From contig CAZCXP010000004.1 in NCBI GenBank assembly GCA_964502665.1, forward strand, positions 1-39,047: a DNA stretch of 39,047 nucleotides, written 5' to 3'. Position numbers and translations under genes: made by a program. The notes beneath the pieces are model-generated. The model did no database searches. It saw only the letters and a list, made by a program, of their open reading frames with translations, and had not been told where the DNA came from. Source of the stretch: an uncultured Dehalococcoidia bacterium. Lineage in GTDB: Bacteria > Chloroflexota > Dehalococcoidia > SZUA-161. Below, piece after piece: positions 1 through 39,047 of the stretch (within the stretch, counting starts at the first letter, position 1; every line of letters begins with the position of its first letter).

Positions 1-1500
1 CTTCTAATAGGCGAGTACGGCGTACCCTGGAGCCACTTGGATGATGGGAATATCACAAAAGAGAGTGAATACCAGGTAACAGAGAAGGCTGCCCTAGATC
101 TGTTCGATAGCGCGGCTGTCGGGTGCATCAGGCCGTGGTACGCTGATGACAGGGCCAAGGTCACTGATGAGACGAACTGGGCTCTAATAAAAGGTACGTC
201 AGGATTGGGAGGGGAGCTGCGCACCTTCATCACCGTCGTTTTCTCAAGGCCTTACCCAGGAAGAACTGCCGGCTCCCTTGGTTCATTCGGCTACGATATG
301 GATACGAAGACATTTGCCATGAGCTACATGCCGGACAGTGGACTCGGAGAGACCTGCATCTTCGTACCGCTGGAGGGGAAATACGGTGGAGCATTCATCA
401 TGAAGCACAGCTCGGGCATAACGCTGAGGTTCGACTCTTCGACATCTTCCCCTGAAGTGGTGAGCAATCCTGGAGGTATCGATCCAGCCAGATTCCTATG
501 GGATGAAACAAATCAGGTTCTCAGGATATCCGAATGGCAACAGGGGGAGATTGTTACAATCGAGATAGCAGACCGATGTAGTGACAGTGACGGATGCTAT
601 GTATACGGTACTGGCTGTGAATATCGTGACTATTACTGGGATGGCGTAAGTTGTCCCTACACCGGCTCCGCTGGCCATACGGACTATTACGATGATTGGG
701 TCTTCTATTGTTCCAGTGACAGCATTAGAAAGCACCGCGTGTTCCATGATTTCCATTGTGAGGCGGGAGCTTGCACGGACAACGCTAGCTGGGTGGATGA
801 TCAGCTAGTCGAGGATTGCAACACCTATGACGGCTGGCAGGACACCGGTTACATGAAATGGGTCAAAGATTCACCTGCTGCATGCCAGGAACGGGAGCAG
901 AAGGAGCAGGAATTTCGTGACTATACATGTTCAGGTTGTTCATGTATCTATAGCGTGACCGATACTCAATGGGTTGATACAGGAAATGAAAGGGCGCTTT
1001 CGTACCCTGTCTATGTAAGTTCTAGCCCATATAGAGGGGGACTGGTTACCCCAGTCAGTGGGTTCTACTGTGGATTGATCGCTTTCACGGCTTCTGCGAA
1101 TCCAGGCTATGAGTTTGTTAACTGGACTATCGACGGGGTCACCGGGGAGACAGATAATCCTTTGAACCTGGATGTACAGCAGCACACCACCTTAATGGCC
1201 AGCTTTTCCGCTACTCCCTTGACTTATCAAGACCCGATAAGGGCGACGGAACTCAGAGTAAATGCTGAAGAAGGGACGTTCCAATTCCTCGCCCCCGGCT
1301 TCGACTCAGGAGTTGTTCAAGACGCTGAAATAGCAATCATAGGTGGTTATCTACTCGGCAAAGGTAATACTACAAGCCCGTCGACTTCGTATTACTTCTA
1401 TGCCAGGTTGACCGATGACCTGTGTCTTGCCCGTGCTGCAGTCTCAAATGATCCACGGCCCAAGGTGTACTGGCTTTACGACCCGCCAGGGGTTGAGTAG
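1..1500 (+). CDS. Secreted glycoside-hydrolase-like protein, C-terminal part (5' end outside window), with a Cys-rich repeat region and an InlB-B-repeat-like domain
   Basis: Frame 1 is open from nt 1, with no stop before the listed TTG at 37, so the gene starts upstream. The first codons read LLIGEYGVPW, a GE[FY]G nucleophile-like motif of GH5-type enzymes (weak). aa 181-316 carry three [FY]RDY..C..G.C....WVD Cys-rich units. aa ~330-395 (GGLVTPVSG...ANPGYEFVNWTIDG...TLMASFS) resemble a divergent InlB B-repeat. Confidence 0.6.
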   Translation, partial: LLIGEYGVPWSHLDDGNITKESEYQVTEKAALDLFDSAAVGCIRPWYADDRAKVTDETNWALIKGTSGLGGELRTFITVVFSRPYPGRTAGSLGSFGYDMDTKTFAMSYMPDSGLGETCIFVPLEGKYGGAFIMKHSSGITLRFDSSTSSPEVVSNPGGIDPARFLWDETNQVLRISEWQQGEIVTIEIADRCSDSDGCYVYGTGCEYRDYYWDGVSCPYTGSAGHTDYYDDWVFYCSSDSIRKHRVFHDFHCEAGACTDNASWVDDQLVEDCNTYDGWQDTGYMKWVKDSPAACQEREQKEQEFRDYTCSGCSCIYSVTDTQWVDTGNERALSYPVYVSSSPYRGGLVTPVSGFYCGLIAFTASANPGYEFVNWTIDGVTGETDNPLNLDVQQHTTLMASFSATPLTYQDPIRATELRVNAEEGTFQFLAPGFDSGVVQDAEIAIIGGYLLGKGNTTSPSTSYYFYARLTDDLCLARAAVSNDPRPKVYWLYDPPGVE

Positions 1501-1603
1501 CAGCGCCGGAAGCTGCCTCCGGTCATGCACCTCCGTCGGTAACACTTTTTATGAGGCAACGATACCATATTCGGTAACCTCTATTATGAGTCAATTCGAC
1601 CCC

Positions 1604-1631
1604 TTGACAGCCACCGAGCAGTAGCTATAAG
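1604..1631 (+). promoter_or_regulatory. sigma70-like promoter upstream of the ACP gene
   Basis: TTGACA (1604-1609), 16-nt spacer, TATAAG (1626-1631). It lies 58 nt upstream of the ATG at 1689. Confidence 0.5.
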
Positions 1632-1688
1632 ATAACCACAGTTGTTGCCAAAAGGAGTCGCAGCTATCTATTAGAGTGGAGAGTTCAG

Positions 1689-1949
1689 ATGTCAACTGTT
1701 CTCGAGCGGGTCAGGAATGTCATTGTCCATGAATTCCGCGTTGATGAGTCGGAATTGAAGCCCGGTTCCCTCTTTGTGGACGATCTCAACATGGACTCCC
1801 TTGACATTGTAAACCTGCTATTCGCCCTGGAGAATGAGTTCAGCACCGATGAGAGAGGCCTACAGATATCAGACGAAGAGGCTGAAAAGCTAAGAAGTGT
1901 GCAAGCTGTGGTCGACTATCTCAAAGCTCACGGAATAGAGGACGGATAG
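1689..1949 (+). CDS. Acyl carrier protein (stand-alone)
   Basis: 86 aa, acidic, with the phosphopantetheine attachment motif DDLNMDSLDIVNL (DSL serine). GGAG-like RBS (gagtggagag) upstream. Confidence 0.85.
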   Translation: MSTVLERVRNVIVHEFRVDESELKPGSLFVDDLNMDSLDIVNLLFALENEFSTDERGLQISDEEAEKLRSVQAVVDYLKAHGIEDG

Positions 1950-2007
1950 TATCTAAGAAATGCCTCAATCGCCCTACTACGCAGTGTGCCGCTGACTACT
2001 GGCCAAG

Positions 2008-2035
2008 TTGACAAATTGAGATTGTGTAGTAGTAT
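2008..2035 (+). promoter_or_regulatory. sigma70-like promoter, implying a ~370-nt leader for the RRM gene
   Basis: TTGACA (2008-2013), 16-nt spacer, TAGTAT (2030-2035). No convincing CDS lies between it and the ATG at 2411. Confidence 0.45.
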
Positions 2036-2410
2036 GGATAAAAAGCCTGATACTGCTTTGCTATTCCCCGACGTGTGATATTTACCACCTGTTCTCCACA
2101 TCGTGGATGACAAAACTCCTATCAGGTTATAGATGAAGTAGGTTATCCATGGCCTATACGGACAAAATCCAGAAGCACTCAAATCGAGGCTGTGAATTCA
2201 TATTCAGTGCCTTGGAGGCGGAGTCCTTCCACAGCAGATGATTCGGCAATGAGTCCTGTCGTTAGATAGACTGGCGATCAATCAAAACGACGTCGCCTTG
2301 ATGCCTATGGTGGGGGCTACGCTACACAGACGGGATTTGATACGTTGGACGCGAATAGTCAAGCTTGAAGAATCCAAGCGGCTACCTGATAAGAGTGAAA
2401 GGAGGCAAGG

Positions 2411-2683
2411 ATGGCTCGCAAGTTGTACATAGGAGGCTTGTCTTTCAGCACAACTGAGGACCAAATTAGAGACGAGTTCGCTAAATTCGGAGTGGTGGAA
2501 TCGGTGACGGTGATAAGGGATAGGGATTCCGACAGATCCAGAGGCTTTGGCTTTGTGGAGATGTCCAGTGACACTGAGGCCAATGAAGCTATCAAAGGTT
2601 TGAACGACACCACGCTGGATGGAAGGCAGATTACCGTCAATTACGCAAGGGAGCGGACCGACAGGGGTGGCAGGCGGTACTGA
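2411..2683 (+). CDS. RRM-type RNA-binding protein
   Basis: RNP-2 LYIGGL and RNP-1 RGFGFVEM motifs; 90 aa. Strong RBS AAAGGAGG 8 nt upstream of the ATG. Confidence 0.9.
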   Translation: MARKLYIGGLSFSTTEDQIRDEFAKFGVVESVTVIRDRDSDRSRGFGFVEMSSDTEANEAIKGLNDTTLDGRQITVNYARERTDRGGRRY

Positions 2684-3079
2684 CCACTAGCCCAGATTCC
2701 CAATGGACAGGAGAACCTTATATTCTTGGCACAGGGTGGCCACGAAATGTCCATACGTGTGGGAAGAGCAAACCCTTCACAAGCAAGTGGTTTTGGAGTA
2801 GTTGGGCCAACCGGAAGACAACTCCCTTTTTCTGATTCTGCCTCTTTTTGCCTTCTGGCTTCTCACGAAAAAAGATTCGCACGAAATCGCGCATAGACCT
2901 TGGCTTCGCAGATTGATCGCAACAGTCTTCTTGGCGCTCCTTTTCAAGAACAGATGACGTGTGCGTGAAGAAGGTAATTCCGCAAACATTCTTGCTAACG
3001 AACTGTTTAGCACGCTTTGATACAGTACAACACGAAACATCACAAACCGGAATCCAACCGTTGGACAGGAGCGCCGAAG

Positions 3080-3763
3080 TTGAACAAACAGTCAGTCCTG
3101 GAGGCCCGGGGCGTATGGAAGATATACGGGACAAAGGTCAAAGTCGAGGCTTTAAGAGGAATCACCCTGTCCATCGGCAAGGCTGAGTTCGTGGCCGTCA
3201 TAGGGCCGAGCGGCAGCGGGAAGTCAACGCTCATGCACGTCCTTGGCTGTCTCGAGCGCCCGACGCACGGCGAAGTAGTAGTAGACGGTGTGAATATAGC
3301 TCATCTCTCGCAAGATGAACTGGCCGAAATTCGTGCCAGACGAATCGGCTTTGTATTCCAGCAGTATAACTTGCTTCCCCGGAAGACAGCGCAGAGGAAC
3401 GTGGAACTGCCGCTCCTTTTCCAAGGAGTCGGAGCAGCGGAGCGCGCCGGGAGAGCCGCTCAGCTACTGGAGCAGGTGGGCCTGGGACATCGGTTAGACC
3501 ACAGGCCCTCACAGATGAGCGGCGGAGAACAGCAAAGGGTGGCCATCGCGCGGGCGCTTGTCAGCGACCCCACAATAATTATCGCCGACGAGCCCACCGG
3601 CAATTTGGATAGCACCAGCACACTCGAGATAATGACGATCCTGAGCAACTTGAATGACCAGGGCAGGACCCTTCTGGTAGTCACCCACGATCCCGAGATT
3701 GCGGCCTGGGCGGAGAGGATCGTTAGTCTGCGAGATGGGAGGATTATCGATGATGAAGACTAA
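3080..3763 (+). CDS. ABC transporter ATP-binding protein (MacB/LolD-like)
   Basis: Walker A GPSGSGKST, signature SGGEQQRVAIARA, Walker B IIIADEPTGNLD, H-loop VVTHD. Start placed at in-frame TTG 3080, behind AGGAG (3067-3071). The ORF-track start at 3017 is also possible. Confidence 0.88.
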   Translation: MNKQSVLEARGVWKIYGTKVKVEALRGITLSIGKAEFVAVIGPSGSGKSTLMHVLGCLERPTHGEVVVDGVNIAHLSQDELAEIRARRIGFVFQQYNLLPRKTAQRNVELPLLFQGVGAAERAGRAAQLLEQVGLGHRLDHRPSQMSGGEQQRVAIARALVSDPTIIIADEPTGNLDSTSTLEIMTILSNLNDQGRTLLVVTHDPEIAAWAERIVSLRDGRIIDDED

Positions 3764-5246
3764 ACGTATGCTTATCCTGATTGTACTGACGTTCTCATTA
3801 TTCCTTTCAGTGTTGGCGGAAGCGTCTGCTGAGGAAGCACTGCTGGAAATCGAGGTGACGGACTTCCCTTTGCTCGTTTTCGATGGCGACCGAGTTCCGG
3901 TAACGGTTAGGCTTTCAAACGTTGGCGGCCAGGAGGCAACGGATGTCGTCCTCCGTTCTTCCACAGGCGAAGAGAGAACTGTTGGCACTCTCGCACCCGG
4001 GATTGAGCGAGAAGTCACGCTCTACATTGAGAACTACGAAAGGGGAACGAACGAAGCGGAGATATACGCGACCTTCTCAGGCGCCCAGGGTGAGTCGCGT
4101 CACTGGTCACTGCGCTTTGAGGTGAGACAGCCTGACGAGTCAATAACGCTCCGCGTGATCGACGCCCCACACTCGATCTATGAGGGTATGGTCCTGACGG
4201 CCCAGCTAGAGGTCCAGAACCTCTGGCAGCAAGCAGTCTCAGGAACGCGAATCAAGAGCGGACAGGAGGTACTATACCACCTCGGTGCTCTGGAGCCGAA
4301 TCAGTCCCTCCAGATCGATTTGCGAATTCAACAGTATGAGGTGGGCGCCAATAGGCTCGAGCTTGTGGCAGACCACGAACGCGGGACCACTCCGCCTGTC
4401 ACGCTGCAATTTGAAGTCATACCAGCGGAGTCAGCCGTGAAAGCCTACCTGGGATCATTGAGTTCACCCGCCTATCCCTCAGAAGATATCGAGCTATCAA
4501 TAATTATTGCTGCGTCAGAGGACGCAGAGATCAGTGAACTGGAACTCAAAGCGCTCACGAACGGCGTCGAGCCCACGGGCTACTACCTCGGCCAAGAGGT
4601 GGCTGCAGAGGAAGAGGTCGCAGTCCCCGACGTCCAATCTCTGCTACTCGGACCGCCAGAAGGTGAAGGGGAAGAGGAGACGGAGCGAGCTGTGAAGGGT
4701 AGGGAGCTAAGCTTCCAAGTCAAAGAGGCCGATGTGGGAAGTCAATCCCTTGATTTCCAGATAAGCTATAGACTCGGCAGTGCACTGGTTCAGCGGGAGT
4801 TCACTGTTGATGCCTTGGTGCTCCCCGCTCCAAGCGTACATCTAATTCAAGCAGAGCGCATTGAGGTCACCAAGGGCAAAGATGCGCTGGTCACGCTGCA
4901 TGTTGCCAACGACCTACCGGTGGACGTTGACGCAGTCAGCGTCGTGCCTTTGGGAAGCATTGAGGCATCACCCTCCGAGTTCTTCATCGGAGGGATGTCT
5001 CCCGACGACTTCTTGCCTGCATACTTCAGGATACCGACCGACAACCTTGAGAACGGAGACCACCTCTATTTCAAGGCCGTGTACCGCGTCGGGCGCCAGA
5101 CCTACGAGACATCCCCGTTGTGCACGGTGGTTTATCTTGAAGAGGCGCAGGGCCTGAGTCTCGCCGTGTATATCGTCCCGCCCGTTGTGCTAGTGCTGCT
5201 GGCCCTGCTTGTGTGGTCTCTGCGTAGAAGACGATGGACCCGGTAG
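3750..5246 (+). CDS. Exported CARDB/COG1361-like repeat protein with a C-terminal membrane anchor
   Basis: ATG 3750 overlaps the upstream stop (ATGATGAAGACTAA). Signal peptide MMKTKRMLILIVLTFSLFLSVLAEASA. Several beta-rich modules with a CARDB-like pattern (VPVTVRLSNVGGQEATDVVL, LTAQLEVQNLWQQAVSG, ALVTLHVANDLPVDVD). C-terminal TM helix followed by RRRRW. Confidence 0.75.
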   Translation: MMKTKRMLILIVLTFSLFLSVLAEASAEEALLEIEVTDFPLLVFDGDRVPVTVRLSNVGGQEATDVVLRSSTGEERTVGTLAPGIEREVTLYIENYERGTNEAEIYATFSGAQGESRHWSLRFEVRQPDESITLRVIDAPHSIYEGMVLTAQLEVQNLWQQAVSGTRIKSGQEVLYHLGALEPNQSLQIDLRIQQYEVGANRLELVADHERGTTPPVTLQFEVIPAESAVKAYLGSLSSPAYPSEDIELSIIIAASEDAEISELELKALTNGVEPTGYYLGQEVAAEEEVAVPDVQSLLLGPPEGEGEEETERAVKGRELSFQVKEADVGSQSLDFQISYRLGSALVQREFTVDALVLPAPSVHLIQAERIEVTKGKDALVTLHVANDLPVDVDAVSVVPLGSIEASPSEFFIGGMSPDDFLPAYFRIPTDNLENGDHLYFKAVYRVGRQTYETSPLCTVVYLEEAQGLSLAVYIVPPVVLVLLALLVWSLRRRRWTR

Positions 5247-6508
5247 CGCTTTTCCTGATGGCGGCAGAATCCATAGCCGCCCACAAGCTTCGCTCGTCCC
5301 TAGTCACTCTGGGCATCCTCATCGGGGTGACAGCTGTGCTGGCCAACGCTTGCCTGGTCGAGGGATTCCAAGATTACTTTGAGCAGCGAATGCAGGCATT
5401 GGGGTCGAATTTCGTGACCATCAGACCGGCCAGCAGTATTGGACTGATAGGCCCACAGCTCGAGGAGGGAGATCTGCTGGAGCGCTACTTGTTCGATTCG
5501 GTCCGGCGCCTTCCCCATGTCGACTATGCGACGGCATCCAGGACCAGCTACGGAACCATCAACTACGCGGGACAAGAAGAGGACGTCGTTGTTATGGGAG
5601 TAGAACCGGGATATCTTGAGGCGAGGAATAGAGAGATGCTCCTGGGTGAGCCGCTTTCCCCGCAAGACAGGTTCAACGCTGTCGTCGGGCACTCAGTGAT
5701 GAGCTCAGCAGCGCGCAGACCGGTCCTGATGTCGAGTTTCCACCTGACCATAACAGTGGACGGAACCGAAGTGACTGAGGATTTCCGTGTCAAGGGTATG
5801 GTGAAGGACCCTGAACCCGGCTTTGGCATCGGGCTTGTTTACATCCCTATAAGAACATTGGACAACATGCTGGGAGATGAGGGCTACACGGATATATCCC
5901 TGTTTGCCGCCAATACCGATGACGTCGAGCTGGTGGAGAAAGAGGCTACAGAGATGCTCGACCGCGTGCTGCGCGTAGCCCCGGAGACATCGCTAGATAC
6001 CACCGAAAAAGCTGCCCAGTTCTTTGGCATACCACTACCTCTGGCGGTGGGGGAAAGGGAGGAGTACTCGATTACTAGCCAGGCTGATGTTCTCTCAATA
6101 TCCAAGGAGATAAGCGGAATGATCCAGCTGGCCCTTGTAGCTATTGCTGGCATCTCGTTGCTCGTAGGCGGAATAGGCATAGCGAACGTCATGCTGGTTA
6201 CCGTTGCGGAGAGAACACGGGAGATCGGCGTCATGAAGGCAGTGGGCGCAAAGAACCGGCAGATCCTATTGGCGTTCCTATTTGAGGCTGCGGTTATCGG
6301 CATGCTCGGGGGCATCTTGGGGCTCGTGATTGCCGCTGCTGCCGCCTACACTCTAATCCCCGTTCTTTTCGAGGTCCCCGGTACACTGCCTATCCAGTGG
6401 GCAGCGGTCGCAATTGGCATCTCTCTAACCATCAGTCTGCTGTCCGGGCTATACCCCGCCGTGCGCGCATCGGCAATGGAGCCGGTCGACGCTTTAAGAA
6501 CGGAGTAG
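5234..6508 (+). CDS. ABC transporter permease, MacB/FtsX family
   Basis: N-terminal TM helix, large periplasmic domain, and a C-terminal FtsX-type bundle (LLVGGIGIANVMLVTVAERTREIGVMKAVGA). ATG 5234 overlaps the upstream gene by 13 nt. Confidence 0.9.
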   Translation: MDPVALFLMAAESIAAHKLRSSLVTLGILIGVTAVLANACLVEGFQDYFEQRMQALGSNFVTIRPASSIGLIGPQLEEGDLLERYLFDSVRRLPHVDYATASRTSYGTINYAGQEEDVVVMGVEPGYLEARNREMLLGEPLSPQDRFNAVVGHSVMSSAARRPVLMSSFHLTITVDGTEVTEDFRVKGMVKDPEPGFGIGLVYIPIRTLDNMLGDEGYTDISLFAANTDDVELVEKEATEMLDRVLRVAPETSLDTTEKAAQFFGIPLPLAVGEREEYSITSQADVLSISKEISGMIQLALVAIAGISLLVGGIGIANVMLVTVAERTREIGVMKAVGAKNRQILLAFLFEAAVIGMLGGILGLVIAAAAAYTLIPVLFEVPGTLPIQWAAVAIGISLTISLLSGLYPAVRASAMEPVDALRTE

Positions 6509-6551
6509 GGCCAATAAGGGCTGCACGAGCGAGCCGGTGAACCTGTGCCCG

Positions 6552-7067
6552 TCATCGTACAGCGGTAGTCGCCTCCGCAGAGTAGTCTGGCAGTGGTACT
6601 AGCTCCATCTGCAGCAGTTCGGCCATCTTGCGCTGCAATACTCGGAGCATCCTTTGTAGCTCCTCGTGCTCCGGTGCTGACAAAGTGGACATGATCTCTG
6701 TCATCAGGGCCTTCGCGACCTTTATTCCGGCACCGGCGGCTTCCCTCCCCTTGTCAGTTATCTTGAGTTCTGTGAATGGCTTCCCTTTCCGTTTCGGGAT
6801 TCTCTTCACCAGGCCCTCTCTCTCCAGTCTATTGAGCAATCCCGTGATGGTTTGTTCTTCCCGGAACATCAAACGAGCTAGCTCGGCAGGGATCAATGGT
6901 TCAGGATGGTCCCTGCAGATCCAAAGGACGTCAACCTGCTCAGGTGTCAGGCCTGACTTGGCAAGTTTGCGCTCGGCTACTTTCTGCATCGCAGACCGGG
7001 TTTGGCGAAGGAGTACCCAGGTTGTCAAGGTTGCGTCGGGGAAGTTGAAGTCATACACTATACCCAC
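6552..7067 (-). CDS. MarR family transcriptional regulator
   Basis: Winged-helix MarR pattern (KSGLTPEQVDVLWIC ... ITGLLNRLEREGLVKRIP). GTG start. Divergent from the hydrolase-glpK genes. Confidence 0.85.
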   Translation of the reverse strand: MGIVYDFNFPDATLTTWVLLRQTRSAMQKVAERKLAKSGLTPEQVDVLWICRDHPEPLIPAELARLMFREEQTITGLLNRLEREGLVKRIPKRKGKPFTELKITDKGREAAGAGIKVAKALMTEIMSTLSAPEHEELQRMLRVLQRKMAELLQMELVPLPDYSAEATTAVR

Positions 7068-7490
7068 CTCATGTTAATCATTATTAGACCACAAGGTCAG
7101 TATTGTATCATAAAGCGGGCTGTCAGACAACCAGCATCTGCGGTAGTAGCGCCAAATGCCGATGTTGAGATACTGACTAACGGAAACCGTCGATCATTGC
7201 TTTCCAGAGGGGATGGCAATTGACGACCGCTGAGGGTAGTCGTCTTGACAGATTGGTGGGATAGGCGATAAAGTCAAGGTTAGCTAGGGGACGGGTGCTG
7301 AAGTAGTATAGGGCGGAACTGCGGAGTTGAGTTGCTCGTTGCTCATTCTTTGGCGGACCCAACACATATCATGGCCTTGACAGTTGCGGTACAAGCTATT
7401 AAAGTCTGGCAAACGATGACAGATGAAGATGAACCCCGTGTCCGGGGGCGGGTTCATTACCTTGTCTTTCCAGAGGGATGAGCAAGAAGC

Positions 7491-8324
7491 ATGGAACATA
7501 CAGAGGGTAGCTTCAGAGGGCACAAGGACCTCAACCTCTACTACCAGTCCTGGTTGCCGGCCGGACGTCCCCAGGCGGTACTGCTGCTGGTCCACGGCGC
7601 GGCTGAGCACAGCGGGCGCTATATGAACCTGGTCAACTACTTCGTCCCCAAAGGCTATGCCGTCTGTGGCCTTGACCATCGAGGTCACGGCAGGTCAGAG
7701 GGCCTACGGGGCCATGTTGAACGGTTCTCGGACTATCTCACTGACCTGAAAACCTTCTTCGACATAGTACGTGGCGGGCATGGTGATACCAAGATCTTCC
7801 TCGTCGGCCATAGTATGGGAGGAGCGATCGCCACCGCCTATGCCCTCCACCATCAACATGAGCTGGCCGGGCTCGTGCTATCTGGGGCAGCTCTGAAGTT
7901 ACCCTCTGGCCAGTCGCCGGCGCTGGTAGCGGCAGCTCGGGTGCTCTCCCTGCTGCTGCCGAAAATGGGTATCACTGTCCTTGACGCCTCTGCTATCAGC
8001 CAGGACAAGGCCGTCGTGGATGCCTACGTGAATGACCCACTTGTCTACCGAGGCAAGATTCGCGCTCGCTTCGGTGGAGAGATGCTAAGGGCACTGCAAG
8101 CACTGCCGCGCCAGATGCCCAAGATCAACCTGCCCATCCTGATTATGCACGGAACGGCTGACCGGTTGTGTGACCCACAAGGTAGCCAGATGTTATACGA
8201 GCGGGCGGGCTCGACGGATAAGACCCTGAAGCTCTACGAAGGTTTCTACCACGAGATTCTCAATGAGCCGGGGCATAAACAGGTCCTGGCCGATATGGAA
8301 ACCTGGCTGGCCACCCGCATCTGA
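7491..8324 (+). CDS. Alpha/beta hydrolase, monoacylglycerol-lipase/lysophospholipase-like
   Basis: LLVHGAAEHSGRY oxyanion region, nucleophile elbow GHSMGG, C-terminal HGTADRLCD and FYHEILNEP (Asp/His). Confidence 0.85.
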   Translation: MEHTEGSFRGHKDLNLYYQSWLPAGRPQAVLLLVHGAAEHSGRYMNLVNYFVPKGYAVCGLDHRGHGRSEGLRGHVERFSDYLTDLKTFFDIVRGGHGDTKIFLVGHSMGGAIATAYALHHQHELAGLVLSGAALKLPSGQSPALVAAARVLSLLLPKMGITVLDASAISQDKAVVDAYVNDPLVYRGKIRARFGGEMLRALQALPRQMPKINLPILIMHGTADRLCDPQGSQMLYERAGSTDKTLKLYEGFYHEILNEPGHKQVLADMETWLATRI

Positions 8325-8390
8325 TCACACCAGAACCTTTGCATCGCCCTGGAACGGGATACATCGATACCCATACCTGGGTAACTCAGA

Positions 8391-9881
8391 ATGAAGCAAT
8401 ACATTCTTTCAATAGACCAGGGTACCACGGGCACCACTGCGCTCCTGGTTGATCGGCATGGCAATGTGCAGGGGCGTGGCTACGCAGAGATCAGCCAATA
8501 CTATCCGCAGCCAGGTTGGGTCGAGCAAGAGCCTGCCGACATATGGCAGAAGACTTTGCAGGCGATAGAACAGGCAAAACGCGGTGCAAGCGCCAGCGAC
8601 GCGCACATCGCAGCCATCGGGATCGCCAACCAGCGCGAGACCACGCTTCTGATCAACAAGGAAACAGGCGAAGCAATAGGGCGTGCTATCGTGTGGCAGT
8701 GCCGCCGCACAGCACCCAGGTGTGACGAACTCACGACTCAAGGGCTCGCCGAGATGATCCGTGCCAAGACAGGCCTGGTGGTAGACGCATACTTCTCGGG
8801 AACCAAGCTGGAGTGGATGCTGGGCAGCGTTCAAGGCATCCGTCAACTCGCTGAACAGGGCAAAGTGCTCTTTGCCAATGTTGACACCTGGCTTATCTGG
8901 AAGCTCACTGGCGGGGCAGTTCATGCCACCGATATTTCCAATGCGTCGCGCACTATGCTCTTTAATCTCCATACCCTGGCCTGGGATGATGACTTACTCC
9001 GGGTATTCGGGATTCCACGAGCCATGCTCCCGAAGGTTCAACCTTCCAGCGGTGTTTTTGGCTATACTAGCGGCGGCATTCCAGTTGCTGGCGTGGCTGG
9101 TGACCAGCAAGCGGCGCTTTTCGGCCAGGCATGCTTCGAACCTGGAATGGTCAAGGCCACCTTAGGCACTGGTGCGTTCGTGCTGATGAACATTGGAAAG
9201 GCCCCCACAGTTTCGAAACATGGCTTGATAACCACTATCGCCTGGGGCATCGGGGACGCAGTTGAGTATGCGTTGGAAGGAAGCGTCTTCATAGCAGGAG
9301 CCGTCATCCAGTGGCTGCGCGATGAATTGGGGCTGATCGCTGATGCAGCAGAATCGGAGCGGCTGGCAGCTGAAGTAAAGGACACGGGTGGGGTGTACTT
9401 CGTGCCTGCCTTCGTAGGGCTGGGTGCACCACACTGGGATATGTACGCCAGGGGTACAATCGTAGGTTTGACCCGGGGCACCGGTAAGTCTCACCTGGTC
9501 AGAGCGGCGCTCGAGTCGATCGCCTACCAGGTGTGCGACGTGGTAAGAGCTATGACAGCCGATTCAGGTTTACGACCAACGGAGATACGGGCGGACGGAG
9601 GTGCCGCCGCCAATAACTTCCTCGCCCAGTTCCAGGCCGATATGCTTGGTGTGAAGGTATCACGCCCTCGATCAGTTGAGACTACGGCCCTGGGAGCAGC
9701 GTATCTCGCTGGGCTGGCGGTGGGGTTTTGGAAAGACCGTGCGGAGATAGCATCGCTTTGGGACGAGGACCAGTCCTTCATACCTGCTGGGGAACGGGAA
9801 AGGCGTCAAGCTCTCTACCGTGGCTGGCGTAGGGCTCTAAGGCGATCCAGACGATGGCTGACGAAAGGCACAGGACTATAG
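8391..9881 (+). CDS. glpK: Glycerol kinase
   Basis: 496 aa FGGY kinase. N-terminus ILSIDQGTTGTTALL, YPQPGWVEQEP, NQRETTLL, GDQQAALFGQ and GGAAANNFL are typical GlpK blocks. Confidence 0.95.
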   Translation: MKQYILSIDQGTTGTTALLVDRHGNVQGRGYAEISQYYPQPGWVEQEPADIWQKTLQAIEQAKRGASASDAHIAAIGIANQRETTLLINKETGEAIGRAIVWQCRRTAPRCDELTTQGLAEMIRAKTGLVVDAYFSGTKLEWMLGSVQGIRQLAEQGKVLFANVDTWLIWKLTGGAVHATDISNASRTMLFNLHTLAWDDDLLRVFGIPRAMLPKVQPSSGVFGYTSGGIPVAGVAGDQQAALFGQACFEPGMVKATLGTGAFVLMNIGKAPTVSKHGLITTIAWGIGDAVEYALEGSVFIAGAVIQWLRDELGLIADAAESERLAAEVKDTGGVYFVPAFVGLGAPHWDMYARGTIVGLTRGTGKSHLVRAALESIAYQVCDVVRAMTADSGLRPTEIRADGGAAANNFLAQFQADMLGVKVSRPRSVETTALGAAYLAGLAVGFWKDRAEIASLWDEDQSFIPAGERERRQALYRGWRRALRRSRRWLTKGTGL

Positions 9882-9936
9882 CAGCGGTTGGCCAGGCGAA
9901 TAGGTGTATCCTGTCGGAACAGAAGAAGGTGCCTTT

Positions 9937-11130
9937 ATGGATCTTTTCGATAGATTCAATGCCGAGAAATGCACCTTGTGCGGCGAATGTTTTCACCAGT
10001 GCCCGGTGATGCATTTGCCCCTGGAGGTTGCAAAGGCGGAGATCGTGCGGCTCACAACCGGTCAGGAGACGCGTCACGTGTTGCAGAAATGCACGAGCTG
10101 CTTCGCATGTAACCTCATCTGCCCTGAGGGGTGCAATCCTACCCAGGCAATCCTCGATATCTGGCACGAGAAATCCGTGCGCCGAGGCTTGCCCATAAGG
10201 GCCATGTACTACATCCCCGATAGCGCGCTCAATTTCAGAACCTACGTCCTCGAGAGGCTTCCAAAGGATGAAAAGGCCCTCGTTAAGTCGTGGGAGGATA
10301 CCTCGCCCTGCGATGAAGTGTTCTATCCCGGTTGCAATGTGATTACCGTTCCCTATCTGACGCGGACGAAACTCCTCGACGGCATGAATATCAGGGGATC
10401 GCTGAATCTGTGCTGTGGCGAGACCTACTACCGCACCGGACAGTACGAGATGGTGGAGAGGGCCGCCAAACGGCTGGAGGCGTGGCAGAAGCAACTGGGT
10501 TTCAAGAAGATGATCATTCCCTGCACCGCTGGCCGTAACATGTTCACCAACGTTTTGCCCAAATTCGGTGTGAAGTTCGATTTTGAGGTTCAGCACCTGC
10601 TGCCCTGCCTGCTGGAGAGGATCGAGAAGGGCAAAATCGAGATCGTCAAGCCTCTGAACATGACGGTCACCATCCAGGAATCCTGCTACGGCAAATTCTT
10701 CGGGGACGAGTATATGGATGTTCCGAGAAAGCTATTGGAGAAGGCGGGCGCTACGGTGGTAGAGGAAGACCTCTGTCGCGAGAAAGCCCTGTGCTGCGGT
10801 ATCGGGGGCGGGTTCAGCTACTCTTCGAGCTACCACCCTTGGGACATCACCCTGGCCACGATAAGGACCTTGCGGCTGGCCAAGAAGACAAAGGCACAGG
10901 CATTGGTGGTTTACTGTGCCGGCTGCCTCCAGATGCTCACCGTTGGTCAAATCGTCTATCCCAACCGGATGCCCATCTACCATATACTCGAGCTGCTTCA
11001 GATTGCCGCTGGCGAAGAGCCGGAAAGGCGCCATAAGGGAAGGGCGCGTTCGATGTTCAAAGGGGTCGCGATCAACCAGTTCCCCAAGGTGATCTCCAGG
11101 AAGCGATTCTATACCAAGGACCTGCCCTAG
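9937..11130 (+). CDS. HdrD/GlpC-like iron-sulfur protein (2x[4Fe-4S] + 2 CCG domains), paralogue 1
   Basis: CTLCGECFHQCP and CTSCFACNLICP ferredoxin motifs. CCG motifs LNLCCGE and ALCCGIGGG. ATG 9937 is preferred over the listed GTG at 9904. Confidence 0.85.
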   Translation: MDLFDRFNAEKCTLCGECFHQCPVMHLPLEVAKAEIVRLTTGQETRHVLQKCTSCFACNLICPEGCNPTQAILDIWHEKSVRRGLPIRAMYYIPDSALNFRTYVLERLPKDEKALVKSWEDTSPCDEVFYPGCNVITVPYLTRTKLLDGMNIRGSLNLCCGETYYRTGQYEMVERAAKRLEAWQKQLGFKKMIIPCTAGRNMFTNVLPKFGVKFDFEVQHLLPCLLERIEKGKIEIVKPLNMTVTIQESCYGKFFGDEYMDVPRKLLEKAGATVVEEDLCREKALCCGIGGGFSYSSSYHPWDITLATIRTLRLAKKTKAQALVVYCAGCLQMLTVGQIVYPNRMPIYHILELLQIAAGEEPERRHKGRARSMFKGVAINQFPKVISRKRFYTKDLP

Positions 11131-11268
11131 CATTTATGTACGGAGCATCGTAGGGATGCAAACATGGATTTCGCTGGTTCGCGGAAGACATTTAGGCTCT
11201 GTGGTGTTAATATCCGATGTCAGGCATTAAATCGTAGCGAGACCTAAAGCGAAAGGGGGCACGCGGCG

Positions 11269-12465
11269 ATGGCTGAGCTTAGGGATTTCTTCAATGAGGA
11301 GGCCTGCGACCGGTGTGGTGACTGCCTTGCGAAATGCCCTGTTATCCATCTGAGTCAGGCCGAGGCGCAACGAGAGATCGGTCGCCTCATCGATGGTGAG
11401 GAGAGCAGGGTGGTCCTCGACCACTGTTCCTCCTGCTTCGCCTGCAACCACATCTGCACCAAAGGGGCGAATCCCTATGGATTGATACTGTTCCGATGGT
11501 TTGAGCGCTACCAGAGGAAGGGTCTCCCCCAGAGGGCTCATATGGCCCTGCCTCTTGCGGAGAAGAACTATTTTCAGGTGCTCAAGGAAAAGGCTCCCCC
11601 TGATGAGCAAAGAGTCCTTCGAGAGTGGCACGATCTCTCCCGCCTGGAGCTGGCCTCGAAGGGACAGGCGCTCTTCGCCGGGTGCAATCTGAAGATGATG
11701 CCTTACTTCACCTTCAGTTCGCTTTTCGCCGACCTTCCGATTTTCACCGCCCCTGATCTGTGCTGCGGCGAGGTTTACTTCCGCATGGGCATCCTGGACA
11801 AGGCCGAGAGCCATGCGCACTACCTCGAAGAAAGATACCGCGCCCTAAACCCGAAGAGCGTGGTCTACTTCTGCCTTGCTGGTTACAACACGATGCAGAA
11901 CTTGCTGCCCCGATACTTTGGAGTTAGCTTCGATTTCGACAAGGTGTACCTCCTCGACTACCTGTGGCAAAAGATAGAGGCAGACGAGATAAAGATCGCA
12001 CGCCGCGCCGAAGGAACAGTCACCGTCCAGGATCCTTGCCATGCCAAGACCCTGGGCTCCCACTTCATGGACATGCCGCGCCAACTGCTTCAGGACATGG
12101 GATACAGCATAGTGGAGATGGAGCATAACAGGGAGTTGGGGCTGTGCTGTGGCTTCGGTAACGGGGCTGGCCGCTACAGCCCTATAGATATCATCTCATG
12201 GGCTCTGAGGAGACTTGGTGAGGCCAGGAGAACAGGGGCAAAGATGTTGGTCACATATTGCAGCGTTTGCCTACTCTTCCTCTCTGTGGCGCGGAAGCTC
12301 TATCCTATGGCCCCTCCGGTATATCATGTACTCGACCTGTTACAGATGGCCATCGGCGAGCAGCCGGCATTGAGACACTCGGAGCGGGCCAACAAGATGA
12401 TCAAGTACATGACCTTTGGCCTGCCCCGGATGGTCTCCCCCAGGAGAAGCTGGGTCGAGAGCTAG
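11269..12465 (+). CDS. HdrD/GlpC-like iron-sulfur protein, paralogue 2
   Basis: CDRCGDCLAKCP and CSSCFACNHIC motifs. CCG motifs PDLCCGE and LGLCCGFGNG. Colinear with paralogue 1 at roughly 35-40% identity by eye. Confidence 0.85.
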   Translation: MAELRDFFNEEACDRCGDCLAKCPVIHLSQAEAQREIGRLIDGEESRVVLDHCSSCFACNHICTKGANPYGLILFRWFERYQRKGLPQRAHMALPLAEKNYFQVLKEKAPPDEQRVLREWHDLSRLELASKGQALFAGCNLKMMPYFTFSSLFADLPIFTAPDLCCGEVYFRMGILDKAESHAHYLEERYRALNPKSVVYFCLAGYNTMQNLLPRYFGVSFDFDKVYLLDYLWQKIEADEIKIARRAEGTVTVQDPCHAKTLGSHFMDMPRQLLQDMGYSIVEMEHNRELGLCCGFGNGAGRYSPIDIISWALRRLGEARRTGAKMLVTYCSVCLLFLSVARKLYPMAPPVYHVLDLLQMAIGEQPALRHSERANKMIKYMTFGLPRMVSPRRSWVES

Positions 12466-12537
12466 CGCGCCCGGCGATTCGCTGGAGCCGACACTCGCTA
12501 CCGCGCGTCCAAATCGGCGACTCCGATGAGGGTCGGG

Positions 12538-12580
12538 GCCGGCAATAACTGCGCTGTTTGTAGCAGTAGGTATTGCCGGC
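12538..12580. terminator. Long hairpin between convergent genes (candidate bidirectional terminator)
   Basis: GCCGGCAATA ... TATTGCCGGC is a perfect 10-bp inverted repeat enclosing a second 5-bp pair (ACTGC/GCAGT). It sits between the stops at 12465 (+) and 12595 (-). There is no clear U-tract. Confidence 0.45.
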
Positions 12581-12594
12581 AGCCAAGAGGAACT

Positions 12595-13764
12595 CTAGAT
12601 ACTGATCGGATACTTACCCCACTTGTGCGCCGCCTCGATCATCCAGGCCAGTCGTGTTGGGTCCACAGCCGTATGAGAGTGGGACGCCGAGAGGATATAG
12701 CCACCTCCCTTGGCAGCATCCTTTATCGCTTTCTTAACTGCATCTTCAACTTCTTCTCTGGTGCCCCTGACCAAGAGATAAGAAACATCCAGATTGCCAA
12801 CCAGGACCAGTTTGTGCCCCACTTGTTCTCGAACCCTGCCCAGTTCCATACCCGCTGTGGGCTCCAGCGTAAATACGCCGTCAAAGCCCCATTCAACGAA
12901 TTTGTCGAGGAATGCATAGATATTTCCGCAGGAGTGCCAGATCAATTTCTTGTTCTTTTTGTGCACAAGCTCCGAGACCCGTCTGTAGCTTTCCCCGAAC
13001 AGCTCCTCAACCAGATCGGGCCGCATTATCGGCCCCGTCTTCTGTCCCAGGTCATCCCCGCCCATCACCACCTCGCCCCCGGACTTCACTATCGCATCCA
13101 GGTACCTCAAGTAGAGCTCGGTCTGGAAAGCGATCACCCTTTTCACGAAATCGGGCTTCTGATAGACGTATCTGGTGAAGTTCACGAAGCCCATCGACTG
13201 CCAGGTGGACTCGAATATCTCTGTGCTGGTGTACCCGATGGGGAAAATCCTGTCGCCGTAGTTGTCTGCCAGCTTCCTATAATGCTCGGCGGCGTCCCTT
13301 ATGAACTTGTCGAGAAAGGGCTTCTTACTTTCAACCCAGGCATCCCACTTCTCCTCCGTGGGACAGAGCCCGTGGGTATAGTTCACAACTACGTTGCCGT
13401 CTTCCTTCCCGGTTATCTCCCAGGCACGCCCTGCTATATCGTGGCAGGCCAGACCTTGCTTGACCCCCGGGTCTTCGACCACCTCCATGTATGTGTATGT
13501 CGTCCAGTTGGCGTCGAAGCCCAGCTTGATTGCGGCCTCCAGGGCATCCGAGAAATTGCCGTATACCAACTCTGCCCAGCTTGAATTGATGATATCCTTG
13601 ACCTGCCCCTTCAACTCGGGGTTTCTGAGCATGCTGGCCATATCGGCGGGCGGCCTGCCCAGAATCTTGTTGCTGGTGGCTGGTTCCGCGATCAGACCCA
13701 TCACCGGAACCCGGTCCGGCTCCTCGTGATTCATGGTAGCTAGAACACGTTCCTTGAAATCCAT
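12595..13764 (-). CDS. URO-D/MtaA-family (corrinoid-dependent) methyltransferase
   Basis: Uroporphyrinogen-decarboxylase-like fold pattern (EPDRVPVMG, GGDDLGQKTGPIMRPD, IWHSCGNI, FTLEP). ATG at 13764 shares one base with the corrinoid gene stop (GTGATGG), and a GGAG lies 9 nt upstream. The listed start at 13779 is also possible. Confidence 0.85.
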   Translation of the reverse strand: MDFKERVLATMNHEEPDRVPVMGLIAEPATSNKILGRPPADMASMLRNPELKGQVKDIINSSWAELVYGNFSDALEAAIKLGFDANWTTYTYMEVVEDPGVKQGLACHDIAGRAWEITGKEDGNVVVNYTHGLCPTEEKWDAWVESKKPFLDKFIRDAAEHYRKLADNYGDRIFPIGYTSTEIFESTWQSMGFVNFTRYVYQKPDFVKRVIAFQTELYLRYLDAIVKSGGEVVMGGDDLGQKTGPIMRPDLVEELFGESYRRVSELVHKKNKKLIWHSCGNIYAFLDKFVEWGFDGVFTLEPTAGMELGRVREQVGHKLVLVGNLDVSYLLVRGTREEVEDAVKKAIKDAAKGGGYILSASHSHTAVDPTRLAWMIEAAHKWGKYPISI

Positions 13765-14411
13765 CACGAGGCACTCCATTCCTTGATAATGTCAGTGCCC
13801 GTAACAGCATCGGGGGCAAATGCGTCCGCTCCTACGTTTGTGGCAAATTCCTTGGTGAGCGCTGCGCCACCTATGATGACTTTGACCCTATTCCTGAGGC
13901 CTTGCTTCTTCAATTCTTCTATGACTTTCCCTATCTCCATATCCGTGGCGGTCAGGAGACACGACATTCCTAGAGCGAGCGGACTATGCTCGTTGACTGC
14001 ATCAATGAATTTCTGAGTAGGTACATCGATACCAAGATCGATCATATTGAAGCCTGCGCTCTTGGCGTAGTTTATGAAAATGTTCTTGCCGAGATCATGC
14101 AGATCACCTGCAACAGTTCCAACCACAACGGTTCCTGCTGATTCCGTCGCCCCAGCTTCCATCAGTGGCGATAGCAGATTCATAACGTCCTTGGCTATTT
14201 CACCCGCATATACCAGCTCAGCCAGAAACCACTCTCCTTCTTGAAACCTTTTCCCCACAATCTGCAAGGCACGGGTGACCGCATCAACGGCGTCTTTGAC
14301 GGCCGCAGAATCGTCTCCCTTGATTACCGAGCTGGCCGCTTCGATCGCAGTGTCCATGTCCAGCTCTAATAGGCCGTTCTTTAGTTGCTCGAGGACGTCA
14401 TTTGACATCAT
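13764..14411 (-). CDS. Corrinoid (cobalamin-binding) protein
   Basis: B12-binding DxHxxG motif (GDLHDLGKN), SCLLT and IIGGAAL blocks, N-terminal helical cap. GGGAGA RBS. Confidence 0.9.
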   Translation of the reverse strand: MMSNDVLEQLKNGLLELDMDTAIEAASSVIKGDDSAAVKDAVDAVTRALQIVGKRFQEGEWFLAELVYAGEIAKDVMNLLSPLMEAGATESAGTVVVGTVAGDLHDLGKNIFINYAKSAGFNMIDLGIDVPTQKFIDAVNEHSPLALGMSCLLTATDMEIGKVIEELKKQGLRNRVKVIIGGAALTKEFATNVGADAFAPDAVTGTDIIKEWSAS

Positions 14412-14443
14412 GCGGTCTCCCGATCAAGAAGATTCGGGGCTTA

Positions 14444-14472
14444 ATGATAGCTGGCCAAGCTGACGCTGTCAA
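14444..14472 (-). promoter_or_regulatory. sigma70-like promoter of the corrinoid/methyltransferase operon
   Basis: On the minus strand: TTGACA (14472-14467), 17-nt spacer, TATCAT (14449-14444). The ATG at 14411 lies about 30 nt downstream. Confidence 0.6.
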
Positions 14473-14566
14473 CCAGGGCCGGCCGATGTTCCAAAGTGGA
14501 ATGATTCTTGGAGACCAAGAGGACGTTGATAAGGCTCACTGTAATTAGAAGTAGGATTCGCTTTGG

Positions 14567-14582
14567 CAAGCTGGCCAGCTTG
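14567..14582. promoter_or_regulatory. Perfect 16-bp palindrome (candidate operator) overlapping a -35 box
   Basis: CAAGCTGGCCAGCTTG equals its own reverse complement. Its last 3 nt are the TTG of the -35 at 14580. A related AGCTGGCCAAGCT sits at 14449-14461, covering most of the spacer of the divergent promoter and one base of its -10. Confidence 0.5.
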
Positions 14583-14607
14583 ACAAACTCCGACTGTGTG
14601 GTATTAT
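14580..14607 (+). promoter_or_regulatory. sigma70-like promoter of the Zn-ribbon/FKBP/RRM cluster
   Basis: TTGACA (14580-14585), 16-nt spacer, TATTAT (14602-14607). Confidence 0.55.
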
Positions 14608-14726
14608 GCTCATAACAGCCTGTTATAAGAAGTTTGGTATTCCTCGACCTGCCGGATTCCCCGACCATTACCCAGGCCATGGATGATCCAGCTCAAATCA
14701 GGTATTAAGCAAAGGAGGGCACATCC

Positions 14727-15026
14727 ATGGACTACGTGGACAAAACCCTAACCTGTTTGGATTGCGGCGCAGAGTTCACCTTCAGCGCTTCCGAGCAGGA
14801 GTTCTTCGCTAGCAAGGGTTTCACCAATGAACCTGGCCGTTGTCCTGACTGCCGGGCAGCCAGAAGACAGCAGCGCCTTGGTGGGTACAGTGGCGGAGGC
14901 TACCGGCGGAGGCAAATGTACCCGGCCGTTTGCGCCTCTTGCGGCAAAGACTGCGAAGTACCGTTCGAGCCCCGAAACGGTCGACCTGTCTACTGCTCGG
15001 ACTGCTACGGTGCGGTTAAGCGGTAG
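14727..15026 (+). CDS. Zinc-ribbon domain protein (zf-trcl-like)
   Basis: Two CxxC...CxxC units (CLDCG..CPDC and CASCG..CSDC). FSASEQEFFASKGF block. RBS AAAGGAGGG. Confidence 0.8.
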   Translation: MDYVDKTLTCLDCGAEFTFSASEQEFFASKGFTNEPGRCPDCRAARRQQRLGGYSGGGYRRRQMYPAVCASCGKDCEVPFEPRNGRPVYCSDCYGAVKR

Positions 15027-15198
15027 CCAGAAGAAAAGAGCAGTTAACTACTGATCCTACCAGGATCGCTTTCAGGACTTAGGCTGAGGATAAGGGCAGG
15101 TGGGAATGGTGCCCGATTCCTCGTTTTGACGATGCCCTGGTTTTCTTGCATGACGTCATTCGCTTTGCTGCCCAGTTTTGGTGCCAAAGGAGGAAACA

Positions 15199-15627
15199 AT
15201 GGCGCAGGCAGAACATGGTGATACCGTCAGGGTACACTGCACGGGCAAATTCGCGGACGGCAAGGTATTTGAGGCTTTCGTCGAGGATCAACCTCTGCAA
15301 TTTACAATAGGTGAGGATAAGGTTATCACGGATCTTGAACAGGCTGTAGTCGGGATGACTAAGGGCGAATCGAAAACCATCAAGGTCATGGCGGACAATG
15401 CATACGGCCCATACCGTGATGAACTGATATTTGTGCTAGACCGGGCCCGATTCCCAGAGAACCTTCAACTAGAGGTCGGTCAGGATTTACTAATACGTGA
15501 AGGGAATGATCCAGGACTCCGAGTGACTGTGATCGATGTCTCCGAATCGAGCGTGACCCTGGATGCCAACCACCCTCTGGCTGCGGAAGACCTGACTATC
15601 GATATCTATCTCGTAGAGGTCGTCTAA
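15199..15627 (+). CDS. FKBP-type peptidyl-prolyl isomerase (SlyD-like)
   Basis: GDTVRVHCTGKFADGKVFE, GMTKGESK and the NHPLA..DLT..I.LVEV C-terminus. ATG 15199 follows AGGAGG; the listed start at 15178 is less likely. Confidence 0.85.
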   Translation: MAQAEHGDTVRVHCTGKFADGKVFEAFVEDQPLQFTIGEDKVITDLEQAVVGMTKGESKTIKVMADNAYGPYRDELIFVLDRARFPENLQLEVGQDLLIREGNDPGLRVTVIDVSESSVTLDANHPLAAEDLTIDIYLVEVV

Positions 15628-15682
15628 TCGTTTCGTCCGTAGTGATATGCCAATTGGGCTTTTGCCCAAAGAAGGGGGCAAT

Positions 15683-16030
15683 TTGAATATCCATGTCGGC
15701 AATCTAGCGCGTGAGGTCACGGAAGAAGAGTTGCGACAAGCCTTTGAACCATTTGGACAAGTTGCAGCAGTGAGGATCATCACGGACAGGTACAGCGGCG
15801 TGTCCAAAGGCTTTGGCTTCGTAGAGATGGCAGACAAGGGCGAAGGTCAAGCTGCCATCGAAGGTCTGAACATGAAGGAGTTGGCAGGGCGTACGCTGGA
15901 TATCAGTGAGGCACGCCCTCCCCGCGACGGCAGAAGGGACAACAGGCCCTATGGTGGCGGGGGAGGGGGCAGGCCGGGCCGTGGGGGAAGAAGTGGCTGG
16001 TCAGGCGGCGGCAGACGGCGACCGTTTTAA
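15683..16030 (+). CDS. RRM-type RNA-binding protein with an Arg/Gly-rich tail
   Basis: RNP-2 IHVGNL and RNP-1 KGFGFVEM. C-terminal RRDNRPYGGGGGGRPGRGGRSGWSGGGRRRPF. TTG 15683 gives the canonical MNIHVGNL N-terminus behind AAGGGGG. The listed start is 15647. Confidence 0.85.
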   Translation: MNIHVGNLAREVTEEELRQAFEPFGQVAAVRIITDRYSGVSKGFGFVEMADKGEGQAAIEGLNMKELAGRTLDISEARPPRDGRRDNRPYGGGGGGRPGRGGRSGWSGGGRRRPF

Positions 16031-16115
16031 GTTGCCCAGGGACCTCAGGCGCAAGGCTAGGGCCTCCAGCAGGGCATCCAGCCTCCGTCACAACCCTATG
16101 GAAGACGGTGTAACG

Positions 16116-16952
16116 CTACCCCCTCCTTTTCAACGGTATGGTCTTGAACTCCTCCACCACCCCCGTTACTGCCTTTTCCACAGGGATCCTCTCTATACTT
16201 GACGCTCCGACAAAACCTACCGCGTCCGTATGTTCATAAAGATACCTGGTATCCTCAGGGGCTGCAAATGGTCCCCCATGCGCTAGACAAATGATGTCCG
16301 AATTTATTTCCTTGGTCGCCTCTATCATCTTCTGCACGTTCTCAGCCGCATCCTTCATAGACGAAGCATCATAACCAACCAGGCCGCCAGCGGTTCCTCC
16401 TGCATGAGGAACCATGCAATCAACTCCTGCTACAGCTATCGCCGGTACATCTTTGGGATACCATACGTAAGCCATGGTGAATATATCCATATCGCGCGCT
16501 ATCCGTATCATCTCAATCTCTCTGGAGAACCCCAGTCCCTCCGCATCCTTCTGCTTACGCCAGTTTTCATCCGTACTCCAGCCGTATGTAGGAAAGTTGA
16601 TTATGCCTGAGTATCCAATGTCGATGAACCTTTTCACCAGTTGAGCCAGGTCCCTGCCAGCGGGCGGTTCAAATGCTTCGATGCCGGCGATTATGGGGGT
16701 GTCTCGCACCACATTCCCTATTTCCTCATACATCTCCAAGGTTACCGCATTGGAGTTCTCAACGGGGCCAGTCTGGAACCCTCTTATCCTTGTCTTCCCA
16801 GAACTATAGACCATTATCAGATCGGCCCCTCCAAGTTCAGCGCATTTAGCTATGATACCGGCACTGCAACCGGCGGCGATGATCGGCTTTCCCTCCGCGA
16901 TTGTATTTTTGAGCCTCTCCAGTATCTCCGTCCTGGTGAATCTTCGGCTCAT
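16116..16952 (-). CDS. PEP-hydrolase-like TIM-barrel protein (COG5564 family)
   Basis: N-terminus R.EILERLKNTIAEGKPIIAAGCSAGIIAKCAELGGADLIMVYSSG matches my recollection of this family, which is normally adjacent to UPF0261. The start lies 1 nt after the upstream stop. Confidence 0.75.
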   Translation of the reverse strand: MSRRFTRTEILERLKNTIAEGKPIIAAGCSAGIIAKCAELGGADLIMVYSSGKTRIRGFQTGPVENSNAVTLEMYEEIGNVVRDTPIIAGIEAFEPPAGRDLAQLVKRFIDIGYSGIINFPTYGWSTDENWRKQKDAEGLGFSREIEMIRIARDMDIFTMAYVWYPKDVPAIAVAGVDCMVPHAGGTAGGLVGYDASSMKDAAENVQKMIEATKEINSDIICLAHGGPFAAPEDTRYLYEHTDAVGFVGASSIERIPVEKAVTGVVEEFKTIPLKRRG

Positions 16953-16953
16953 T

Positions 16954-18168
16954 CTAGCTGCCTACCTTCTTGACCACTTTGTCAAAGGTATCGACCACTC
17001 TTTTGGCAAACTCATCCTCATTAATGTGAGCGCTGACCTCTACGATATCAACGCTTTCGTTTACAGTTTCCTTGACCACCTGAGCAAATGCTCCATCGGC
17101 CTCTGGGTCGTAGAAATGCTGGCCCTCCTTGTCCACTGCTGAAAAACCCCGCAGCGGAATGACCATGGCAACCGGCCCCACCGCCCTGTTTGCTCTCTCA
17201 GCTAGTATTTTGGCTGCCTTCGCCACCTCTTCTTTGTTTGTTCTTGCCAGCACTGTGTCTGGACCATGAGCATGCAACTTCCGCTCTTTGAATTCCGGCG
17301 GAACAGTCTCCTTTGTTCCCGGGAAGATGAACATGTCCAGGCCGCCGGGAACGATAACCTGGGGAAGTCCTTTCTCACCTGCCAGACTAAGCCTGGCTTC
17401 TGCCATTGCCTCCGGCAGGTGAAAAGCCAGCGGTATCATCACCTCAAAGGTTGTCAAGTCTATGATTCCGCTGATTCTGTCCTCCTCCATCAGTTCGTCC
17501 AGCACTTGCGTTTTTGAATGAAACACTATGGGGTCATATCCCCTTTCCTCAAGAAGGGGCTTGATCTTCATGACCGCAGGTGTGGTCACGCCGAGAGCAG
17601 TTATTCCAACCAGAGGCCTGACTCGCTGTGGCACTTCCGCTTCCGTCATGCCTACGATCGCCCCGGCTGCGCTGGCCAGTGTCCTCATCATCACTGAGTT
17701 GAGCCCCAGTATATCCGCCGGGGTCTGCATCATGGTTATGTCCTTGGTGCCGACGGATTGGGCATTGAACCACGTGGCAACCATGAGCTTGGGCACGCCG
17801 ATGGGCAATGCTCTCATGGCCGCCGTTCCGATGGCAGTCCCTGTTGAGCCGCCTAAGGAGATTATGCCGTCTAGCTTTCCCGCAGAGTGCAGCTCCTTAA
17901 CAATCTTCAGAAGCCCTTGTATCATTACATTCGTTCCCTCTGTTCTCTCAGCACCTTTCTCCGCTGCCTCGACCAGTTCCTCTAGGCTTCTACCACCGGC
18001 GCGGGCGACCTCTTCACGAGTGATATCCGCTTTGGTTTGAGGCTCGCCCATAACGCCCACGTCTATAATTATCGTCTTATGCCCTTTCCTCTCTATCTGC
18101 TCCTTGACATACTGGGTCTCCTCGCCCTTGGTATCCAGGGTCACCGGAATCACTATCGTCTTTGGCAT
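16954..18168 (-). CDS. UPF0261 / Tm-1-like ATP-binding protein
   Basis: MPKTIVIPVTLDTKGEE N-terminus and a two-lobed ~400-aa architecture. ATG 18168 follows GAGGG; the listed start is 18204. Confidence 0.75.
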   Translation of the reverse strand: MPKTIVIPVTLDTKGEETQYVKEQIERKGHKTIIIDVGVMGEPQTKADITREEVARAGGRSLEELVEAAEKGAERTEGTNVMIQGLLKIVKELHSAGKLDGIISLGGSTGTAIGTAAMRALPIGVPKLMVATWFNAQSVGTKDITMMQTPADILGLNSVMMRTLASAAGAIVGMTEAEVPQRVRPLVGITALGVTTPAVMKIKPLLEERGYDPIVFHSKTQVLDELMEEDRISGIIDLTTFEVMIPLAFHLPEAMAEARLSLAGEKGLPQVIVPGGLDMFIFPGTKETVPPEFKERKLHAHGPDTVLARTNKEEVAKAAKILAERANRAVGPVAMVIPLRGFSAVDKEGQHFYDPEADGAFAQVVKETVNESVDIVEVSAHINEDEFAKRVVDTFDKVVKKVGS

Positions 18169-18223
18169 CTGACTACCCTCACTGCAATTACATTTAAGGT
18201 ACACGTTTCAGATACAGCTTGGC

Positions 18224-19402
18224 TCAAAGCCCGACAATTACGCAAGCGATAGCGGGCGAGAACGGCGGGCCGCCCAGATTATGGACCAGCCCCAATCTAG
18301 GGTCCTTTATTTGCCTTTGGTCTGCCTTGCCCTGAAGCTGTTTATACATCTCATACTGCATCCTGAGTCCGCTGGCTCCGACCGGATGCCCGAAGGACTT
18401 GAGGCCACCATCGGGCTGAACCGGAAGTCCCCCTGTCAGCTCAAAGAACCCCGAGTCGATATCTTCCTTCACCTTGCCCCTGGGGGAAAACTGAAGGTCT
18501 TCCATGATCAGTGCCTCGGTGATGGAGAAGCAGTCGTGGACCTCGGCCATGCTTATCTCCTCGCGGGGGTTCTTTATCCCTGCCTCGGCGTAGGCCGCTA
18601 TTCCGGCTTGGACGGTTTCCTCTATATGAGTGTAATCCCAGTCGCTTCTCACATTTCCCTGTCCGTGGCCGATGCATATCTGGAGTGCCTTGATGTACAC
18701 CGGGTCGGCCCGGAACTTCTTGGCGTCCTCAGCGCGCACCACTACAGCCGCCGCCGCCCCATCGCTCACCCCACAGCAGTCGAAAATGCCAAGAGGCCAG
18801 GCGATGATAGGGGCATTGAGGACTTGCTCCACGGTGATTTTCCTGCGGAGGTGGGCCTTGGGATTCAAAGAGCCGTTATAGTGGCTCTTTGCCGAGATCT
18901 TGGCCAGCATTGTCTTCCCCTCCTCGGGGCTGAGGCCATAACGGGCGAAATACCTGGTGGCCAGCATGGCGAATATGCCGGGTGGTGCGATGCTGGGAAA
19001 CACGTGGACACCGGCGCCCGAGGCTCCCTGCAAGCCGCTCAGACCCTGATCCTTTATCTTCTCAGCCCCTATGGCCAGGGCCACGTCGTACACCCGTGCT
19101 GCTACTGCATAGGAGGCATTCCTCAAGGCGTCGGACCCGGTACAGCACATGTTCTCCACCCGAGTCACCGGCTTGTACTGCAGTCTCAACGGCACCGCTG
19201 CTGCCATGCCGGCCATACCGGAGTACTCGTAGAAGGTGCCCACCCACGCTGCCTCGATATCGCTGGGTTCGACGCCGGCATCCTCATAAGCTTCGTAGGC
19301 AGCATCCACCATGAGATCGGTGACGTTCTTGTCCCAGAGCTCACCGAACTTGGTGCAGCCCATGCCCACTATGGCAACCTTGTCCTTTATGCTCTCACCC
19401 AT
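18224..19402 (-). CDS. Thiolase (SCP-x/archaeal acetoacetyl-CoA thiolase type)
   Basis: Nucleophile region VENMCCTGSDAL, GHPVGASG, and HNLGG near the C-terminus. Confidence 0.9.
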   Translation of the reverse strand: MGESIKDKVAIVGMGCTKFGELWDKNVTDLMVDAAYEAYEDAGVEPSDIEAAWVGTFYEYSGMAGMAAAVPLRLQYKPVTRVENMCCTGSDALRNASYAVAARVYDVALAIGAEKIKDQGLSGLQGASGAGVHVFPSIAPPGIFAMLATRYFARYGLSPEEGKTMLAKISAKSHYNGSLNPKAHLRRKITVEQVLNAPIIAWPLGIFDCCGVSDGAAAAVVVRAEDAKKFRADPVYIKALQICIGHGQGNVRSDWDYTHIEETVQAGIAAYAEAGIKNPREEISMAEVHDCFSITEALIMEDLQFSPRGKVKEDIDSGFFELTGGLPVQPDGGLKSFGHPVGASGLRMQYEMYKQLQGKADQRQIKDPRLGLVHNLGGPPFSPAIACVIVGL

Positions 19403-19414
19403 GTTGGCCCTCCT

Positions 19415-20845
19415 CTAACACCTTACGGGTCTGGTCTTCCAGAAGTAGTTGTGGACTCCGCGGTTGAAATAGAGCTTTCTAAAGGTCATCTCGACGGGCA
19501 TCATCACTTCCACCTGATCCGGATCACGGTCGGTAAGGTCGAACGCCCCCCGCCCTCCGCCGTCGAAGTCGACCACGACGACTGTGTTCGGCGGATCGTT
19601 GCTCTCTGCCAGTCTGTCCTGAGTAAAGGTGAAGACCTTGGCCTTCCTGTCAGCAAATCGATAAGGCTCAAACTGATCCTTGGCCTGACATACCACGCAT
19701 ACCCTCCCCGGCCTGACTTCGTACTGAGGCGTCCCGCAGTTGGTGCATCTCTGTCCATAGAGCGCCAGCAACTGCCTGCGTTCGCGCCGCAACTCTGAGA
19801 TGGACATGGGTGGTCGCTCTGGTCGTCTGGCCGGCTCCAGGGTCATCAGCCCCCGCCACCGAACGTAGGTTTCATAGCTCTTGATCATTCGCTTCGATTC
19901 AAGGTGCTTCCTGATACCTCTCCGCTCTCCCAGCTTCTCAATGCCATCTGTTACCTCCATGACAAAGGCATCCGCCCCGTTACCGTAGCTGGCCAGGAGG
20001 ACTCTATCACCAGGCCTGGCTTCCTCCAGGGCAGCTACCAGCATCATTGTCGCCAGCGCAGCGCCCGTATTGCCCACGGTCATGAACATAGTATCCTGAA
20101 TCTGGGAGGGATCGAATCCCGCGCTGGTTGCTACCCGCGCATGCCTCCTTACATCTGTTGGGGCGTCGTAGACCGCCTTAGCAAGATCCTTGGGCTCCAG
20201 GTTGCATTTCTCCATCAGCGCGGAGATAGCCGTGGGAAGGACTTTGGAATACCCTTCGTCGAGAACCATGCGATCCTCCCAGGAGCGGAGGAAGGCATCA
20301 CCATCAGCCCTCCATACTCCGGAGAATTCGTCTGAGATGTAGTAGCTATCCTGAATTTCAGCGATGAGGTCATCGTCTCCCAGCAGCAGGGCGGCAGCGC
20401 CATCGCCCAGCGCCTGCTCGAATTGGCCTGCCGGCGCCCCCATGCGGGTATCGGCAACAACCACCAGGACTCTTTTGGCCGAGCCGGCTTTGATCGCATC
20501 CAGAGCACACCCTAGGGCGCTGGTTCCTACCCGTAGCGAGCCGGCGAAATCCGCCGTTCGCACCTCTGCAGGCAGGTCCAGGGCGGCAGCTATTATGGCT
20601 GCGCCTAGCTTCTCCTTGTAGGGTAGGGTGGTCGAGGCCAGGAACAGGGCATCGATTCTGCTCCGGTCGATCCCTGTCAGGCAGTCAATGGCCGCTTCCA
20701 CAGCCATGGTTATGCTGTCCTCATCGAAATTGGCCACGGCCCTCTCACCGGGCATGGCAAATCCTCCCCAAGCCCTTTGGAACTCCTCCCTGCCTATGCG
20801 GTGAAAAGGAATGTAGGCACCATATGAAACCACTCCTGCCATCAA
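19415..20845 (-). CDS. HMG-CoA-synthase-like domain fused to a DUF35 zinc-ribbon/OB-fold domain
   Basis: N-terminal SYGAYIPFHRI and DEDSITMAVEAA blocks resemble archaeal HMGCS. The C-terminal 130 aa carry CTNCG...CVVCQ plus an OB-fold-like segment (DUF35). Confidence 0.85.
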   Translation of the reverse strand: MMAGVVSYGAYIPFHRIGREEFQRAWGGFAMPGERAVANFDEDSITMAVEAAIDCLTGIDRSRIDALFLASTTLPYKEKLGAAIIAAALDLPAEVRTADFAGSLRVGTSALGCALDAIKAGSAKRVLVVVADTRMGAPAGQFEQALGDGAAALLLGDDDLIAEIQDSYYISDEFSGVWRADGDAFLRSWEDRMVLDEGYSKVLPTAISALMEKCNLEPKDLAKAVYDAPTDVRRHARVATSAGFDPSQIQDTMFMTVGNTGAALATMMLVAALEEARPGDRVLLASYGNGADAFVMEVTDGIEKLGERRGIRKHLESKRMIKSYETYVRWRGLMTLEPARRPERPPMSISELRRERRQLLALYGQRCTNCGTPQYEVRPGRVCVVCQAKDQFEPYRFADRKAKVFTFTQDRLAESNDPPNTVVVVDFDGGGRGAFDLTDRDPDQVEVMMPVEMTFRKLYFNRGVHNYFWKTRPVRC

Positions 20846-21114
20846 TCGACCTCCTTCTACGCAAATCTACGGACCAGACGACTTCCTGGTATCGGTGAGC
20901 CTCTTTACATCCTGTGACTTTTTGACTGCTTGCGATTTGTAACAGGGCGAAATCGCCCCCGGATTATTATAGCGCAAAACTGCTGGAACTGCTGCCCTCG
21001 CCTTGCTGGTTGCTCTGTCCGGTGTCTGTCGCTGAGCAAAGCCCGCCTGGGATTCCAGGCCTTTGCCGCTCCCTAGCCTCTCCTGCACTGGCAAAAGCAT
21101 AGGGTCACACCATT

Positions 21115-21143
21115 TTGACAATTGATACGAACGGTGGTAGTAT
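21115..21143 (+). promoter_or_regulatory. sigma70-like promoter of the PAS kinase gene
   Basis: TTGACA (21115-21120), 17-nt spacer, TAGTAT (21138-21143). It lies 30 nt upstream of the ATG at 21173. Confidence 0.55.
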
Positions 21144-21172
21144 TCCGTTCACCTTAGCTGTGAGGGTGTGGG

Positions 21173-24100
21173 ATGAGAGACATTGCCAGAACAAAAGCGC
21201 AACTCATAGATGAATTGGCTGCAATGCGCCAACGAATCAGTGAACTGGAGACAACGGTAGGCGAGTGCAAGCGGATAGAGGATGCGCTGCGGGAGAGCGA
21301 AGCGAGGTATAGAGACCTGGTCGAGAGGGAGAAGGATATAATCTACACCCTCGACGCCGTAGGGAATGTCACTTCCGCCAATTCTGCTGTCAGCCTGCTC
21401 GGTTATCGACCGGAGCAGGTGGTGGGTAAGCATTTTACCGAGCTCATGGCTGAGGAACAGCGGGAAGAAACGATGGAGGATTTCAATCACCTGCTGAAGA
21501 CAGGTGAAGTGGTTGCTGAGACGGTACTGCTTGATACCAAAGGCGAACCGCATTTTGTCGAATACAGCTCGACTGTAATAGAGCAAGATGGCAAAGTTGT
21601 AGGAACGCGGGGTATTGTTCGCGACATCACCGAGCGCAAGCAGGCGGAGGAAGCGCGACTGGCAGCTGTCAAAACGGTATCAGATGTGGTAGAAGCCATT
21701 CCTGACGCATTAGCAATGCTCGACATTGATGGGAATCTAGTTCATATCAATTCGGCTTGTGCCAGAATGTTTGGCCTCGAGCCAGAAGAGGTTGTCGGGA
21801 AGAATACTATGGAGTTACCCACCATGACACCCGAGGATGCCGAAAAGGGTGTGCAGCTAATGAAGGAAGCGCTAGAAACGGGCGAAAGCAAAGCTGTCGA
21901 TATGATGGTTTACACAAAAGGGGGAAAGCAGTTTCCAATAAGCGCCCACGGGGCAATTGTGAGAGACGCCCAGGGAAATCCCATGTATTATGTTTCGATT
22001 ATGAGGGATATCACCGAGCGCAAGCGGTCGGAGGAAGCGCTGCGGGAATCCGAGGAGCGCTTTCGAGCGCTCATCGAAAACGCTCTGGATGCCATCGTGA
22101 TCCTGAATAGTGACGGAACCATACGCTACCAAAGCCCATCGATGGAGCGTATGACGGGACGCAAAGCAAAAGTCAGGATTGGCAGGGATCCTCTGGAGTT
22201 CTCTCATCCTGACGATACTCCACATGTGATCGAGGCCTTCGCTCAATTGCTCGAAAATCGGATTGCCACTGTGCACACTGAGTTACGTCTGCGGCACGAA
22301 GACGGCTCGTGGCGCACCTTTGAGGTTGTAGGCAATAACCTTCTCGACAATCCGGCAGTGGCAGGTATTGTTCTTAATTTGCGCGACATCACCGAGCGCA
22401 AGCGAATGCAGGAAAAGGTGCTACGCAGCGAGGGATACTTCAGGTCCCTCATCGAAAACTCCACGGAAGCCATCGCAATTGTCAATGGCGAAGGTCTTCT
22501 CACCTACGAAAGCCCATCCTTTGAGCGCCTCTTGGGATTCAAAGGGAAAGATCATATCGGCACGAGCCCATTTGAGCATGTTCACCGAGATGACAGGTCA
22601 AGAGTTGCTAACGCCTTCGCTGAATTGACGCAGAATCCAGGTGCCATCGCGCGCGATGAGCTACGTGTTTGGCATAGGAATGGCTCCTTGCATAACGTCG
22701 AAGTGATAGGCCGAAACCTGCTCAATGATCCAGCGGTGGGGGGCATTGTTGCCAATATACGCGACATCACCGAGCGCAAGCGGGCGGAGGATGCGTTGCG
22801 GCGGGAAGAGGAGTATTTTCGAGCGCTCATAGAAAACTCCCTGGACTTCGTCTGCGTTCTAAACAGTGATGGGACAGTACGTTATGAAAGCCCGTCGGTG
22901 GAGCGTGTGCAGGGGTACAAACCCGAAGAGCGAATTGGGCAAACCCCGGTTGAGCTTATTCACCCCGAAGACATGGCTGAGGCAGCTGATTTACTAGCTC
23001 ATATGCTGGAGAACCCGGGGACCACGCTGCGCGTTCAGTTACGCTTTCGGCACAAGGATGGCTCATGGCGCGTTCTTGATGCTGTAGCACAGAACCTTCT
23101 GGACAATCCTGCGGTCGCAGGCATTGTGGCCAATCTGCGGGACGTCACAGAGCAAAAGAGAGCCGAGGAGGCGCTGCGGGAGAGCGAGCACAACTATAGA
23201 CTCCTGTTCGAGAGCACGATCGATGGCACAGTCGTTATCGATGCCGAAACGATGAAAGTGGTGCTTGCCAATCAAACCGCCGCCAAAATGTATGGATTTG
23301 CTTCTATGGAGGAGGTGGTTGAGGCGAATCTACTTGACTACATTCATCCAGACGATAGAGATCGGGCTCTCAAGACTATTGCAGAAGATCTGTTTGAAAA
23401 AGACCTGCGTCGGACTGAGGAGTTTCGCACTGTAACCAAAGACGGCAGAGAGATATGGATAGCCGGTGTCGGCACAAGGGTTGAATACCAGGGAAGGTTG
23501 GCAGGTTTGATTTCGTTCAGAGACATCACCGAGCACAAGCGCACGGACGAGAGACTGAGAGAGCTTTATGAACAGGAAAGGGAATCGAGGCAGCGGGTGG
23601 AAGCGGAGATGAAGAGAAGGGTGGAATTCACCAGGGCGCTGGCGCATGAGCTGAAGAACCCGCTCACTTCGGTGCTCGCTTCCAGTGACTTGCTCGCATC
23701 TGAAGTCCACGATGAACCCTTGCTTAGCCTGGCCAGGAACATCGGTCAGGGTGCATCCAGCCTCAATAGCAGGATTGATGAACTTCTCGACCTGGCACGA
23801 GGTGAGGTTGGCATGCTCCAGTTGAAACTGGATTCGGTCGACCTGTTGCAACTGCTTCGAGAGACAGGCGAGAGTATGAGGCCACTCACCTCAAGCCGTG
23901 GTCAGTCTCTAACCCTCGACCTGCCTCCTTCTCTCCCCCCAGTTCGCGCTGATGCGGCCCGCGTGCAGCAAGTTGTTACCAACCTCCTGGGCAACGCCTT
24001 CAAATTCACCCCGGTCGCTGGAAGTATTACGCTGCGGGCTAAGGAAAAGGACGCTGCCCTCGTGGTTGAGGTTCGAGATACGGGTCGCGGCATGTCCAAG

Positions 24101-25003
24101 GAGGAGCAGAGGCAGCTTTTTGAGCCCTATCATCGCTTGCATAGCGAGCCCTCGGGCGGATTGGGGCTGGGGCTCGCTCTCTGCAAGACACTGGTGGAGC
24201 TGCACGGTGGACAGATATGGGTGAGAAGCAATGTAGGTAGAGGCTCAACATTTGTCTTTTCACTGCCTTTGGAGGCTGCTGAGGGACAGGCAGTGGAGTT
24301 GGAGAAGCCAGCCAAACTGTGGAAAGTGTTGATTATCGAGGACGACCAGGAAATCGTGAGTTCTGTTTCCGTAGCATTTCGGATGCGATGGCCTGAGGCT
24401 GAGCTGATATCAAGCAGTCTGGGAGAAGAAGGATTGGAGCTGGTGGAGACAGAAAACCCTGACCTCGTGATCCTCGATCTGGGCCTTCCTGATATAAGCG
24501 GCTTCGAGGTGTTGAGAGAGATTCGTCTTTTTTCCCCGGTACCTGTTGTCATCCTTACCGTTAAGGCAGACGAAGCCGATATGGTCAAGGGACTTGAGTG
24601 GGGAGCTGATGACTACGTGGTGAAGCCTTTCAGACAGCTGGAGTTGCTGGCACGGCTCAAGGTCCAGCTACGCAAACAGATCCCCCCTGGGGAAGAGGCC
24701 CCTATCATTTGTGGTTCATTGCAACTGGACCCCTCCACGTACCAATTGACCCACGGAGGAAGAGAGATAAGCCTTACCATCGTCGAGGGTCGTATCATGC
24801 AGTACCTCATGCAAAACGCAGGCCATGTGGTAACTCACTCCCGGCTTGCCGAAGCAGTCTGGGAGGAGGATCATGCCGGAGCCGTTGATAGCCTTAGAGT
24901 CTATATCCGATACCTCAGAGAAAAACTTGAGGAGGACCCCAGCCAGCCACAGATGATCCTCACCAAAGTCGGCATAGGATACTCGCTGGCAAAACCGGCT
25001 TAG
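21173..25003 (+). CDS. Soluble hybrid sensor: 6 PAS domains + HisKA/HATPase + REC + OmpR-type winged-helix DNA-binding domain
   Basis: No TM segment; coiled-coil N-terminus. Six PAS modules separated by RDITERKRAEE-type linkers. H-box ALAHELKNPLTS (His825), N-box LLGNAFKFT, G1 DTGRGM, G2 GGLGLGLALC. REC from K1051 (VLIIEDD...LVILDLGLPDISG...KP). C-terminal LTIVEGRIMQYL...VYIRYLREKLE...GIGYSL wHTH. Confidence 0.9.
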   Translation: MRDIARTKAQLIDELAAMRQRISELETTVGECKRIEDALRESEARYRDLVEREKDIIYTLDAVGNVTSANSAVSLLGYRPEQVVGKHFTELMAEEQREETMEDFNHLLKTGEVVAETVLLDTKGEPHFVEYSSTVIEQDGKVVGTRGIVRDITERKQAEEARLAAVKTVSDVVEAIPDALAMLDIDGNLVHINSACARMFGLEPEEVVGKNTMELPTMTPEDAEKGVQLMKEALETGESKAVDMMVYTKGGKQFPISAHGAIVRDAQGNPMYYVSIMRDITERKRSEEALRESEERFRALIENALDAIVILNSDGTIRYQSPSMERMTGRKAKVRIGRDPLEFSHPDDTPHVIEAFAQLLENRIATVHTELRLRHEDGSWRTFEVVGNNLLDNPAVAGIVLNLRDITERKRMQEKVLRSEGYFRSLIENSTEAIAIVNGEGLLTYESPSFERLLGFKGKDHIGTSPFEHVHRDDRSRVANAFAELTQNPGAIARDELRVWHRNGSLHNVEVIGRNLLNDPAVGGIVANIRDITERKRAEDALRREEEYFRALIENSLDFVCVLNSDGTVRYESPSVERVQGYKPEERIGQTPVELIHPEDMAEAADLLAHMLENPGTTLRVQLRFRHKDGSWRVLDAVAQNLLDNPAVAGIVANLRDVTEQKRAEEALRESEHNYRLLFESTIDGTVVIDAETMKVVLANQTAAKMYGFASMEEVVEANLLDYIHPDDRDRALKTIAEDLFEKDLRRTEEFRTVTKDGREIWIAGVGTRVEYQGRLAGLISFRDITEHKRTDERLRELYEQERESRQRVEAEMKRRVEFTRALAHELKNPLTSVLASSDLLASEVHDEPLLSLARNIGQGASSLNSRIDELLDLARGEVGMLQLKLDSVDLLQLLRETGESMRPLTSSRGQSLTLDLPPSLPPVRADAARVQQVVTNLLGNAFKFTPVAGSITLRAKEKDAALVVEVRDTGRGMSKEEQRQLFEPYHRLHSEPSGGLGLGLALCKTLVELHGGQIWVRSNVGRGSTFVFSLPLEAAEGQAVELEKPAKLWKVLIIEDDQEIVSSVSVAFRMRWPEAELISSSLGEEGLELVETENPDLVILDLGLPDISGFEVLREIRLFSPVPVVILTVKADEADMVKGLEWGADDYVVKPFRQLELLARLKVQLRKQIPPGEEAPIICGSLQLDPSTYQLTHGGREISLTIVEGRIMQYLMQNAGHVVTHSRLAEAVWEEDHAGAVDSLRVYIRYLREKLEEDPSQPQMILTKVGIGYSLAKPA
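21621..23540 (+). repeat. Six-fold 378-384-nt periodic repeat inside the kinase gene (PAS linker sequence)
   Basis: GCGACATCACCGAGCGCAAGC occurs identically at 21621, 22383 and 22761. Variants occur at 22005, 23139 and 23520. Spacings are 384, 378, 378, 378 and 381 nt. Confidence 0.85.
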
Positions 25004-25271
25004 CGAGTTCACAGGGCCAATTCACGTCTGCATCTGAGGCCTCCTGGCCTAAGCTTGCTGTACCTCGAAGCTGCTCCTCTCCGCCACGTATTAATGTGGC
25101 TCTAATGTCGTTCTTACACCATTCTTATGTGAGCGTAGTAGATTACGCTTGTGGAGGATTGTGCTACATAGGGCAGGTTTGAATGGTATAAGTCAGGTTT
25201 TGGGACCACTGACCCCAATGAGTATCAGACAAACATCTGCAAGACACAAAGGCGGCTCGAGGGGAGGGATC

Positions 25272-25541
25272 ATGAATACGGCCAGAAGCAGACAAACACG
25301 GGGAGACAACGGTAACACGACAGAGACCCTGCTGACACTGAGAGAGGCATGCCGACTGCTCAACGTACATGGCAACACCCTGAGACGATGGAGCACAATG
25401 GGACTAATAAAGGCATACCGGGTTGGTCCTGGCCACCATCGCAGGTTCAAGACAGAGGACGTCGCTGCGCTGGCGGTCGAGCAAAGTGGATTTGACCCTG
25501 CCGACGCCACAAGGAAGGGAAGGAACTACAGTGCTGCCTAG
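25272..25541 (+). CDS. Excisionase/MerR-like HTH (HTH_17-type) DNA-binding protein
   Basis: LLTLREACRLLNVHGNTLRRWSTMGLIKAYRVGPGHHRRFKTEDV. ATG 25272 follows GGGGAGGG; the listed start is 25149. Confidence 0.75.
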   Translation: MNTARSRQTRGDNGNTTETLLTLREACRLLNVHGNTLRRWSTMGLIKAYRVGPGHHRRFKTEDVAALAVEQSGFDPADATRKGRNYSAA

Positions 25542-25626
25542 TTTCGCCAGCGGTATCAAAACCCTTGCCGTACATTCTATGTCTAGCCCGGCCCAGAGCA
25601 ATCAAACTCAGAAAGGTGAGAATCGA

Positions 25627-25788
25627 ATGCAGTACATCGAAATGAAGTTCAAGGCGACCCTGCAGCTGGATGAAAAGTGGGCCAGCAACCATACTACCGA
25701 GGATCTGATAGAGTACATAAAGGAGAGAATTAACAGCAGCCTGGGGTTCAGAGGTCAGATCAAGAGGCTGAGTGTAGTCACGAAATAA
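25627..25788 (+). CDS. Hypothetical small protein (53 aa)
   Basis: ATG behind AAAGGTGAG. Charged helical sequence MQYIEMKFKATLQLDEKW...; no family recognised. Confidence 0.35.
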   Translation: MQYIEMKFKATLQLDEKWASNHTTEDLIEYIKERINSSLGFRGQIKRLSVVTK

Positions 25789-26248
25789 CTTGCCGTGTTC
25801 ATTGAAGAGGTCCACGCTCTTTTACGGCTACAAAGAGTTTGAGGAATCTTGATAGGTTCTGGGATGTTGTCGAGGTTGACTGCGCCAGGCACTTAAAGTA
25901 CCCTCTTAGCGGTTCTCCTGATGAGTTCCTCAACAGATGCCATCAACCACATCACTGAGATAGCCGCGGCCGGTCCTATCAAGGACTCTTGCTGAATAAG
26001 AACGATATCTCCTCCGCCTTCAATGCCACGTCCAGCACCTCATATTCACGTTTCGCGAACTAGCTCAACAATTCGGCTGTCTGCTTCTTTCAAAGCTAGC
26101 GGGTATCAGACCCTCGGAAGCTGCTTCTGCACTAGAGGCCAAGACCTCTGGGCACCCTATGCAGGAGAGTCTGCGATTCAGCCCGTACCCTATTGAGTTC
26201 CGACCCAATTGACAGTACAATTACGCCAGCAATGAGTGGAGGGGTAGT

Positions 26249-27568
26249 ATGGAAAGTCTGGAGATAACGTATCTGATCCTCTCGCTCCTATTCCTGCTCG
26301 TGTGTGCCTTCTTTTCCAGCGCTGAGATCGGCTTCATCAAGCTGCAGCGAATCAAGCTCAAGCAGTTACAGGAAGAAGAGGTTCACGGCGCAGAGCGCGT
26401 GGCCAAGATAATGGAGCACCCAGAGAGATTCCTCTCCACTGTGCTCACCGGAATCAGCTTTGCTGAAACAATCGTTGTTTCCCTCGGCACGATCTTAATC
26501 GTTGCCCTGCTGGGCGAGGGTTTGGGAACGCCGATAGCCATCGTGATCATAGCAATAGTATTGCTCATATTTGCCAAGGTTATCCCCAAAACCATTGCCG
26601 CACAGCACCCAGAGCGAATCGCTCTCCTCTATGTGAGGCCAATCGAGATCATAACCAAGCTGCTCAATCCCGTGGTCAACGCCCTAAGCTGGATCACGAC
26701 GACGATTACCCGTACCAGCACTATGCCCAAAGCATTGATAAGCAGGGAGGAGATAAGCACCGTGATCTCCGCAGGCCAGGAGGAGGGTGTGGTGGATGCG
26801 CACTCAGCCAAGATGATGCATAGTGTGGTCAGATTGGGGGAACGCCAGGTGCGCGACATTGTGACACCTCGTACCGAAGCCATCTGGGTGGAGTTGGGGA
26901 CAACAATGGCTGATTTCCTGAAGCTATATGCACAGTATCCCGCCCAGCGCTACCCGGTCTACGAGGAGACCTACGACAATGTGAAGGGGATGCTCTCTAC
27001 CTGGGACGTGCTGACAGCCATGGCCCAGGGCACAATGGATCGCAAAGGATCAGTCACCGACCTCTCTCGTCCTGTTTATTTCGTTCCCGAGACTAAGACA
27101 GTCGGTGAGTTGTTCAGCGAAATGAGGGAAGAAGGCTACTTCATGGCAGTGGTCGTCGATGAATACGGCGGCTCCTCTGGCATAGTGAGCATCGACCAAC
27201 TGATCGAGGAGATTGTGGGAGAAGTTAAGGAGGAAATCGTGGGGGCTGGGAAATCGTTTGAGGTGGTCGGGGAGAGCGCGTACAAGATACAGGGCAGCAT
27301 GCGCATCAACGAGGTGAATGAACAAATGGGACTGGGGCTACCCGAAGGCGATTTCAAGACCATCGGAGGCTTCGCTCTCACCCTCTTCGGCCATCTACCC
27401 AAAGAAAGAGAACAGATAGTCTACGAAGATTTGAGGATCGTGGTTGCCCAGGTGAAGGATAACAAGATCGCCCGGCTGTTCGTCACTAGAGAGAGAAAAC
27501 CCGAGGAATCGGACGATACTGCCGCTGAGCCCCCTAGAGGAAAAAAGGGGAACAAAGAGCAAACATAG
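26249..27568 (+). CDS. CNNM/HlyC/CorC-family transporter (DUF21 + CBS pair + CorC_HlyC)
   Basis: Four N-terminal TM helices with the SSAEIGF block, a CBS pair (VRDIVTPR..., VVDEYGGSSGIVSIDQLIEEIVGE) and a CorC C-terminal domain. RBS GTGGAGGGG. Confidence 0.9.
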   Translation: MESLEITYLILSLLFLLVCAFFSSAEIGFIKLQRIKLKQLQEEEVHGAERVAKIMEHPERFLSTVLTGISFAETIVVSLGTILIVALLGEGLGTPIAIVIIAIVLLIFAKVIPKTIAAQHPERIALLYVRPIEIITKLLNPVVNALSWITTTITRTSTMPKALISREEISTVISAGQEEGVVDAHSAKMMHSVVRLGERQVRDIVTPRTEAIWVELGTTMADFLKLYAQYPAQRYPVYEETYDNVKGMLSTWDVLTAMAQGTMDRKGSVTDLSRPVYFVPETKTVGELFSEMREEGYFMAVVVDEYGGSSGIVSIDQLIEEIVGEVKEEIVGAGKSFEVVGESAYKIQGSMRINEVNEQMGLGLPEGDFKTIGGFALTLFGHLPKEREQIVYEDLRIVVAQVKDNKIARLFVTRERKPEESDDTAAEPPRGKKGNKEQT

Positions 27569-27834
27569 TCTTGACAGGGAAACCCATTCATCAGGGCAAA
27601 GAGGGGGCTCGACACTCATCGGGGTCGCAATCTTCACGACGAATGCAACAAGAGCCATCATCTTCATCTTCTCCTATTCCACTCGGAGCAGAGGGAGCTA
27701 TCGGGGGAATCAATCCGCTACAGCCTGCCAGACCCAGACTATCAGAAACAAAGGAGAGAAGAACAAGCAAAAGAGGTAATCTAGGCAGAGCACGATAATG
27801 GCAAAGTCAGGAGAAGACGAGCAACTGACTTCAC

Positions 27835-27863
27835 TTGCCAAGGCCCCAAGGCCGTGCTAGAAT
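27835..27863 (+). promoter_or_regulatory. sigma70-like promoter of tRNA-Lys
   Basis: TTGCCA (27835-27840), 17-nt spacer, TAGAAT (27858-27863). The tRNA starts 23 nt downstream. Confidence 0.55.
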
Positions 27864-27885
27864 GCGCAATAGTACGTACAAGAAC

Positions 27886-27962
27886 GGGGCGCTAGCTCAA
27901 TTTGGCAGAGCAACTGACTCTTAATCAGTGGGTTACAGGTTCGAGTCCTGTGCGCCCTACCA
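27886..27962 (+). tRNA. tRNA-Lys (anticodon CTT), CCA encoded
   Basis: Hand-folded cloverleaf. Acceptor GGGGCGC/GCGCCCT (G1-U72 wobble). D arm GCTC-AATTTGGCA-GAGC. Anticodon arm ACTGA-CTCTTAA-TCAGT. Variable loop GGGTT. T arm ACAGG-TTCGAGT-CCTGT. Discriminator A, then CCA. Confidence 0.9.
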
Positions 27963-27994
27963 TAGCTTCAGAGGGGGTCACTGATTCGACGGAT

Positions 27995-28213
27995 GCGGAG
28001 AAGGCTGGACTCAAAGGTGTAAAGGTTAATCCGCACACGTGGAGGCACACCAGTGCGGTTTTCTACTTGCGAGATGGCGGCGATGTGTTCACCCTACAGA
28101 AGAGGCTGGGACATAGAACGCTCGATATGACCCGCCACTACGCCAACCTGGCTGACAGCGATGTCAAGGCCGCTCACATGAGGCACAGTCCGGCTGATAA
28201 GCTAAAGACTTAA
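27995..28213 (+). pseudogene. Tyrosine recombinase/integrase, C-terminal remnant only (~70 aa)
   Basis: AGLKGVKVNPHTWRHTSAVFYLRDGGDVFTLQKRLGHRTLDMTRHYANL contains the HxxR, LGH and catalytic-Tyr boxes. There is no N-terminal core. The apparent ORF start (27902) runs through the tRNA. Confidence 0.7.
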
Positions 28214-28237
28214 TGACAGGCAGTCAGGGATAAAAAA

Positions 28238-28270
28238 GGAGACCTTCGACAAACGAAGGTCTCCTTTTTT
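28238..28270 (+). terminator. Rho-independent terminator (A-tract upstream, so possibly bidirectional)
   Basis: GGAGACCTTCG-ACAAA-CGAAGGTCTCC is a perfect 11-bp stem, followed by TTTTTT and preceded by AAAAAA. Confidence 0.85.
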
Positions 28271-28864
28271 ATTGTCTCAGAGGGTAGCGGCCTACAGTGG
28301 TGTACCCTGGCATCTAGCTTCATTGCACAATAGATTTTAGCTTCAGGCTGGTAAGGCTTAAACAAAGAACAGCAGCGGCCCTGACAGAACATCCTCTTAA
28401 GAGCTTCAAACTCTGGACAATTCCCTAAAAGGTGCAATGACACTGTGGTCTGCACGATGCTGATGACCTTGGGGCTGGGGTAGCAACATAATACTAACTT
28501 GTTGCAGAGAGGCTACACTTGCGGATTGGACAGATAGCGGGAAGCCTCATTGAACATAATGCAATATCGTTGAGCCAACCGCACCAGATGGACAAGTGTT
28601 ACCTTTGCTGGTTTCTCTGAAGAGGCTGGTGCTCCAAAACAGGTGTGCCTACGCAGAAGTAGAATCTTCATCCGGAAACGGGGCGTTCGAAAATGACTTG
28701 CTCTCGAAATGATGAGAGGACTTGGCGGCTCCAACGGCCGAAGTGAGGATTTGCGACCGTTCCATTTAGGGCTGCCATCCCATTGCGCCATGTGTTCGAG
28801 TCCCACCGCTGGCTTAACGCACGTGAACGCCAGCTTATGGTCAGCAGATACCATCTATCCCTTC

Positions 28865-29491
28865 TCAAAGTGGGCCCGTTGAATCCCGGCTCTTGCTCTT
28901 CTTCAGCTTGTCGAAGTTCTGTTTGCGGAACTTTGCAACTTTGGGAGCAATAACGATGCGGCAATAGGGCTGTTCATAGTTCCGCCCAAAGTAACCTTGG
29001 TGGTAATCCTCCGCCGGATAGAGCGCCTCAAATGGTGTAACCTCTGTAACGATTGGAGCATCCCAAATGTTGGCAGCATCCAGCTCCCGTATGACCTGCT
29101 CGGCAATCGCCTTCTGTTCTTCGTTGTGGTAGAAGATTACCGAGCGATACTGGGTTCCTACGTCCGCCCCTTGCCGATTCAATGTGCTTGGGTCGTGTAC
29201 GCTGAAGAAAACCTCCAGGATTTGCCTAAAGGTAATCACCTGCGGATCAAACGTGAGGTGCACCGCCTCAGCATGTCCTGTTCTGCCGGTACACACCTCG
29301 CTGTAGGATGGGTTGACAACGTTGCCACCAGAGTACCCCGTCACCACTTTCTCTACACCTCTCAGTTCCTCGAAAATAGCCTCTAGGCACCAGAAGCAGC
29401 CTCCGCCGAGAGTTGCAACTCCCGTGCCGCTGCCTAGATGGATTTGACTTTGCTCCTGGCTCACACGTGTATTTCTCGTTATTTTAGGCAC
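28865..29491 (-). CDS. msrA: Peptide-methionine (S)-S-oxide reductase
   Basis: GGGCFWCLEAIF active-site block, GHAE, DP..LNRQG.D.G.QYRS. Confidence 0.9.
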   Translation of the reverse strand: MPKITRNTRVSQEQSQIHLGSGTGVATLGGGCFWCLEAIFEELRGVEKVVTGYSGGNVVNPSYSEVCTGRTGHAEAVHLTFDPQVITFRQILEVFFSVHDPSTLNRQGADVGTQYRSVIFYHNEEQKAIAEQVIRELDAANIWDAPIVTEVTPFEALYPAEDYHQGYFGRNYEQPYCRIVIAPKVAKFRKQNFDKLKKSKSRDSTGPL

Positions 29492-29524
29492 TTATGGAAG
29501 ACGCCTGCTCATCTCTAGGTGACG

Positions 29525-30010
29525 TTATGTAGCTTCCCGCTTCAAGGAATTGTCTTGTTCTTTCATGAACTTCAGTGCCACCGAGTTAATGCAGTAGCGC
29601 TTGCCCGTGGGGGGCGGGCCGTCATCAAAGACGTGCCCCAAGTGTGCACCGCATCTTGCACAGAGCACTTCCGTTCGCCGCATGCCAAAGCTATTGTCTT
29701 CTTCGAGCCTGATGTTTAGATCAGAAACCGGTTCGAAGTAGCTTGGCCAGCCAGTCCCCGAATGGAACTTGGCTGATGTCCTGAACAGGTCTGTCTCGCA
29801 CCGGACACACTGATATACCCCTGGTTCTTTGATGTCATCGAAAGTGCACGTGAACGGTCGCTCTGTGCCCTTATTGGCAGTGATCCGGTGTTGGTCAGCA
29901 GTCAATATCTTCTGCCACTCCGCGTTTGTCTTGCGGATCTTATCAACATACAGTATCTTGTTCCGACGGCTATCGAAGATCGGCACTTTCTCCATGTTTA
30001 TGGCAAGCAT
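29525..30010 (-). CDS. msrB: Peptide-methionine (R)-S-oxide reductase
   Basis: Zn CxxC pairs (CVRCETDLF, CARCGAHLGHVF), GWPSY, RTEV.C. Confidence 0.9.
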   Translation of the reverse strand: MLAINMEKVPIFDSRRNKILYVDKIRKTNAEWQKILTADQHRITANKGTERPFTCTFDDIKEPGVYQCVRCETDLFRTSAKFHSGTGWPSYFEPVSDLNIRLEEDNSFGMRRTEVLCARCGAHLGHVFDDGPPPTGKRYCINSVALKFMKEQDNSLKREAT

Positions 30011-30171
30011 TACCGCTGAACCACTTCACATTTCAATGATAACATATTAATGGGGATCTATTGTCTCCATCCATGTCCTGCAGCGGCTGCTTTGGCAGTG
30101 AGACAAAAGTCGTATACACCAAGCCAAGGGAACATCTACGATTGTCTTAAGTCGTTGAGACGAGGTTAGCT

Positions 30172-30552
30172 GTGGCCAACAGGCTAGTTGGTGAGACGAG
30201 CCCATATTTGTTACAGCACGCACAAAACCCGGTGGACTGGTATCCCGGGGGATAGGAAGCTCTCAATCGGGCTGCGCGAGAGGACAAACCTATCCTTCTC
30301 AGCATAGGCTATTCTGCCTGCCACTGGTGCCACGTTATGGAGCGGGAGTCCTTCGAAAACGAGGAGATCGCCCGCATCCAGAACGAGAACTTCGTCAACA
30401 TCAAGGTCGATCGCGAGGAACTTCCCGACCTGGACGCAATTCATATGGAAGCAGTACAGGCAATCAGCGGTAGCGGTGGCTGGCCACTTACAGTTTTTTT
30501 GACCCCACAGGGGCGGCCCTTCTATGGCGGAACATATTTTCCTCGTGTGTAA
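30172..30552 (+). pseudogene. DUF255/YyaL-type thioredoxin-domain protein, N-terminal fragment with an in-frame TAG
   Basis: The frame reads [60 protein letters not shown]...[25 protein letters not shown]. The TAG is at 30253-30255. The ORF stops after about 125 codons, whereas I recall this family at about 650-700 aa. Confidence 0.75.
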
Positions 30553-30563
30553 GGAGAGGGCTT

Positions 30564-30668
30564 ATGCAAAATGACGTTAATGCTGACATCGAAAATGTGT
30601 TGACCCAATACCGCACCGTTGCTATAGTAGGTGCCTCGGATAATCCCAAACATCCCAGCCGCCGGTAG
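30564..30668 (+). pseudogene. CoA-binding (YccU-like) protein, 34-aa N-terminal fragment
   Basis: MQNDVNADIENVLTQYRTVAIVGASDNPKHPSRR* matches the start of CoA_binding_2 proteins (..IAVVGAS.NP.RPS..), which are about 140 aa. Confidence 0.5.
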
Positions 30669-30716
30669 TCAAGAAAATTCACAGTTAGCTTCCACAATCT
30701 AAGGGAGGACGCAATC

Positions 30717-31418
30717 GTGGAGAAACAAATACCAGAAGAGGAACTCCAGGACCATGATGGGCAGGATGGCCGCCCGGCTTACGTAGCCTTTCGAGGCAAG
30801 GTATACGATGTATCCGGTAGCAAGCTGTGGTCTGGGGGTATGCACCAACGTCGTCATCAAGCGGGAAAAGACCTCACGGCGGACTTCGCTGCTGCTCCCC
30901 ATGACGAAAGCGTTTTCCAACGTGTTACTGCGGTCGGCACACTGATAGGCGCAGAGTCGAAAGAAATGCACCCACTGCTGAGATTCTACCTTGACCTACA
31001 CCCACACCCGATTGCAATACACTTCCCTATCGCCCTTACAATGGCCGCTGCCGGATTCCTTATTCTGTATTTAGCCACGGAAATCGAAGGGCTGGTGGAC
31101 AGTGCCTACTACGCACTATTGACAGGCGTGATCATGTCGCCGATAGCCATCGTAACGGGTGCCAGTAGCTGGTGGTATAACTATCGACGCAAACTGACGT
31201 GGATATTCAAAGGGAAAGCCAGCTTGGCCATAACCCTGTTTGTCTTGGAAGTGGTCACCATCATATTATGGGCAATGAATCGCAACGCATTGTTTGACCG
31301 CGAAGCCATTGGCTGGCTCTACTTTGCGCTAGTCATAGTCATGGCTGGATTGGTGGTGTCCTTGGGCAAACTGGGTGGCGAGCTAGTATTTCCATCTAAG
31401 AAGAATCGGAGAAGCTAA
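30717..31418 (+). CDS. Cytochrome-b5-like heme/steroid-binding domain fused to a DUF2231-like 4-TM membrane domain
   Basis: GKVYDVSGSKLWSGGMHQRRHQAGKDLTADFAAAPHDESVF, then four hydrophobic helices. GTG start 8 nt after AGGGAGG. Confidence 0.8.
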   Translation: MEKQIPEEELQDHDGQDGRPAYVAFRGKVYDVSGSKLWSGGMHQRRHQAGKDLTADFAAAPHDESVFQRVTAVGTLIGAESKEMHPLLRFYLDLHPHPIAIHFPIALTMAAAGFLILYLATEIEGLVDSAYYALLTGVIMSPIAIVTGASSWWYNYRRKLTWIFKGKASLAITLFVLEVVTIILWAMNRNALFDREAIGWLYFALVIVMAGLVVSLGKLGGELVFPSKKNRRS

Positions 31419-31447
31419 GGTTGAGTGTCACGAACCACCAGACTTCG

Positions 31448-31963
31448 CTAATGGCCCCTGAGGGAGAACCTGTGCAGTGTGAAGTACTTGCGAGACCTGG
31501 TGATCCATTGCAGTTCTTCTTCCAACAGTGCTAGATGCCCCTCCTCCTCTCTGGCCAGCGACTTGAACATCGCCTTTCCACGAAGGTCGGGGGTGCTGTC
31601 TTCAGCCTCTTTGTAAAAGGCGATAGCCTCCTGCTCAGATTTGATTGCCTGTCGCAGGGCGTCGCGCTCACCTGCACTCGCACTAATTGTGCCCCTGGCC
31701 TCGGAAGGCGACGGGAACTCCGTCTTGTCGATGGGAGCGGTGGCCCTTTTCCATTCCAGCCACTTGTTTTCCAGCACAGACTTTAGCTGCTGCCTCAGCT
31801 TGGCGAGATGTCTTGCCTCCTCTTTGGCCAGCCAATTGAACATTCGTTTACCATCGGGGTCTTCAGCCACATCGGCTGCCTGGCGGTAGAATTTGTTAGC
31901 TCCCCTCTCCCTTTCAATAGCTAGCTTCAAAGCGTCGACGGCTTTCATGCGTCTCTTTGCCAT
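31448..31963 (-). CDS. Rubrerythrin/ferritin-like di-iron protein (no rubredoxin domain)
   Basis: Two ExxH half-sites (LAKEEARHLAKL, LAREEEGHLALL), each preceded by E...FY helices. Confidence 0.85.
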   Translation of the reverse strand: MAKRRMKAVDALKLAIERERGANKFYRQAADVAEDPDGKRMFNWLAKEEARHLAKLRQQLKSVLENKWLEWKRATAPIDKTEFPSPSEARGTISASAGERDALRQAIKSEQEAIAFYKEAEDSTPDLRGKAMFKSLAREEEGHLALLEEELQWITRSRKYFTLHRFSLRGH

Positions 31964-32225
31964 CTTTGTCCTCCTTCGGAGATAGTTTTGTTTTTATGCA
32001 AGGCTAAGACTCCTGTACTTGGTCTCATTTGTGGGAAGAAGGGACAGGATCTCTATCGCCCTCTTTCGAGCTGATTCCCAAACCTGGCGACAACCACCAG
32101 TGGGCTCTGCTCTATGAAGAAAGGAGCGCAGTTCCGCTGCCATGTTAGCTGCCCTGGCACGGCGATGGTCTTCACCTAAAGCTTTGTATCCCTGCAATTT
32201 TCCGGGACCTTCGCTTTTCCGACTA

Positions 32226-32846
32226 TCACTGCTCCACATCACGATCGGAATAGATAGCTTCGTTTCTCAAGATTCTTATCAAACGTATTGTTCTCATGGT
32301 TTCTTTACTGAGAACGTCTACAAAGGCGGAGGACAGCCCCAACGCCGCGAGCATGGCGAAGAAGGTGTTATCTATTGCTGGACGCAACCGCCTGGGAGCG
32401 CCCGCGGAGACATTGTTTATCCAGCAGGTAGTCCTTAGCGGAGGGTCAAAGGCCTCGGCCAGAGCGGGGAGGAGTTCACTCAGTGTCTTTGCGTGGCGCT
32501 GGCCCGCCTCACTGGTAACATGCAGCACTCCTGGATCGATAATAATGCGGTCGTTTGAGATGCCTGATTCGTTGGCAGCTCCCACCAGCACTGCGGCTGA
32601 TTTCAAAGCGTCTTCTACGCTGCTAGGTGCCAGGGGGTCAGAAATAAGAAGGATAACCTCGGCACCGTACCGGGCGGCCAGGGGCAATGTCTCTTCAAGC
32701 CTCTTGCTGTCCAGGGAAATGTAGTTGACAATGGGAGGACGATTGCAGGCCCGCAGTCCAGCCTCTAAGGTATCAGCGCTATTCGAACTCAGGCAAAGTT
32801 GACAGCCAGCTACATCCTGAACTGTCTCAACGGCGAACTCCATCAC
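32226..32846 (-). CDS. Pterin-binding (MeTr/AcsE-like) methyltransferase domain protein, N-terminally truncated
   Basis: Colinear with AcsE from about residue 56 onward (MEFAVETVQDV..CQLCLSS..., IIIDPG, INNVS, NTFFAMLAALGL). An upstream in-frame stop lies at 32886-32888, so the GERIN strand region is absent. Confidence 0.7.
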   Translation of the reverse strand: MMEFAVETVQDVAGCQLCLSSNSADTLEAGLRACNRPPIVNYISLDSKRLEETLPLAARYGAEVILLISDPLAPSSVEDALKSAAVLVGAANESGISNDRIIIDPGVLHVTSEAGQRHAKTLSELLPALAEAFDPPLRTTCWINNVSAGAPRRLRPAIDNTFFAMLAALGLSSAFVDVLSKETMRTIRLIRILRNEAIYSDRDVEQ

Positions 32847-32908
32847 CTCAGGCCTGTCATTATGTAATAAGCGTGTGCTATGAGATTAACAATGCCATCG
32901 ACCGCTTT

Positions 32909-33994
32909 TCACGTGACCTGTAGAAGATGTTGCCAGTTTCTTTGTAAGAGGTGCGGGTAAAAGCATTGGGGATCTGGACCGAGGTAATCTTCGTTGCCAC
33001 CGGCTCGGGCAAACGCCAGCGCTATTGCTCTGCAACCGCGACAAATAGACCAGTAACGGCACGACTGACAGCCGCCATGGTAGTCTTCACGGGTTCTCAG
33101 CGCCCATAGTATAGGTGACTCGGCCCACAGCTCACGGAACGAGACATCTTTGATATTGCCAATCGGCAGGTTCATACGGCGGCACGGCATGATAGTGCCA
33201 TCGGCGGCAATAGTCACGCCAAATACACCAGCAGCACAACCACCTATTGGCATATCTGTCTGAGGTATCTCTTCATCTACATCTATATCCGCAATAGTAG
33301 CAAGCGGATCCCGCGAGGTAACCACCACAGTGCTGCTGTTTCTATAGTCCCGTAACTGAGTGTAGAACGCAGCTACCTCTTCAGAGGACAATGCTTCGCT
33401 ACCCATCTCTCTGCCCCTGCCAGTAGGGACTAAGCGGGAGAAGGCAATAGCACTGATACCCAGTTCCTCAGCAAGACGAACCAGATCTCCAGTCTGCCCC
33501 ATGTTAACCCTTGAAACTGTAAGATTGACGCTGGTCGCAATGCCCTGAGCCACTAAGTTCCTGATGCCCTCAAGCGCGCGGTTGTAAGAACCGATGCCTC
33601 TTAAGCTATCATGAGTGCGTTCAAGGCCATCGAGACTAATTTGCACATCAGTTACGTATGCATCCCTTATTCGCCGTGCCAGAGAACCGTCTATTAGCGT
33701 TCCGTTGCTCATTAAGGATATTAAGAAGCCATGCTCGTGAGCGTAGCCCAATATTTCAAACAGGTCTTTGCGCAAAAGAGGCTCGCCGCCAGTAAAATGA
33801 AGGCTGGGCTCTAGTATCATTTCATGATCTATGGCCCAGCCTGCGACGGCACTTTTTATGTTGTCGATTGCCCCGCAGACCTCTTCGTACCTCATTTCCG
33901 GCACTGTTACCGATTGGTAACAATGCCGACATCTCAAATTACATCTCTCTGTCAGGTGAAACTGCACGAAGAAATTGTACGGGGTGCCCTTCAT
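32909..33994 (-). CDS. Radical SAM / SPASM-domain protein
   Basis: CNLRCRHC (CxxxCxxC) at aa 18-25, GGEPLL, and a C-terminal SPASM Cys cluster (GGCAAG...MPCRR...GCQSCRYWSICRGCRA...DPQC). Confidence 0.9.
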   Translation of the reverse strand: MKGTPYNFFVQFHLTERCNLRCRHCYQSVTVPEMRYEEVCGAIDNIKSAVAGWAIDHEMILEPSLHFTGGEPLLRKDLFEILGYAHEHGFLISLMSNGTLIDGSLARRIRDAYVTDVQISLDGLERTHDSLRGIGSYNRALEGIRNLVAQGIATSVNLTVSRVNMGQTGDLVRLAEELGISAIAFSRLVPTGRGREMGSEALSSEEVAAFYTQLRDYRNSSTVVVTSRDPLATIADIDVDEEIPQTDMPIGGCAAGVFGVTIAADGTIMPCRRMNLPIGNIKDVSFRELWAESPILWALRTREDYHGGCQSCRYWSICRGCRAIALAFARAGGNEDYLGPDPQCFYPHLLQRNWQHLLQVT

Positions 33995-34044
33995 TGTGTT
34001 GTGCTTATTGCCAAACTGGCAATCTACTTACCCTTTCACTGCTT

Positions 34045-34143
34045 TCAAGCGAGACAACTTCTGGAGATATTCTTGCTTTTCGCCAGCGCATCTTTTAGAC
34101 TTCGAAAAAATCTGGCCTCTTTTTCCCGCGTTTCCCCTCTCAC
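34045..34143 (-). CDS. Candidate 32-aa leader ORF upstream of the radical SAM gene
   Basis: GTG 8 nt after GAGAGGAGG. Peptide MRGETREKEARFFRSLKDALAKSKNISRSCLA. Supported only by the RBS and its position inside the leader. Confidence 0.25.
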   Translation of the reverse strand: MRGETREKEARFFRSLKDALAKSKNISRSCLA

Positions 34144-34211
34144 TAACTTGACCTCCTCTCTACCAGACTCGTAAAGGAGACCCCCGATAGGTTACCCTTT
34201 AGTGCTGAGAG

Positions 34212-34238
34212 ATTATATCAGAATTAACCGTTTGTCAA
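34212..34238 (-). promoter_or_regulatory. Consensus sigma70 promoter for the radical SAM transcription unit
   Basis: On the minus strand: TTGACA (34238-34233), 15-nt spacer, TATAAT (34217-34212). It lies about 210 nt upstream of the ATG at 33994. Confidence 0.55.
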
Positions 34239-34429
34239 GAAGGAATGCCCTTGATGCTTGGATAGACTTACTACCCTTCATCATCCAAACGACGCTGATA
34301 TTGCCGTCGAGGATCTCGTACAGGCACCGGGCCAGGAAAGGAGATGGCGACCGTCAAAGGCGGCGCAATAAGAAGATTTTTCGTGATAGGCATTGAGCCA
34401 GCACGGGATTTGGCCCGTATATGTACTCG

Positions 34430-34873
34430 CTATAGTCTGAGTTTTCCCCTAAAATATGTATCTGCCACCTTTTCCGCTTTGGCTTTCGCCCACGATTCCA
34501 ACCCCATCTTCTTTATCAAACACAAATTGAAAACCTTAGTATTGTGTGCCACTTCGTATGCCTGGTCTGCATATGGATGAAGATGGTCACATGGAAAATC
34601 AGAACACTCAAAACAGAAAGCAATGTTTTTCCCCTCAATACATCTATAGACACTACAGGGTTCAGTCATATTGAGAGCGGCTATTGTTCCCTTTTCGTTG
34701 CGGCATCCATGGCAAATCACCCGATCGTATGGAATACATCTTTTCTTCGCAATATCTCTTCTTAGCCTTTTGTCACCCTTTGCTAGAAACATGGGGCAAT
34801 TAAAACAATCTAATCCACAAGGCGAGGTCATCTGTTGAAAGTCCACCATGCCACCTGGTACATGTGGGTACAT
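34430..34873 (-). CDS. DUF3795-type Cys-rich protein
   Basis: CGLDCFNCPMF...ICHGCRNE...CSVYRCIEGKNIAFCFECSDFPCDHL. The start is uncertain (M1, M9 or M15). Confidence 0.75.
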   Translation of the reverse strand: MYPHVPGGMVDFQQMTSPCGLDCFNCPMFLAKGDKRLRRDIAKKRCIPYDRVICHGCRNEKGTIAALNMTEPCSVYRCIEGKNIAFCFECSDFPCDHLHPYADQAYEVAHNTKVFNLCLIKKMGLESWAKAKAEKVADTYFRGKLRL

Positions 34874-34966
34874 GAATCTAATAACTATCTACCGATGATG
34901 ACCAGCCTCTAGCTATTGTACCACTTCTAAAGTTGGACCTACTGTTCATTGCACGTGCCGCGATAG

Positions 34967-35473
34967 TCAAGTGCAGGGCTTGCCGTCTTCAGGGGCGAAC
35001 CGCCGGTTTGATCTCTCATGGCGGACATTCCTTGATTTCTCAGACAGCCACCCCACCCGCTCCCCTGTTCGCCAGTCGAAGTCAGGTACATAGGGCTTAA
35101 TGTCCAGTAGCGGAGTATCGTCAATAACATCCACATCTTCGATGTGAAGGGTGCAGCCTTCGACTTTAACCAGGCGTACCGCCGAGATTCCAATCGGGTT
35201 TGGTCGGGCAGGACCTCGCATGGCAAATACTCCACGCGCCTCCTCGTCCATAAATGGCTTGGCTTCCAACGAATAACCTTTGGCTAGGTGAAAATGATAG
35301 ACCAGGATTATGTGGGAGAAACCTTCGATGTCTTTGAGCCCAGCGCAGTATTCTGCGAAGACTTCCACCGTCCCTTTGACTCCCTGGGCACCAGTCGGTT
35401 GGATGGGCATTCCCTCGACCTTTTTGAATGGGGAATGAATGATCCCTATTGGCTTGTATTTGATCTCGCTCAT
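34967..35473 (-). CDS. TrmO/TsaA-family SAM-dependent methyltransferase (YaeB fold)
   Basis: IGIIHSPF, FSHIILVYHFH, RPNPIGISAVRLVKVEG..L.IEDVDVIDDTPLLDIKPY. Confidence 0.9.
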   Translation of the reverse strand: MSEIKYKPIGIIHSPFKKVEGMPIQPTGAQGVKGTVEVFAEYCAGLKDIEGFSHIILVYHFHLAKGYSLEAKPFMDEEARGVFAMRGPARPNPIGISAVRLVKVEGCTLHIEDVDVIDDTPLLDIKPYVPDFDWRTGERVGWLSEKSRNVRHERSNRRFAPEDGKPCT

Positions 35474-35731
35474 GGTTCACTCCGTGCAAAAATGGATATC
35501 AATCTTCACAGTGTACCTCCCGCAAGAATGTTGTCGAGAGTATAACACACTGCCTAGCATGGCCGAAGTCGTTCGTTAAGAACTGGAACGCTGACGATGT
35601 CGTCAATGGCCATCGAAGATTCAGTCCGCTCGATAATCTGGGGGTGAGATAGAGGAGGAGGCCAGAAGCCTTGTAGGCAAACTCTGAGGGCTTTCTTGCG
35701 CCTGGGGATAATCAAAAAGAGAGTCCCGTAG

Positions 35732-36010
35732 TCAAGACGGCAGCTTTGCTTGTTTTGGGAACTTCCGAAGCTTGCTCACGTCCGTCCGCAGCTTTGCAGG
35801 TTCTTCAATAAGGAGCAAGTTAACATCCGTCGAATTGAACCTACGCTGGCCCCTCGGACCAGCGCGGTGCACCTGTATTAATCCTTGGTTGGTCCACCGT
35901 CTCAGCGTGCTCTCATGTATATGTAGCAACCAGCAGACCTCGTCCGGGCTGAGCAGCGTGTCCGTGCGCTCTCTCTTTCTTGTCGTCCCTGTCTCTCGAG
36001 TGGTAGTCAT
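35732..36010 (-). CDS. Excisionase/MerR-like HTH (HTH_17-type) protein, paralogue of 25272-25541
   Basis: LLSPDEVCWLLHIHESTLRRWTNQGLIQVHRAGPRGQRRFNSTDV shares the TLL..E.C.LL..H..TLRRW..GLI...R.GP...RRF...DV core with the other copy. Confidence 0.75.
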   Translation of the reverse strand: MTTTRETGTTRKRERTDTLLSPDEVCWLLHIHESTLRRWTNQGLIQVHRAGPRGQRRFNSTDVNLLLIEEPAKLRTDVSKLRKFPKQAKLPS

Positions 36011-36116
36011 AGCCCGTAATTAGTCCATGCCATTGTAGCTACACGATTTGCGTGCTCTCAGCTTCTTCAATGTAGCCTAGTTATTCTATTCTCTGCGAGG
36101 TATCATCTGTCAATAG

Positions 36117-36145
36117 AGTTTTCCACGAAGTTTTCCACGAAGTTT
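36117..36145. repeat. Tandem 12-nt repeat (AGTTTTCCACGA x2.4)
   Basis: Read directly: agttttccacga agttttccacga agttt. Confidence 0.8.
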
Positions 36146-36495
36146 CTGCTACCTGCCGAGCGCACCTCAAATATTTGGCCCATTTGGCTTCTATTTGAAC
36201 GGGCACCCCGCCATCTTCGACGATTGCATGAAGCATTACAAAGCGCCGCTGTCAGAAGCAGTGTAGTGAGAATCCGAGGGCTCATTGGGCATTGATGGCG
36301 GATTTCTTTAGTCCCTGCGTTGGTAGCACGTGTCAAACGGTTCTCCAAAAGAAGCTGAAGTACTGTACGTTCAACCTGAACCATCTTGCCTTAACCTGAA
36401 CTCTGGAGAACCTTTGTACCATTTACACCCGCTCACATTCCCTGGTAGACTGTACATGACAGGGAGGAGGGACTCCCCCAGGAACGATTCCTGGT

Positions 36496-36522
36496 AAGAG
36501 CCTTGGCTTGGTCAAGGCTCTT
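36496..36522 (+). terminator. Perfect 10-bp hairpin (terminator-like, weak U-tract)
   Basis: AAGAGCCTTG-GCTTGGT-CAAGGCTCTT followed by TAAC. Confidence 0.35.
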
Positions 36523-36570
36523 TAACTCTGAAGACATTTAAAATAGCGTATTCATACACAGTCAATAGCA

Positions 36571-36753
36571 GTGTGCAAAGCACTGCAACATGGTTTTCCC
36601 TCCTGGGAAGCCCACTCAATCACACTCGCTGGGTGGGCTTCCTTTGCGTCTGTCAACGGTAAGTCCCCGAAGATGGTTCAGAGGTACATGAGGGCAGTAA
36701 CCTTCGAGAACAGCATGAAGCATTACAAGGCGCCGTTGGGGTATGGCCTGTAG
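36571..36753 (+). pseudogene. Gene-end fragment, possibly the C-terminus of a tyrosine recombinase
   Basis: ...VNGKSPKMVQRYMRAVTFENSMKHYKAPLGYGL* loosely fits the LGH....T.RY end of integrases. A second, shorter copy ends at 36262. Confidence 0.3.
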
Positions 36754-36819
36754 AATCGCATCTCAGGGGCTTCCCAAGCGACTGGATTGACTTCTTCTGC
36801 TTCGCCGCAGGTCTTCAGT

Positions 36820-37458
36820 CTATTCATGCCAGTAGTAGATGGAGTCCAGTTTCCAGCTACTATAGAGGTCATCGGGGGTGACTATGGAGCCCCCGTTGCT
36901 GTCAAGGTCGATGCTATGCAGCTCAGCGTACTCAGGAGGGCCTTCGTGGTAGGCGTGCCATACCAGTTCGCTGCAATAGTGAGCATCCTGGTCATACTTC
37001 TTGAATCTCCAGTCATAGGGGTCACCCTCTTGAGCTAGGGCATACTCTACCGCAGCAGCGATAATAGCACTTCGATTCTCACCCCAGTTCCACCAACACC
37101 GCTTCTTGGTGTTCACCCTTTTGAAGGTAACAGCCTCTCTCCCCTTCCAGAATTCCTCTAGGGTTATTACTCGGACTCCCGGCTCAGGGTTGAGAAATCC
37201 CTCCGCCGTGGAGTCCACCACAGACACTTCAGCTAGGCATGTGCCAGCATCAGCGTTCTCCAAAATCATGCCAACATGACTCCAGTAGCCATAAATGCAA
37301 GGCGCAATGCGTCCAAACACTATATCCCCAGCCTGCACATCGCACGGCAATACTGGGTCATCAGGCTCAGCCCAAGCACTCCCTCCCCATACGAAACATA
37401 AAACTAGTGCTAGACTCAGTAGCACGCCTATTGTTCGCAGATTTCTCACTGTTCTCAT
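36820..37458 (-). CDS. Secreted YiiX/YaeF-like permuted papain-fold (C92) hydrolase
   Basis: Signal peptide ...LVLCFVWGGSAWA. AGDIVFGR...YWSHVGMI and AHYCSELVWHAY motifs. Confidence 0.75.
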   Translation of the reverse strand: MRTVRNLRTIGVLLSLALVLCFVWGGSAWAEPDDPVLPCDVQAGDIVFGRIAPCIYGYWSHVGMILENADAGTCLAEVSVVDSTAEGFLNPEPGVRVITLEEFWKGREAVTFKRVNTKKRCWWNWGENRSAIIAAAVEYALAQEGDPYDWRFKKYDQDAHYCSELVWHAYHEGPPEYAELHSIDLDSNGGSIVTPDDLYSSWKLDSIYYWHE

Positions 37459-37701
37459 CCCCTCTCACCTGCGGGTGCGGACATTTCGCGTAGCCTCCTC
37501 TAGCTTTGCCCTCTCCAAATCCGCCTTGCTGGGCCTGCTCTGACCCTGCAAACTCGCAGCTTGCCTCATTCTACCGCGATATGTGCACTGGCGCAAGAAG
37601 CCTCCATTGAAGAAAAGTGGAAATAGGTGGTGAAAAGGTAAAGAACAGGCACTAAGTGCAAACAATGGGAGGAAAAGTGAAGTGAAATTGGGTGAAGTGT
37701 A

Positions 37702-37730
37702 TTGACAGGTGCTGACCAGACTGGTATAAG
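37702..37730 (+). promoter_or_regulatory. sigma70-like promoter, implying a ~300-nt leader for the cohesin/dockerin gene
   Basis: TTGACA (37702-37707), 17-nt spacer, TATAAG (37725-37730). A purine-rich GTGAA-repeat tract lies upstream. Confidence 0.55.
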
Positions 37731-38042
37731 CACGTCTGCGTGGCTTCTGTCGGGAGATTCATGGGCAGATGTCGGCACTGCTAGCTCCAAATTGCTCCCG
37801 GGATAGAGCGACCTTCGTTGCGGGTCTTTGACCCGTGCTGATTGCTCATTGCTCTCCTCGCTGAGACGGGGAGACCTTGGTGCGGCCAGAAGTCGCCCTG
37901 TAATCACGATCGCAGCTGTGCTCCGGCGTCTTTCTCTTCACTCTAGCACTAGACCGGGGCAAGCAAAGGGGGGTGGCGACTCCGTGGGATAGAGTCGATA
38001 GCATCGAGAATTTCCAAGAAACGGGAGAGAAGATGAAGAAGG

Positions 38043-39047
38043 TGGCTCCTGCAATCGGAGTGGTTGCTGTACTGGTCTGCCTGTGTTTTGCTTTCGGGGT
38101 GTCTGCACAAGGTGACACCACGGTCGATATCTCACCGGCCAGCCAGACAGTGTCTCCAGGCCAGGTATTTACGGTTGATGCAGTAGTTGACCCTGCAGCT
38201 CACATAGCTGGTGTCCAGTTCGACCTCAGCTTTGATCCCTCGCCTCTAACTGCAAGTAACGTTGCCGAGGGTAATCTACTGAATCAGAATGGCGACCCCA
38301 CTTTCTTCCTTTCCGGCACAATAGACAACGTTGCTGGGACTATCACTGGCGTTGCTGGCGCCATCTTAGGAGTGGGTAAGACAGTGTCATCGCCAGGGAC
38401 ATTTGCCACAATCACCTTCACTGCCAAAACAACGATGGGTACCTCACCGCTTGATTTGTCCAATGTTATTGTAGGTGATTCTGCAGGAGACCCGGTAGCC
38501 ATAGCGGTGACCGGCGGGAGTGTAATGATTGTAGGACCTGACCTTGTGACAACTGAGAAGTCGGAGGAATGGGTGCATCTTGCTGACAAGACCTATAACA
38601 TCGACTACACGGTGAAGAACCTCGGGAGCGCCAAGGCGGATCCAAGCAAGACATGCATCTACATTGATGGCGAGCTTGAACTAAAGGACCCTGTTCCCGA
38701 ACTGGCTCCAGGTGTTACCTACACCAATACAGTGGGGCCCTTCGAGATGACAGAATGTGAGGGCGATTCGATCGAGGTCTGTGCTGACTGCGACAATGAA
38801 GTCACGGAAGGCGATGAAACGAACAACTGCCTGCAGAATGAGCTTGAGAACCCAGGCACCTGCAGCGATGCGGATTGCGACGGCAAAGTGACAATGAACG
38901 ATGGCAGGCAGATATTCATGTACCTGATCTATGGGCCAGAGAAATATCCCATTTGTGACGCCTGGGCGGCCGACTGCGATGGCATCGCGGGGATAACAAT
39001 GAACGATGGCCGACAGATATTCATGAACCTGATCTACGGGGTGGATA
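38043..39047 (+). CDS. Secreted cohesin-CARDB-dockerin protein (3' end outside window)
   Basis: Not in the ORF track because no stop falls inside the window. ATG follows GGGAGAGA. Signal peptide MKKVAPAIGVVAVLVCLCFAFGVSAQG. Cohesin-like VDISPASQTVSPGQVFTVDAVVDP...IAGVQFDLSFDP. CARDB PDLVT...YTVKNLGSAKA...GDETNNC. Two dockerin-type repeats DCDGKVTMNDGRQIF and DCDGIAGITMNDGRQIF. Confidence 0.85.
38891..39040 (+). repeat. Two ~45-nt near-identical segments 105 nt apart (dockerin repeat pair)
   Basis: ACAATGAACGATGGCAGGCAGATATTCATGTACCTGATCTATGGG (38891) versus ACAATGAACGATGGCCGACAGATATTCATGAACCTGATCTACGGG (38996). Confidence 0.8.

Follow-up and report, generated by a model that had tools for sequence, protein, structure and literature searches.

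A tightly packed four-gene block in an uncultured Dehalococcoidia bacterium is probably a chimera of two functionally independent modules

Results

Gene content and transcription signals of the four-gene block

The window (the whole stretch of 39,047 nt analysed here) contains four open reading frames, all on the minus strand and at the positions given by the first-pass annotation (Table 1). Its description of four tightly packed genes was borne out by the gene calls and by the gaps measured between them, 12, 55 and 1 nt, and its family-level assignment of all four genes was confirmed by Pfam. They are treated below as two pairs, modules A and B.

Table 1. Features of the four-gene block and its upstream region (window coordinates).
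Feature	Position	Strand	Basis or remark
Module A gene 1, HMGS-like/DUF35 fusion	19415..20842	-	Pfam, NCBIfam, PDB comparison
Module A gene 2, SCP2/archaeal-type thiolase (ACAT)	18224..19402	-	NF004810, PDB, motifs
Module B gene 1, UPF0261 (Tm-1-like) ATP-binding protein, putative kinase	16954..18168	-	Pfam, MarK match
Module B gene 2, PEP-hydrolase-like TIM-barrel protein (COG5564)	16116..16952	-	PF09370, Mll9387 match
Terminal ~14 nt of deleted OYE/FadH-type reductase gene	18208..18221	-	Alignment to relatives' 3' ends and to the sibling (L026) stump
Ancestral reductase-UPF0261 spacer, with UPF0261 ribosome-binding site GAGGG	18169..18207	-	Aligned to loci L001 and L034
Divergent intergenic region, 330 nt	20843..21172		Probable sole promoter site for the four genes
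PAS-rich hybrid histidine kinase/response regulator, 1276 aa	21173-25003	+	Domain search

The open reading frame of gene 1 extends over 19415-20845; translation probably begins at the ATG at 20842, which is preceded by AAGGAGG and gives a protein of 475 aa, with the HMG-CoA-synthase-like part at residues ~1-335 and the DUF35 zinc ribbon and OB fold at ~355-475. The thiolase gene (392 aa) starts 12 nt past gene 1, with the ribosome-binding site GAGGAGG ahead of it. The UPF0261 frame spans 16954-18204, but its protein almost certainly starts only at the ATG at 18168, because the homologous proteins are 404 aa long and begin MPKTIV. Consequently, of the 19-55 nt initially proposed for the thiolase-UPF0261 gap, only the upper value held; the gap shrinks to 19 nt only with an unsupported GTG start. 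The PEP-hydrolase-like protein (278 aa) is encoded 1 nt further downstream.

Terminator-like and promoter-like sites that might split the block were looked for on the minus strand between the four genes, and none exceeded the level of shuffled sequences. When the window and a sibling genome (described below) were scanned for promoters and terminators, the results equalled those of shuffled controls and did not delimit transcription units. The 55-nt thiolase-UPF0261 spacer showed no unusual RNA structure on folding (z = -0.37), and folding of the 3' flank gave nothing above chance. The only promoter of the block probably lies in the divergent intergenic region that it shares with the histidine kinase/response regulator gene. 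This region has a TATAAT-like box on the minus strand; the consensus scan gave no hit on that strand, such scans being weak evidence in Chloroflexota. The divergent kinase neighbour is also found in the sibling, and is absent from three other loci (L006-L008). Co-transcription of the four genes in the present genome, as first proposed, is plausible because the gaps are short, no terminator was detected and no promoter was found for the UPF0261 pair itself; from these sequence features, the four genes are probably transcribed together.

Module A lacks three of the four catalytic residues of HMG-CoA synthase and retains those of a thiolase

Pfam recognized KAS-III/HMGS-like N-terminal domains in gene 1, together with a ChsH2-type zinc ribbon and an OB fold (DUF35), the zinc ribbon being C366xxC...C382xxC. 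The protein scored below the cut-offs of the HMGS equivalog models NF003274 (242.4 versus 244) and TIGR00748 (184.9 versus 353.35). Among PDB entries it matched archaeal HMGS (6ESQ_I) and PhlA (5M3K_A) about equally, each near 131 bits. The HMGS tetrad E82/C114/H238/N270 corresponds to T71/L103/D226/N258 in gene 1, in which only the Asn is kept, and the replacements are shared by its homologues (Thr in 120 of 120, Leu in 116 and Asp in 96).

The trio of thiolase, HMGS-like and DUF35 parts had initially been related to the archaeal complex that channels acetoacetyl-CoA to HMG-CoA. A true complex of this kind, acting in the mevalonate pathway, would fit the architecture of module A, its best PDB match (6ESQ) and an NF003274 score just under the cut-off. 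The TIGR00748 score is far from its cut-off, however, and the E-C-H-N tetrad has lost its Glu, Cys and His, and with them the nucleophile, throughout the family; the archaeal complex no longer forms HMG-CoA when the tetrad is mutated (Liao et al., Nat Commun 2026, PMC12960953). As three of the four catalytic residues are gone, gene 1 would not be able to act as the archaeal HMG-CoA-forming enzyme. We regard the mevalonate reading as highly improbable; the HMGS-like domain is predicted from its residues to be catalytically dead, and not an HMG-CoA synthase.

The thiolase carries the Pfam domains Thiolase_N and Thiolase_C_1 and scored 568 bits with NF004810 (cut-off 403), and its catalytic motifs are intact: Cys86 (NMCCTGS), H289DCF (HDxF) and G338HP (GHx). 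It matched archaeal ACAT (6ESQ_A) with 199 bits, compared with 75 bits for PhlC. In these sequence characters module A agrees with the bacterial 'ACAT/HMGS-DUF35' class, reported in 2026, of which the fused Pseudomonas fluorescens complex makes no HMG-CoA and cleaves acetoacetyl-CoA (PMC12960953). By analogy, the thiolase subunit would carry out the chemistry, with the HMGS-like/DUF35 subunit as a scaffold that has no catalytic role. The conserved motifs and the assayed P. fluorescens homologue suggest that the reaction is most likely a CoA-dependent thiolysis of acetoacetyl-CoA or of some other 3-oxoacyl-CoA; the activities considered here are read from homologues that share no more than about 40-45% identity.

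Module B is a conserved pair related to an aromatic kinase

The UPF0261 protein matched the Pfam families UPF0261 (176 bits) and UPF0261_C (210 bits), and the structure of MarK (9MPY, 194 bits). The ATP-site motif D12-T13-K14 and His217, equivalent to MarK His219, are kept. Its neighbour matched PF09370 (273 bits) and Mll9387 (2P10, 192 bits). A PEP_hydrolase gene lies directly downstream of UPF0261 in 69 of the 73 loci that have downstream DNA (41/43, 8/9 and 20/21 in three identity bands), and the corresponding COG pair (COG5441/COG5564) ranks high in phylogenetic profiling (PMC8963296). On this genomic evidence, the TIM-barrel protein appears to be an obligate partner of UPF0261.

The first-pass annotation considered that neither protein had an established bacterial function. 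This still applies to the paired UPF0261/TIM-barrel form, but no longer to UPF0261 itself, since MarK, a UPF0261 protein of Novosphingobium aromaticivorans, was reported in 2025 to be an ATP-dependent multiple aromatic kinase, whose substrates include acetyl-substituted phenols (PMC12624787). By analogy with MarK, the window protein is a putative hydroxyl phosphotransferase that would bind ATP and phosphorylate an enol- or phenol-type hydroxyl of a small molecule, and the TIM-barrel partner probably acts together with it in phosphate transfer. MarK is encoded together with acvCDEF/hpeCBAD carboxylase and phosphatase genes; no carboxylase genes of any kind were found among the scanned window ORFs or in related loci. 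A literature search returned nothing that links Tm-1-like proteins with thiolase, and the COG and Pfam identifiers led only to the paper on the origin of Tm-1 and to a table of phylogenetic profiles.

The substrates of MarK suggest one chemically meaningful pairing of the two modules, in which module A would be a Friedel-Crafts C-acyltransferase of the PhlACB/MucABC type and module B the kinase for the same acetyl-phenols. Gene 1 scores equally with PhlA and archaeal HMGS and, like PhlA, has no catalytic residues. However, the thiolase keeps HDxF, whose loss defines the acylase branch (PMC12960953), and is much closer to archaeal ACAT than to PhlC; no PKS/NRPS genes were found near module A among the window ORFs scanned; and the adjacency of the modules is not conserved (see below). 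Such a pairing is therefore very unlikely, and thiolytic cleavage remains the preferred activity for module A.

The two modules are conserved separately

Across genomes, the association of the thiolase/DUF35 genes with the UPF0261/COG5564 pair was not conserved. A thiolase/HMGS-like gene was present within ~7-8 kb of UPF0261 in only 1 of 88 non-redundant loci, and this locus belongs to a 98%-identical sibling genome (L015/L026). Conversely, the fused HMGS-like/DUF35 gene and the adjacent ACAT-type thiolase gene were found together in five other, independent contexts (62-85% identity) with differing downstream genes, and in none of these five was UPF0261 beside them.

A different gene occupies the position upstream of UPF0261. 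In the identity band of at least 64%, 34 of the 37 close Dehalococcoidia-type loci that have upstream DNA carry an OYE/Pyr_redox_2 reductase gene of ~647 aa directly upstream of UPF0261, in most cases with an SDR gene ahead of it (in L001, the SDR gene is at 5215-6003 and the reductase gene at 6017-7960). Linkage of the reductase with the UPF0261/TIM-barrel pair extends to Freyarchaeota contigs and to loci that are more distant. No match to it was found anywhere in the 39-kb window.

The thiolase-UPF0261 junction carries the remnant of a reductase gene

The sibling is an independently assembled MAG (CAYVES010000011.1) with the same gene order and flanks. Its thiolase-UPF0261 spacer is 316 nt long and contains gene debris, and the two junctions differ by a clean 261-nt deletion in the window. 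A degenerate 3' remnant of the reductase gene is present in the sibling spacer, just upstream of UPF0261. Plain blastn of the spacer against the other loci missed this stump, which was revealed by targeted alignment of the region upstream of UPF0261 (Smith-Waterman score 24 versus 8.8 +/- 1.2 for shuffles; z = 12.7 against L029 and z = 10.8 against L016). It ends in ...GEAIHARSRVARCI before the stop codon, where the intact reductase ends in ...MEAIHGGSRIARQI. In the window, ~14 nt of the gene are left, the former reductase stop codon being the TGA at 18208-18210, and the ancestral spacer follows (Table 1).

A 51-aa reverse-strand ORF (MSKEKVSLFGASGTMGFEAFKELW...) was also observed in the sibling spacer; it is a Rossmann-like fragment unrelated to the reductase, matched no NCBIfam family, and had no intact copy in any fetched locus.

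Since the window is metagenome-derived, and since dS between window and sibling is lower for the thiolase (0.046) than for its neighbours (~0.13), the junction might be an assembly chimera of two contigs. This is scarcely credible, as the gene order and flanks recur in an independent MAG, from which the window departs only by the clean indel. The dN/dS ratio between the two genomes is 0.02-0.13 over the four genes (0.086 for UPF0261 and 0.127 for the PEP-hydrolase-like gene); all four are still under purifying selection.

The annotation had suggested a single pathway, with an ATP-dependent activation or phosphoryl-transfer step by the UPF0261/TIM-barrel proteins coupled to C-C bond thiolysis or condensation. 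The tight spacing and the absence of a terminator are consistent with this proposal, and the arrangement has been kept in two genomes at dS ~0.13 with purifying selection on all four genes. Nevertheless, the adjacency is confined to the sibling among the 88 UPF0261 loci and does not occur in the other thiolase-pair contexts, the junction visibly bears the scar of a deletion in a different operon, and in the sibling it is not tight. A common pathway is thus unlikely, and the view of the block as one combined functional unit is not supported.

Discussion

We conclude that the block is very probably a young chimeric transcription unit, in which two functionally independent two-gene modules were joined by deletion. 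Module B would be the surviving downstream half of an SDR/OYE-type flavoreductase/UPF0261/TIM-barrel operon, of which the SDR gene and nearly the whole reductase gene would have been deleted in the window's species. The deletion would have cost the UPF0261 pair its promoter and brought the pair to lie immediately after the thiolase gene; read-through from the promoter of the thiolase pair now probably accounts for its transcription. The order of the rearrangement events can be only partly reconstructed, as the sibling spacer also holds the Rossmann-type fragment. On this account the four genes do not form a conserved new pathway, because a recent deletion placed two already-known modules side by side. 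With neither a reductase nor an SDR gene beside it, the UPF0261 pair has remained intact and under purifying selection, so that the new arrangement could have gained some use.

Tight spacing alone is weak evidence of a shared pathway; here, a deletion would have produced an operon-like block out of pieces of two operons that are unrelated. Because the catalytic residues are absent across the family, 'HMG-CoA synthase' annotations of this kind in Dehalococcoidia should not be counted as evidence of the mevalonate pathway. A useful by-product of the analysis is that an NCR/FadH-like flavoreductase and an SDR were recognized as the conserved partners of the UPF0261/TIM-barrel pair. UPF0261 is a widespread family for which the MarK activity is the only one known, so that the link to the reductase and SDR is a far better functional lead than the link to the thiolase.

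It is possible, although we consider it rather doubtful, that the UPF0261/TIM-barrel pair is the orphaned half of an undescribed conserved unit with an SDR and an NCR/FadH-type Fe-S flavoreductase, in which phosphorylation is mechanistically coupled to reduction. If so, a MarK-like, ATP-dependent phosphorylation at the oxygen of an enol or phenol would be tied to flavin-dependent reduction of a C=C bond or a ring; the phosphate could, for instance, make a leaving group out of a hydroxyl. In that case the species behind the window would amount to a natural 'half-knockout', with the kinase half under selection and driven from the thiolase promoter.

Among known systems, module A most resembles PfACAT and the fused HMGS-DUF35 protein of P. 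fluorescens: the same two adjacent genes, in the same order and with the same fusion, loss of HMGS residues, conservation of the thiolase Cys, HDxF and GHx motifs, and absence of PKS/NRPS genes nearby. It differs in that the tetrad Asn is kept (T-L-D-N) and that the host is an anaerobic Dehalococcoidia bacterium. The archaeal complex (6ESQ/6ET9) has the same three structural parts and provides the best PDB match of the thiolase, but in the window the HMGS-like part lacks Glu, Cys and His, and DUF35 is fused to it rather than separate. The PhlACB and MucABC complexes (5M3K, 9SKH, 9VBO) share with the window an inactive HMGS-like subunit, as the match to PhlA reflects, whereas the window thiolase has HDxF, is remote from PhlC and has no biosynthetic cluster nearby.

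For module B, the window protein shares with MarK the full-length two-domain UPF0261 architecture, the DTK motif and the His219 equivalent, the overall match being moderate (194 bits). MarK is a stand-alone homodimer encoded beside acvCDEF carboxylase genes, whereas the UPF0261 gene of the window appears to be translationally coupled to that of the TIM barrel, and its ancestral linkage is with an OYE-type reductase and an SDR. In plant Tm-1 (3WRV-3WRY), known only as a viral replicase inhibitor without a known enzymatic role, the UPF0261 and TIM-barrel 'TBST' domains are fused; in the window they are encoded by two adjacent genes, as has been proposed for the prokaryotic ancestors of the fused plant protein (PMC5028733).

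A real four-gene block confined to one species

The tight minus-strand block of four genes described in the first-pass annotation is real, and its ORFs are separated by 12, 55 and 1 nt (see table); the thiolase-UPF0261 gap is 55 nt because of the start chosen for UPF0261. The domain families named at that time were also recovered with Pfam: HMGS/KAS-III-like plus DUF35 zinc ribbon and OB fold (gene 1), thiolase (gene 2), UPF0261 N- and C-terminal domains (gene 3) and PEP_hydrolase (gene 4). Consensus scans for minus-strand terminators and promoters gave nothing above shuffle level inside the block, and folding of the 55-nt spacer is likewise no better than that of shuffles (z = -0.37). By its best protein matches the organism belongs to the Dehalococcoidia (Chloroflexota).

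Features of the window and of homologous loci (L-numbers) used for comparison
Feature	Coordinates	Strand	Remarks
Four-gene block	16116-20845	minus	Four ORFs
Gene 1 (HMGS-like/DUF35), most likely start	ATG at 20842	minus	Seven bases after AAGGAGG
Gene 2 (thiolase), start	12 nt past gene 1 stop	minus	GAGGAGG in front
Gene 3 (UPF0261), most likely start	ATG at 18168	minus	Homologues 404 aa, begin MPKTIV
Gene 4 (PEP-hydrolase-like), start	1 nt past gene 3 stop	minus	
Reductase stump, last ~14 nt	18208-18221	minus	Former stop TGA at 18208-18210
Former reductase-UPF0261 spacer	18169-18207	minus	With ribosome-binding site
One-protein signalling system, 1276 aa	21173-25003	plus	Divergent from the block
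Three small genes	14727-16030	plus	Convergent on the block
Corrinoid region	12595-14411; 9904-12465	minus; plus	
ORF overlapping corrinoid region	12526-13584	plus	No family match; probably spurious
Hydrolase_4 + FGGY pair	7491-9881	plus	L001: 13376-15829
SDR/flavoreductase/UPF0261/PEP-hydrolase-like cluster	L001:5215-10050		~647-aa OYE/Pyr_redox_2 reductase
UPF0261 without reductase or PEP-hydrolase-like gene	L056:3709-4923		
UPF0261 5'-truncated (323 aa), without reductase	L057:3750-5598		
Paralogous UPF0261 pairs, Ga0315314_1000009	L064:4100-9098; L069:4665-9113		
MerR-type cluster	L087:6111-13939; L099:4674-13787		With DUF362, FMN-only OYE, alpha/beta hydrolases

The HMGS-like/DUF35 and thiolase genes form a conserved two-gene unit in its own right. 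Their neighbours differ in all five other readable contexts: a convergent dUTPase gene (85% identity), SDR and GMC oxidoreductase genes (84%), convergent HGD-D and BcrAD genes (80%), a convergent metallophosphatase gene (66%), and acyl-CoA dehydrogenase and CoA-transferase genes (62%). UPF0261 was found near the thiolase pair in 0/5 of them.

UPF0261 loci were collected in three ways: homologues were looked up one by one, species-representative genomes were scanned, and metagenome contigs were screened with a profile. This gave 88 non-redundant loci, on each of which tblastn was run with the four proteins of the window and the two usual neighbour genes. A PEP_hydrolase gene directly follows UPF0261 in 41/43, 8/9 and 20/21 loci across three identity bands, and a thiolase or HMGS-like gene lies within ~7-8 kb at one locus of the 88, the independently assembled sibling L015/L026 (CAYVES010000011.1), whose four proteins share 97-99.7% identity with those of the window. 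Conservation of the four-gene adjacency, set as a test in the first-pass annotation, is therefore not observed: the arrangement is confined to one species. Directly upstream of UPF0261 is a ~647-aa Oxidored_FMN + Pyr_redox_2 ('OYE-type') reductase gene, present in 34 of the 37 Dehalococcoidia-type loci that are at least 64% identical and have at least 400 nt of upstream DNA; before it there is usually an SDR gene of the classical kind. This cluster seems prone to breakage, two further exceptions being L056 and L057 (see table).

The thiolase-UPF0261 junction is a deletion scar

Between thiolase and UPF0261 the sibling has 316 nt where the window has 55 nt; the difference is a clean indel of 261 nt, with the short repeat CAAGC / CACGC on its flanks. 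When the region upstream of UPF0261 was aligned from 24 loci, the sibling spacer was seen to terminate in the decayed 3' end of a reductase gene (...EEITQIGEAIHARSRVARCI* versus ...GDCVKPGKIMEAIHGGSRIARQI* in the intact gene). The local alignment score of this stump is 24, versus 8.8 +/- 1.2 for shuffles (z = 12.7 against L029 and 10.8 against L016). In the window no more of the stump survives than its final ~14 nt with the old stop codon, next to the former reductase-UPF0261 spacer (see table). The other strand of the sibling spacer (L026:9054-9335, including the 261 nt absent from the window) carries a 51-aa ORF, of which the first ~42 codons resemble the N-terminus of an unrelated Rossmann-type gene (FGASGTMG) and are cut off by the thiolase 3' end. 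It is probably a second gene remnant; neither a family match nor an intact copy was found for it. Since the sibling spacer holds two gene remnants, at least two breakpoints are older than the 261-nt deletion that came last in the window.

The simplest account is a deletion history in three steps. The ancestor would have carried an SDR/reductase/UPF0261/TIM-barrel operon; loss of the SDR gene and of nearly all the reductase gene would have left the UPF0261/TIM-barrel pair behind the thiolase pair, and the debris between the two pairs would have been trimmed further. In the window, an alpha/beta hydrolase (Hydrolase_4) and FGGY sugar kinase pair is located ~6 kb away from the UPF0261 pair, and in the 84%-identical L001 it lies a few kb downstream of that pair; its different relative orientation there points to a local inversion besides deletion.

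The comparison of window and sibling shows that each of the four genes is intact and evolves under purifying selection (dN/dS of 0.11 for HMGS-like/DUF35, 0.02 for thiolase, 0.086 for UPF0261 and 0.127 for the PEP-hydrolase-like gene), so the UPF0261 pair is still in use. The thiolase dS (0.046; window 18224-19402 versus L026:7875-9053) is about one-third that of its three neighbours (0.12-0.14); strong constraint on codons or a patch of recent recombination are possible causes. Because its native upstream genes and promoter are gone and no terminator follows the thiolase gene, the UPF0261 pair is probably transcribed by read-through from a promoter in the 330-nt divergent region, common to the block and the gene of the PAS-rich hybrid kinase/regulator. 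The block is an operon-like arrangement that gene loss has produced. The proposal of a single pathway, in which an ATP-dependent step is coupled to thiolysis or condensation, is not supported, because the adjacency is limited to one species and its junction was visibly made by deletion.

Other genes in the window

The PAS-rich regulator combines at least six PAS domains, HisKA/HATPase, a receiver and an OmpR-type DNA-binding domain; the sibling version is called as 1144 aa. The three small genes, all kept in the sibling, encode a double treble-clef zinc-finger protein, an FKBP-type prolyl isomerase and an RNA-binding protein with an RRM domain, which is less common in bacteria. A corrinoid (B12-binding) protein, a URO-D/MtaA-like methyltransferase and two adjoining paralogous, HdrD/GlcF-like Fer4 + CCG-domain proteins resemble a system for corrinoid-dependent methyl transfer or demethylation.

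A conserved reductase-kinase cluster in relatives

The SDR/reductase/UPF0261/PEP-hydrolase-like cluster of L001 is also present in L003, L004, L016-L019, L022, L027-L055 and L058 (upstream of the UPF0261 match). Its reductase is closest to 2-naphthoyl-CoA reductase NCR (6QKG, 390 bits), then to 2,4-dienoyl-CoA reductase (323 bits). On Freyarchaeota-type contigs (~55% identity) reductase and SDR genes are divergently adjacent to the UPF0261 pair; the 342-kb Asgard-type contig Ga0315314_1000009 carries two paralogous pairs, each next to a divergently oriented OYE-type reductase gene of ~60% identity. As both pairs adjoin reductase genes, these data suggest either an old linkage or joint transfer of the linked genes. 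At ~50% identity the order is MerR/UPF0261/TIM barrel/DUF362/FMN-only OYE/hydrolases, with an additional GMC oxidoreductase and periplasmic binding protein in L099. We found no published description of the SDR/reductase/UPF0261/PEP-hydrolase-like cluster in the literature. It is conserved but uncharacterised, the UPF0261 pair of the window is its remnant, and it is the lead worth following, since it offers a better guide to what UPF0261/COG5564 do than linkage to a thiolase does.

Comparison with known systems

Gene 1 is about equally close to the archaeal HMGS of the thiolase/HMGS/DUF35 complex (6ESQ_I) and to PhlA (5M3K_A), at ~131 bits each. Aligned residue by residue, the HMGS tetrad E82/C114/H238/N270 falls on T71/L103/D226/N258, and among 120 homologues at >=59% identity these residues are T in 120/120, L in 116/120, D in 96/120 and N in 91/120. 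Gene 1 is not an HMG-CoA synthase, since the nucleophilic Cys, the Glu and the His are missing, and it falls under both curated HMGS model cut-offs; the first-pass annotation had pointed to the archaeal acetoacetyl-CoA-to-HMG-CoA channelling complex as the known form of this trio. The thiolase scores 199 bits to archaeal ACAT versus 75 bits to PhlC, and its motifs are intact: catalytic Cys (NMCCTGS), HDxF (H289DCF) and GHx (G338HP).

The combination of inactive HMGS and intact thiolase was described in 2026 (PMC12960953), with 1,001 of 1,030 bacterial HMGS/ACAT/DUF35 loci being 'minimal' clusters of this kind. With HMGS residues lost and thiolase motifs kept as in that class, the thiolase pair is a further member of it. 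In a P. fluorescens representative HMGS and DUF35 are fused; it formed no HMG-CoA and no acetoacetyl-CoA, but did cleave acetoacetyl-CoA (PMC12960953). The Friedel-Crafts acylases PhlACB and MucABC have in addition lost HDxF (PMC12960953), whereas the window thiolase has it. The likely role of the thiolase pair is 3-oxoacyl-CoA thiolysis, with the inactive HMGS/DUF35 as the presumed scaffold.

UPF0261 had been considered to have no established bacterial function; this is superseded by MarK, an ATP-dependent UPF0261 kinase for acetovanillone and related phenols (PMC12624787), whose activity is the sole one demonstrated for the family. The window protein (194 bits to MarK, 9MPY) shares with it the D-T-K ATP-site motif and a His matching MarK His219. 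In contrast to MarK, its translation is coupled to that of a PEP-hydrolase-like TIM barrel, for which Mll9387 (2P10) is the best structural match. The two are a strongly co-occurring COG pair (PMC8963296) and correspond to the domains fused in plant Tm-1 (PMC5028733). We infer that the pair is a phosphotransferase, the substrate of which would be tied to flavin-dependent reduction, not to thiolysis, because the reductase linkage persists at depth. The block is an instructive example, in which a further member of a known thiolase-complex class is joined to the remnant of a reductase-kinase cluster.

Follow-up and report, generated by a model that had tools for sequence, protein, structure and literature searches.

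In the window, by which we mean the whole stretch of 39,047 nucleotides that was analyzed, one gene on the (-) strand (19415..20842) encodes an HMG-CoA-synthase (HMGCS)-like domain joined to a DUF35 module, and a thiolase gene lies 12 nt downstream of it. What can such a fusion protein do? The sequence-only reading had proposed that the HMGS-like domain has lost its catalytic Glu/Cys/His triad and that the protein may be a non-catalytic scaffold or a neo-functionalised partner of the thiolase. Our analysis favors the former: the fusion protein is probably the subunit without catalytic function in a complex encoded by two genes, the other subunit being the neighbouring SCP2-type thiolase. Both genes, and the features mapped within them, lie on the (-) strand.

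The fusion protein and its catalytic positions

According to the ORF list, the gene encodes 475 aa from an ATG and 476 aa from a TTG at 20845. The ATG (20842-20840), located one codon inside the TTG, is the likely start, with a GGAGG sequence (20854-20850) 7 nt before it; an identical protein of 475 aa is present in the database (entry P0001). Residue numbers of the fusion protein are counted here from the TTG (the 476-aa version). The protein consists of an HMG-CoA-synthase-like (thiolase-superfamily) domain (19847..20842; aa 2-333), delimited with PRK04262, 6esq_I and Foldseek, a flexible interdomain linker (19805..19846; aa about 334-347), and a DUF35 module (19418..19804), identified with Pfam and 6esq_E, in which an N-terminal helix is followed by a zinc ribbon and an OB fold. 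As the sequence-only reading had stated, the HMGS-like and DUF35 modules are one polypeptide encoded by a single ORF.

In the profile searches, the score for PRK04262 (NCBIfam, archaeal-type HMGCS; aa 1-335) was 242.4 bits, narrowly missing the cutoff of 244, and that for TIGR00748 was 184.9, below the cutoff of 353.35. The Pfam matches were ACP_syn_III, ACP_syn_III_C, zf-ChsH2 (aa 361-387) and OB_ChsH2_C (aa 398-456); the bit scores were 29.7 for PF08541 (cutoff 26.6), 39.3 for PF01796 (cutoff 27.1), and 19.4 for PF12172, which is under its cutoff of 23.2. When the protein was compared with the PDB using phmmer, it matched 6esq_I, the HMGCS of M. thermolithotrophicus, at E=3.3e-37, and 6esq_E, a DUF35 chain, matched aa 355-474 at E=4.6e-6. 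The latter region carries the features by which a DUF35 protein is recognized, namely a rubredoxin-like Cys4 zinc ribbon (C367, C370, C383 and C386; CTNC...CVVC, residues 367-386, positions 19688-19747) and then an OB fold. The AlphaFold2 model had a mean pLDDT of 85, with values <50 in the linker (model residues 334-344), and was superposed by Foldseek on 6esq_I at E=2.4e-31, with a target-normalised TM of 0.90 and an rmsd of 1.9 A. The model thus indicates that the HMGCS fold is kept.

The catalytic residues present a different picture. In the phmmer pairwise alignment with 6esq_I, ASTTLPY, DFAGSLRVGT and VYDAPT are paired with GSESHPY, LEFACKAGT and VFHQPN, respectively. The catalytic Glu corresponds to Thr72 (codon ACC, 20630..20632), the nucleophilic Cys to Leu104 (codon CTA, at 20534..20536 exactly as had been claimed), and the catalytic His to Asp227 (codon GAC, 20165..20167). 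The same correspondences were obtained in MAFFT multiple alignments and when the family profile was aligned to an HMGCS sequence, in an alignment that scored 224 bits and had high posterior probabilities. Triad loss, which had been proposed from an alignment by eye, was therefore reproduced by pairwise, multiple and profile alignments, the last of which also places Thr, Leu and Asp, not Glu, Cys and His, at the catalytic positions. One refinement is that the fourth residue of the E-C-H-N tetrad, Asn259 in the GNT motif (codon AAT, 20069..20071), is kept in the window protein; the rest of the tetrad is lost. The fusion protein falls below the curated cutoffs for archaeal-type HMGCS (EC 2.3.3.10) and lacks the catalytic Glu/Cys/His of this enzyme. 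With Leu in the place of the nucleophile, Thr in that of the Glu base, and Asp in that of the His, the domain, although its fold is preserved, would form no acetyl-Cys intermediate and therefore would be unable to make HMG-CoA.

Conservation was examined with two alignment sets, one composed of 120 close homologues and the other of 130 full-length fused distant representatives that are 34-65% identical to the window protein. Glu/Cys/His were found at the three catalytic sites in none of the close (0/120) and none of the distant (0/130) homologues, and our search for catalytically competent fused members found none among these 250 aligned sequences. The three substitutions behaved differently. 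Thr72 and Leu104 are mostly kept (Thr in 120/120 close and 110/130 distant homologues; Leu in 116/120 and 93/130), while Asp227 is not: position 227 varies within the fused family (Y, P, A, S, D), and His was never seen there. Asn259 occurs in only 46/130 family representatives. The Cys4 of the zinc ribbon is invariant in 54 diverse representatives. The mean identity across representatives is 42% in the HMGS-like domain and 43% in DUF35, as compared with 22% in the linker, and conservation of this kind indicates that both domains are under purifying selection.

These data bear on two alternatives. One is that the substitutions are sequencing or assembly errors, or that the gene is a pseudogene in decay. 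Its frame is unbroken, these substitutions recur in hundreds of independent assemblies, and both domains are selected as described above; the conservation data refute this explanation, whose probability we regard as negligible. The other is that the HMGS-like domain was neo-functionalised, its new residues catalysing another CoA-thioester reaction or binding a regulatory ligand. For a site presumed to be dead, conservation is strong at Thr72, Leu104, its neighbour Arg105 (115/130) and Ser103 (110/130), and it could reflect a retained non-canonical role. The charged residues E77, R133 and R178 are also conserved across the distant representatives, and the selection extends over the whole HMGS-like domain. 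However, most of the invariant residues (DED, PY, ADT, the Glu aligned with Glu142, and WR) are common to genuine HMGCS, and therefore look structural or CoA-binding. Moreover, the positions once held by His and Asn vary greatly, the nucleophile position is taken by an unreactive Leu, and nothing was found that would suggest a newly conserved catalytic arrangement. PhlA and MucA, in addition, exemplify dead HMGS subunits that can be retained for assembly only. We thus consider neo-functionalisation improbable, although the conservation of Thr72/Leu104/Arg105 and the retention of Asn259 do count against a fully inert subunit.

The partner thiolase and comparable complexes

If the fusion protein is an inert subunit, the chemistry should reside in its partner. 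The partner gene (18224..19402) encodes an SCP2-type thiolase of 392 aa, whose scores were 568 bits for PRK06157 (NCBIfam; cutoff 403) and 49.8 for PF00108 (cutoff 26.4) and which matches the archaeal thiolase 6esq_A at E=1.4e-57. Its catalytic residues are intact, in agreement with the earlier statement that the adjacent thiolase keeps its Cys/His motifs: Cys86 (19145-19147), His289 of HDCF (residues 289-292; His codon 18536-18538), and His339 of GHP (18386-18388). The Cys86, HDCF and GHP motifs are kept in 68/68 partner thiolases, which, with a mean identity of 61%, are better conserved than the fusion protein. Furthermore, wherever the locus DNA extends far enough for the pairing to be judged, the next gene downstream, read from the same strand, was a thiolase gene in nearly all of the 80 loci from GTDB genomes and in those from metagenomes. 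The pairing of the two genes is thus obligatory.

For each of the three parts, the top match in sequence and structure was a chain of the archaeal thiolase/HMGCS/DUF35 complex (6ESQ), namely 6esq_I (HMGS-like domain), 6esq_E (DUF35) and 6esq_A (thiolase), and the gene clustering is also the same. In the archaeal complex, however, HMGCS is active and has all of Glu/Cys/His/Asn, and DUF35 is a protein of its own, whereas in the window the HMGS-like domain is dead and DUF35 is fused to it. The archaeal complex supplies the mevalonate pathway with HMG-CoA by channelling acetoacetyl-CoA into it, a step of which the window protein, judging from its residues, would be incapable. By analogy, we infer that the attached DUF35 module clamps the HMGS-like domain to the adjacent thiolase, as the free DUF35 does in the archaeal complex, and that it probably makes the thiolase more stable and supplies the missing part of its CoA-binding chamber. 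All chemistry would then take place on the thiolase, with Cys86 as the nucleophile and His289 and His339 as the other catalytic residues.

A complex of this kind is known from Pseudomonas fluorescens, in which a fused HMGS-DUF35 protein without the E-C-H-N tetrad is paired with an intact thiolase that retains Cys, HDxF and GHx (Liao et al., Nat Commun 2026, PMC12960953). [quoted passage not shown] In vitro thiolysis of acetoacetyl-CoA does not fix the physiological direction or substrate. In the same study, co-localisation of PF08541, PF00108 and PF01796 within 10 genes was used as a mining rule and yielded 1,030 bacterial loci (PMC12960953); the window locus shows this co-localisation. The window and the PfACAT/HMGS-DUF35 system have in common the covalent fusion, the lost HMGS residues, the thiolase Cys/HDxF/GHx and a neighbourhood free of PKS/NRPS genes, and it is on this architecture and these motifs that their presumed orthology is based. 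They differ in three respects: the window belongs to a Chloroflexota-type genome (Dehalococcoidia MAGs are closest), its protein retains the tetrad Asn, and UPF0261 and PEP-hydrolase-like genes come after its gene pair. The proposal of a non-catalytic scaffold or thiolase partner is thus supported both by the family-wide pattern and by the P. fluorescens biochemistry.

Dead HMGS-like subunits are also found in PhlACB of P. protegens (5M3K, 5MG5) and MucABC of S. macacae (9VBO, 9VBT), in which, as in the window, they accompany DUF35 and a catalytic subunit that resembles thiolases. There, assembly and activity both require the dead subunit (PhlA or MucA), and the complexes acylate small aromatic or tetramic acceptors. 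The window proteins might accordingly constitute a Friedel-Crafts C-acyltransferase of this type, acetylating a small phenolic or tetramic-acid acceptor. Indeed, PhlA is as near to the window protein as archaeal HMGCS is (E=3.6e-37; Foldseek rank 3), and it is also without the triad, having C/G/Q at the three positions. This alternative is nevertheless very unlikely. The catalytic subunits PhlC and MucB lost HDxF, whereas HDCF is kept in the window thiolase and in every partner thiolase aligned; their DUF35 is unfused; and their genes lie in secondary-metabolite (PKS or NRPS-PKS) clusters, whereas a Pfam scan of 24 window ORFs found no PKS/NRPS domains. In addition, the window thiolase is far nearer to the archaeal thiolase than to PhlC (E=7e-20).

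Another parallel is provided by BbsAB, the benzoylsuccinyl-CoA thiolase of Geobacter metallireducens (7PXP), in which a DUF35 zinc-finger subunit sits on an SCP2-type HDxF thiolase, as is proposed for the window, and whose BbsB matches the window thiolase at E=6e-40. BbsAB carries out catabolic thiolysis of a bulky 3-oxoacyl-CoA. Unlike the window system, it lacks an HMGS-like subunit, and the DUF35 protein stands alone.

Gene neighbourhoods and the direction of the reaction

The fused family is large: it comprises no fewer than 590 loci in the GTDB species representatives and 684 clusters when sequences are grouped at 50% identity, with E<=1e-30. Its members are often present in multiple copies per genome, and full-length fused homologues from Pseudomonadota are 32-47% identical. 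The commonest metabolic neighbours in the family loci are acyl-CoA dehydrogenase, family III CoA-transferase, SDR, MaoC, crotonase, 3HCDH and AMP-ligase. Among the annotated cassettes are SDR-MaoC-fusion-thiolase (Sphingomonas paeninsulae) and fusion-thiolase-thiolase-SDR-crotonase (Rhodococcus DK17). Naturally longer fusions were also found (HMGS-like-DUF35-SDR-SCP2, -SDR and -SCP2). No natural triple fusion with the thiolase was found; the long members carry SDR or SCP2 instead. One long member, P0160, appears chimeric. The neighbourhoods and the SDR/SCP2 fusions point to a thiolase complex of the beta-oxidation type. The pathway context is often uninformative, because housekeeping genes (SmpB, S41 protease, MinCD, ribosomal proteins) surround many of the family loci.

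The SDR/SCP2 fusions have a parallel in KT/DUF35 of Sulfolobus acidocaldarius (Saci_1121/1120) and in the steroid side-chain aldolases Ltp2-ChsH2(DUF35) and Sal-Shy, where DUF35 is the adaptor that tethers a thiolase-fold enzyme to beta-oxidation-type enzymes (SDR, MaoC). In these systems, the partner is a MaoC hydratase or none, in contrast to the dead HMGS of the window, and the chemistry also differs, being condensation in Sulfolobus fatty-acid synthesis and retro-aldol cleavage in Ltp2-ChsH2 and Sal-Shy.

The Sulfolobus case raises the question of direction. The complex might be biosynthetic, performing Claisen condensation or reverse beta-oxidation, with the dead HMGS-like/DUF35 protein as a docking platform for a reductase and a dehydratase that pull the condensation, which is unfavourable, forward. 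The model for this would be the KT/DUF35/ACR/MaoC fatty-acid-synthase assembly of S. acidocaldarius, which is mediated by DUF35 (bioRxiv 10.1101/2024.07.05.601840), and the SDR/SCP2 fusions and the SDR and MaoC neighbours are compatible with either direction. On the other hand, the P. fluorescens complex gave no acetoacetyl-CoA from acetyl-CoA, in an assay in which the coupling enzyme was absent (PMC12960953). The acyl-CoA dehydrogenases and CoA-transferases that are commonest in the neighbourhoods are typical of catabolism, and no enoyl-CoA reductase was seen beside the window genes. We therefore judge a biosynthetic role unlikely, though it is the most plausible of the alternatives. For the thiolase complex with an inert fusion subunit, the reaction would most likely be a step of a pathway of the beta-oxidation type, in which a 3-oxoacyl-CoA is cleaved by thiolysis.

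In the window, the fusion/thiolase pair is followed by the UPF0261 and PEP-hydrolase-like genes, the gaps among the four genes being <=19 nt or replaced with overlaps. A promoter/terminator scan of 15600-21300 found nothing above the shuffle expectation, so that only the short distances between the genes speak for an operon; judged from them, a MarK-like UPF0261 kinase and its PEP-hydrolase-like TIM-barrel partner appear to share a transcript with the pair. A corrinoid methyltransferase pair is located near this four-gene group. No mevalonate-pathway, PKS or NRPS genes were found among the window ORFs scanned with Pfam or NCBIfam. Screening with the window proteins found no match to the UPF0261/PEP-hydrolase-like pair among 83 loci, nor was one found in the loci of close relatives; we thus rejected this pair as a general partner of the module, as it is absent from the other loci examined. 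It is conceivable, but improbable, that this putatively co-transcribed set constitutes an undescribed anaerobic Chloroflexota route for lignin-derived phenolic ketones. In this route, phosphorylation, carboxylation and CoA activation would precede the last step, the cleavage of aroylacetyl-CoA by the thiolase complex. If true, it would give this widespread 'orphan' complex its first physiological substrate class.

Significance for the family

The arrangement of a dead HMGS-DUF35 protein with an active thiolase is already published (PMC12960953) and is widespread in bacteria, where it is extremely common. Its importance lies mainly in annotation. Public databases often list members of the family as 'hydroxymethylglutaryl-CoA synthase', and, as they would lack HMGCS activity, mevalonate-pathway calls that rest on them, in Dehalococcoidia and in other bacteria, would be wrong. 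The neighbourhoods and the SDR/SCP2 fusions suggest instead that the function of this large fused family may be sought in acyl-CoA thiolysis of the beta-oxidation type.

Catalytic positions of the HMGS-like domain

The fusion gene was listed as a minus-strand ORF of 476 aa (19415-20845). A GGAGG at 20854-20850 stands 7 nt ahead of an ATG at 20842, and P0001, a database protein of identical sequence, is 475 aa long. Because of this spacing and this length, the sequence indicates that the ATG at 20842 is almost certainly the true start; the residue numbers used here follow the sequence-only reading, i.e., are counted from the TTG. The N-terminal ~335 aa of the fusion protein score 242.4 bits against PRK04262 (archaeal-type HMG-CoA synthase), slightly below the cutoff of 244, and the protein scores 184.9 bits against TIGR00748 (cutoff 353). 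Pfam finds two KAS-III-type domains in the N-terminal part; in the same ORF it places the ChsH2/DUF35 zinc ribbon at aa 361-387 and the OB fold of DUF35 at aa 398-456. The covalent fusion of DUF35 was thus correctly recognized. In a phmmer search of all PDB chains, the DUF35 chain 6esq_E aligns with aa 355-474.

The top matches in that search were 6esq_I (E = 3.3e-37), which is the HMGCS subunit of the thiolase/HMGCS/DUF35 complex from Methanothermococcus thermolithotrophicus, and PhlA (5m3k_A; E = 3.6e-37). In the alignment with 6esq_I, the segments GSESHPY, LEFACKAGT, and VFHQPN are paired with ASTTLPY, DFAGSLRVGT, and VYDAPT, respectively: the catalytic Glu is replaced by Thr72 (codon ACC, 20630-20632), the Cys by Leu104 (CTA, 20534-20536), and the His by Asp227 (GAC, 20165-20167), all on the minus strand. 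MAFFT gave identical columns, as did a profile HMM of 54 diverse family members aligned with the HMGCS sequence (224 bits, E = 1.9e-70), with high posterior probabilities at all three catalytic columns. The three substitutions of the sequence-only reading were reproduced by all three alignments, its coordinates for the Leu104 codon being exact, and neither profile nor structural alignment put Glu, Cys, or His at these sites. Of the E-C-H-N tetrad, the last residue survives: the Asn in GNT is N259 in the window protein.

The AlphaFold2 model of the fusion protein has a mean pLDDT of 85 and a pTM of 0.82, with low confidence in the linker (residues 334-344). Foldseek superposed it on 6esq_I with a target-normalised TM of 0.90 and an rmsd of 1.9 Å; PhlA and MucA ranked next, followed by FabH and bacterial HMGS.

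Distribution of the fused family

The triad-less HMGS-DUF35 fusion is no one-off. A word-indexed search with the fusion protein (E ≤ 1e-10) gave more than 5,300 homologue clusters at 90% identity. Each of the best 120 is a fusion, about 445-500 aa long and with 59-87% identity to the window protein; most come from Chloroflexota/Dehalococcoidia metagenomes, and many carry the annotation 'hydroxymethylglutaryl-CoA synthase' or 'OB-fold domain-containing protein'. An exhaustive search of 50%-identity representatives gave 684 clusters at E ≤ 1e-30, and the top 150 of them were nearly all full-length fusions, with identity down to 35%. The Glu position (72) is occupied by Thr in 120/120 close homologues and in 110/130 full-length representatives (S/A/L/C/V in the rest), and the Cys position (104) by Leu in 116/120 and 93/130, respectively (the remaining representatives having P/T/V/M/I). 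At the His position (227), 96/120 close homologues carry Asp and 17/120 Tyr, and the representatives carry Y/P/A/S/N/D. Glu, Cys, and His each occur at their positions in 0/130 representatives, and the tetrad Asn is retained in only 46/130.

A genome scan gave at least 590 confirmed fusion loci in GTDB species representatives, several genomes having 2 or 3 copies. Among the matches listed, most loci belong to Dehalococcoidia, and the others to Nitrospirales, Nitrospinae, Thermodesulfobacteriota, Bacillota, Pseudomonadota, Binataceae, and one Oceanobacillus isolate. Several Dehalococcoidia carry 2 or 3 fusion-thiolase modules per genome (e.g., loci L010, L017, L039, and L049; contigs CP070819.1 and DAOUMT01), some in tandem on one contig, which suggests paralogues differing in substrate.

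The partner thiolase and neighbouring genes

An SCP2-type thiolase of 392 aa (18224-19402, minus strand) is encoded 12 nt 3′ of the fusion gene and scores 568 bits against NCBIfam PRK06157 (cutoff 403). Its nucleophilic Cys86, HDCF (His289), and GHP (His339) are intact, in line with the sequence-only reading that its Cys/His motifs are kept, and these motifs are present in 68/68 full-length partner thiolases. In virtually all of the 80 genome loci, and in the metagenome loci, a homologue of this thiolase lies directly downstream on the same strand wherever the sequence reaches. The partners show a mean identity of 61% to the window thiolase, against 42% for the HMGS-like domain, 43% for the DUF35 domain, and just 22% for the linker in the A2 set of diverse family representatives, a comparison between different sequence sets, the A2 set being the more diverse, that is indicative only. 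All four zinc-ribbon cysteines are invariant in the family. The picture is one of an active thiolase tightly coupled to a conserved, catalytically disabled HMGS-DUF35 partner. A 505-aa plus-strand ORF (18281-19798) runs antisense to the thiolase gene and to the last part of the fusion gene; most likely it is no gene but a shadow of the coding strand, the Pfam and NCBIfam matches here belonging to the minus-strand proteins.

The thiolase gene is followed, after a 19-nt gap, by a gene for a UPF0261 protein (416 aa; 16954-18204, minus strand) and, with a start/stop overlap, by one for a PEP-hydrolase-like TIM-barrel protein (278 aa; 16116-16952, minus strand; 2p10_A, E = 8e-56). The former is matched best in PDB by MarK, an aromatic kinase (9mpy_A, E = 5.9e-56), with Tm-1 as a further match; MarK, the first UPF0261 protein with demonstrated activity, phosphorylates acetovanillone and related phenolics (PMC12624787). 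These two genes were found at none of about 90 other module loci examined, including those of 78-85% identical homologues. Their linkage to the module may be fortuitous, and a functional link is a low-probability lead.

Elsewhere on the minus strand, a URO-D-family protein (394 aa) gene overlaps that of a B12-binding-domain protein (215 aa) at 12595-14411, and the two resemble the corrinoid-dependent methyltransferase pairs used in O-demethylation or methyl transfer. At 32226-33994, on the same strand, there are a Pterin_bind fragment and a radical-SAM/SPASM protein. On the plus strand, divergent from the fusion gene, a 1276-aa protein (21173-25003) shows by eye many PAS repeats, a histidine-kinase core, and a receiver domain in a single chain, with a putative OmpR-type DNA-binding region at its end. 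Also on the plus strand are an FGGY-family sugar kinase followed by two paralogous Fe-S/CCG proteins (8391-12465), each with a 4Fe-4S dicluster domain and a cysteine-rich CCG domain (similar to heterodisulfide reductase or GlpC), and three consecutive small genes (14727-16030), whose products are a zinc-finger protein with two treble clefs (zf_Tbcl and zf_Tbcl_2), a PPIase of the FKBP type, and an RNA-binding protein that has an RRM domain and a tail rich in Gly and Arg.

Likely role and relation to known systems

Pfam families were tallied in the two ORFs on either side of the module in about 70 genomes. The commonest metabolic neighbours, which stand beside lineage-specific housekeeping genes, were acyl-CoA dehydrogenase (10 downstream, 3 upstream), family III CoA-transferase (9 and 5), SDR (4 and 4), and crotonase (2 and 4), together with MaoC, 3HCDH, AMP-dependent ligase, and CoA_trans. 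Annotated megaplasmids carry whole cassettes: SDR, MaoC dehydratase, fusion protein, and acetyl-CoA acetyltransferase in Sphingomonas paeninsulae; fusion, thiolase, thiolase, SDR, and crotonase, with a CoA-transferase close by, in Rhodococcus sp. DK17. Some family members are naturally extended, namely, P0181 (HMGS-like-DUF35-SDR-SCP2, 911 aa), P0261 (HMGS-like-DUF35-SDR, 800 aa), and P0170 (HMGS-like-DUF35-SCP2, 722 aa); SDR and SCP2 are domain types present in peroxisomal MFE-2 and SCPx. Another member, P0160 (723 aa), has ATP-grasp and molybdopterin-binding pieces in place of SDR/SCP2; its gene call may be chimeric. Close homologues of the window protein adjoin 2-hydroxyacyl-CoA-dehydratase/BcrAD-type or hydantoinase-B genes. 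At two loci whose fusions are 80-84% identical (L086, 3628-10269; L089, 2869-6245), the module adjoins HGD-D-family subunits of the 2-hydroxyacyl-CoA dehydratase or benzoyl-CoA-reductase type, with an SDR and two GMC oxidoreductases at L086 and a BcrAD/BadFG activator ATPase at L089.

The flank tally, the megaplasmid cassettes, the extended fusions, and the neighbours of close relatives, with no mevalonate-pathway, PKS, or NRPS domains in the 24 window ORFs scanned against Pfam, favour a beta-oxidation-type 3-oxoacyl-CoA thiolase complex with variable substrates over the main rival, a module working biosynthetically, i.e., condensing, for which the Sulfolobus KT/DUF35 complex is a precedent. 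In the favoured beta-oxidation-type complex, the dead HMGS-like/DUF35 subunit would serve in the assembly of the thiolase complex and probably in CoA binding.

Mining of bacterial genomes by Liao et al. (Nat Commun 2026, PMC12960953) gave 1,030 loci at which PF08541, PF00108, and PF01796 are co-localised; secondary-metabolism genes are absent from 1,001. The P. fluorescens example selected there has a fused HMGS-DUF35 protein that lacks the E-C-H-N tetrad and is paired with an intact thiolase; with acetyl-CoA its complex formed neither HMG-CoA nor acetoacetyl-CoA, and it cleaved acetoacetyl-CoA thiolytically, an activity nearly abolished by H294Y in HDxF (PMC12960953). The window locus shows all the sequence features of this class. 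It differs from PhlACB/MucABC, whose catalytic subunits lack HDxF (HDCF in the window thiolase), whose DUF35 is a separate protein, and whose loci lie inside PKS or NRPS clusters. Both the inactivity of PhlA and the occurrence of DUF35 fused to thiolase-superfamily proteins have been on record since 2010 (PMC2954200). The data support the proposed reading of the fusion as a non-catalytic thiolase partner. The window feature is a member of an abundant, recently described class; 'HMG-CoA synthase' annotations on proteins of the fused family are to be corrected, and the family of thiolase complexes brought into view is very large.
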